Origin: Bacilli bacterium
GTDB taxonomy: Bacteria; Bacillota_I; Bacilli_A; RF39; UBA660
Direction: 5' to 3'
Assembly (NCBI GenBank): GCA_045535005.1
Contig: JAZSKU010000043.1
Span: 1 to 46,232 of the forward strand
DNA: 46,232 bases
The notes under the pieces were generated by a model. It had not been told where the DNA came from. It worked only from the letters and a program-made list of their open reading frames with translations, and made no database searches. A program made the position numbers and the translations under genes. Each line of letters begins with the position of its first letter. Within the stretch, counting starts at the first letter, position 1. This document shows, in pieces, positions 1-46,232 of this stretch.

Positions 1-86
1 AAATATGGTAAATCAATACCTAAATCATTTAATTTAAAATCTATGTTATAATTTATATATGAATAGAGAATAATTAAGGAGCAGTT

Positions 87-821
87 ATGAATATATTTGA
101 AGTTGTTTTTGGAGACTCTTGTTTATTTACTATGAAAAATAGTGATATTAATACTGAAGAAAATATACTTATGTTTAATACTTTATTTAATATTGCTAAT
201 TTATCTAATGTAGATGAATATAAGGTAAGTATTCCAAAGGGAATATATAATGAAAATAATAATTATGATTTTAGTGATAAAGTTAAATTATTAAATGAAG
301 CTGTTGATAAAGGTATGACTATTAGAATATGGTGTAGTCGTAAAGATATATATTCATATTTAATGATGTTATTTGTATGTAATATTGTTAAAGATAGAAC
401 TAATATTATTGTGTTATATTCAGATGAATTCCATGAGGGATGTTATTCTCCTGCTTGTATGAATGAAAATGAACTTATGTGTCTTACATATTTAGAACAT
501 AATTTATCTTTAAAGAAATTAAAAAAATATAATCAATTATGGAATAGAATAGTTAAAGAAAATACTTCTCTTAGAGTAATGGATAATAGAACTGTTAAAT
601 CTGTAGAAATTGATTATTTTGATAAGTTTATTCTTAATAAATTAAAGTCTTTCGGTAATATTAAAATGGTACATTTAGTAGCATCTTTAATGAGTGAAGT
701 ATATTTACATGATACTTTATATGTTTATTTAATAGATAGGCTTATTGAAGATGGTAAGATAGTAGTTATTCAAAGAAGTGAAGAAAGAGACTTTGATAAT
801 CTAATAGGAATTAGTATTTAA
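87..821 (+). CDS. DUF1835/DUF3658-like protein
   Basis: 244-aa ORF, SD AAGGAG at 76-81, extended -10 TGTTATAAT at 44-52; motifs EVVFGDS, IRIWCS, W..IVKENTSLRV, SVEIDYFDKFIL resemble DUF1835+DUF3658 proteins. Confidence 0.65.
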   Translation: MNIFEVVFGDSCLFTMKNSDINTEENILMFNTLFNIANLSNVDEYKVSIPKGIYNENNNYDFSDKVKLLNEAVDKGMTIRIWCSRKDIYSYLMMLFVCNIVKDRTNIIVLYSDEFHEGCYSPACMNENELMCLTYLEHNLSLKKLKKYNQLWNRIVKENTSLRVMDNRTVKSVEIDYFDKFILNKLKSFGNIKMVHLVASLMSEVYLHDTLYVYLIDRLIEDGKIVVIQRSEERDFDNLIGISI

Positions 822-845
822 AATCACCTTTGGTGATTTTTTATT
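821..845 (+). terminator. Intrinsic terminator
   Basis: AAATCACC-TTT-GGTGATTT followed by a T-rich run. Confidence 0.75.
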
Positions 846-897
846 TGATTAATTTTGTTAATTATTGTATTATATTAAGTATATCTAGGAGGTTTAT

Positions 898-1239
898 ATG
901 GACAAAATATGTTACGCTTATAAATATGATGAAGAAAGGGACTTATATACTGTTAGAAGAATAGATGGAAACTCTATGGAATTTAGATTTCCTAATGGAC
1001 TTGTTAGACAACTAGTTATTGATGAAACAATTAGAACAAGTGATATGGTTGTTGTACCTAATGTAGATGATTGTATTAGATTTTCAAGTAATGGTGAATG
1101 CGCTATATTTGATTTTAAATGTAGAGATTTAGATAAAAATTCAATAGATGAAATATTTGAGTTAGCAGCTTTAGAAGATGTACCTCAAGTATTAAAACCA
1201 ACATTTATGCAAAGATTAAGAAGTAGATTTAGAAGATAA
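898..1239 (+). CDS. Hypothetical protein (113 aa)
   Basis: Strong SD AGGAGG; promoter-like TTGATT(845-850)-17-TATTAT(868-873); no recognisable family. Confidence 0.75.
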   Translation: MDKICYAYKYDEERDLYTVRRIDGNSMEFRFPNGLVRQLVIDETIRTSDMVVVPNVDDCIRFSSNGECAIFDFKCRDLDKNSIDEIFELAALEDVPQVLKPTFMQRLRSRFRR

Positions 1240-1281
1240 CTGCTTCTTTTTATTTTTTACGATTTATGTTAAAATTTATGT

Positions 1282-2364
1282 ATGGAAACAAAAGATATAA
1301 TTAAAAATTTAAATGAGTGTTCAAATATATTAAAAGATATACACAATAAATTAGAAATAGATGTAAAAAAGTCAAGAATTGATGAATTGGAGACTTTAAG
1401 TAATGCATCTAATTTTTGGGATGATGTTGAAAAAGCAAAAGATGTGTTAAGTGAACTTAAAACTATTAAGAGTGTATATGATGAATATAATGATTTAGTT
1501 AGTACATGTAATACATTAATTGAAATGTTAGAATTAGAGCTTAGTGAAGAAGACTTAAATGGTATAGTTAGTGAAGTTAGTTCATTTGAACATAGACTTG
1601 AAAAGTTAAAACTTAATGCTTTACTTAATGGTGAATTTGATATGTCTAATGCATATATTGAAATACATAGTGGCGCTGGTGGGACTGAAAGTAATGATTG
1701 GGCTAATATGTTATTTAGAATGTATACTAGATATTTTGAAAAGAATGATTATTCTTATGAGGTATTAAGTCGTCAAGATGGTGAAGAAGTTGGTATTAAA
1801 GGAATTACTATGCTTGTTAAGGGATATTATCCATTTGGATATTTAAAAGGTGAAACAGGTGTTCATCGTTTAGTTAGAATAAGTCCTTTTGATAGTAATA
1901 GTAGACGTCATACTTCTTTTGCTAGTGTGCTTGTTACACCTGAAATAAATAAGAATACTGAAGTCGAAATTAAAGAAAGTGATTTAAGAATTGATGTATA
2001 TAGATCAAGTGGATGTGGTGGTCAAGGTGTTAATACTACTGATAGTGCTGTTCGTATTACTCATATACCTACTGGTATTGTTACATCTTCTCAAATTGAA
2101 AGAAGTCAACTTAGAAATAAAGAGATTGCTCTTATGATGCTTAAGAATAAATTATATATTCTTCAACAAAAAGAATTTAATGATAAACTTAAAGATTTAA
2201 AAGGTGATGTTATGGATGTTAACTTTGGAAGTGCGATAAGAAGTTATGTTATGTGTCCATATACATTAGTTAAAGATTCTAGAAGTAATTATGAAACATC
2301 TAGTGTTGATAAAGTACTTGATGGTGATATACAAGAATTTTTAGATGAATACCTTAAATTATAA
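1282..2364 (+). CDS. prfB: Peptide chain release factor 2
   Basis: GAGGTES, GVHRLVRISPFD (SPF peptide anticodon), RRHTSFA, GGQGVNTTDSAVRITHIPTG; uninterrupted 360-aa ORF. Confidence 0.97.
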   Translation: METKDIIKNLNECSNILKDIHNKLEIDVKKSRIDELETLSNASNFWDDVEKAKDVLSELKTIKSVYDEYNDLVSTCNTLIEMLELELSEEDLNGIVSEVSSFEHRLEKLKLNALLNGEFDMSNAYIEIHSGAGGTESNDWANMLFRMYTRYFEKNDYSYEVLSRQDGEEVGIKGITMLVKGYYPFGYLKGETGVHRLVRISPFDSNSRRHTSFASVLVTPEINKNTEVEIKESDLRIDVYRSSGCGGQGVNTTDSAVRITHIPTGIVTSSQIERSQLRNKEIALMMLKNKLYILQQKEFNDKLKDLKGDVMDVNFGSAIRSYVMCPYTLVKDSRSNYETSSVDKVLDGDIQEFLDEYLKL

Positions 2365-2389
2365 TTTACAACTATATAATAAATTACAT

Positions 2390-2417
2390 AAATAACTAGT
2401 AAATACTAGTTATTTTT
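2390..2417 (+). terminator. Intrinsic terminator after prfB
   Basis: AAATAACTAGT-AAAT-ACTAGTTATTT plus T tail; abuts TGTTATAAT extended -10 (2417-2425) of next operon. Confidence 0.7.
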
Positions 2418-2444
2418 GTTATAATTACTATGGAGTAGGATAAA

Positions 2445-3359
2445 ATGAGGTTATTTAAAAGAAGAGTTAGTAGTGAAGAAATTAATAGCAGAATTTTTAA
2501 TAAACAAATAGGTTCTAAAACTTTTTTGTTTGTTTTAGGTGCTTTAATATCCGCATTATCGTTTAATTTGTTTTATGTTCCTCATAATTTTGTTTCAGGT
2601 GGACTTGGTGGTTTAGCCGTAATTTTAAATAATATATTTAGTATAGATGTTAATTTGGTTGTACTACTAGGTAACTTATTATTTATAACAATTAGTATTT
2701 TTACTCTAGGATTTAAGAAATCTTTACTTAGTATAACAGGAGCTAGTATATATACTGTGTTATTATATGCTACTGCTGGAATACCTGAATTAATTAATTT
2801 TAGTTTTGATAATATTTTACTTTATGTGTTAGCAGCTGGTATTTGTGTAGGATTTGGAGAAGCTCTTGTATATAAATCAGGATTTAATACTGGTGGTACA
2901 AGTATATTAGCTGCAGTTATTCAAAAATATAAAAAGATACCTTTAGGACAATTACTTAGAAATATGGGTATTGTTGTTATTATCTTAGGTGGTTTTATAT
3001 TTGGATATACTGCGATTATGTATTCTCTTATAATTACTGTTATATCTACTTATTTAGTAGATAAGATGTTACTTGGAATAAGTGATTCTAAAACTTTCTT
3101 TATTCAAACTGCTAAGGAAGATGAAGTTAAAGATTTTATAATTAAAATTATTGAAAATGGTGTTACTGAATTTGATACTAAAGGTGCATATTCAAATAAA
3201 AGAAAGAAAATGTTAATGTGTGTTGTTCCAACTGAAAAATACACTTTATTAAAGAGTGCTGTTCAAGAAATAGATCCTGATGCATTTATTGTTGTTAGTG
3301 ATTGTTATGAAGTTCTTGGTGGAACAAAGAGAAAGAAAATGTATTTTAATAATATATAA
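2445..3359 (+). CDS. YitT family membrane protein (DUF161/DUF2179)
   Basis: Multiple TM segments, SGGLGGLA, GFNTGGT, C-terminal IDPDAFIVVSDCYEVLG; same position as B. subtilis yvjA between prfB and ftsE. Confidence 0.9.
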   Translation: MRLFKRRVSSEEINSRIFNKQIGSKTFLFVLGALISALSFNLFYVPHNFVSGGLGGLAVILNNIFSIDVNLVVLLGNLLFITISIFTLGFKKSLLSITGASIYTVLLYATAGIPELINFSFDNILLYVLAAGICVGFGEALVYKSGFNTGGTSILAAVIQKYKKIPLGQLLRNMGIVVIILGGFIFGYTAIMYSLIITVISTYLVDKMLLGISDSKTFFIQTAKEDEVKDFIIKIIENGVTEFDTKGAYSNKRKKMLMCVVPTEKYTLLKSAVQEIDPDAFIVVSDCYEVLGGTKRKKMYFNNI

Positions 3360-3373
3360 TTTATGGAGGTATT

Positions 3374-4072
3374 ATGCAGTTAATTGAAATAAAAAATGTT
3401 AGTAAAAGATATCCTAATGGTGTAACTGCTTTATGTGATGTAAATTTAGAAATATCTAAGGGTGAATTTGTATTTATTATAGGTGCTTCTGGTAGTGGTA
3501 AAAGTACGTTAATTAAATTACTTTATAGACAAGAAAAGCCTACTACTGGAGATGTATATGTAGGTGGAGTTAATGTTGCTAAGTTAAGAAATGGTAAAGT
3601 ATATAAACTTAGAAGAAAACTTGGTATTGTTTTTCAAGATTATAAATTATTACCAAAACTTACTGTATATGAAAATGTAGCATTTGCTTTAGAGGTATAT
3701 GGTTTACCTGATAAAGAAATTAGAAAGAAAACATTAAAAGCTATTGAACAAGTAGGTTTAAAAGAAAAGTTAAGAAGTTTTCCAGATCAATTATCTGGTG
3801 GTGAACAACAAAGAGTATCTATAGCTCGTGCGATTGTTAACGAACCTAAAGTACTTATATGTGATGAACCTACTGGTAACTTAGATCCAGATACATCAAT
3901 GGAAATTATGAAAGTTATTGAAGGTATTAATAAAGATTTAGGAACTACTATTATAATGGCTACTCATGATAAAGATATTGTTAATAGAATGAAGAAGAGA
4001 GTTATTGTAGTAGAAAAAGGTCTTATTGCTAAAGATAGTTTGAAAGGAAAATATAGAAGTGAAGGTATTTAG
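3374..4072 (+). CDS. ftsE: Cell division ATP-binding protein FtsE
   Basis: Walker A GASGSGKST, VFQDYKLL, LSGGEQQRV, DEPTGNLDP; upstream of ftsX. Confidence 0.95.
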   Translation: MQLIEIKNVSKRYPNGVTALCDVNLEISKGEFVFIIGASGSGKSTLIKLLYRQEKPTTGDVYVGGVNVAKLRNGKVYKLRRKLGIVFQDYKLLPKLTVYENVAFALEVYGLPDKEIRKKTLKAIEQVGLKEKLRSFPDQLSGGEQQRVSIARAIVNEPKVLICDEPTGNLDPDTSMEIMKVIEGINKDLGTTIIMATHDKDIVNRMKKRVIVVEKGLIAKDSLKGKYRSEGI

Positions 4073-4958
4073 AATTTTAGGAAAAAATATAAGTGAATCT
4101 TTTAAAGGTGTATTTCGTAATTTCTCATTATCTCTTGCTAGTATATCTTGTATAACTATTACATTAATATTAGTGGGATTTAGTATTATACTTTCATATA
4201 ATGTTAATAATTTTACTGCTGAAATAGAAAAAGATATGACTATAGTTGTATTTTTAGATAGAAAAGTAGATAGTGAAGAAATAGCAACTATTGGAGTTGA
4301 AATTAATAATCTTGATAATATAAGAAATGTTGAATTTAATTCTAAAGAAGATATTAGAAAAGAAATGCAAGAAGAAAGTGAAATATTTGATAGTATAATG
4401 TCTCAATATAATGAAGATAATAATCCATTACAAGATAGTTATCTTGTTAAAGTTGAAGATATTAATTTAATAGGAGAAACTGCTGATAAGATTAAAGAAA
4501 TTGATAAAGTTGATCTTGTTAAATATGGTGAAGGTTCTGTAGAAGAGTTAATTAAAATATTTGATATAGTTAAGAATATTACTTTTGTAGTAGTTATTGC
4601 ATTAATAGTTGTTACTGCATTCTTAATTAGTAATACTATTAAAATTACTATTCAATCTAGAAAAAGAGAAATTGAAATTAGAAGACTTGTTGGAGCTAGT
4701 AATTTCTTTATTAGACAACCATTCTTCTTTGAAGGTATTATTTTAGGATTCTTAGGTTCTATAATACCTGTATGTGCTTGTTGTTTTGGATATACTTATT
4801 TATATGATAAATTAGGTGGTCAATTATTTACAGCGATTATTAAATTAGTTGAACCAAATAATATTATTTATATTACTATGACTGTTATATTAGTTATTGG
4901 TATAGTTGTTGGGGCGTTCGGAAGCTATAGAGCAGTAAGGAAATATTTAAAGATATGA
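4059..4958 (+). CDS. ftsX: Cell division permease FtsX
   Basis: GTG start overlapping ftsE; 4 TM with large extracellular loop; LISNTIKITI..R..EIEI.RLVGAS..FIR.PF..EG. Confidence 0.95.
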   Translation: MKVFRILGKNISESFKGVFRNFSLSLASISCITITLILVGFSIILSYNVNNFTAEIEKDMTIVVFLDRKVDSEEIATIGVEINNLDNIRNVEFNSKEDIRKEMQEESEIFDSIMSQYNEDNNPLQDSYLVKVEDINLIGETADKIKEIDKVDLVKYGEGSVEELIKIFDIVKNITFVVVIALIVVTAFLISNTIKITIQSRKREIEIRRLVGASNFFIRQPFFFEGIILGFLGSIIPVCACCFGYTYLYDKLGGQLFTAIIKLVEPNNIIYITMTVILVIGIVVGAFGSYRAVRKYLKI

Positions 4959-6130
4959 TGAAAAAAGTATTAATTATTGTTTTATGTTTATTTATGTTTA
5001 TTAATAATTTAGAAGCTAAATCACTTAAAGATTTAAAGAATCAACTTGCTAAAGATGAAGCTGAATTAAGAGAGAATGAATCTAGTAAGAAGGATGCTCA
5101 ATCAAAGATTAAAAAGTATGAAAGAGAACTTAGTGATACTGCTGCTAAAATAGATAAATATGAAGTTGAAATTGCAGAATCTAAAGAAGAAATAGAACAG
5201 TTAAATCTTGATATTGAAGAAAAGAAGAATGAAATAGATTCTTTATTATCTTTTTTACAAATATCTGATGGGGATAATATATATTTAGAATATGTATTTA
5301 ATGCTAAAGATTTTACTGATTTCATATATAGAAGTGCTGTTGTTGAACAGTTAACTGAATATAATGATGAATTAATTGATGAAATGTATGATTTGATTGA
5401 AGAAAATAAACAACTTCAAGTTAAACTTAATAAGAAAATTGATGAATCAGAAGAATTAATTAAAGATTTAGATAAGTTACTTGCATCTGTTAATGTTAAG
5501 TTAGAAGATTTAGCTGATGATCATAAAGATATTCAAGCTGATATTAGAGCTCGTAAAGAAGAAATAAAAGTATATGAAACTATATATGAAGAAAACAAAT
5601 GTAAGGAAGATGAAGAGTTAGAAGAATGTTTAGCTGGTAGTACTCCTACTGCAAGTGGTTTTGTTAGACCTCTTGTTAAAGCAAGTGTTACTAGTGATTA
5701 TGGTATGAGATTTCATCCTACAAAACATGTATGGACAATGCATAATGGTATTGATTTAGGTGCTAGTACTGGTACTAAGATTTATCCTATTGCTCCTGGT
5801 GTTGTTAGTAGAATTGAAAGAGTAGCTAATCCAAATAAAGCTAATTCAAGTTGTGGTGGGAATAAAGTTTATGTAAGACATACTGTTAATGGTAGAAAAT
5901 ATACTTCTGTATATATGCATCTACACACTGTTAATGTTAAATTAAATCAAGTTGTTATGATTGATGATGTTATCGGTGGTGTAGGTGGTGGTGAAAAGTA
6001 TGATTATTGTACTACTGGACCACATTTACATTTTGGACTTATGACTGGATGGTCAAGTACTTCTTATGTTAATCCAAGAAATTATATTAAGCTTCCAGCT
6101 AAAGGAAGTAGATTCTCGTCAAGATGGTAA
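4955..6130 (+). CDS. Secreted coiled-coil + M23 peptidase (FtsEX-associated murein hydrolase)
   Basis: Signal peptide, long coiled coil, C-terminal M23 domain with HNGID and GPHLHF zinc motifs; ATGA overlap with ftsX. Confidence 0.9.
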   Translation: MMKKVLIIVLCLFMFINNLEAKSLKDLKNQLAKDEAELRENESSKKDAQSKIKKYERELSDTAAKIDKYEVEIAESKEEIEQLNLDIEEKKNEIDSLLSFLQISDGDNIYLEYVFNAKDFTDFIYRSAVVEQLTEYNDELIDEMYDLIEENKQLQVKLNKKIDESEELIKDLDKLLASVNVKLEDLADDHKDIQADIRARKEEIKVYETIYEENKCKEDEELEECLAGSTPTASGFVRPLVKASVTSDYGMRFHPTKHVWTMHNGIDLGASTGTKIYPIAPGVVSRIERVANPNKANSSCGGNKVYVRHTVNGRKYTSVYMHLHTVNVKLNQVVMIDDVIGGVGGGEKYDYCTTGPHLHFGLMTGWSSTSYVNPRNYIKLPAKGSRFSSRW

Positions 6131-6154
6131 AAGAACTAGAAATAGTTCTTTTTT
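6129..6154 (+). terminator. Intrinsic terminator of the yitT-ftsEX-M23 operon
   Basis: AAAAGAACTA-GAAA-TAGTTCTTTT plus T run. Confidence 0.8.
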
Positions 6155-6172
6155 CTTTTTTTAAAAAAAGTG

Positions 6173-6201
6173 TTGACAACATATTATTGTCATGATAATA
6201 T
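6173..6201 (+). promoter_or_regulatory. Sigma-A promoter
   Basis: TTGACA(6173-6178)-17 bp-TAATAT(6196-6201) with TG extension and upstream A-tract. Confidence 0.75.
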
Positions 6202-6207
6202 TAGTAC

Positions 6208-6282
6208 ACAAAGCAATTACTTAGCTTGCTAATTAATTACTTTGTACGAAGTGCTTAAACTTGTTTAAACACTTCTTTTTTT
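6208..6282 (+). ncRNA. Candidate small RNA (~75 nt; two CUUG-capped hairpins, the second a terminator)
   Basis: Lies between a promoter and a terminator with no ORF; hairpin 6208-6245 (15 of 17 bp paired, CUUG loop), hairpin 6248-6275 (11 of 12 bp paired, CUUG loop) plus T7. Confidence 0.55.
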
Positions 6283-6308
6283 GTGTTAAAATAAGGGTGG
6301 TGATTAAT

Positions 6309-7226
6309 ATGTCATTTACTGGTAATATTAAAAATGAAATAGCTAATAATGAATATAGTGGTTCAGAATATATGGCTGAATTATCTGCTATATTAAATAT
6401 TGGTGCTAAAATATATGATGATAGATTTGAAATATATACAGAGAATGCTTCTGTAGCAAGAAGAATATATAAGCTTATTAAGGATACTTATCATGTTGAA
6501 GTGGAAATGGATAATAGTGGTATTAATAGTTTACGTGGTAATAAGTTAGTACTACTTACTGTTAAAGATAAAGTAGACTTTATTTTAAGTGATTTATGTA
6601 TTGTTCTTGATGGTAATAGAGTATATATACCTCATGATTATTTAATTGATAATGATATTGATAAGAAGGCATACTTGCGTGGTGTATTTATGATGTGTGG
6701 TAGTATTAGTGATCCTAAGACAAGTAGATATCATGCTGAGTTTGTTATATCTAATATAGATAGTGCTAATTTTGTTAATGACTTATTAAATGAATTATTA
6801 TTTAAAAGTAAAATTATTAAACGTGATAAGAATTATATGGTATATATTAAGGAAGCTGAAAAGATTAGTGACTTTATACGTATGTTAAATGCCACAAATT
6901 CATTATTTTATTATGAAGATATAAGAATATATCGTGATCATAAAAATATGACTAATCGTCTTAATAATTGTGAACAGGCTAATGTTGATAAAACTGTTAG
7001 TGCATCTAATGAACAATTACAAATGATTGCTAAATTAAAAGAAATAAGAGATTTTGATTTACTTGATGAAAAGATTAAAATAATATGTATTTATAAAGAA
7101 AAATATCCTGAGACTTCTATGGCTGAACTGGCTGAGATTATAAGTAGTGAAACTGAAAAACCTATTACTAAGAGTTGTATTAATCATAGATTTAGAAAAA
7201 TAAAGGAAATTGTTGAAAATAATTAA
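6309..7226 (+). CDS. whiA: DNA-binding protein WhiA
   Basis: MSFT..IKNEI start (ATG 6309 after GGGTGGTG SD, not TTG 6261), AYLRGVF..GSISDP..YHAEF, VYIKEAEKISDF, NRLNNCE.AN..KTV, C-terminal HTH INHRFRK. Confidence 0.95.
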   Translation: MSFTGNIKNEIANNEYSGSEYMAELSAILNIGAKIYDDRFEIYTENASVARRIYKLIKDTYHVEVEMDNSGINSLRGNKLVLLTVKDKVDFILSDLCIVLDGNRVYIPHDYLIDNDIDKKAYLRGVFMMCGSISDPKTSRYHAEFVISNIDSANFVNDLLNELLFKSKIIKRDKNYMVYIKEAEKISDFIRMLNATNSLFYYEDIRIYRDHKNMTNRLNNCEQANVDKTVSASNEQLQMIAKLKEIRDFDLLDEKIKIICIYKEKYPETSMAELAEIISSETEKPITKSCINHRFRKIKEIVENN

Positions 7227-7243
7227 TCCCTATGGGATTTTTT
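7225..7243 (+). terminator. Short intrinsic terminator
   Basis: AATCCC-TAT-GGGATT plus T run. Confidence 0.55.
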
Positions 7244-7342
7244 ATTTTGTATGATTATTTAGTAAAATAATAGTTAATTTATTCACAAATTTAAAATTAT
7301 TTGATATTATTATATTATCAATAATAAGAGGTTGGTGTTTAT

Positions 7343-8989
7343 ATGAGAAAAGAAATCAAATTAGTTTTTGAAGATGGAAATATTATTGAAACATATAGAG
7401 GTATTACTGTTAGAGAAGTAATCAACTTAATAGAAAACGATCAAGATATTATTGCTCTTAGAGTAAATGGTATTGCTGTTAATGCTGATTATGAAATAAT
7501 GGATGATGCTTATATTAATTTTATTCATGTAATTGATAGAACTGGTAGAAAAATATACATAAAAGGGTTACAACATATGTATATTTTAGCAGTTAAGAGA
7601 TTATATGGTGATGATGTTGTTGTAAATATTAAGCATTCTCTTGATAAAGCAATTTATACTGAATTAGAAACTGATATGTTAATTGATTATAATGTTGTTA
7701 AAGCAATTAAAACAGAAATGAAGAAGATTGTTAAAGAGAATATACCATTTAAGAAAGTTGAAGTATCTAGAGGAGATGCATTTGACTATGTTAAAGCTAA
7801 TGGTGAAAAAGAGAAGATGCTTACTTATACATATATGACTAATGATTCTGTTAGTATGTATGATTTAGATGATGAATATAATTATTTCTATTATTTAATG
7901 CCTGCTTCTACTGGAATATTAAGTCGATTTGATTTAACTTTAGTTCAAGATAATGGAATTGTGCTTAGTTATCCAATTAATGGTAGTGTTCCTAAATATA
8001 TTCCTTCTCCTCAAGTTTTAGAAGCATTTAAAACTCATGAGACTAAGTTAAGGAGTTTAGGAGTTAAATATGCTGGAGATATAAATAAGATTGTGTCTCA
8101 AGGTAAGATAATGGATTTTATTCACTTAAGTGAAATTATATATGATAATAATTTAGAAGAAATAGCTAAAAGAGTAAAAAATAATAAAGCTATTAAAGCT
8201 ATATTTATATCAGGGCCAAGTTCTTCTGGTAAGACAACTACTTCTAAAAAACTTTCTATGTATTTAAGAAGTAAGGGTATTGATACTTTTGTATTATCAA
8301 CAGATGATTATTTTGTTGAAAGAAAAGATAGTCCTAAAAAAGCTGATGGTTCTTATGAATTTGAAGTTGTTGAAGCTCTTGATATGAAATTATTTAATTT
8401 GCAACTTAAGAGTTTATTAGATGGTAAAGAGGTTGTTATTCCAACTTATAACTTTATTAAAGGTGAAAAGGAATATAAGAGAAAACCTGAATCATTAAAG
8501 AAGAATCAAGTACTTATTATTGAAGGATTACATGCGATTAATGATAAGTTAAGTAGTTCTATAGATAAAAAGAATAAACTAAAACTTTATATTAGTCCAT
8601 TTATGCCAGTAGGTCTTGATAGACATAATCATATTTCATGTACTGATTTAAGACTTTTAAGAAGAATGGTAAGAGACTATAAACATAGAGGATATTCTGC
8701 TGAAGCTACTTTAGATAGTTGGCTTGGTATGAGAGCTAGTGAAGAAAGTTATATTTATCCATATCAAAGAGAAGCTGATGTTGTTATAAATACTTCTTTA
8801 GGATATGAACTTGGTGTACTTAGAACATATGTTGAACCTTTATTATATTCTATTAGTAAAGATTCACCTTGTTATGAAGAAGCTGTTAGAATATTAAATT
8901 TCTTAAAAGGTTTCTTAAATATACCTAGTGATGATATTCCAAGTACTAGTGTACTTAGAGAATTTATTGGTAATAGTTATTTTGAATAG
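7343..8989 (+). CDS. Nucleoside (uridine) kinase with N-terminal TGS/ThrRS-like domain
   Basis: SGPSSSGKTT P-loop, STDDYF, YEFE.VEALD, IIEGLHA, DLRLLRRMVRD..RG, S.LREFIG.S.F end; 548 aa typical of this fusion family. Confidence 0.88.
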   Translation: MRKEIKLVFEDGNIIETYRGITVREVINLIENDQDIIALRVNGIAVNADYEIMDDAYINFIHVIDRTGRKIYIKGLQHMYILAVKRLYGDDVVVNIKHSLDKAIYTELETDMLIDYNVVKAIKTEMKKIVKENIPFKKVEVSRGDAFDYVKANGEKEKMLTYTYMTNDSVSMYDLDDEYNYFYYLMPASTGILSRFDLTLVQDNGIVLSYPINGSVPKYIPSPQVLEAFKTHETKLRSLGVKYAGDINKIVSQGKIMDFIHLSEIIYDNNLEEIAKRVKNNKAIKAIFISGPSSSGKTTTSKKLSMYLRSKGIDTFVLSTDDYFVERKDSPKKADGSYEFEVVEALDMKLFNLQLKSLLDGKEVVIPTYNFIKGEKEYKRKPESLKKNQVLIIEGLHAINDKLSSSIDKKNKLKLYISPFMPVGLDRHNHISCTDLRLLRRMVRDYKHRGYSAEATLDSWLGMRASEESYIYPYQREADVVINTSLGYELGVLRTYVEPLLYSISKDSPCYEEAVRILNFLKGFLNIPSDDIPSTSVLREFIGNSYFE

Positions 8990-9002
8990 GAGATGAAAAT
9001 AT

Positions 9003-9998
9003 ATGTTAAGAATAGCAATTAATGGTTTTGGTAGAATAGGAAGAACTGCATTAAGATTATTAGAAAATGATAAGGATATTGAAGTAGTAGCAATTAATGA
9101 TTTAACTGATCCTCTACAACTTGCATATTTATATAAATATGATTCAGTTCATAGAAAAAATAATTCTAAAATTAATTTTGATGAAGATGAATTATTTGTT
9201 AAAAATAGAAAGATTAAAGTTTTTGCTGAACCTGATCCAAGTAAATTACCTTGGAAGGAATTAAATATTGATATAGTTTTAGAGTGTACTGGTATATTTA
9301 CTAGTGGTGAAAAATGTCAAGCTCACTTAGATGCTGGGGCTAAACATGTTATTATTAGTGCTCCTGCTAAGGATGATGTTAAAACTATTGTATATGGTGT
9401 TAATCATGATATTTTATCTAAAGATGATAAAGTTATTAGTGCTGCTAGTTGTACTACAAATTGTTTAGCTCCTGTACTTCATTTAATTGATAAGAAGTAT
9501 GGTATTGTTAAAGGATTTATGACTACAGTTCATGCTATGACAAATGATCAAGAAACTTTAGATATTCCTCATAAAAAAGGTATTTCTAGTAGAAGAGGTA
9601 GAGCTGCTTCTTTAAATATTATTCCTACTAGTACTGGTGCAGCAAGTCAAATTGGTAAAGTTATACCTCATTTAAATGGTAAACTTGATGGTATTGCATT
9701 TAGAGTTCCTGTAGGAGATGGTTCTGTTATTGATGTAACACTTGAACTTAAAAATAATACTACTAGTGATGATGTTAATAACATGTTTAAATCTAATCAA
9801 AGTAAAGTTATTAAATATACTGATGATCCAATTGTTAGTGGAGATATCATTGGTGAAGAGTGTGGGGCTACTGTTGATGGTTTATTAACTAATGTAGTTG
9901 AAGAAGATGGTCATCAATTATTAAAGGTAGTTGCATGGTATGATAATGAAGTAGGTTACACTGCTCAAATGATTAGAACTATGAAGTTATTTATGTAA
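9003..9998 (+). CDS. gap: Type I glyceraldehyde-3-phosphate dehydrogenase
   Basis: INGFGRIGR, ASCTTNCLAP catalytic Cys, IIPTSTGAA, AWYDNE. Confidence 0.97.
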   Translation: MLRIAINGFGRIGRTALRLLENDKDIEVVAINDLTDPLQLAYLYKYDSVHRKNNSKINFDEDELFVKNRKIKVFAEPDPSKLPWKELNIDIVLECTGIFTSGEKCQAHLDAGAKHVIISAPAKDDVKTIVYGVNHDILSKDDKVISAASCTTNCLAPVLHLIDKKYGIVKGFMTTVHAMTNDQETLDIPHKKGISSRRGRAASLNIIPTSTGAASQIGKVIPHLNGKLDGIAFRVPVGDGSVIDVTLELKNNTTSDDVNNMFKSNQSKVIKYTDDPIVSGDIIGEECGATVDGLLTNVVEEDGHQLLKVVAWYDNEVGYTAQMIRTMKLFM

Positions 9999-10025
9999 AG
10001 TACAACTTAAAAAGTTGTACTTTTT
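9997..10025 (+). terminator. Intrinsic terminator after gap
   Basis: AAAGTACAACTT-AAA-AAGTTGTACTTT plus T. Confidence 0.85.
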
Positions 10026-10067
10026 ATTTTTACTCATATTATAATAGAGATATAAGGAGAATTGTTT

Positions 10068-11873
10068 ATGTGTGGAATTATTGGCTATAGAGGAAAAAGA
10101 AATGTTAAGAACGTTTTAGTTAATGGTTTAGAAACATTAGAATACAGGGGTTATGATTCTGCAGGTATAGCTGTACTTGAGAATAAAAAAATTAGAGTTA
10201 TTAAATCTGTTGGTAAGATTGAAGACTTAAGAAATAAACTTAAGAAATATGAATTAGATAAATCTATTTGTGGTATTGCACATACTAGATGGGCTACACA
10301 TGGAAAAGTTTGTGAAGAAAATTCACACCCTCATAAAGTAGGAAAAGTGTGTTTAGTTCATAATGGAATTGTTGAAAATTATAAAGAAATTGAAAGTAAA
10401 TTAAAAGATAAATATGAATTTAAGAGTGAAACTGATACTGAAAGAGTAGCTGCTTTACTTGATAGTTATTATGATGGTACTAATGAAATTGAGGCTATTG
10501 ATAAAACTATTAAAGAATTAACTGGTAGTTATGCTTTAGCTATTATGTTTGATGATAATGATAAAATATATGGTGTTAAAAAGGATGCTCCTTTAGTACT
10601 TGGAGTAGGTGATAAAGAATTTTTTATATCTAGCGATATATCTGCTATATTACCTTATACTCCTGAACATATTATTTTAGAAGATAATGAGATTGTTGAG
10701 ATATCATCTAATAAATTCGATATTTATTATAATGGAGTAATTATTTATAAAAAGATTGATATTGCAACTTGGAATATTGAAGAAGCACAAAAGGGTGGAT
10801 ATGAACACTTTATGCTTAAAGAGATTGAAGAACAAGAAGAAGTTGCTAAGAAGTTATATGCTAAATATATAGAGGATGATGATTTTTCTGATTTAGTTGT
10901 TGATCTTAGTAAATATAAAAGAATTGATTTCGTTGCTTGTGGTAGTGCATATCATGCTTCTTTAGTTGCTAAATATTTTGTTGATAAATATTGTACTACT
11001 AGAGACTTTTATGCTAATTGTTATGTAGCAAGTGAATATAGATATTCTAATCATTATTTTGATTCTGATGTATTAGTTGTACTTTTATCTCAAAGTGGTG
11101 AAACTGCTGATACCCTTGCATGTCTTAGAATGTGTAAGGAAGAGAATGTAGATACTTTAGCAATTGTTAATGTTGTATCTTCAACTATTGCTCGTGAAGC
11201 TAAATATGTTATGCCTATGCTTGCTGGACCTGAAATATGTGTTGCGACAACTAAGGGATACTTTGCTCAAAGTTATATATGCAGTTTATTACTTCTTAAA
11301 TATATGTATCGTATGAGACTTATTAATAAAGAAGAAAAAGATAGAATTTTAGAGGATTTTAAAAAATTACCTAAATTAATTAAAAAAGTTATTGAGATAC
11401 CTAGTTATAAAGAAATAGCTAAATCAATATATAAAAATAATGATATATATTATATTGGTCGTGGTATAGATATATATAGTTGTTATGAAGCTAGTCTAAA
11501 ATTAAAAGAAATATCATATATTCATAGTGAATGTTTTGCTGCGGGGGAACTTAAACATGGACCTATTGCTCTTATTTCTAAAAATACTCCAGTGGTAGCA
11601 TTATTAAGTGAATTTTCTGTTAGAGAAAAAACTATAAGTAATATTATTGAAGCTAAAAGTAGAGGCGCTAAAGTAATTGTTATTAGAAAAGAATCTATTA
11701 ATTTAGAATTATCTACATTTAATTATGAAATAGTTGTTCCATTAATAAGTGAATATGTTCAAAATTTACTTATCATGGTAGCTTGTCAACTTTTAGCATA
11801 TGAAGTTGCTAAGTTTAGAAAGTGTGATATTGATAAACCAAGAAACCTTGCTAAAAGTGTGACAGTTGAATAG
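10068..11873 (+). CDS. glmS: Glutamine--fructose-6-phosphate transaminase (isomerizing)
   Basis: MCGIIG start (ATG 10068, SD AAGGAG), LEYRGYDSAG, HTRWATHG, SQSGETADT, C-terminal DKPRNLAKSVTVE. Confidence 0.97.
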   Translation: MCGIIGYRGKRNVKNVLVNGLETLEYRGYDSAGIAVLENKKIRVIKSVGKIEDLRNKLKKYELDKSICGIAHTRWATHGKVCEENSHPHKVGKVCLVHNGIVENYKEIESKLKDKYEFKSETDTERVAALLDSYYDGTNEIEAIDKTIKELTGSYALAIMFDDNDKIYGVKKDAPLVLGVGDKEFFISSDISAILPYTPEHIILEDNEIVEISSNKFDIYYNGVIIYKKIDIATWNIEEAQKGGYEHFMLKEIEEQEEVAKKLYAKYIEDDDFSDLVVDLSKYKRIDFVACGSAYHASLVAKYFVDKYCTTRDFYANCYVASEYRYSNHYFDSDVLVVLLSQSGETADTLACLRMCKEENVDTLAIVNVVSSTIAREAKYVMPMLAGPEICVATTKGYFAQSYICSLLLLKYMYRMRLINKEEKDRILEDFKKLPKLIKKVIEIPSYKEIAKSIYKNNDIYYIGRGIDIYSCYEASLKLKEISYIHSECFAAGELKHGPIALISKNTPVVALLSEFSVREKTISNIIEAKSRGAKVIVIRKESINLELSTFNYEIVVPLISEYVQNLLIMVACQLLAYEVAKFRKCDIDKPRNLAKSVTVE

Positions 11874-11960
11874 TAAAATTTTATGTAAAAGTTTAATTAA
11901 TTTTATTATTTGGTAGAAAAGAAACTCTTATTATAGTATAATTATAATAGGAGTTTTATT

Positions 11961-14876
11961 ATGGGATTTGAAACTAAGAAATTTAAGAAAAATATTATGT
12001 TTTTTATTGTTAGTTTTACATTATTAGTCATATTACTTCTAGTAACAACTTTGATGGATTCAGGTGGTAATACTCTTGATAAAGTTGATTTAAATGATAA
12101 TGATGTAAATATTAATGATTTAGTTATAAATGAAATTATGACATCAAATAATGGTGTTTTAGCAGATACAAATGGAAATATATATGATTATATTGAGTTA
12201 TATAATGGTAGTGATAAAGATATTAACTTAGAAAGTTATGGTCTTAGTGATGAAGGTACTGTTAAATGGGTATTTCCAAATGTAACTATTAAAGCAAATG
12301 AATATATGATTGTATATTTAAGTGGTACTAAGGAAGATGGATTATATGCACCATTTAAATTAAAATCTAGTGGTGGAGAAGTAATTACATTATTTAGACC
12401 TAATGGTAAAGTTATTGATGCTGCTGATATAGTGTCACTTGATTCTAATATGGTTATGGCTCGTGATGAGAATGGTAAATGGGTATTACAAAATAAAGCT
12501 ACACCAGGATATTCAAATAATATAGATGGATATAATGCATTTATTAAGTCTATTGCTAGTGAAGATGAAAAAACAATTGTTATTAATGAATTATTACCAA
12601 ATAATAAAGGTAACTTTGTTAATGAAAATGGAGAATATAGTGGATATATCGAAGTAATTAATGTTAGTGATAAAAAGGTTGATCTTACAAATTACAGTTT
12701 ATCTAATGATGAAAGTATAAGTTTTAAATGGCAATTTCCAAGTGTAACATTATCACCTGGTGAAGTATTAGGTATATATACATCTGGTGTTAGTAATAAA
12801 GTTGATACTTTAAGTACTTCTTTTAAGCTTAGAAGTAAAAATGGTAGTGCTATTCTTACTAATAACAAGGGTAAAGTAATTGATAAAGTTACTTATGAAA
12901 ATCTTGCTAGTGGTGTTGCATTAATTCGTGATAACGGTAAAATGCATGAAAGTATTGATTTATCTTTTGGACAACCAAATACTGTTGATGGAATTAAAAA
13001 ATTCCAAAAGAAATATTTAAAAGTAAATAAAGGGCTTATTATTAGTGAAGCAATGAGTCTTAATTATAAATATTTACCTCATAATGGTGGTGAATATTAT
13101 GATTGGATTGAGTTATATAATAATACATCTGAAACTATAAAATTAAGTGATTATTGTTTAACAACTAATACTGATACTATGTGTATGTATAAGTTACCTG
13201 ATAAGGAACTTAAGAAGGGTGAATATTATGTAGTTATGGCTTCTGGGGATACTAATTTATCTACTAGTAAGTATAAACATGCTAACTTTAATATATCTGA
13301 TACACAAAGTGTATATATTACAAAATCTAATGATGTTATTGATTCTTTAGTTATTCATAATGTACCTAAAGGTTATTCTATCGGTAAGGGTGAAAGTGAA
13401 GGAATATATTATTTTAAAACACCAACACCTTTAAAGGATAATAGTAGTGGAACAAGAGCTATAGCTTATGTTCCTTCTGCTTCTGTACCTTCTGGTATAT
13501 TTAATGATTCTAAGAGTTTTAAAGTCAGTTTAACTGGTGATGATAAAATATATTACACAACTGATGGTTCAACTCCAACAACATCTTCTAAAGTTTACAG
13601 TAGTCCTCTTACTATCAAGAAGACTACTGTTTTAAGAATAATGAGTAAATCTTCTAATAAACTTAAAAGTGATGTAGTTACTTATTCATATATTGTTAAT
13701 GAGAACCATAAAGTACCTGTTATGTCTATCGCAATAGATGAAAGTAAGTTAAATAGAGTTAATAGTCATACATCTTTAAATAGTCCAGTTATTGAGGAAT
13801 GTGATGTAGAACTTATTGAAAAAGATGGTACTGGATTTAAAATTAGTGCTGGTCTTAAATTATTTGGTGGTTCTACTAGAAGTTATAAAAAGAAAAGTTA
13901 TGAAATTAAATTTAAGAAAGAGTTTGGTGACTCTAAATTAGAATATAAAGTATTTGATGATGTTGATAGTAGTAGATTTGATTCTTTAGTTCTTAGAACT
14001 GGGTCTCAAGATGAATTTCAATATAATGATCAAAGAACTGTTATTAAAGATGTAGTTGCTACTTCTTTAATGGGTGATTATACTGATGTAGATGTTCAAG
14101 ATTATAAATCAATTATTTTATACATAAATGGTGAATATTGGGGTATTTATTTTATAAGAGAGAAAGTTGATGAAACTTTTGTGGCTAACCATTATAATGT
14201 TAAAACTACTGAAGAAAATACAAGTATTTTAAGAATTGATGGTGAAGTTAAATCTGGTACTAATAAGGAATATAATTCTCTTATTAGTTATGTTACTAGT
14301 AATAATTTAAATACTAAGAAACATTATAATTATGTTAAAGAAAGAATTGATATACAAAGTTTTTGTGATTTCTGGATAGGTGAAATTTATACTGCTAACT
14401 ATGATATTTTAAATACTAGATATTTTTCTAATCCTAATGTTGATGGTGGTAAATGGAAATATATATTCTATGATCTTGATTCAGGATTTTTTAGAACTAC
14501 TAATAATTCATTTAGAGAATATACTAATCCATCAGGTATGGGATTTGGATATTTCCCAACTACATTACTTAGAAATATGATGAAGAGTGATGAATTTGAA
14601 AAAACATTTTTAGAAAGACTTTCATATAATTTAAATAATACATGGAAATATGAAAATGTTAGCAAAAGAATAGATAGTGTTATTAATGAATTTGGTAAAG
14701 ATGAATTTAAACGTAATGCTTCTAGATGGGGTAACTCATATAGTCATTGGGAAAGTTCTATTAAAGCTATGAAGAGTTTTGCTAAGAATAGAAATTCTAA
14801 TATTGTTAGTCAAGCTAAATCTTATTTTGGTTTAAGTAATAGCGAAGTTAAGAAATATTTTGGTGATGTGGAATGA
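11961..14876 (+). CDS. Membrane-anchored CotH-family kinase with three lamin-tail domains and a chitobiase/Fn3-associated domain
   Basis: N-terminal TM helix; three LTD-like repeats (VINEIM..DYIELYN, VINELL..YIEVIN, IISEAM..DWIELYN); YYTTDGSTPT; CotH motifs KKSYEIKF, LYINGEYWGIY.IREK.D, NYD..N, WKYIFYDLD.GF. Confidence 0.88.
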   Translation: MGFETKKFKKNIMFFIVSFTLLVILLLVTTLMDSGGNTLDKVDLNDNDVNINDLVINEIMTSNNGVLADTNGNIYDYIELYNGSDKDINLESYGLSDEGTVKWVFPNVTIKANEYMIVYLSGTKEDGLYAPFKLKSSGGEVITLFRPNGKVIDAADIVSLDSNMVMARDENGKWVLQNKATPGYSNNIDGYNAFIKSIASEDEKTIVINELLPNNKGNFVNENGEYSGYIEVINVSDKKVDLTNYSLSNDESISFKWQFPSVTLSPGEVLGIYTSGVSNKVDTLSTSFKLRSKNGSAILTNNKGKVIDKVTYENLASGVALIRDNGKMHESIDLSFGQPNTVDGIKKFQKKYLKVNKGLIISEAMSLNYKYLPHNGGEYYDWIELYNNTSETIKLSDYCLTTNTDTMCMYKLPDKELKKGEYYVVMASGDTNLSTSKYKHANFNISDTQSVYITKSNDVIDSLVIHNVPKGYSIGKGESEGIYYFKTPTPLKDNSSGTRAIAYVPSASVPSGIFNDSKSFKVSLTGDDKIYYTTDGSTPTTSSKVYSSPLTIKKTTVLRIMSKSSNKLKSDVVTYSYIVNENHKVPVMSIAIDESKLNRVNSHTSLNSPVIEECDVELIEKDGTGFKISAGLKLFGGSTRSYKKKSYEIKFKKEFGDSKLEYKVFDDVDSSRFDSLVLRTGSQDEFQYNDQRTVIKDVVATSLMGDYTDVDVQDYKSIILYINGEYWGIYFIREKVDETFVANHYNVKTTEENTSILRIDGEVKSGTNKEYNSLISYVTSNNLNTKKHYNYVKERIDIQSFCDFWIGEIYTANYDILNTRYFSNPNVDGGKWKYIFYDLDSGFFRTTNNSFREYTNPSGMGFGYFPTTLLRNMMKSDEFEKTFLERLSYNLNNTWKYENVSKRIDSVINEFGKDEFKRNASRWGNSYSHWESSIKAMKSFAKNRNSNIVSQAKSYFGLSNSEVKKYFGDVE

Positions 14877-15559
14877 AAACGTATAAGTATAGACATGAAA
14901 TAAAATATAAAATTTCTAATAGTGCTGCTGAAGTATTAAAACAAAAGTTATCTTTGATTCTAAAGAAAGATAAAAATGCTTTTTATGAAGATGGTTCTTA
15001 TATGATTAAGAGTTTATATTTTGATGATAGAGAATCTAGTTCATATTATGAAAAGTTAGATGGTGTTTTATACAGAAAGAAGTATAGAATTAGAATATAT
15101 AATAATAATGATGAGTATATTCGTCTTGAGAAAAAGATGAAGCATAATAATATGACTTCTAAAGAGCAAATGTTGATTTCAAAGGACATATATAGTAAAA
15201 TATTAAATGGTAAACTAGATGAAATAGAAAATCCAACTGGTTTATTATTAGAGTTTATTACTGATAGTAAAAATAAGGGTTTAATTCCATCAGTAATTGT
15301 TGAATATCATAGGATAGCTTTTACTTATCCTACATGTGATGTTAGAATTACTTTTGATTCTAATATTACTAGTGGTCTTTATGATTATGATTTATTCAAT
15401 GTAGATGGTGTTAGATATCCAGTTGTTGAAAAAGGAAAACAAGTATTAGAAGTTAAATATAATGAAGCATTACCTTTACATATAGCTAATATATTAAATG
15501 ATATTCCTAGTAATAGAGAAGCTGTAAGTAAGTTTGCAATTTGTAGAAGTATAAAGTAA
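14873..15559 (+). CDS. VTC / polyphosphate polymerase domain protein (CYTH-like triphosphate tunnel fold)
   Basis: RHEIKY, SLYFDD, RKKYRIRIY, RLEKK.K, YHRIAF, VRITFD, VLEVKY, SKF match the Vtc4 catalytic-domain motif series; ATGA overlap with the CotH gene. Confidence 0.9.
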   Translation: MKTYKYRHEIKYKISNSAAEVLKQKLSLILKKDKNAFYEDGSYMIKSLYFDDRESSSYYEKLDGVLYRKKYRIRIYNNNDEYIRLEKKMKHNNMTSKEQMLISKDIYSKILNGKLDEIENPTGLLLEFITDSKNKGLIPSVIVEYHRIAFTYPTCDVRITFDSNITSGLYDYDLFNVDGVRYPVVEKGKQVLEVKYNEALPLHIANILNDIPSNREAVSKFAICRSIK

Positions 15560-15572
15560 GGATGTGAGTTAA

Positions 15573-16256
15573 ATGAGTATTGTTGATACAATTAAAAAAT
15601 CTGTTTTAGACAATTTTAGTGGAACTATTTCTCCATGGGATATGTTTATCTCATTAATAGTTGCATTTATTATTGCGATGTTTATTATATATGTTTATAG
15701 AAAAACATATACTGGAGTTGTTTATTCAAAAGCATTTTCATTATGTATATTAATGCTTGCGATGGTTACAACTATGATTATTCAAACTATTAGTACTAAT
15801 ATTTCATTATCTTTAGGTATGGTCGGTGCGTTATCTATCGTAAGATTTAGAACTGCTGTTAAAGAACCTGTTGATACTGGATTTATGTTCTGGGGTATAA
15901 GTGCTGGTATTATGTGTGGTGCTGGGCTATATATAGCTGCTATAGTAGCATCATTATCAATTGGAATTTTATTCTATGTAAGTTATCTTATGGGATTTAG
16001 AACTTCAAGTAGATATTTATTAGTTTTAAAATATAAACCAAGTGCACATGATACTGTATTAAAAAAATTAAAATCTTTAAAGAAATTTAAAGTTAGAAGT
16101 AAAAGTATTTTTGGAAATGAAGTTGAGTTATCTTTAGAAGTAGATATTAAAGATGGTAAGACAAGTCTTGATTCTAATATAGTTGATCAATTTAATGGAG
16201 TTGATGGAATCGTTAATGCTAGTTTAATAGCTTATCAAAATGATTTTGGTGAATAG
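15573..16256 (+). CDS. DUF4956 membrane protein
   Basis: Several TM helices with LSLGMVGALSIVRFRTAVKEP.D..F.FW.I.AG..CG.G; soluble C-terminal ACT-like region. Confidence 0.9.
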   Translation: MSIVDTIKKSVLDNFSGTISPWDMFISLIVAFIIAMFIIYVYRKTYTGVVYSKAFSLCILMLAMVTTMIIQTISTNISLSLGMVGALSIVRFRTAVKEPVDTGFMFWGISAGIMCGAGLYIAAIVASLSIGILFYVSYLMGFRTSSRYLLVLKYKPSAHDTVLKKLKSLKKFKVRSKSIFGNEVELSLEVDIKDGKTSLDSNIVDQFNGVDGIVNASLIAYQNDFGE

Positions 16257-16265
16257 GAGAGGGTT

Positions 16266-17648
16266 ATGGCTAGGAGAGGAAGACTTAAGATTACGCCTGT
16301 TTTAATGGCGTTAAATATTTTAATAATAGTAATTATTGCGATATTTTATACATCTAGATTAGTTATATATTATTTTGATTTTAATGGTAAAAAAGTATCA
16401 AATGGAGATGTTAAATTAGTTGATGCTGTATTAGATAAACAAAGTTATGTTGATTTAACAACTGGTCTTGTATATGACGAAGAAAATAATATATATAGAT
16501 TTAAAGGTGATGTAGATAATAACTATATTGAATATTCTGGTATTTTATATAGAATTATTGGTATCGATAATGAAAATAATGTAAGAGCTGTTAGTGATGA
16601 TGTTGTCACTATTATGTATTCTGGTCTTGAAAAAGGTTATGATAAATCTTATGTTAATAAATGGTTAAATAAAAGTGACGCTAAGAATAGTGGAGTATAT
16701 CAAAATACTATGTATAAACCTGAAGATGTATTAGTTTATACATATATGTGTACTGATACTGTTGATGATGTTACTAATATTACATGTGAAAATAATCTTA
16801 ATGATTATGAAGTAACTTTATTATCTTTATATGATTATGCTCAAGCTGGTGGTAAAGGTAGTTATTTAAATAATGGAGAGAATTTCTATTTATCAACACT
16901 TAATAGTACTAAAGAAAACTATTTTGTAACTGATGAAGGTGAAATTTCTATAAACAATATAAGTACTAAGACATATGGTGTTAGACCTGTTATTACATTT
17001 AATGGTAAAACTATATTATTAGATGGTGAAGGTACTAAGGATAAACCATTTATCATTGAAAAACATGATATTAATACTACTGGGGATGTTTATGTTGGTG
17101 ATTATATTGAATTTAATGATGCGACTTATAAAGTAGTATCAATTGATGATAAAGGTGTTAGAGCTGCTAGAACTGATGTACTTAAAATAGATGATAAGAT
17201 TGTTAATAGAAAATTCTCATCATCTAGTAGTAGATTAAGTGCTAATTCAGGTAATCTTGGTAACTATTTAAATATTGAGTATTATCAATCTATGGATAAG
17301 AAAGAATATTTAGATGGTAATGATTGGTATGTAGCTATGCAAACACTTAATAATTTAGATTATAGTGCTGTATATAATAGTAAAACTTATTTAAGAATTG
17401 GACTTTTAGGTTTAGGTGACTTATTTGTTCATGAAGTTAATAATGTATTTACTATTACAAGAGGTGTTGAGTCAGAAGATGTTATATTAGTTATTAATGA
17501 AGAGGGACATGTGTTCTCTGATTTAGCTAGTCATAAATATAATATTAGACCTGTATTTAATTTCAGAAAGAATATTGAAATTAAATCTGGTGATGGTAGT
17601 ATTGATTCACCATATGTATTAGGAGAGTTAAATGAAGAAGAAAAGTAA
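16266..17648 (+). CDS. Membrane-anchored surface protein with two tandem DUF6273-like domains
   Basis: N-terminal TM; internal duplication NYIEYSGILYRII...GVRPVI..G.GTKDKPF / DYIEFNDATYKVV...NIRPVF..GDGSIDSPY. Confidence 0.6.
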   Translation: MARRGRLKITPVLMALNILIIVIIAIFYTSRLVIYYFDFNGKKVSNGDVKLVDAVLDKQSYVDLTTGLVYDEENNIYRFKGDVDNNYIEYSGILYRIIGIDNENNVRAVSDDVVTIMYSGLEKGYDKSYVNKWLNKSDAKNSGVYQNTMYKPEDVLVYTYMCTDTVDDVTNITCENNLNDYEVTLLSLYDYAQAGGKGSYLNNGENFYLSTLNSTKENYFVTDEGEISINNISTKTYGVRPVITFNGKTILLDGEGTKDKPFIIEKHDINTTGDVYVGDYIEFNDATYKVVSIDDKGVRAARTDVLKIDDKIVNRKFSSSSSRLSANSGNLGNYLNIEYYQSMDKKEYLDGNDWYVAMQTLNNLDYSAVYNSKTYLRIGLLGLGDLFVHEVNNVFTITRGVESEDVILVINEEGHVFSDLASHKYNIRPVFNFRKNIEIKSGDGSIDSPYVLGELNEEEK

Positions 17649-18666
17649 TAACAAAGTTAGTAAATTAAGTGTTACTTTAATAGTTATAGATGTTATTGCA
17701 TTAGTTTGTTTCTTTGTTGTTTATGGACCTTTTTCTTTCTTTAGAGATTGGTATGTAACTACTGCGATGACTACTATGACTCATAAGTATCTTGCTTATA
17801 TATTTTATGATCAAGATATGATTGATGAAGTACTTGATAATAATAAGATTATTGAATCAACAGATCCTACTGATACATCTAAAATAAGTTTTAATCCTAA
17901 TTTTAATGCTGGTTCATATGAATCAATTTATGAGGAACAAATACTTAAAAAAGATGAAGGAAATGATGATTATAAAATAATAGAATTAGAAGAAGATAAT
18001 TGGCATGGTTACATGGCTGTTATCTATGATCCATCTAAGATTGAACTTGTATTTACTAAGAATTATGGTACAAGTAGAGGTGGATATATTTCTACTTTAG
18101 GTAAAGAAAATAAAGCATTAGTTGCGATGACAGGTAGTGGTGTTCAACATAAGAATGGTGCTAACTTAGTTACTGGTACAACTATTGTTGATGGTAAAAT
18201 ATTTGCTGTAGGTAGAGAAATTAATAAAGGTGGAGGACTTATTGGTTTTACTAAAGATAATGTTCTTATGTTAACTAAAAAGTCTGCTAAAGAAGCTATA
18301 AAAGATGGAATGGATAGAGCTGTAGAGTTTGGACCATTCTTAATAGTTAATGGTAAACCATCTAAGTTTAGTGGTAATGGTGGTGGTGGTAAACATCCAA
18401 GAACTGCTATTGCACAAAGACAAGATGGAATTGTATTATTCCTTGTTATTGAAGGAAGAACATCTAGTTCTGCTGGTATGACATATCCTGAACTTACTGA
18501 ATTACTTCAAAAGTATAAAGCTTATAATGCCGCTAATTTAGATGGGGGTGGAAGTAGTGCTTTATATGCAGTTGTTAATGGTAAGGGTAAACTATTAAAT
18601 GAACAAGGTGGATATGGATATTCTGGTGAAAGATATATGCCTAATGCATGGATGTTACTTCCATAG
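17632..18666 (+). CDS. Phosphodiester glycosidase (NAGPA family), membrane anchored
   Basis: N-terminal TM; FGPFLIVNG, HPRTAIAQ..DG, AANLDGGGSS motifs. Confidence 0.9.
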   Translation: MKKKSNNKVSKLSVTLIVIDVIALVCFFVVYGPFSFFRDWYVTTAMTTMTHKYLAYIFYDQDMIDEVLDNNKIIESTDPTDTSKISFNPNFNAGSYESIYEEQILKKDEGNDDYKIIELEEDNWHGYMAVIYDPSKIELVFTKNYGTSRGGYISTLGKENKALVAMTGSGVQHKNGANLVTGTTIVDGKIFAVGREINKGGGLIGFTKDNVLMLTKKSAKEAIKDGMDRAVEFGPFLIVNGKPSKFSGNGGGGKHPRTAIAQRQDGIVLFLVIEGRTSSSAGMTYPELTELLQKYKAYNAANLDGGGSSALYAVVNGKGKLLNEQGGYGYSGERYMPNAWMLLP

Positions 18667-18688
18667 TATATAAATAGAGGGTGAAGTT

Positions 18689-19246
18689 ATGGAAATTAAA
18701 TTTAGAGATCCTAAGATATATATTATCGGTGGAAAAGCTAAGCATGGAAAAGATACTTTTTCAGGTTTTCTAAAAGAAGTATATGAGGAAAAGGGTAAAG
18801 ATGTAATTGTTACTCAGCTTTCTAAGTATATTAAGTATTATGCTAGAGAGATGACCGGTTGGGATTTAAGTGAAGAAACTAAACCACGAGAATTCTTACA
18901 ACAGTTAGGAACTAGTGTTATTAGACAACAATTAAAGAAAGATGATTTATTTATAAAAAGAATGATAGATGATATAGAAGTATTCTCTTATTTCTATGAT
19001 GCTATTATTATAAGTGATGTTAGACTTAAAAAAGAAATTAATGATTTAAAAAGTGCATATCCAAATCTAAAAGTTATTCGTGTTAATAGACCTGATTTTG
19101 ACAATGGTCTTACAGAAGAACAAAAGAATCATATAACAGAAATAGATTTAGATGATTTTGATGGATTTGATGATGAAATAATTAATACAACTTTTGATGA
19201 ATTAAAAGAAAGCGCATTAAATTTATACACAAAGAATGAAAGGTAG
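18689..19246 (+). CDS. P-loop nucleotide monophosphate kinase (dNMP kinase / phosphomevalonate kinase-like)
   Basis: IIGGKAKHGKDT, R..LQQLGT..IR, IIISDVR, H.TE..LD. Confidence 0.7.
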   Translation: MEIKFRDPKIYIIGGKAKHGKDTFSGFLKEVYEEKGKDVIVTQLSKYIKYYAREMTGWDLSEETKPREFLQQLGTSVIRQQLKKDDLFIKRMIDDIEVFSYFYDAIIISDVRLKKEINDLKSAYPNLKVIRVNRPDFDNGLTEEQKNHITEIDLDDFDGFDDEIINTTFDELKESALNLYTKNER

Positions 19247-19255
19247 GTATAAAAA

Positions 19256-20404
19256 GTGGAAAGTATTAAGAAAGCAAATGTATTTGAAAAGGTTGTTTTA
19301 GTAAGAGTTGATTATAATGTACCAATAGAAAAAGGTAAAATTGTAGATGATACGAGAATCGTGGGTAGTTTAAAAACTATTAATCATTTACTAGATCATA
19401 ACGCTAAAATAGTTTTATTATCTCATTTAGGAAGAGTTAATTGTGAAGAAGATAAGAAAAAGAATTCTCTTGAAATAGTTGCTAAACACTTATCCACATT
19501 ACTTCCTACTGGTGTTTATTTTGTACCTGTAACTCGTGGTCCTATTTTAGAAAAGACTATTCAAAGTATGTTACCAGGTGAAATAGTATTAGTTGAAAAT
19601 ACAAGATTTGAGGATTATCCTAAAACTTTAGAAAGTTCTTGTGATGAAGCATTATCTAAATATTGGGCTGGTCTTGCTGATATATTTGTTTTAGATGCAT
19701 TTGGTACTGCTCATAGATGTCATGCTTCTACATATGGAATTAGTAAATATATTCCATCATATTCAGGATTCTTAGTTGATGCTGAAATTGCTATGTTAGA
19801 TAAAGCTCTTCATCATAGAAAATCTATGATTCTTGGTGGATCTAAAGTAGATGATAAAATCGGTGTTATTGATAACTTAATCAATACATCTGATGAAATA
19901 TTACTTGGTGGAGCTATGTGTTTCACATTCTTACATGCTCTTGGTTACAATGTAGGTAAAAGTATTGTAAGTGAAGAAAAAGTTAATTATGCTAAAAAGT
20001 TATTAGAAGATCATAAAAATAAAATATTCTTACCTGTTGATGTTAAGACACAAAACGGTGTTAAGAAGGTAGAAGATATGTCTGATGATGATATCGGATA
20101 TGATATTGGTCCTCAAACAATTAAAAAATATAAAGAATTATTAATTGATAGTAAATTAGTTTTATGGAATGGACCTTTAGGTATGTATGAAGATGAAGAA
20201 TATCAAAAAGGTACATATGAAATTATGAAGTATTTATATAATCAATCAGTACCAACTATATTAGCTGGTGGGGATATTACAGGTGCTTCTAAGAAATTTA
20301 AATTAGATTTATATTATGTTTCTACTGGAGGAGGTTCTACATTAGAATATTTAGAAGGTAGAAGATTTAAGACTTTAGAAAGACTTAATGGTGAAAAGAA
20401 ATAG
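19256..20404 (+). CDS. pgk: Phosphoglycerate kinase
   Basis: GTG start; VRVDYNVP, SHLGR, ENTRF, DAFGTAHR.HAS, WNGPLG, STGGG. Confidence 0.96.
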   Translation: MESIKKANVFEKVVLVRVDYNVPIEKGKIVDDTRIVGSLKTINHLLDHNAKIVLLSHLGRVNCEEDKKKNSLEIVAKHLSTLLPTGVYFVPVTRGPILEKTIQSMLPGEIVLVENTRFEDYPKTLESSCDEALSKYWAGLADIFVLDAFGTAHRCHASTYGISKYIPSYSGFLVDAEIAMLDKALHHRKSMILGGSKVDDKIGVIDNLINTSDEILLGGAMCFTFLHALGYNVGKSIVSEEKVNYAKKLLEDHKNKIFLPVDVKTQNGVKKVEDMSDDDIGYDIGPQTIKKYKELLIDSKLVLWNGPLGMYEDEEYQKGTYEIMKYLYNQSVPTILAGGDITGASKKFKLDLYYVSTGGGSTLEYLEGRRFKTLERLNGEKK

Positions 20405-20420
20405 TATTTAAGGAGGATAT

Positions 20421-21128
20421 ATGAAAAAGATAATACTTAATCAAAAAAGTTATCTATTATATGATGATATGGTTAAATTTAAAAAAGAATTTGATAAATT
20501 TAATGTACCTAATCATGAATTAATTATATTTCCTCCATTATTATATCTTTCTATGTTTAAGGATTCTCAATATAAAGTAGGTGTTCAAAACTTTCATAGT
20601 TATAAGATGGGATCATTTACTGGAGAATTAAATTTAGAATCTTTAAGAGATATAGGTATTAAATATACTTTAGTAGGTCATTATGAAAGAAGACAATATG
20701 TTAGTGAGACATATGAAGTATCTAAAGAAAAATTATTTAAATCTATTAGTTCTAAAAATAATACTATATTATGTGTAGGTGAACATAGAAAGACTAGAAA
20801 TCCATTTGCTTATATAAAGAAAGAATTAAACTTTTATTTAAAAGCAATAGATTTTACTAGTATAAAATATTTATCTATCTTATATGAACCAAATTGGGCT
20901 GTTGGAAGTGGTAAAATTCAATGTGCTGATAAAATAGAAAAGACTATTAAGAAAATTAAAGATTATGTTTTAAAGAAATATGATTATAAAGTTGAAGTAT
21001 ATTATGGTGGTTCTATAGATAAAGAAAATATTGAAAAAATATTAGAGATATCTGATGGTATAGTACTTGGAAAAGTAAGTACTGATATGACTGAACTTAA
21101 AGATATGTTAAGTGTGTTAAAGAAATAA
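20421..21128 (+). CDS. tpiA: Triosephosphate isomerase (divergent)
   Basis: NQK, GSFTGE, GHYERR, CVGE, YEPNWAVG, YGGS; follows pgk. Confidence 0.88.
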   Translation: MKKIILNQKSYLLYDDMVKFKKEFDKFNVPNHELIIFPPLLYLSMFKDSQYKVGVQNFHSYKMGSFTGELNLESLRDIGIKYTLVGHYERRQYVSETYEVSKEKLFKSISSKNNTILCVGEHRKTRNPFAYIKKELNFYLKAIDFTSIKYLSILYEPNWAVGSGKIQCADKIEKTIKKIKDYVLKKYDYKVEVYYGGSIDKENIEKILEISDGIVLGKVSTDMTELKDMLSVLKK

Positions 21129-21149
21129 TTGCTATGCAATTGTTTTTTT
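21124..21149 (+). terminator. Intrinsic terminator after tpiA
   Basis: AATAATTGC-TAT-GCAATTGTT plus T run. Confidence 0.65.
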
Positions 21150-21168
21150 ATGCAATAAAATGATACTT

Positions 21169-21185
21169 TTAGACAATTTTCGACA
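21169..21185 (-). promoter_or_regulatory. Tandem Spo0A boxes (0A boxes) upstream of spo0A
   Basis: TTCGACA 21179-21185 (= TGTCGAA, perfect) and TTAGACA 21169-21175 (1 mismatch), 10 bp apart. Confidence 0.7.
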
Positions 21186-21234
21186 CAAATTATTATATAT
21201 AATGTAATATATTATTTATGATAAAGGAGAAAAT

Positions 21235-21990
21235 ATGAAAATTAATGTCTTAGTAGTAGATGATAATGAAGTACTAGTAGGATTAATTAAGGAGTATTTT
21301 TGTAAGAGTGAAATAGTTAATATTATTGATACAGCAAATGATGGATTTGATGCGATTAATAAATTAAATAAATATGATAATGTTGATGTTGTTTTACTCG
21401 ATTTGGTCATGCCTAATAAGGATGGTTTTGGTGTATTAAAGTATATGAAAGAGAATAATATTAATACTAATGTTATTGTTATGACTTCATATACGAGTGA
21501 AGTTGTTATGAAAAGTATTAGTTCTTATGGTGTATCTTTTTATGCATTAAAACCATTTGATATGGAAGATATTGAAGATAAGATTAATGATATATTTGTT
21601 AATAAAGATAAGAATAATAAGATATTTGATTTTAGTAATTATAATTTACAACAAAAGATAACAAGTTTATTACATAATTTGGGTATTCCATCTAATATTA
21701 AGGGATATCAGTTTATTAGAACAGCAATACTTATGGTATATGATAATCCTAATTTAATAGGTGGTATTACTAAAGAATTGTATCCAAATATATCTATTGA
21801 ATATAATACATCTGTGCAAAGGGTAGAACGTGCTATAAGACACGCTATTGAAGTATCTTGGTTAAGAGGAGATATTGATCTTATGGAAGAGATATTTGGT
21901 CATAGTGTATCTATTGATAAAGCTAAACCAACCAATAGTGAGTTTATTGTTACTATTGCTGATAAGTTAAGACTTGAGAGTGCAATATAA
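21235..21990 (+). CDS. spo0A: Sporulation master regulator Spo0A
   Basis: Receiver domain (VVDDN, LLDLVMP, KPFD) plus Spo0A C-domain LGIP..IKGY.FIR.AI, ITKELYP, RVERAIRHAIEV.W.RG, KPTNSEFI..IADKLRL. Confidence 0.96.
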   Translation: MKINVLVVDDNEVLVGLIKEYFCKSEIVNIIDTANDGFDAINKLNKYDNVDVVLLDLVMPNKDGFGVLKYMKENNINTNVIVMTSYTSEVVMKSISSYGVSFYALKPFDMEDIEDKINDIFVNKDKNNKIFDFSNYNLQQKITSLLHNLGIPSNIKGYQFIRTAILMVYDNPNLIGGITKELYPNISIEYNTSVQRVERAIRHAIEVSWLRGDIDLMEEIFGHSVSIDKAKPTNSEFIVTIADKLRLESAI

Positions 21991-22008
21991 GTGCTTTCAA
22001 GTTTTTTT
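21972..22008 (+). terminator. Intrinsic terminator after spo0A
   Basis: ACTTGAGAGTGC-N7-GTGCTTTCAAGT (with G-U pairs) plus T run. Confidence 0.7.
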
Positions 22009-22059
22009 CTTTTATATTTTTATATAATATGTTAGAATGTTTATAGGTGAAAAAAGTCT

Positions 22060-23559
22060 ATGAAAAAGATTATTTTATTAATATTAGATGGTTTTGGTAT
22101 TAGACAAAGTGATAATGGTAATGCTATTAAGATGTCTAATTTACCAAATTTAAATAGGATTTTAACTGATTATTCTGTTAGTGAATTAGATGCTAGTGGA
22201 GAAGTTGTTGGTTTACCTAAAGGTCAAATGGGAGGCTCTGAAGTAGGACATATGACTATAGGATGTGGTAGAACTATTAAACAACCTTTAACTATTATTA
22301 ATGAAAAGATTAAAGATAAAAGTTTTTTTGAAAATGATGAGTTACTTGATTTAATGGATCATGTTAATGAGAATAATTCTACTCTTCATTTAATTGGATT
22401 ATTAAGTGATGGTGGAGTTCATTCTAGTACTGATCATTTTTATGCTGCTTTAGCTCTTGCTAAGATTAGAAAAGTTAAGAGTGTAGTATTCCATTTTATT
22501 ACTGATGGTAGAGATACTACTCCAACAAGTGGTCTTGATCATATTAATAAGTTTATGGAAAAGGCTAGTAAATTTGGTTTAGGTACTATTGGTACTATTA
22601 TTGGTAGATATTATGCTATGGATAGTGATAATAATTATGATAGGATTAAGAAAGCTTATGACGCTTTAGTGCATAATGTTGGTAATACTTTTAGTGATTA
22701 TACTAGATGTATGGATTTACATTATAAGAATGATATTACTGATGAATTTATTAATCCTAGTATTATTACTAAGAATAGTATTATTAATGATAATGATGGT
22801 GTTTTAATAGTTAATTTTAGACCGGAAAGAATGAAGGGTCTTATTAGTTCTTTAACTGATGAATCTTTTAATATGTTTAATACTAAGAAACTTAAGAATG
22901 TTAAATATACATCATTATATAGCTTAAATGAGGATGTTGTAGGGGCATATACTAACGAAGTGTTATCTAATACATTTGGTAAGTATCTTGCTGATTTAGA
23001 CTTTAAACAAGCTAGAATAGCAGAAACAGAGAAGTATCAACATGTAACATTCTTCTTTGATGGATGTGAAGAGTTTAGTGATAAGAATTTATATAAAATG
23101 TTAGTTCCTTCACCAAAGGTACCTAGACATGATATGAAGCCAGAAATGAGTGTTGCTGAAGTTACTCAATCTTTATTAAATACTATGGATGATGATTTTG
23201 ATTTCATATTAGTTAATTTTGCTAATCCTGATATGGTTGCTCATACTGGTAATATACCTGCTACTGTAAGAGCATTAGAAGCTTGTGATGTATGTATTGG
23301 TAAAATACTTGAAAAAGCACAAGAGAATTTCTATGAATTAGTTATTACTTCTGATCATGGTAATTGTGAATTTATGAAAGATACAGAAGGTAATGTTATG
23401 ACAAGTCATACTACTAATAAAGTTCCTTTTGTAATATGTAGTGATGAATATAAATTAAAGAAAGACGGTTCTTTAAAAGATGTTATTCCAACTGTTATAG
23501 ATATGTTTGGTATTAGTAAACCTAAAGAAATGGACGGAGAAAGTTTAATAGAAAAATAA
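22060..23559 (+). CDS. gpmI: 2,3-BPG-independent phosphoglycerate mutase
   Basis: ILDGFG, VGLP.GQMG.SEVGH, SDGGVHS, DGRD, ETEKY.HVTFF, NFANPDMV.H, DHGN. Confidence 0.95.
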   Translation: MKKIILLILDGFGIRQSDNGNAIKMSNLPNLNRILTDYSVSELDASGEVVGLPKGQMGGSEVGHMTIGCGRTIKQPLTIINEKIKDKSFFENDELLDLMDHVNENNSTLHLIGLLSDGGVHSSTDHFYAALALAKIRKVKSVVFHFITDGRDTTPTSGLDHINKFMEKASKFGLGTIGTIIGRYYAMDSDNNYDRIKKAYDALVHNVGNTFSDYTRCMDLHYKNDITDEFINPSIITKNSIINDNDGVLIVNFRPERMKGLISSLTDESFNMFNTKKLKNVKYTSLYSLNEDVVGAYTNEVLSNTFGKYLADLDFKQARIAETEKYQHVTFFFDGCEEFSDKNLYKMLVPSPKVPRHDMKPEMSVAEVTQSLLNTMDDDFDFILVNFANPDMVAHTGNIPATVRALEACDVCIGKILEKAQENFYELVITSDHGNCEFMKDTEGNVMTSHTTNKVPFVICSDEYKLKKDGSLKDVIPTVIDMFGISKPKEMDGESLIEK

Positions 23560-24353
23560 TGGAAAGATTAGATGTATATTTAGTTAATAATTATTATTTT
23601 AAAAGTAGAAGTAAAAGCCAAGAGGAAATTAAGAATGGTAATGTATTAGTTAATGGCAAAGTAATTAATAAACCATCATATTTAGTAAGTGACAATGACA
23701 CTATTGATATAAGTGATGGTGTATTAAAATACGTATCTCGTGGTGGATTAAAGTTAGAGAAAGCTATTAATGAATTTAATATTAATTTAAATAATAAAAT
23801 TCTTGTTGATATTGGGTCATCTACTGGTGGATTTACTGATTGTGCATTAATGAACGGAGTATCCAAAGTATATTGTGTTGATGTTGGTACTGATCAATTA
23901 GATTCTAAATTAAGAAATGATTCTAGAGTAGTTGTATATGAAAATACTGATTTTAGAAATATTGATTCTAATATTATAGATGATGCTAATATAGTTAGTA
24001 TTGATGTATCATTTATATCTGTTACTAAGTTAATTGATAGTATTAGTAAACTTAATAATGTTAATGAAATAATATGTCTTGTTAAACCTCAATTTGAATG
24101 TGGAAAAGAGATTGCTGATAAATATAAAGGTATTCCATTAAATAAAGATGTTCATAAAGAAGTTATTAGAAATTTAATTATTTCTTTTAAGGATTATGGT
24201 TATTACACTTGTGGTCTTACTGTTTCTCCTATAAAGGGTGGAAATGGTAATATTGAATATTTATTATATTTAAAGAATGAAATAGGGCATAATATTATTA
24301 AAGTTGACGATGTGGTTTACACAGCTTTTAAAAATAATTTAAAGAAAATTTAA
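23559..24353 (+). CDS. tlyA: TlyA family rRNA 2'-O-methyltransferase
   Basis: S4 domain RLD..L, YVSRGGLKL, DIGSSTGGFTD, DVSFIS, LVKPQFE, SPIKG..GNIEYL. Confidence 0.95.
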   Translation: MERLDVYLVNNYYFKSRSKSQEEIKNGNVLVNGKVINKPSYLVSDNDTIDISDGVLKYVSRGGLKLEKAINEFNINLNNKILVDIGSSTGGFTDCALMNGVSKVYCVDVGTDQLDSKLRNDSRVVVYENTDFRNIDSNIIDDANIVSIDVSFISVTKLIDSISKLNNVNEIICLVKPQFECGKEIADKYKGIPLNKDVHKEVIRNLIISFKDYGYYTCGLTVSPIKGGNGNIEYLLYLKNEIGHNIIKVDDVVYTAFKNNLKKI

Positions 24354-24371
24354 AAAATTGAGCGAAAATGC

Positions 24372-24400
24372 TTGATTTTTTTTAGTTTTCGGCCTATAAT
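24372..24400 (+). promoter_or_regulatory. S10 operon sigma-A promoter
   Basis: TTGATT(24372-24377)-17 bp-TATAAT(24395-24400). Confidence 0.8.
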
Positions 24401-24409
24401 TAATTGTAA

Positions 24410-24532
24410 ACGACTGGCAATGATGTGCGAGGTTGCTGATACACCAGGTTAGGTTGAATTAATAATCTAATTAAATATCAGGGAATTCGTGCTGAGCAAG
24501 TCTATAGAAAAATATATAGGCGAAGGAGGAAA
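24410..24532 (+). ncRNA. S10 operon structured 5' leader
   Basis: GGCAATGATG..GAGGTTGCTGA.ACACC...GTCTAT...ATAGGCGAAGGAGG resembles the conserved Firmicute rpsJ leader (from memory); terminal hairpin abuts the SD. Confidence 0.7.
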
Positions 24533-24537
24533 TTAAT

Positions 24538-24846
24538 ATGTCTAAAGACAAAGTAAGAATCAGACTTAAATCATTTGATCACAGAAGTGTGGATCAAGCT
24601 GCTGCAAAAATTGTTGAGACTGTTAAGAGAACTGGTGGAGTTATTAGTGGACCTGTGCCACTACCAACTGAGATCGAAAAGATCACAATATTAAGAGCTG
24701 TTCACAAATATAAAGATTCTCGTGAACAATTTGAAATTAGAACTCATAAGAGACTAATTGACATCGATAGTCCAAGCAAGGAAACAATTGATGCTCTTGC
24801 TCACTTAGATTTACCAAGTGGTGTGAATATCGAAATTAAAAAATAA
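24538..24846 (+). CDS. rpsJ: 30S ribosomal protein S10
   Basis: [30 protein letters not shown]. Confidence 0.98.
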
Positions 24847-24861
24847 TTTATGGAGGGAAAT

Positions 24862-25647
24862 ATGAAAGGAATCTTAGGACGTAAAGTTGGAATGACTGAA
24901 GTATTCACAACTGACGGAAAAAGAATACCTGTTACTGCTATTGAAGTTCAACCAAACGTTGTAACTCAAATTAAGACAGTTGAAAAAGACGGGTATGAAG
25001 CTATCCAATTAGGTGCATTTGATAAAAAAGAAAAGAATGCTACTAAACCAGAAGTTGGACATGCTAAAAAAGCAAATGCTACACCTAAGCGCTTCTTAAA
25101 AGAAATAAGAGGAATTGATACTAGTAGTTATACATTAGGTCAAGTTATTAGCGCTGATGTGTTTGCTAGTGGAGATGTTGTTGATGTAACTGGTACATCA
25201 AAAGGGAAAGGTTTCCAAGGTGTTATTAAAAGATGGAATCAATCTCGTGGACCTGAAACTCACGGTTCTACATATCATAGACGCGCTGGTTCTATGGGTA
25301 CAATGAGACCAATGAGAGTTTTAAAAGGTAAAAAATTACCAGGACATATGGGTAATGAACAAATTACTATTCAAAATTTAACTATTGTTGATGTAGATGT
25401 TGAAAATAGTTACATTTTAGTAAGTGGAAATGTTCCAGGACCTAAAAAATCATTTGTATTCATCAAAGACGCTGTTAAAGGTGCTAAAAATGATGGAGCA
25501 ATTGAATTAATTTCTTATGAAGAAGTAGTTGAAGAAAGTGTAAACGAAGAAGTAATCGCTGATGAAGTCGTTGAAAATGTAGCTGATGAAAATGTAGTTG
25601 AAACTGAAGAAACTGCTGCTGAAGACAAGAAGGAGGTTAGTGAATAA
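24862..25647 (+). CDS. rplC: 50S ribosomal protein L3 with acidic C-terminal extension
   Basis: [31 protein letters not shown]; ATG 24862 follows GGAGGG SD. Confidence 0.97.
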
Positions 25648-26270
25648 TGGCTAAGACTCAAGTTTTAAACCTTAAGGGTGAAAAAGTTAAAGATATTACT
25701 CTTAAAGATAGTGTATGGAACATTGATGTAAATGAAAGCGTTATGCATGATGCTATTGTTCTAGCTCAAGCTTCTTTAAGACAAGGAACTGCTTCTACAA
25801 AAACTAGAAGTGAAGTATCTGGTGGTGGACGTAAACCATACAGACAAAAAGGTACAGGTAATGCAAGACAAGGATCTACTAGAAGTCCTCAATGGCCAGG
25901 TGGTGGAATTGTATTCGGACCTAAACCAAGAAAATATGATAAAAAACAAAATAGAAAAGAAAGAAGATTAGCAATTAAGAGTGCTTTAGCTTCTAAATAT
26001 AAAGAAAATGAATTAGTAATTGTTGAAAATTTAACTTTCGATAATGCTAAAACTAAAGACTTTAATGCTGCTATGAAAGCTTTAAATGTTACTGGAAAAG
26101 CATTAGTAGTATTTACTGATGAAAATGAAAACTTATATTTAGCTGCTAGAAACAACAATAAAGTTGCTGTTAGAGAAGTTAGCGAAATTAATGTTTTAGA
26201 TTTAGTTGCTACTGATTACTTAGTAATTGATGAATCTTCTGTTAAGAAAATAGAGGAGGTGCTTAACTAA
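25647..26270 (+). CDS. rplD: 50S ribosomal protein L4
   Basis: RSEVSGGGRKPYRQKGTGNARQG. Confidence 0.98.
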   Translation: MAKTQVLNLKGEKVKDITLKDSVWNIDVNESVMHDAIVLAQASLRQGTASTKTRSEVSGGGRKPYRQKGTGNARQGSTRSPQWPGGGIVFGPKPRKYDKKQNRKERRLAIKSALASKYKENELVIVENLTFDNAKTKDFNAAMKALNVTGKALVVFTDENENLYLAARNNNKVAVREVSEINVLDLVATDYLVIDESSVKKIEEVLN

Positions 26271-26533
26271 TGAATATAATTTTAGCACCAGTTATTACTG
26301 AAAAAAGTGAAAGTTTAAAAGAAAATAATGTATATGTATTTAAAGTATCACCAAAAGCTAACAAAACTCAAATTAAGAATGAAGTTGAAAAACTATTCGG
26401 AGTTAAAGTAGTTAATGTTAATACAGTAAATGCAGTACAAAAGAAAAGAAGAGTAGGAAGATATACAGGATTAAGTACTGCTTATAAAAAAGCTTATGTT
26501 AAACTTGCTGAAGGCTCTTCTATAGAATACTAG
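26270..26533 (+). CDS. rplW: 50S ribosomal protein L23
   Basis: PVITEKS, ANKTQIK, KKAYVKL; operon position. Confidence 0.97.
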
Positions 26534-26543
26534 GAGGGAAAAT

Positions 26544-27374
26544 ATGCCAATTAAGAATTACAAGCCTAATACTCCTGGAACAAGAGGAATGAGTACATTA
26601 ATTAATGATGAAATTACAACTCGTACTCCTGAAAAAAGTCTTCTTGTTAAAAAAAGTAAGACAGGCGGAAGAAATAATCAAGGTAAAATAACTGTTCGTC
26701 ATATTGGTGGTGGAGTTAGACGTAAATACCGTTTAATTGATTTCAAAAGAAATAAAGATGGTATTGAAGGTGTTGTTGCTACTATCGAATATGATCCAAA
26801 CAGAAGTGCAAACATCGCATTAATTAATTATGCTGATGGAGAAAAAAGATATATTATTGCTCCACAAGGTTTAAAAGTTGGAGATAGAATTGAAAGTGGT
26901 GTAAATGCTGACATTAAAGTTGGTAATGCATTACCACTTGAAAATATTCCAGTTGGTACTATGGTACACAATGTTGAATTAAATCCAGGTGCTGGAGCTA
27001 AATTTGCTCGTAGTGCTGGATCTAGTGTTCAAATCTTAGGTAAAGAAGATAAATATGTTATCTTAAGACTTAAGAGTGGTGAAACTAGAAAAGTTTTAAA
27101 AACATGTCGTGCTACAGTTGGTGAAGTTGGAAATGCTGACTACGAATTAGTTAATTTAGGAAAAGCTGGAAGAAAAAGACATATGGGAATTAGACCTACA
27201 GTACGTGGATCTGTTATGAACCCTAATGATCACCCACACGGTGGTGGTGAAGGTAGAACTCCAGTAGGACGTGCTCAACCAATGACTCCTTGGGGTAAAC
27301 CAGCTCTAGGACTTAAGACTAGAAAAACTAAAAAAGCATCTGAGAAATTAATAATGTCTCGTCGTAAGAAATAA
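26544..27374 (+). CDS. rplB: 50S ribosomal protein L2
   Basis: [31 protein letters not shown]. Confidence 0.98.
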
Positions 27375-27395
27375 TTAAGAAAGGAACCGTAACAA

Positions 27396-27668
27396 ATGTC
27401 AAGAAGTTTAAAGAAAGGACCTTATACATTCCCAAGACTTTTAAAAAGAGTTAAGGATTTAAATGAAAAAGGTAAAAAAGAAGTAATAAAAACTTGGTCA
27501 AGACGTTCTACAATATATCCAGACTTTGTAGGACATACATTTGCAGTACATAATGGACGTGAATTTATTCCTGTATATGTTACTGAAGATATGGTAGGAC
27601 ATAAACTTGGAGAATTTGCTTTAACTCGTAAGTTTACTGGCCATGCTGGAAGCGGTAATAAGAAGTAG
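27396..27668 (+). CDS. rpsS: 30S ribosomal protein S19
   Basis: [26 protein letters not shown]. Confidence 0.98.
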
Positions 27669-27679
27669 GAGGTATTTGA

Positions 27680-28030
27680 ATGGAAACTTATAGTATACAT
27701 AAAGGTGCTCAAATAGCACCAAGAAAAGCAAGAATGACTCTTGATCTTATTAGAGGTAAAAATGTATCTCAAGCTGAAGCAATTCTACTTACTACAAATA
27801 CTAAAGCAAGTAGATTAATAATTAAAGTTCTAAATTCTGCAGTTGCAAACGCTGTTAATAACTTTGGAGCTAAGAAAGAAGATTTAGTTATCAAAGAAAC
27901 TTATATTAATGAAGGAAGAACATTAAAGAGAAGTAAAGCTGCATCTCACTCAAGAGTTGCTAAAAATTATCATAGAACAAGTCATATTTATGTTTGTGTA
28001 ACTGATAATATGACAGAGAAGGAGGACTAA
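27680..28030 (+). CDS. rplV: 50S ribosomal protein L22
   Basis: PRKAR...DLIRGK, SAVANA.NN, RTSHI. Confidence 0.96.
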
Positions 28031-28032
28031 AC

Positions 28033-28710
28033 ATGGGGCAAAAAGTTAATCCAGTCGGACTTAGAATAGGTGTTAATAGAGACTGGGAAAGTAAATGGTA
28101 TGCACCAACTAAAGATTTTGCTAAATATTTAAATAGTGATCTTAAAATTAGAGAATATTTAGATAAAGCATTAAAAGGATGTTCAGTTGCTTCTATCGTT
28201 ATCGAAAGAAATAATAAAAGAACTAATGTAATTATCAATACATCTAAACCTGGTATCGTTATTGGTAAAGGTGGAGCTGATATTGAAAAACATAAAAAAG
28301 CTCTTCAAAAATTAACAGGAGAAGAAATCTATTTATCAATCGTTGAAGTTAAAAATCCTGATTTAAATGCTGCTTTAGTAGCTGAATCAATTGCACTTCA
28401 AATTCAAAATAGAGCTTCATTTAGAGCTGTTCAAAAGAGAGCTATTAGAAATACAATGAAGGCAGGAGCTGTTGGTATTAAAATCGCTGTTTCTGGACGT
28501 TTAGCTGGTGCTGAAATGGCTAGAACAGAAGGTTATACTGAAGGAACTGTACCTCTACATACTTTAAGAGCTGATATTGATTATGCTCATAAAGAAGCTG
28601 ATACAATCTACGGAAAGATCGGTGTAAAGGTATGGATTTACAAAGGTGAAATACTTCCTGCTAAAAAAATAAAGGGAGGTAATAAAGATGTTAATTCCAA
28701 AGAGAACTAA
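28033..28710 (+). CDS. rpsC: 30S ribosomal protein S3
   Basis: [35 protein letters not shown]. Confidence 0.98.
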
Positions 28711-29110
28711 ATATAGAAAACCTCATAGAATAAGTTACGAAGGTAAAGCTAAAGGAAATATCGTTCTTACTCAAGGTGAATATGGTCTTATGGCTAAAGA
28801 AGGGTCATATATTACAGCTAGACAAATCGAAGCTGCAAGAATTGCTATGACTCGTTATATGAAAAGCTTTAAGAGAGGTAAAGTATTTATTAATATTTTC
28901 CCACATTTAGCAAGAACTAAAAAACCTGCTGAAGTTCGTATGGGTAGTGGAAAAGGTAATGTTGAAGAATGGGCAGCAGTAGTTAAAGCTGGTAAAATCA
29001 TGTTCGAAATGACTGATGTAACAGAAGAAATTGCTCGTGAAGCATTCAGATTAGCTAGTCATAAACTACCAATCAAAACAAAATTTGTAGTAAAGGAAGT
29101 GGCTAAATAA
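28688..29110 (+). CDS. rplP: 50S ribosomal protein L16
   Basis: [23 protein letters not shown]. Confidence 0.98.
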
Positions 29111-29322
29111 TGAAAGTACAAGAATTAAGAAAATTAACCACTGAAGATTTAAATAAGAAATTAGACGAATTTAAAAAAGAATTATTTAATTTAAAATTCT
29201 CTGCTTCAACTGGTAATCTAGAAAAACCTCATAGAATTAAAGAATTAAGACATGATGTTGCTAGAATTAAAACAGTTATCAAAGAACGTGAATTAAATGA
29301 AGGTAAGGAGGCTAGTAAGTAA
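29110..29322 (+). CDS. rpmC: 50S ribosomal protein L29
   Basis: ELFNLKF..TG.L..PHRI...R.DVARIKT. Confidence 0.96.
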
Positions 29323-29579
29323 TGGAAAAAGTTAAACAAGAATTAGTTGGAAAAGTTGTTAGTGCTAAGAATGATAAGACTATTACAATAGCTGTTGTTA
29401 CTTATAAAAAGCATCCACTTTACAATAAAAATGTAAAAACTACTAAAAAATATGCAGTACATGATGAGGATAACAAAGCTAAGGTTGGAGATACAATAAA
29501 AGCTGTATCTTGTCGCCCTCTATCTAAAACTAAAAGATATACATTAGATAGTATCGTTGAAGAAGCTGTTATTCTTTAA
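29322..29579 (+). CDS. rpsQ: 30S ribosomal protein S17
   Basis: [26 protein letters not shown]. Confidence 0.97.
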
Positions 29580-29597
29580 TTAAGAAAGGAGAGAGTT

Positions 29598-29966
29598 ATG
29601 ATACAACCAGAAAGCCGTTTAAAGGTAGCTGACAATTCAGGCGCTCGTGAAATCTTAGTAATCAGAGTACTTGGTGGAAGCAAAGTAAAAAGCGGAAATA
29701 TCGGAGATGTAGTTGTTGGAACTGTTAAAAAAGCTATTCCAAACTCAACTACACCAAAAGGAAAAGTAGTAAAAGCTGTTATTGTTAGAACAGTTCAAGG
29801 TGTAAGCAGAGCAGATGGAAGTCATATTAAATTTGATGATAATGCATGCGTACTAATCAAAGATGATAATAGTCCTGTAGGAACTCGTGTTCTAGGACCT
29901 GTAGCTCGTGAACTTCGTGATAAGAACTATATGAAAATTGTTTCACTAGCTCCAGAAGTGTTATAG
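29598..29966 (+). CDS. rplN: 50S ribosomal protein L14
   Basis: [34 protein letters not shown]. Confidence 0.98.
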
Positions 29967-29977
29967 GAGGAAGAGTC

Positions 29978-30271
29978 ATGGGAATAAAAGTTGGAGATAA
30001 TGTTAAAGTTATCACTGGTAGTAACAAAGGAAAAGAAGGAAAAGTTCTTAAGATTTTTAGAAAAGAATCAAGAGTTTTAGTTGATGGTGTAAATATTGTT
30101 AAAAAACATGTTAGACCTAATGCTCAAAATGAAACTGGTGGAATTCTAGAAGTTGAAGCTCCTATTCATATTTCTAATGTTAAACTAGTTGATAAGAAAG
30201 AAACTAAAAAAGAAGTTAAGAAGGAAGTTAAAGAAAAGAAGGCTTCTAAGAAAAAAGAAGAAAGTAAGTAG
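29978..30271 (+). CDS. rplX: 50S ribosomal protein L24
   Basis: [20 protein letters not shown] motif, EAPIHISNV. Confidence 0.96.
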
Positions 30272-30278
30272 GTGAATT

Positions 30279-30818
30279 ATGGAAACATTAAAAAAATTAT
30301 ATGAAGAAGAAATAGTTCCAAATTTAACTAAAAAGTTTAACTACACTACTAAAATGCAAGTTCCACGTTTAGAAAAAATCGTTTTAAACATGGGTGTAGG
30401 TGATGCATTAGCAGATCAAAAATATTTAGATGCAGCTGTTAAAGACTTAGAAGCAATTTCTGGTCAAAAACCAGTTGTTACAACTGCTAAGAAATCAATT
30501 GCAGGTTTCAAACTTAGAGAAGGAAACAAAATTGGTTGTAAGGTTACTTTAAGAGGAGACAATATGTACTCATTCTTAGAAAAATTAATTACAATTGCAC
30601 TTCCAAGAGTTAGAGACTTTAGAGGAATATCTAAAAATAGTTTTGATGGTAGAGGAAATTATACTCTAGGTATCAAAGAACAATTAGTATTTCCTGAAGT
30701 AGAATATGATCAAGTTATTAAAGTTAGAGGTTTAGATGTTGTTATCGTTACAACTGCTGAATCTAATGAAGAAGCTTTAGCTTTATTAACTGAATTTGGG
30801 TTACCTTTTAGAAAGTAA
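30279..30818 (+). CDS. rplE: 50S ribosomal protein L5
   Basis: [29 protein letters not shown]. Confidence 0.98.
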
Positions 30819-30832
30819 GAAAGGAAATATTT

Positions 30833-31018
30833 ATGGCAAAGAAAAGTAAAGTAATAGCTCAACAAAGAGGAAGTAAATTTTCTACAAGAAATTATTCTAG
30901 ATGTTCAAGATGTGGTCGTCCACATGGTGTTTTAAGTAAATTTGGTTTATGTCGTATATGCTTTAGAGAATTAGCATATAAAGGACAAATTCCAGGTGTT
31001 AAAAAATCTAGTTGGTAA
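30833..31018 (+). CDS. rpsN: 30S ribosomal protein S14 (short zinc-binding type Z)
   Basis: 61 aa, CSRCGRP...[13 protein letters not shown]. Confidence 0.97.
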
Positions 31019-31025
31019 TATATAA

Positions 31026-31277
31026 ATGGACAATGTGTTTTTTATAGAAGCTTTATTGACTGCTGAAGCAAGCACATATATGAAATATGCTAGTATAAAA
31101 AAATCTTTGTTGGAAAAAGCTAATGTTGATGAAACGTTAGTACAAGAATGCGATGTCATCATGCAAACTTGTACATCAAAAATAGAAAAATTAAATAAAC
31201 AATTAAATGGATTAGTAAATCCGCAACCAAACATTAACAGGCAGATGTTAATAAGAAGGGAGGCCTATAATGGTTAA
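31026..31277 (+). CDS. Hypothetical 83-aa protein inserted in the spc operon
   Basis: Open frame fills the rpsN-rpsH gap, starting 7 nt after the rpsN stop and overlapping the rpsH start; no clear SD; codon use differs from neighbours. Confidence 0.5.
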
Positions 31278-31665
31278 TGACACTATAGCAGATATGCTTA
31301 CAAGAATTCGTAATGCTAATGCTATGAAATATAAAACTGTTGAAATACCTGGTACTAAGATGACTAAAGGTATCGCAGATATTTTAACTAAAGAAGGTTT
31401 TATTGATGGTTATGACACTAATAAATTAGCTGTTGGTGAAGTGATCGTGTTAAAACTAAAATATTCAAAAACTAAAGAAAGAGTAATCACTGGTTTAAAA
31501 AGAATTAGTAAGCCAGGATTACGTGTATATGCTAAAGCTGATGAAATGCCAAGAGTACTTAATGGATTAGGTATTGCTATTGTTTCTACATCAGAAGGAT
31601 TAATGACTGATAAAGAAGCTAGAAGTAAAAAACTTGGTGGAGAAGTTTTAGCTTACGTATGGTAG
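31270..31665 (+). CDS. rpsH: 30S ribosomal protein S8
   Basis: [36 protein letters not shown]. Confidence 0.98.
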
Positions 31666-31672
31666 GTGTGTT

Positions 31673-32218
31673 ATGAGTAGAATCGGAAATAGAATATTAA
31701 CTATTCCTGCTGGAGTAGAAGTAAATATTGATGGAAATAAAATAACAACTAAAGGACCAAAAGGAACACTTGAATTTGTTTATAAAAATTCAAATGTTGA
31801 TGTTAAAGCTGAAGATGGAAAAATTGTAATTACTAGAAAAAATGATTTAAAAGTTTCTAAACAATTACATGGAACTACAAACGCAGTTATTAACAATATG
31901 CTAATTGGTGTAAGTGAAGGATTCAAACGTGAACTTGAAATTAACGGTGTTGGTTATAGATTCCAAGTTCAAGGAAACAAAATTACTGTTTCTGCTGGTT
32001 ATTCTCATCCAGTTATCGTTGAAATTCCAGAAGGTATTAAAGTTGAAATGCCTGAAAAATCTACTACTGAATTAGTAATTAGCGGGTATGATAAACAAGC
32101 AGTATCTGAATTTGCTGCTAATATCAGAAAAATAAGAAAACCAGAACCATATAAAGGTAAAGGTATTAAGTTTAAAGAAGAACATATCCGTCGTAAAGAA
32201 GGAAAGAAAGCTGCATAG
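31673..32218 (+). CDS. rplF: 50S ribosomal protein L6
   Basis: MSRIG, GVGYR, GYSHP, PEPYKGKGI. Confidence 0.98.
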   Translation: MSRIGNRILTIPAGVEVNIDGNKITTKGPKGTLEFVYKNSNVDVKAEDGKIVITRKNDLKVSKQLHGTTNAVINNMLIGVSEGFKRELEINGVGYRFQVQGNKITVSAGYSHPVIVEIPEGIKVEMPEKSTTELVISGYDKQAVSEFAANIRKIRKPEPYKGKGIKFKEEHIRRKEGKKAA

Positions 32219-32231
32219 GAGGTAAAAGAAT

Positions 32232-32585
32232 ATGATAAAAAAAGAATCAAAAAATGATATGAGAATTAAAAGACATAAAAAAATTAGAAAAACTTTATCT
32301 GGTACAGATGTAACTCCTAGACTTTGTGTATTTAGAAGTAATAGTGCTATCTATGCACAAGTTATTGACGATGTTAAAGGTGTAACATTAGTTAGCTCTT
32401 CTTCTTTAGAACTAAAATGTAAAAACAATAATCTTGAAGCTGCTGCTGCAGTAGGAAAAGATATTGCTGAAAAAGCTAAAAAAGCTAAGATCGAAACTGT
32501 TGTATTTGATCGTGGTGGATATCTATATCACGGAAGAGTTAAAGCATTAGCTGAAGCTGCTCGTGAAAATGGACTAGAATTCTAG
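32232..32585 (+). CDS. rplR: 50S ribosomal protein L18
   Basis: [21 protein letters not shown]. Confidence 0.98.
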
Positions 32586-32597
32586 GGAGGAAATGAA

Positions 32598-33113
32598 ATG
32601 AACGGTAATAAAAGAACTGAACGTGAACCTAAGAAATTATATGAAGATAAAATTATTTCTATAGGTAAAGTTACTAAAGTTACTCAAGGTGGACGTAATT
32701 TTAGATTCTCAGCTACTGTTGCTGTTGGTGACAGAAAAGGTAAAGTTGGTATAGGTACTGGAAAATCTAAAGAAATTCCTGTAGCTGTAAGTAAGGCTAT
32801 CAAAGAAGCTGAGAAAAATTTAGTACATGTTGATTTAGTTGACGGAAGAACAATATCTCATGAAGTTACTGGTGTGTGTGGTGCTGCTAAGATTTTAATT
32901 AGACCTGCTAAAGCTGGTCGTGGAATTATCGCTGGTGGAGCATCAAGAATAGTTTTAGAACTTGCTGGTGTTAAAGATGTAGTTGCTAAATCTTTAGGAA
33001 GCAATACTCAAATTAATACTGCTAAGGCTACTATTAAAGCATTAGAATCTCAAAGAACTATTGCTCATGTTGCTAGTCTTCGTGGAAAAACTGTTGAGGA
33101 GGTCTTAAAATAA
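32598..33113 (+). CDS. rpsE: 30S ribosomal protein S5
   Basis: KVT.GGR.FRF, VGD.KGKVG, GIIAGG, KSLGS. Confidence 0.98.
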
Positions 33114-33556
33114 TGAAATTACATGAATTAAGTAAAGTTGAAGGATCAACTCATAGAAGAAAAGTTGTTGGACGTGGACCAGGTAGTGGACATGGTAAAA
33201 CATCTGGACGTGGAGAAAAAGGACAAAAAGCTAGAAGTGGTGGCGGAGTTCATGCATGGTTTGAAGGTGGACAAACTCCATTATTCAAAAGATTACCAAG
33301 ACGTGGATTTAATAATGCTAGATTCGCTACTAAATATGCTATTGTAAATGTTTCAGATTTAAATAGATTTAAAGATGGAGATGTTGTTACTCCTGAATTA
33401 TTAAAAGAATCTGGATTAGTGAAAAAAGAATTATGTGGAATTAAAGTATTAGGAAATGGTACTTTAGAAAAGAAATTAACTGTTAAAGCTAATTTATTTA
33501 CTAACAGTGCTATTGCAAAAATAGAAGAGTTAGGTGGAACTACGGAGGTGATTTAA
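33113..33556 (+). CDS. rplO: 50S ribosomal protein L15
   Basis: [33 protein letters not shown]. Confidence 0.98.
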
Positions 33557-33557
33557 G

Positions 33558-34811
33558 ATGTTTGCTACATTTAAGCAAATATTTAGATCTTCTAACAAAG
33601 ATTTAAGAGTTAGAATATTATTTACTCTTGGAGTTCTATTCATCTTTGCTCTTGGAAACTCAATTACTATTCCAGGTATGGATGTAATAGTTGGTGATAT
33701 AGGTTTCCTTGAATTATTTAATGCTATGAGTGGTGGAGGTCTAAAACAATTTTCAATTTTTGCTTTAGGTGTTATGCCATATATCACAGCATCTATCATA
33801 GTTCAAATATTACAAATGGATATTATTCCTTACTTTAAGGAATTAAAAGAAATGGGAGAAGAAGGTAGAAGAAAAATCAATAAGATAACTAGATATTCTG
33901 GTTTAATTATTGCTTTTGTACAAGGTTTCTTCTATCCAATGATGTTTCTTGGTAAATCTTTAGAACCTATCCAATATTTCAATATTGCTATAATATTAAC
34001 TGCAGGTACTGCATTCTTATTATGGTTAGGTGACCAAATTACTAATAAAGGAATTGGAAATGGTGTTTCATTATTAATCATGGCTGGTATTGTTAATACT
34101 TTACCAAATATGTTTGTAACAGCATTTAATGATTTAATTCCTGGTGCATCAAATGCATTAATTGCTTGGTTAAGTTTTGGATTATTTATCCTATTATACT
34201 TAGTAATTATTGTTGGTGTAATTTGGGTTCAAGAAGCTGAAAGAAGAATTCCAATTCAATATTCAAATAGAAGTGCATCAAGTTATGGTGGACAACAATC
34301 TTTTTTACCATTAAGATTGAATTCAGCTGGTGTTATGCCAGTTATCATTGGTAGTGTTATCATGGGTATACCTACTATACTTACTTATTTTATAAAGAAT
34401 CCTGGATTTGTTAATGTAGTTAATAACTATTTATCAACAACTAAACCAGTTGGATTTGTTATATATATTGCATTAATTGTTATATTTACTTATGTTTATA
34501 CATTCTTAACAATTAATCCTGAAGAATTAAGTAAGAACTTAAATAAAAATGGTGGTTACATTCCTGGGGTAAGACCTGGTAGTGAAACTAAAAAATATAT
34601 TTCAAAAGTTTTAGGTAGAATTACATTTATGGGTGCTATATTTATAGCTGTTATAGCTGCACTTCCAACAGTATTTACTGCTGTTAGTGGTATGAGTAGT
34701 ACTATTCAATTAGGTGGTACTTCTATATTAATCGCTGTAGGTGTATTACTTGAAACTTATAAACAACTTGAAAGTTCTGTTGCATCAAGAAATTATAATA
34801 ATAGGAGATAA
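33558..34811 (+). CDS. secY: Preprotein translocase subunit SecY
   Basis: SIFALGVMPYITASII.Q, WLGDQIT.KGIGNG.S, IPGVRPG, GGTSILI.VGV. Confidence 0.98.
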   Translation: MFATFKQIFRSSNKDLRVRILFTLGVLFIFALGNSITIPGMDVIVGDIGFLELFNAMSGGGLKQFSIFALGVMPYITASIIVQILQMDIIPYFKELKEMGEEGRRKINKITRYSGLIIAFVQGFFYPMMFLGKSLEPIQYFNIAIILTAGTAFLLWLGDQITNKGIGNGVSLLIMAGIVNTLPNMFVTAFNDLIPGASNALIAWLSFGLFILLYLVIIVGVIWVQEAERRIPIQYSNRSASSYGGQQSFLPLRLNSAGVMPVIIGSVIMGIPTILTYFIKNPGFVNVVNNYLSTTKPVGFVIYIALIVIFTYVYTFLTINPEELSKNLNKNGGYIPGVRPGSETKKYISKVLGRITFMGAIFIAVIAALPTVFTAVSGMSSTIQLGGTSILIAVGVLLETYKQLESSVASRNYNNRR

Positions 34812-34814
34812 TAA

Positions 34815-35462
34815 ATGAATTTAATATTAATTGCTCCACCTGCTGCAGGTAAAGGTACTTTAGCTTCTATGTTAGTAGAAAAATATGGTATGGTTACTAT
34901 TTCTGCGGGTGAACTTTTAAGGGGTGTTGATCCTAATACTGAATTAGGAAAAAAGATTAGAGATATTCAATCTAGAAGAGAATTAGTTGATGATTCTATT
35001 ACTAATAAATTAATGGAAGATAGGCTTTCTCAACCAGATGTTAACAATGGATTTATACTTGATGGTTATCCAAGACATATGCCTCAAGTAGATGCTATTA
35101 ATGATATTTGTGAAAGATTGAATTTAAAAATTGACTATGCTGTTCTATTAAATGTTGATTTTGATATGGCACTTAAGAGAACACTAGGTAGACAAATTTG
35201 TCCAAATTGTAAACAAACATATAATAGACTAACTGGAGTTAATCCTCCAAAAGTTGAAAATATGTGTAATGATTGTAATGTTGAATTAGTTACTAGAAAT
35301 GATGATAATGAAGAAACTTTTAAAAAAGGTTTTGAAGCTTATTTAGAAAACTGTGCACCTGTTATAGATTATTATAGATCTAAAGGTATACTAGTTGAAA
35401 TCGATGGTTCTGGTTCTGCTGATAACACATTTGAACAATTTGAGAGTATTATAAGGAAGTAA
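34815..35462 (+). CDS. adk: Adenylate kinase (zinc-binding LID)
   Basis: PPAAGKGT, GFILDGYPR, CPNC...CNDC, R.DD. Confidence 0.95.
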   Translation: MNLILIAPPAAGKGTLASMLVEKYGMVTISAGELLRGVDPNTELGKKIRDIQSRRELVDDSITNKLMEDRLSQPDVNNGFILDGYPRHMPQVDAINDICERLNLKIDYAVLLNVDFDMALKRTLGRQICPNCKQTYNRLTGVNPPKVENMCNDCNVELVTRNDDNEETFKKGFEAYLENCAPVIDYYRSKGILVEIDGSGSADNTFEQFESIIRK

Positions 35463-35465
35463 TAA

Positions 35466-36215
35466 ATGATTAGTATTAAGAGTGAACAAGAAATTGAGTT
35501 AATGAAAGCATCTGGTAAAATAACTTATGGTGTTTTAAGTAGTCTTAAGGATTTTATTAAACCTGGGATTACAACTAAAGATATAGATAAATTTGTTTAT
35601 GACTATATTGTTAGTCATGATGCGACTCCTTCATTTCTTGGATATGAAGGGTATCCCGCAAGTGCTTGTGTCAGTATTAATGATGTTGTAGTACACGGGA
35701 TCCCAAATGATACTAAATTAAAATCTGGTGATATAGTTTCTGTTGACGTTGGTTCTATATATAAAGGATATCATTCAGATTCTGCTTATACTTATTTAGT
35801 AGGTGAAGTAGATCAAAAAACTAAGAAATTAGTTTCAGATACTAAGGATGCTTTATATAAAGGACTTAGCGTAATTAAAAACGGAGTTAACTTAAACGAT
35901 GTTTGTTCTGCTATAGAAAGTATTGCATTAGAAAATGGTTATGGAGTATTTACTTGTTTAACTGGACACGGCGTTGGTCGTGAGTTACATGAGGACCCTT
36001 TCATTCCAAACTATAGCAATAAGGAAAGTAAAAATGTTATTTTGAAATCTGGTATGACTTTAGCAATAGAACCAATGTTTAGTTTAGGTACTAAGGAAGT
36101 GTGGTTACTTGAAGATGAGTGGACAATAACTACTCAAGATGGAAGTAATGCTGCACACTTCGAACATACAATTCTTGTAACTGATGAAGGTTATGAGATA
36201 TTAACGGGAGAGTGA
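35466..36215 (+). CDS. map: Methionine aminopeptidase type I
   Basis: VVHGIP, DVG, HSDSA, GHGVG..LHE.P, IEPM, AHFEHT; TGA stop. Confidence 0.97.
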
Positions 36216-36219
36216 AAAC

Positions 36220-36441
36220 ATGGCCAAGGAAAAAGACGGTTATATTGAACTTGAAGGAAAGGTATTAGAAATCTTACCTGGAGGAGACTTTAAGGTAAAA
36301 TTAGATAACGGGCATATAGTAGAAGCTCGCGTTTCTGGGAAAATGCGTTTAAACATGATTCGTATTTATCCAGGCGATACTGTGCTTATGGAAATACCAA
36401 TTTGTGATTTAACACGCGGGCGTATAATTTATAGAAAGTAA
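36220..36441 (+). CDS. infA: Translation initiation factor IF-1
   Basis: EGKV.E.LP, SGKMR...[17 protein letters not shown]. Confidence 0.96.
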
Positions 36442-36455
36442 ATGGAGGGATTAAA

Positions 36456-36569
36456 GTGAAAGTAAGACCATCAGTAAAGAAAATTTGCGATAAATGCAAA
36501 ATTATTAAGAGAAACGGAAAAGTTTGGGTTATTTGTGAAAATCCTAAACATAAACAAAGACAAGGATAA
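36456..36569 (+). CDS. rpmJ: 50S ribosomal protein L36 (absent from the supplied ORF track)
   Basis: GTG start after GGAGGG SD; [37 protein letters not shown] translated by hand. Confidence 0.97.
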
Positions 36570-36582
36570 GTAGGAGGAAAAT

Positions 36583-36948
36583 ATGGCACGTATTAAAAAT
36601 ATTGACTTACCAAAAAATAAAAGAATAGTAGTAGCACTTACTTATATTTATGGAATTGGTCCAACTAGAGCACAAGAAATTTGTACATCTGCTAATGTTA
36701 GTGTAGACACTAGAACTGATAATTTAACAGTTGAAGAAATTAATCGTTTAAGAGCTGAAGCTGATAAATATGTATTAGTTGGTGACTTAAAAAGAGAAGT
36801 AGAAATGAATATTAAAACTAAGATGGAAATCAATTCTTATCAAGGTACAAGACATAAAAAAGGCTTACCAGTTAGAGGACAAAGAACTAGTAGAAACGCT
36901 AGAACTCGTAAGGGTAAAGGTAAGACTATTGCTAATAAGAAGAAATAG
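36583..36948 (+). CDS. rpsM: 30S ribosomal protein S13
   Basis: MARI...[27 protein letters not shown]. Confidence 0.98.
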
Positions 36949-36960
36949 GAGGGATAACTT

Positions 36961-37344
36961 ATGGCTTATAATAGAAGAAAAAGAAAAGCAAAGAGAGATA
37001 TCACTGAAGGACAAGCTCATATTCACTCTACATTTAATAACACTATAGTTACTGTTACTGATAACAATGGTGGTGTAATTAGTTGGGCATCTTCAGGAAC
37101 TGTCGGATATAAAGGTAGTAAAAAGAAAACTCCTTTTGCTGCTGGTATGAGTGCTGAAGCTGCTGGTAAAGCTGCTTATGATGCTGGAATCAGAAAAGTA
37201 GAAGTTTTTGTTAAAGGAATTGGTGGAGGACGTGAAACTGCTGTTAGAAGTTTACAAACAGCTGGGTTAGAAATAACTGCTATTAATGACGTTACACCAG
37301 TACCACACAACGGATGTAGACCACCTAAGAGAAGACGTATATAG
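36961..37344 (+). CDS. rpsK: 30S ribosomal protein S11
   Basis: [31 protein letters not shown]. Confidence 0.98.
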
Positions 37345-37369
37345 TTAAAAAGGAAGGGGAATAAATATC

Positions 37370-38317
37370 ATGTTAAAATTTATTAAACCAGATTATAAAG
37401 TAAACGAATATGTTGAAAGTAATTATTATGGAAAGTTTGTTTTAGAACCACTAGAAAGAGGTTTTGGACATACTTTAGGTAATGCTCTTAGAAGAGTTAT
37501 GTTATCAAGTTTAGAAGGAAGTGCTATCACTGATATTAAAATTGAAGGTGTTATGCATGAATTCCAAAAAATCGATGGAGTAGTAGAAGATGTTACTGAG
37601 ATCATTCTTAACTTAAAGAAATTAGTTTTAAAGAATCATAGTGAAGAAGATCAAGTGTTACATTTAAAAGCTAATAAAGAAGGAGAAGTTTATGCTTCTA
37701 GTATTGAAAAGAATGCTGAAGTTGAAGTTATTAATCCTGATTTATTAATTGCTACAATATCTAAAGGCGGAAGTCTTGATATGACTATGACTGTATCAAA
37801 TGGTCGTGGATGGGTTGATGGACGTGAAAACGCTAAAAATGTTAAAGATATAGTTGGAGCTATCGGTGTAGATTCAATTTATAGTCCAATTGAAAGAATT
37901 AGTTATGAAGTTGAAAGTGCTCGTGTAGGGCAAAGTGAAAACTATGATAAATTAATTATGAATGTATGGACTAATGGATCTATTAAACCAGAAGAAGCTA
38001 TTTCTAAAGCGGCTAAAATCATTATTGATCATTTTGAAGTTGTTACTGATTTATATAATTTAACAGGTCTTGAAAGTGTATTAGCTGATAAAGAAGAAAA
38101 TTCTACTCAAAAGACATTAGAAACTCCTATTGAAGAATTAGATTTATCTGTAAGAGCTTATAATTGTCTTAAGAGAGATGCTATTCATACTTTACAAGAT
38201 TTAACATCAAAAAGCGAAGCTGAGATGATGAAAATTAGAAATCTTGGTAAGAAATCATTAAAAGAAGTTTTAGATAAAGTTAGAGATATGGGACTTAAGT
38301 TCCGCGATGAAGATTAG
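37370..38317 (+). CDS. rpoA: RNA polymerase alpha subunit
   Basis: EPLERGFG.TLGNALRR, LSVRAYNCL, IRNLGKKS. Confidence 0.98.
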   Translation: MLKFIKPDYKVNEYVESNYYGKFVLEPLERGFGHTLGNALRRVMLSSLEGSAITDIKIEGVMHEFQKIDGVVEDVTEIILNLKKLVLKNHSEEDQVLHLKANKEGEVYASSIEKNAEVEVINPDLLIATISKGGSLDMTMTVSNGRGWVDGRENAKNVKDIVGAIGVDSIYSPIERISYEVESARVGQSENYDKLIMNVWTNGSIKPEEAISKAAKIIIDHFEVVTDLYNLTGLESVLADKEENSTQKTLETPIEELDLSVRAYNCLKRDAIHTLQDLTSKSEAEMMKIRNLGKKSLKEVLDKVRDMGLKFRDED

Positions 38318-38326
38318 GAGGATACA

Positions 38327-38671
38327 ATGGCATTATATAGAAAATTAAATAGAGAAACTCGTGTAAGAAGAAGTATTCTTTCTAGTTTAACTAAAGATGT
38401 TCTTGAAAATGGTCATGTTAATACAACACAAGAAAGAGCTAAAGAAGTTCGTAAATTTGTTGAAAAGATGATTACATATGCTAAAAAGGGTGATTTAGTT
38501 TCTAGAAGAAAAGCTCTTGCATTCTTAAATAATGATAAAGATTTAGTTAAGAAATTATTCGATGAATATGCTGTTACTTATAAAGATAGAAAAGGTGGAT
38601 ATACTAGAATAATTAAACTTAAAGAAAGAATCGGAGACGATGCTTTAATCGTTCGTTTAGAATTAGTATAA
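38327..38671 (+). CDS. rplQ: 50S ribosomal protein L17
   Basis: TT..RAKEVR..VEKMIT.AK, R.GGYTRIIK. Confidence 0.97.
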   Translation: MALYRKLNRETRVRRSILSSLTKDVLENGHVNTTQERAKEVRKFVEKMITYAKKGDLVSRRKALAFLNNDKDLVKKLFDEYAVTYKDRKGGYTRIIKLKERIGDDALIVRLELV

Positions 38672-38696
38672 GACTGAATATATTCAGTCTTTTTTT
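38670..38696 (+). terminator. Terminator of the S10-spc-alpha superoperon
   Basis: AAGACTGAA-TATA-TTCAGTCTT plus T run. Confidence 0.88.
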
Positions 38697-38856
38697 ATGC
38701 CTTAAAACGCTTATTTTAAGCCTTTTAAACGACTTTAGATTTATAAATAGAAATAGACTTATTTAACTTCTTTTTTTGTTTATTTATCTATTTATTCTTT
38801 TAATTAAATATTATTTAGTGTATAATGTTTGATAGGGTAGATATGGAGAAAATAAT

Positions 38857-40032
38857 ATGAGAAAAAAGAATGATGTAGTTAAGAAAAATGCTCAATTTAA
38901 TCTTATTGAAGTTATTATTTTAGTATTAATATCTTCTATATTATTTGGAGCTTTATGTTCATTACTTGTTTATAATAATTATGATAAAATAGCATCTGTT
39001 GATATAAATAATAGTAATAATAATAAATTAGATGAATTCATTGAAAGTTATAATCACATTATTAATAGTTATGTAAAAGAAGTTGATGAATCTAAATTAT
39101 TAGATGCTGCTATAGAAGGTATGTATAACTATTTAGATGATGATTATAGTATGTATTTAGATGAAGATTTAACTGAAACATTAAATGAACAATTAAACGG
39201 TGAATATACTGGTATCGGTGTTGAAATAACTGTTAATGCTAATGGTGAAGTAGTTATAAATAAAGTATTTAGTAATTCACCTGCATTAGAAGCTGGACTT
39301 AAACCTGGAGATATTTTAACTCATTTAGATGGTGAAGATTTAGTTGGAAAAGATGTAAGTTTTTTTGCTGATACTGTTAAGGGTAGTGATAAGACTTCAT
39401 TTGAAGTTACATTTAAAAGAAATAATGTTAGTAAGACAGTTACTATTGTTAAAAAAAGAGTTTCAATAGATTCTGTTACTAGTAAGGAATATGGTAATAT
39501 TGGATATATCGAAATTACTACTTTTTCTGGTACAACAAAGGATCAAGTAGAACAAAAAATAAATGCATTTAGTAATAATGTAGATTCTGTATTAATTGAT
39601 TTAAGAGGTAATACAGGAGGATATTTAAGTGCTGCTTATGAGATTGGAGACTTATTTATTCAAAAAGGAAAAGTTATTTATCAATTAAAAGATAAGAACG
39701 CTAGAATATCTGAATATAAAGCTAAATCAGGCGTTTTAAGGAACTTTAAGAAAATAGGTGTTTTAGTTAATGGTGCTAGTGCATCAGCTTCAGAAGTACT
39801 TGCTCTTGCTTTAAAAGAAAGTGCTGGTGCTAAGATAATTGGAACTAAGTCTTATGGTAAAGGTACTGTTCAAGAAACTAAACAATTAAATAGTGGAGCT
39901 ATGATTAAATATACTAGTGCTTATTGGTTAAGTCCGAATGGTAACTCAATAAATGAAATAGGTATTACACCAGATGTTAATTTAACTGAAAATGATAAGA
40001 TGTTAGATAATGCAATAGAAGCAATGAAATAG
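38857..40032 (+). CDS. S41 carboxyl-terminal processing protease (CtpA/CtpB-like) with PDZ domain
   Basis: N-terminal TM; GIGVEI/SPA..AGL PDZ; IDLRGN.GG, SASASE catalytic Ser, YGKG.VQ, GITPDV. Confidence 0.92.
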   Translation: MRKKNDVVKKNAQFNLIEVIILVLISSILFGALCSLLVYNNYDKIASVDINNSNNNKLDEFIESYNHIINSYVKEVDESKLLDAAIEGMYNYLDDDYSMYLDEDLTETLNEQLNGEYTGIGVEITVNANGEVVINKVFSNSPALEAGLKPGDILTHLDGEDLVGKDVSFFADTVKGSDKTSFEVTFKRNNVSKTVTIVKKRVSIDSVTSKEYGNIGYIEITTFSGTTKDQVEQKINAFSNNVDSVLIDLRGNTGGYLSAAYEIGDLFIQKGKVIYQLKDKNARISEYKAKSGVLRNFKKIGVLVNGASASASEVLALALKESAGAKIIGTKSYGKGTVQETKQLNSGAMIKYTSAYWLSPNGNSINEIGITPDVNLTENDKMLDNAIEAMK

Positions 40033-40044
40033 TTGCTTCTTTTA
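40017..40044 (+). terminator. Intrinsic terminator
   Basis: AGAAGCAA-N8-TTGCTTCT plus T run. Confidence 0.7.
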
Positions 40045-40120
40045 CTTTACATAAAAAAATATTTATTTATTTTAATTATTTAAATATATGTGGTACAATA
40101 ATATCAGAAAGAGGTGTCTT

Positions 40121-40648
40121 ATGAACATTAAAGTTGGAGACACACTTGTAATTCATTGTTATAAGCATAATGGTATGATTTATAAATCATGGGATTTAGC
40201 TTATGTTCTTGATATCAAAGAAGATTTATTAGTTCTTGGAAATGAAAATGTATTAGTTACTAAACAAGACGGAAGAACTTGGAGAACTAAAGAACCTGCA
40301 ATAATGTTTTTCTATACAAATAGATGGTTTAATATTATTGCTCAACTTAAGAATAATGGTATATTCTATTATTGTAATATTGCAAGTCCTTTTGTAATAG
40401 ACGATAATATAGTTAAGTATATTGACTATGATTTGGATTTAAGAGTATTTAATGATGGTGCGTTTAAGATACTAGATCGTAACGAATATAACTATCATAA
40501 GAAACTTATGAAATATCCAAAAGAAATTAATTATATTATTAAAGAAGAGTTATCATCTTTAATAGAAATGAAAAAATCAAGTGTGTTTCCTTTTAACAAA
40601 GAAACAATTGAAAAGTATTATGAAATATTTAAACAAGTTAAAAAATAG
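40121..40648 (+). CDS. DUF402 nucleoside tri/diphosphate phosphatase (YgaC/Ntdp-like)
   Basis: IHCYKHNG, DGRTWRTKEPAI, WFNII, YYCNIASP, YIDYDLD; ATG 40121 after GAGGTG SD; extended -10 TGGTACAAT at 40091-40099. Confidence 0.9.
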   Translation: MNIKVGDTLVIHCYKHNGMIYKSWDLAYVLDIKEDLLVLGNENVLVTKQDGRTWRTKEPAIMFFYTNRWFNIIAQLKNNGIFYYCNIASPFVIDDNIVKYIDYDLDLRVFNDGAFKILDRNEYNYHKKLMKYPKEINYIIKEELSSLIEMKKSSVFPFNKETIEKYYEIFKQVKK

Positions 40649-40682
40649 TAATATTTATGCTTATATTTCATAGAATATTAAG

Positions 40683-40706
40683 AAAGTATTGAAAAATACT
40701 TTTTTT
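40683..40706 (+). terminator. Intrinsic terminator
   Basis: AAAGTATT-GAAA-AATACTTT plus T run. Confidence 0.65.
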
Positions 40707-40719
40707 ATTTAAAAAGTTG

Positions 40720-40748
40720 TTGACATTAGTATTTGTTGGTGTTATATT
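40720..40748 (+). promoter_or_regulatory. rrn promoter P1
   Basis: TTGACA-17 bp-TATATT with TG extension and upstream A/T tract. Confidence 0.85.
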
Positions 40749-40842
40749 AATGGGGCACTTGAAGGAAAAAGGCTAAAAAGCCTAGTAAAACTTAGTAAAA
40801 AATGACTTTTTACAAAAAAAATGAAAAATTTTTAAAAAGTTG

Positions 40843-40871
40843 TTGACATTAAGAACTGATGGTGTTATATT
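40843..40871 (+). promoter_or_regulatory. rrn promoter P2
   Basis: TTGACA-17 bp-TATATT; near-copy of P1 123 bp downstream. Confidence 0.85.
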
Positions 40872-41005
40872 AATGAGGCACTTGTGAAAAGGTGCTGTAA
40901 ATTCAATAATATTCAAGTTAGTTAGGCAAATTTATGATTTTATTATTTAGAAATTTTCTAAAAAAATAAAATTGTAAAAAAAGTTGAAAAAAATAAAAAA
41001 AGTTG

Positions 41006-41034
41006 TTGACAAGCCGAAACGAACATGTTATATT
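41006..41034 (+). promoter_or_regulatory. rrn promoter P3
   Basis: TTGACA-17 bp-TATATT with TG extension and long upstream A-tracts. Confidence 0.85.
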
Positions 41035-41041
41035 ATTAGAG

Positions 41042-41089
41042 CAACCGCAAGAAGACGGTTGAAACGATCTTTGAAAACTAAGTAAAATA
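41042..41089 (+). promoter_or_regulatory. rrn leader: boxB-like hairpin, boxA and 5' arm of the 16S processing stem
   Basis: CAACCG..CGGTTG hairpin then TCTTTGAAAAC; 41062-41089 is largely complementary to 42816-42844. Confidence 0.75.
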
Positions 41090-41148
41090 AAGAGTTTTGT
41101 AGACAGGATTAAAAAGTAAATCAATTCTTTAACAATAAAAAGAATTTT

Positions 41149-42720
<1,572 letters not shown>

Positions 42721-42905
42721 ATGGAGTATTTCTTATAGAAAACAATATCGTTTCTGCTAGTTTAGATATTAAAACTCAAACTAGTTTCGTAGAACCTTTC
42801 TACAAACTGTAAAACTTATTTTACTTAGCTTTGAGAGACCGTTTCTCATAACTTGTTATGAAAAACTTCTCTCTATATTATTGTATAGAATGTATTATAC
42901 AATAA

Positions 42906-42929
42906 TTGTTCTTTGAAAACTTGGTAATG
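42906..42929 (+). promoter_or_regulatory. Spacer boxA and 5' arm of the 23S processing stem
   Basis: TTGTTCTTTGAAAAC; largely complementary to 46003-46026. Confidence 0.7.
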
Positions 42930-43045
42930 TGATATTTGTATATGTTGTAACGAGCACATATACATAAGAGTAATTTTTTAATAGAGTAATCTAAAGAAAT
43001 TTAGATATTAAGAAATCAATCTCATCAAATTAGGAAATTGTAAGT

Positions 43046-45971
<2,926 letters not shown>

Positions 45972-46033
45972 CTAATTATTATTATTTTTGATATATTTTA
46001 AGCATTATCTTGTTTTTAAAGGACAAAATCCTT

Positions 46034-46138
46034 ATTGGTGACGATAGCTGAGTGGGCACACCTCTTCCCATCCCGAACAGAGAAGTTAAGCACTCATACG
46101 CCGACGATAGTCTTATGCGAAAATAGGTAGTTGCCAAT
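46034..46138 (+). rRNA. rrf: 5S ribosomal RNA (short, ~105 nt)
   Basis: ATTGGTGAC...GTTGCCAAT helix I, CCCATCCCGAAC, GAAGTTAAGC. Confidence 0.95.
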
Positions 46139-46232
46139 TTTTTTTTTTGCAATTTTTTTTCGGAGGGACCACGCCAGAGGCAAACGGATCTTCCGAATAT
46201 AGAATATATTTTCAAAAATAGCATACTATATA

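What the first reader, a model, noticed from the sequence alone, without database searches (positions are those of the whole stretch)
11961..16256. CotH kinase - VTC polymerase - DUF4956 triad: candidate bacterial polyphosphate synthesis/export system feeding a surface kinase
Seen in the sequence: three tightly coupled genes (ATGA overlap, then a 13-nt gap). They encode (i) a TM-anchored 971-aa protein with 3 lamin-tail domains, an Fn3-associated domain and a CotH kinase domain, (ii) a soluble protein with the full Vtc4 catalytic motif series (RHEIKY, SLYFD, RIRIY, EKK.K, YHR.AF, VRITFD, VLEVK, SKF) but no TM part, and (iii) a multi-TM DUF4956 protein with a conserved basic loop (IVRFRT) and an ACT-like tail. 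Established: the yeast VTC complex couples the Vtc4 triphosphate-tunnel polymerase to a TM channel that translocates polyP across a membrane, and CotH proteins are atypical kinases acting outside the cytoplasm, where the phosphodonor supply is unclear. Inference: VTC plus DUF4956 form a split bacterial VTC complex that makes polyP from ATP and threads it out, and the CotH enzyme uses it to phosphorylate surface proteins or glycans. I recall these domains co-occurring in other bacteria but know of no functional characterisation.
Basis: partly seen in the sequence, partly recalled or inferred. Interest (0 to 1): 0.85.

Follow-up and report, generated by a model that had tools for sequence, protein, structure and literature searches.

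The report
Surface kinase with polyphosphate-making gene pair
A small-genome gut bacterium carries a tightly packed gene set that joins a yeast-type polyphosphate-making enzyme and its constant membrane partner to an outward-facing kinase-like enzyme; the set is widespread and already noted in print, but nobody has shown what it does.

Summary
Pfam, profile and fold searches confirm an anchored LTDx3-CotH protein, a soluble Vtc4-like tunnel enzyme and a DUF4956 membrane protein, with an ATGA overlap and a 13-nt gap.

The unit is really five genes. A duplicated-domain anchored protein and a NAGPA phosphodiester glycosidase follow, in the same order as in the nearest relatives.

In 400 genomes of the phylum, VTC and DUF4956 are an obligate pair (94 of 98 loci). 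CotH is tied to one of two deep VTC clades: 34 of 38 loci against 2 of 56. The other clade often carries an exported Cthe_2159 protein instead.

The Vtc4 catalytic Lys and Arg pair and the CotH catalytic Asp pair are kept. DUF4956 is MgtC-like and is not a homologue of the yeast VTC channel. This 1.18-Mb genome shows no PPK1, PPK2, PPX or PelG.

The gene trio is already in print as a pel-locus accessory set with no known function, and this scan has noted it on many other genomes. Polyphosphate synthesis at the membrane is likely. Export, and use of polyphosphate by CotH, remain untested inference.

The parts
11961..14876 (+). Gene for a 971-aa membrane-anchored LTDx3 / Fn3-associated / CotH kinase-fold protein
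   Evidence: ORF, translation, Pfam. The closest relatives carry 951-980-aa versions at 42-66 % identity.
11982..12077 (+). N-terminal hydrophobic anchor of CotH (aa 8-39), preceded by a Lys-rich stretch. Predicted N-in, C-out.
   Evidence: Hydropathy scan. The orientation is inferred from the positive-inside rule.
12096..13247 (+). Three lamin-tail domain repeats (aa 46-160, 206-308, 359-429 at least)
   Evidence: Pfam LTD in 3 stretches, best at aa 52-156. Self-BLAST of repeat 1 against the protein gives E 4e-19 and 6e-10.
13488..13691 (+). CHB_HEX_C_1 / Fn3-associated domain (aa 510-577)
   Evidence: Pfam, E 4e-15 and 1e-13
13857..14798 (+). CotH kinase-fold domain (aa 633-946) with invariant N813, D815 and D838
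   Evidence: Pfam. A profile of 9 CotH sequences matches B. cereus CotH 5jd9 at E 7e-37. The D815-D838 spacing of 23 equals that of B. subtilis D228/D251, whose mutants are inactive.
14873..15559 (+). Gene for a 228-aa soluble VTC-domain (Vtc4-like triphosphate-tunnel) protein. Its start overlaps the CotH stop (ATGA).
   Evidence: Pfam VTC, E 1e-32. Profile against Vtc4 3g3q, E 5e-20. AF2 model pLDDT 92.9, and Foldseek ranks 1-9 are all VTC-complex entries, eight of them Vtc4 chains. Overlap read.
15573..16256 (+). Gene for a 227-aa DUF4956 membrane protein: five predicted helices (aa 21-139), the invariant R91/R93 of the VRFRT motif (nt 15843-15851), and an ACT-like / MgtC-C-like tail (aa 146-220)
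   Evidence: Pfam. Alignment A2 shows the invariant residues. AF2 model pLDDT 82.6. Best Foldseek hit is the MgtC C-terminal domain 2lqj, E 4e-3, TMt 0.69.
16266..17648 (+). Gene for a 460-aa protein with an N-terminal anchor and an internal duplication (aa 86-264 against 279-452). No Pfam family. Evolves fast.
   Evidence: Translation; no Pfam or NCBIfam hit; TM scan; duplication at E 1.5e-6. Homologues sit at the same place in G220, L102, L104 and L107. DUF6273-like clusters in the ESM Atlas are a lead only.
17632..18666 (+). Gene for a 344-aa N-terminally anchored NAGPA-family phosphodiester glycosidase. Overlaps the previous gene by 17 nt.
   Evidence: Pfam NAGPA, E 8e-38; TM scan. It is the only NAGPA match in the genome. 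It travels with the 460-aa gene in relatives.
18689..19246 (+). 185-aa P-loop kinase-like gene (DNMK / phosphomevalonate-kinase-like) between NAGPA and pgk. Whether it belongs to the cassette is uncertain.
   Evidence: Pfam DNMK, E 4e-9. Kept at this place in L102 and L104 only.
10062..11873 (+). glmS immediately upstream (context only). No terminator-like site separates it from the cassette.
   Evidence: NCBIfam glmS, E 1e-207; terminator scan. The same neighbour is present in L102 but not in L104.

Best explanation
This is a five-gene cell-envelope cassette built around an obligate two-gene core.

The proposed mechanism:
- The cytoplasmic VTC protein is a Vtc4-type triphosphate-tunnel enzyme that polymerises the gamma-phosphate of ATP into polyphosphate.
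- It works at the membrane together with DUF4956, a five-helix MgtC-like protein. Two invariant arginines of DUF4956 sit at the predicted cytoplasmic end of helix 3.
- DUF4956 takes the nascent chain off the enzyme and passes it to the outer face.
- There the anchored LTD-CotH kinase-fold enzyme uses, tethers or processes the exported phosphate polymer on a surface protein or glycan. In this lineage the duplicated-domain protein and the NAGPA phosphodiester glycosidase take part as well.

What is shown by computation: gene order and coupling, family and fold membership, conserved catalytic residues, predicted topologies, co-location statistics, and the lack of other polyphosphate enzymes in this genome.

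What is inferred, with my odds:
- Polyphosphate synthesis, about 0.7.
- Delivery across the membrane by DUF4956, about 0.45.
- CotH using polyphosphate as phosphoryl donor, about 0.2.
For: 1. VTC enzyme.
- Pfam VTC matches over the whole length.
- A profile of 20 sequences matches the Vtc4 catalytic domain at E 5e-20. K11 aligns on Vtc4 K200, R72/R74 on R264/R266, E86/K88 on 'ERK', K97 on 'VKAR', Y145/R147 on 'YNR' and R158 on 'VRISLD' (numbering checked against 8i6v).
- R264A/R266A/E426N inactivates yeast VTC (PMC9911596, passages).
- 23 residues are invariant across 20 diverse sequences. Most lie at i, i+2 spacing on the eight predicted strands.
- In Foldseek, ranks 1-9 are VTC-complex entries (eight Vtc4 chains and one other subunit), best E 2e-13 and TMq 0.74. 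Other tunnel enzymes score 3e-8 or worse.

2. Obligate pair.
- 94 of 98 VTC loci have DUF4956 within 1 kb on the same strand, 90 of them downstream.
- 84 genomes have both genes, 2 have only VTC and 1 has only DUF4956.
- In a second collection, 55 of 56 loci have the pair.
- In 58 of 59 cases the VTC-to-DUF4956 gap is 116 nt or less.
- Yeast work states that the isolated tunnel domain is a poor enzyme and needs coupled removal of the chain through a channel lined with basic residues. This gives a reason for an obligatory membrane partner.
- R91 and R93 are the only invariant residues of DUF4956.

3. Third partner lies outside.
- 34 of 38 clade-A loci carry CotH. 24 of 56 clade-B loci, and 3 of the 4 clade-A exceptions, carry Cthe_2159.
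- 11 of 11 sampled partners begin with a signal, lipobox or anchor segment.
- CotH overlaps or abuts VTC in 49 of 53 cases.

4. CotH keeps N813/D815/D838, which correspond to the catalytic D228/D251 of B. subtilis.

5. This 1.18-Mb genome (91.7 % complete) shows no PPK1, PPK2 or PPX. VTC is 82 % identical to its nearest relative, as conserved as gap (85 %) and pgk (74 %).
Against: - DUF4956 is not related to the yeast VTC membrane domain. Its only detectable relatives, the MgtC proteins, are known as regulators of other membrane proteins and not as channels (S. intermedius preprint, section 16).
- A five-helix monomer shows no pore, so an oligomer has to be assumed.
- No VTC-DUF4956 fusion was seen in 17 long VTC relatives (10 scanned) or among the best 150 of 9541 DUF4956 representatives.
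- 30 of 56 clade-B loci have neither CotH nor Cthe_2159 within 5 kb, and 26 of 86 VTC genomes have no CotH.
- Every characterised CotH uses ATP.
- The bacterial first strand reads R-x-E-x-K where Vtc4 has R-x-T-x-K. By my recall, a Glu at that place is typical of hydrolytic tunnel enzymes.
- The E426 and K458 equivalents (E193, K220) could not be aligned by sequence.
- No biochemical or expression data exist for any member.
Confidence: 0.4

Rival explanations
1. Polyphosphate is made but stays in the cytoplasm. DUF4956 is an MgtC-like anchor or regulator that ties VTC activity to membrane or phosphate status through its ACT-like tail. The link to CotH, Cthe_2159 and NAGPA is one of shared regulation or phosphate economy for a phosphate-rich envelope polymer, and CotH uses ATP released at the surface.
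For: - The DUF4956 tail is closest to the MgtC C-terminal domain, and there is a weak NCBIfam MgtC/SapB match at E 4e-6.
- The S. intermedius preprint reads the polymerase as cytoplasmic because no VTC channel subunits are present.
- No pore is evident in the model, and no fusion was found.
- Known CotH enzymes use ATP.
Against: - It does not explain why the third gene is extracytoplasmic in 11 of 11 sampled cases.
- It does not explain why CotH is translationally coupled to VTC.
- It does not explain why the pair is near-obligate while the ordinary polyphosphate kinases need no such partner.
- Free cytosolic polyphosphate from a tunnel enzyme is product-inhibited in yeast.
Confidence: 0.3
2. 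The pair exports polyphosphate, but the polymer itself is the product: a surface or matrix polyanion. The LTD-CotH or Cthe_2159 proteins bind, anchor or trim it and do not use it as a phosphoryl donor.
For: - The alternative partner Cthe_2159 is a binding-type beta-helix family and not a kinase, yet it replaces CotH in 3 of the 4 clade-A exceptions and accompanies 24 of 56 clade-B pairs.
- CotH here carries three LTDs and an Fn3-associated domain.
- The gene set sits beside Pel matrix loci in streptococci.
Against: The CotH catalytic Asn and Asp residues are invariant in 9 of 9 linked CotH proteins, which argues for catalysis and not mere binding.
Confidence: 0.15
3. The VTC-domain protein is not a polymerase. 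It is another kind of triphosphate-tunnel enzyme (a tripolyphosphatase, a nucleotide cyclase, or a phosphotransferase acting on a lipid or sugar), and DUF4956 is its membrane substrate carrier or sensor.
For: - The tunnel superfamily holds several chemistries: ygiF, CyaB-like cyclases and thiamine triphosphatase appear lower in the fold list.
- The first strand keeps a Glu where Vtc4 has Thr.
Against: - Both sequence and fold are far closer to Vtc4 than to any hydrolase or cyclase: E 2e-13 against 3e-8 or worse, and profile E 5e-20.
- The Lys that aligns with Vtc4 K200 is invariant.
Confidence: 0.1

Closest known systems
cotH / polyphosphate-polymerase / DUF4956 (plus DUF4832) accessory genes of Gram-positive pel loci (Whitfield et al., bioRxiv 10.1101/768473, passages seen; S. 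intermedius SIR_1594-1592, bioRxiv 10.1101/2024.04.20.589940, section 16 read)
   Same: The same three families appear in the same order, CotH-VTC-DUF4956. CotH is predicted to be secreted, the polymerase cytoplasmic, and the third protein to have a membrane domain plus an ACT-like domain. The function is unknown in both.
   Different: - No pel genes lie in the window, and no PelG is found in the genome. The preprint states that the trio was not found outside pel operons (its Table S3 was not seen).
- CotH here is 971 aa with three LTDs, against about 570 aa with a C-terminal Fn3 domain.
- The accessory genes here are the 460-aa duplicated protein and NAGPA, not a DUF4832 glycoside hydrolase.
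- On the VTC tree the window lies in a different subclade from the pel-linked copy of G141 (L011) and groups with that genome's second, non-pel copy (L012).
Eukaryotic VTC complex (Vtc4/Vtc3/Vtc1; PDB 3G3Q, 7YTJ, 8I6V), a polyphosphate polymerase coupled to a membrane channel
   Same: The tunnel catalytic domain is the closest relative in sequence and fold. It keeps the equivalents of K200 and R264/R266. Both have an obligatory membrane partner that carries conserved basic residues.
   Different: - There is no SPX domain and no DUF202-type membrane domain, and the enzyme is a separate soluble 228-aa protein.
- The partner is MgtC-like and unrelated to Vtc1.
- The product would go to the cell exterior, not into a vacuole.
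- It is coupled to exported enzymes.
Bacillus CotH, an atypical Ser/Thr kinase of the spore coat (PDB 5JD9/5JDA)
   Same: Same Pfam family. The profile match is E 7e-37, and the catalytic Asn/Asp and metal-binding Asp are conserved at identical spacing.
   Different: Bacillus CotH is about 360 aa, has no anchor, and acts with ATP on coat proteins made in the mother cell. This protein is membrane-anchored, predicted to lie outside the cell, carries LTD and Fn3-associated modules, and is linked to VTC-DUF4956. B. subtilis has CotH but neither VTC nor DUF4956 (control rows).
MgtC/SapB family membrane proteins
   Same: A hydrophobic N-terminal domain of about five helices is followed by a small alpha/beta C-terminal domain. 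The best structural match of the DUF4956 tail is MgtC-C, 2lqj and 7qa5. There are also weak collinear sequence matches.
   Different: Scores fall below the family cut-offs: 26.5 against 214 bits in NCBIfam, and Pfam MgtC matches in 1 of 21 members. MgtC is not known to pair with a tunnel enzyme.
C. perfringens NELoc-2 (a CotH kinase family protein plus two VTC / polyphosphate-polymerase-domain proteins)
   Same: CotH and VTC-domain genes co-occur in one locus (PMC11677781, passages).
   Different: NELoc-2 is a plasmid or pathogenicity locus with sigma/anti-sigma, glycosyltransferase and deacetylase genes. I did not examine it here.

Membership tests
Vtc4-type polyphosphate polymerase (Pfam VTC, PF09359) | Match to the family model above the curated cut-off over the whole domain | tested here: met
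   113.6 bits against a cut-off of 23, covering aa 7-224 on profile positions 2-230 of 235
Vtc4-type polyphosphate polymerase (Pfam VTC, PF09359) | Eight-stranded triphosphate-tunnel fold, closest to Vtc4 among tunnel enzymes | tested here: met
   AF2 model pLDDT 92.9 with 8 strands. Foldseek ranks 1-9 are VTC-complex entries (eight Vtc4 chains), best E 2e-13 and TMq 0.74; ygiF scores 3e-8.
Vtc4-type polyphosphate polymerase (Pfam VTC, PF09359) | Lys equivalent to Vtc4 K200 and Arg pair equivalent to R264/R266 | tested here: met
   K11, R72 and R74 are invariant in 20 of 20 sequences and align on these Vtc4 residues. The role of R264/R266 comes from PMC9911596. The role of K200 is recalled from Hothorn et al. 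2009.
Vtc4-type polyphosphate polymerase (Pfam VTC, PF09359) | Equivalents of Vtc4 E426 and K458 in the last strands | tested here: inconclusive
   E193/K195 and S219/K220 are invariant. HMMER ended the Vtc4 alignment at profile position 174, and a search with the C-terminal piece found nothing.
Vtc4-type polyphosphate polymerase (Pfam VTC, PF09359) | Polyphosphate synthesis from ATP | not testable with these tools
   Needs an enzyme assay
Eukaryotic VTC complex (as a 'split' version of it) | Membrane subunit homologous to the Vtc1/Vtc3/Vtc4 transmembrane domain | tested here: not met
   The DUF4956 profile has no match in PDB sequences at E up to 1. No VTC chain is among the Foldseek rows listed for the DUF4956 model.
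Eukaryotic VTC complex (as a 'split' version of it) | SPX sensor domain | tested here: not met
   Neither protein has any Pfam domain other than VTC or DUF4956
CotH kinase family (PF08757) | Family model match and similarity to the solved CotH kinase | tested here: met
   Pfam 138 bits. Profile against 5jd9, E 7e-37.
CotH kinase family (PF08757) | Catalytic Asp and metal-binding Asp (B. subtilis D228, D251) | tested here: met
   N813, D815 and D838 are invariant in 9 of 9 sequences and align on the QNFD and WDYD motifs of 5jd9, with a spacing of 23 as in D228-D251
CotH kinase family (PF08757) | Protein kinase activity and its phosphoryl donor | not testable with these tools
   Needs an assay with ATP and with polyphosphate
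DUF4956 (PF16316) | Family model match above the cut-off | tested here: met
   47.6 bits against 30.6. 21 of 21 aligned partners match.
MgtC/SapB family | Family model match above the cut-off | tested here: not met
   NCBIfam 26.5 bits against a cut-off of 214. Pfam MgtC matches 1 of 21 members, at E 0.0028.
MgtC/SapB family | C-terminal domain with the MgtC-C (ACT-like) fold | tested here: inconclusive
   The best Foldseek hit is 2lqj, but at E 4e-3 and TMt 0.69. Many other small alpha/beta domains score close behind.
Gram-positive pel-locus accessory gene set | Contiguity with pelD-G genes | tested here: not met
   The neighbours are glmS, gap, pgk and tpi. No PelG is found in the genome, which is 91.7 % complete.
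NAGPA phosphodiester glycosidase family (PF09992) | Family model match above the cut-off | tested here: met
   130.7 bits against 25

The most novel reading that the evidence does not exclude
Bacteria have a third, VTC-type route to polyphosphate in which a tunnel polymerase and an MgtC-like membrane protein thread the polymer out of the cell. Outside, a kinase-fold CotH enzyme uses polyphosphate instead of ATP as the phosphoryl donor for surface proteins or glycans. This would solve the donor problem for extracytoplasmic kinases. In this reduced genome it would be the only polyphosphate system.
Probability: 0.2. Interest if true: 0.9.

Novelty: new variant of a known kind. Interest (0 to 1): 0.6.

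Why it matters
- Bacterial polyphosphate is ascribed to PPK1 and PPK2. A working VTC-type polymerase with its own membrane partner would be a separate route. The DUF4956 profile finds 9541 cluster representatives at E 0.001 or better.
- It would also give exported kinase-fold enzymes an energy and phosphate source outside the cytoplasm.
- The cassette sits beside biofilm (Pel) loci of streptococci and in a C. perfringens virulence-associated locus.
- It is kept in a 1.18-Mb gut bacterium that shows no PPK1, PPK2 or PPX, so it probably matters for the cell surface in host-associated life.
- The clade split found here gives clear, testable predictions about which partners work together: one clade with CotH, the other often with an exported Cthe_2159 protein.

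Tried and rejected
- Complex prediction of VTC with DUF4956, 1:1, using my own alignments: no verdict (score 0.02, mark 0.32). This is not evidence either way. Oligomers were not tried because the cap is one job.
- RNA runs: no RNA holder was listed for 11900-18700.
- Rosetta-stone fusions were not found. There are 17 VTC relatives of 400-536 aa. 10 were scanned, and all have VTC at the C-terminus with no DUF4956. Five were read: four have a basic low-complexity N-terminus and one (P0142) a multi-TM N-terminus. Among the best 150 DUF4956 representatives the longest are 396 and 335 aa, and neither has VTC.
- A sequence search with the VTC C-terminal 79 aa against PDB gave only chance hits. The CotH domain alone against PDB gave none, so a profile was used instead.
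- The promoter scan is at chance level: 91 sites against 91.3 in shuffles. No start of transcription can be claimed.
- Rfam found no riboswitch or ribozyme near glmS or the cassette.
- The search for related loci with the 20-sequence alignment A1 was rejected as too diverse. It was repeated with the clade-A alignment A4, so that collection samples only clade-A-like genes.
- My first jackhmmer pass under-detected CotH in the fetched loci. I took CotH positions instead.
- The ORF filter lost genes in GC-rich loci, so the analysis was redone without the filter.
- The 460-aa protein has no Pfam or NCBIfam family. The ESM Atlas points to DUF6273-like clusters, but recognition is below the usual mark, so this is a lead only.
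- Chance or hitch-hiking co-location was considered and rejected.

Full report
**What is in the window**

The window is AT-rich (GC about 0.25-0.30 over the region), and every gene of at least 100 aa up to the rRNA operon lies on the + strand.
- 11961-14876 (971 aa);
- 14873-15559 (228 aa);
- 15573-16256 (227 aa).

The first two share ATGA. The second and third are 13 nt apart, and that gap holds a Shine-Dalgarno-like AAGGA.

Pfam gives three LTD stretches, a CHB_HEX_C_1/Fn3_assoc domain and a CotH domain for the first protein. It gives VTC for the second and DUF4956 for the third, all above the curated cut-offs.

Packing stays tight downstream:
- a 460-aa gene starts 9 nt after DUF4956;
- a 344-aa NAGPA phosphodiester-glycosidase gene overlaps that gene by 17 nt;
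- a 185-aa P-loop kinase-like gene follows, and then pgk and tpi.

Upstream lie glmS and gap. The only terminator-like site between 9900 and 21300 is directly after gap. The cassette therefore sits, together with glmS, inside what is otherwise a gap-pgk-tpi block.

**Topology**

A hydropathy scan finds one N-terminal hydrophobic segment in CotH, in the 460-aa protein and in the NAGPA protein. Each segment follows a Lys/Arg-rich start. VTC has none and DUF4956 has several. By the positive-inside rule, which is an inference, the three anchored proteins face outwards and VTC is cytoplasmic.

The AF2 model of DUF4956 (pLDDT 82.6) has five helices between aa 21 and 139 and then a beta-alpha-beta-beta-alpha-beta domain. 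Counting basic residues in the loops puts the N-terminus outside. It puts the VRFRT motif at the cytoplasmic end of helix 3, and the tail in the cytoplasm. This too is an inference.

**The VTC protein**

Alone, the protein matches Vtc4 only weakly (E 0.0014). A profile of 20 diverse relatives matches the Vtc4 catalytic domain at E 5e-20.

In that alignment:
- K11 falls on the Lys of TTKYW;
- R72/R74 fall on the Arg pair of HRLRWY.

With native numbering taken from 8i6v, whose match starts at residue 191, these are Vtc4 K200 and R264/R266. The yeast R264A/R266A/E426N complex is catalytically impaired (PMC9911596, passages).

Twenty-three residues are invariant across the 20 sequences. They sit at i, i+2 spacing on the eight strands of a confident AF2 model (pLDDT 92.9), as expected for side chains lining a tunnel.

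Foldseek ranks VTC-complex entries first to ninth, eight of them Vtc4 chains (best E 2e-13, TMq 0.74). Vtc2 follows, and other tunnel enzymes come only at 3e-8 or worse.

Two reservations remain:
- The C-terminal invariant pairs E193/K195 and S219/K220 could not be aligned to Vtc4 by sequence.
- The first strand reads R-x-E-x-K where Vtc4 has R-x-T-x-K.

**CotH**

A profile of nine VTC-linked CotH proteins matches B. cereus CotH 5jd9 at E 7e-37. The only invariant columns are N813, D815 and D838 (numbering). They align on the QNFD and WDYD motifs. Their spacing of 23 equals that of B. subtilis D228 and D251, whose mutants are inactive (PMC7821199, passages). The enzyme therefore looks catalytically competent.

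**DUF4956**

Only R91 and R93 are invariant in 21 sequences. F92, G85, F55 and L59 are nearly so.

The profile matches no solved chain. The model's best structural match is the C-terminal domain of M. tuberculosis MgtC (E 4e-3, TMt 0.69), followed by many small alpha/beta domains. No VTC chain is among the rows listed.

Weak collinear matches to MgtC models lie far below the cut-offs. DUF4956 is thus MgtC-like in architecture. It is neither a member of that family nor a homologue of the yeast VTC channel.

The family is large and uniform: 9541 representatives at E 0.001 or better, and nearly all of the best 150 are 215-260 aa long.

**Neighbourhood statistics, first collection**

I searched the same 400 genomes of the window's phylum with the three Pfam models. 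All of them carry the label 'same class' or 'same family'. One or two genomes per search could not be scored.

Genome level:
- Full-length VTC matches occur in 86 genomes, DUF4956 in 85 and CotH in 86.
- VTC and DUF4956 co-occur in 84 genomes. VTC occurs alone in 2 and DUF4956 alone in 1.
- VTC and CotH co-occur in 60 genomes, and 26 genomes have only one of the two in each direction.

Locus level:
- 94 of 98 full-length VTC matches have DUF4956 within 1 kb on the same strand, 90 of them downstream.
- The four exceptions are two VTC genes at a contig start, one genome with no DUF4956 match, and one second copy 1.6 kb away.
- 36 of 98 VTC matches have CotH within 5 kb, and 38 of 144 CotH matches lie near a VTC.

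Related genomes are not independent, so I give no probability for these counts.

In the 14 named control genomes, VTC and DUF4956 ring in the same three (B. thetaiotaomicron, C. glutamicum, M. acetivorans). CotH rings in those three plus B. subtilis.

**Two clades**

I built a tree of 94 VTC proteins: the window plus 93 of the 97 other full-length matches. Four were dropped: G278 (withheld bases), G231 (internal stop), and G156 and G380 (contig ends). The method was quick IQ-TREE with SH-aLRT support only.

One branch with support 99 splits the tree into two clades:
- Clade A, 38 rows: 34 have CotH within 5 kb.
- Clade B, 56 rows: 2 do.

The CotH label needs 5 changes on the tree, against a shuffled mean of 28.8, and 0 of 500 shuffles were as low.

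A fourth search, with Cthe_2159 (PF14262), shows what else accompanies the pair:
- 24 of 56 clade-B loci carry that family within 5 kb.
- 3 of the 4 clade-A loci without CotH also carry it.
- 30 clade-B loci and 1 clade-A locus have neither.

All 11 third partners I inspected (7 CotH, 4 Cthe_2159) begin with a signal, lipobox or anchor segment.

The window lies in an eight-row subclade (support 98) in which every locus is CotH-linked. Its members are mostly from family f8. The one same-family genome (f1) that holds a pair has a clade-B pair with Cthe_2159. The cassette's history therefore does not follow the genome's taxonomy.

**Second collection**

A scan of species-representative genomes with a clade-A alignment returned 80 loci from Bacilli, Clostridia, Collinsella and others. 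They were selected by likeness to clade A, so they are not a neutral sample.

Of the 56 loci with at least 3 kb on both sides of VTC:
- 55 have DUF4956 within 1 kb;
- 48 have CotH within 5 kb, 44 of them upstream;
- 8 have NAGPA;
- 7 have a homologue of the 460-aa protein.

Gene spacing is conserved (starts are the first in-frame start codons):
- 49 of 53 upstream CotH genes end within 62 nt of the VTC start.
- 15 of them overlap it by exactly 4 nt.
- 58 of 59 DUF4956 genes start within 116 nt of the VTC stop.

**The five-gene unit**

The closest relative in the first collection (G220, 53 % identical VTC) has the same order: CotH(970)-VTC-DUF4956-445-aa homologue-NAGPA.

The closest in the second collection (L102, 82 %) repeats the whole stretch from udk to tpi.

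In other relatives the 460-aa gene and NAGPA travel as a pair. They lie downstream in L104 and L107, upstream and divergent in L111 and L113, or are absent (L106, L108, L110, L112, L115). Four f8 loci instead carry NAGPA with a GT2-like gene upstream of CotH.

Identities to L102:

| Protein | Identity to L102 (%) |
|---|---|
| gap | 85 |
| VTC | 82 |
| glmS | 76 |
| DUF4956 | 75 |
| pgk | 74 |
| NAGPA | 71 |
| CotH | 66 |
| 460-aa protein | 47 |

The 460-aa protein is an internal duplication (E 1.5e-6).

**The genome**

The assembly is 1.18 Mb and 91.7 % complete. It holds one copy each of VTC, CotH, DUF4956 and NAGPA, all in this window. It shows no match to PPK1, PPK2, Ppx-GppA, PelG or Cthe_2159. 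These families were not found in an incomplete assembly, which does not prove that they are absent.

**What is in print**

- Whitfield et al. describe cotH, a polyphosphate polymerase, DUF4956 and DUF4832 as accessory genes contiguous with pel operons of streptococci, clostridia and bifidobacteria (passages).
- The S. intermedius preprint analyses the three proteins much as I do here. It reads the polymerase as cytoplasmic and the third protein as MgtC-like. It also states that the trio was not found outside pel operons (section 16 read; its Table S3 was not seen). The window and the second copies in f8 genomes contradict that last statement.
- NELoc-2 of C. perfringens holds CotH and two VTC-domain genes (passages).
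- Of the four listed papers that contain 'DUF4956', I read passages in three. Two give only transcriptome table rows. One I saw only in the listing (PMC6848847).
- Searches found no functional study. The library lacks most subscription journals.

Earlier notes of this scan hold the same idea on many other genomes: 227 notes. One describes a near-identical operon in another AT-rich gut Bacilli genome (e1-5005207). I reached the duplicated protein and NAGPA independently and treat those notes as leads only. Notes on diderm bacteria report adaptor and TolC-like genes beside the pair. I did not test that.

**Reading**

The strongest facts are:
- the near-obligate VTC-DUF4956 pair;
- its translational coupling to an extracytoplasmic third protein, whose family tracks the clade of the pair;
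- intact catalytic residues in both enzymes.

A cytoplasmic polymerase, a membrane protein and an outside enzyme in one coupled unit are most simply explained by passage of the polymerase's product across the membrane. The yeast enzyme's need for coupled chain removal gives a mechanistic reason for the obligatory partner.

Against this stand several points:
- DUF4956 is unrelated to the yeast channel.
- Its only relatives are regulators.
- No pore, fusion or interface has been shown.
- Many clade-B loci lack a recognised outside partner.
- All known CotH enzymes use ATP.

I put the full chain at about 0.4. The main rival, cytoplasmic polyphosphate with an MgtC-like regulator, stands at 0.3.

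**Verdict**

This is a further, non-pel instance of a published but uncharacterised gene set. Relative to the only functionally known relative, the eukaryotic VTC complex, it would be a new variant with a non-homologous membrane partner and an exported kinase.

Noticed in passing
window 9003-21128: The glycolytic genes gap and pgk-tpi are separated by about 9.2 kb that holds glmS, the five-gene cassette and a P-loop gene. The only terminator-like site is after gap (9997-10023). The nearest relative L102 has the identical arrangement. L104 shares only the part from CotH onwards.
   Followed up: partly
window 21235-21990: A full Spo0A (receiver domain plus Spo0A_C, E 3e-38) is encoded in a genome of only 1.18 Mb. 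I did not check whether other sporulation genes survive.
   Followed up: no
window 7343-8989: A 548-aa protein has a uridine-kinase/PRK domain only at aa 287-483. Its roughly 280-aa N-terminal part gives just a weak threonyl-tRNA-synthetase-like match (aa 84-179, E 9e-4).
   Followed up: no
window 16266-17648: The anchored 460-aa duplicated-domain protein is only 47 % identical to its L102 orthologue, while its neighbours are 66-85 % identical. It is a fast-evolving surface protein.
   Followed up: partly
window 1-46232: GC skew is strongly positive throughout (0.16-0.43 in 2-kb windows). Every ORF of at least 100 aa outside the rRNA operon is on the + strand, except one of 116 aa (27422-27772) that lies inside the + strand ribosomal-protein genes. 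A ribosomal-protein cluster lies at 24.5-38 kb and a complete rRNA operon at 41148-46139.
   Followed up: no
L108, L109, L112, L124, L133: Contigs titled Muribaculaceae, Bathyarchaeia and Sulfurovum carry the same long-CotH-VTC triad (DUF4956 was not detected in L124), with VTC 40-56 % identical to the window's. This is either mis-binned Bacillota DNA or transfer of the cassette.
   Followed up: no
P0142; P0126-P0141: Some VTC relatives are 400-536 aa. Four of the five that I read carry a conserved basic, low-complexity N-terminal extension, and one (P0142) has an N-terminal multi-pass membrane domain fused to VTC.
   Followed up: partly
L004 (G312): The one same-family genome in the 400-genome sample that has both VTC and DUF4956 carries the other type of cassette: GT2, then a clade-B VTC and DUF4956, then an exported Cthe_2159 protein. 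Close relatives therefore hold different versions of the module.
   Followed up: partly
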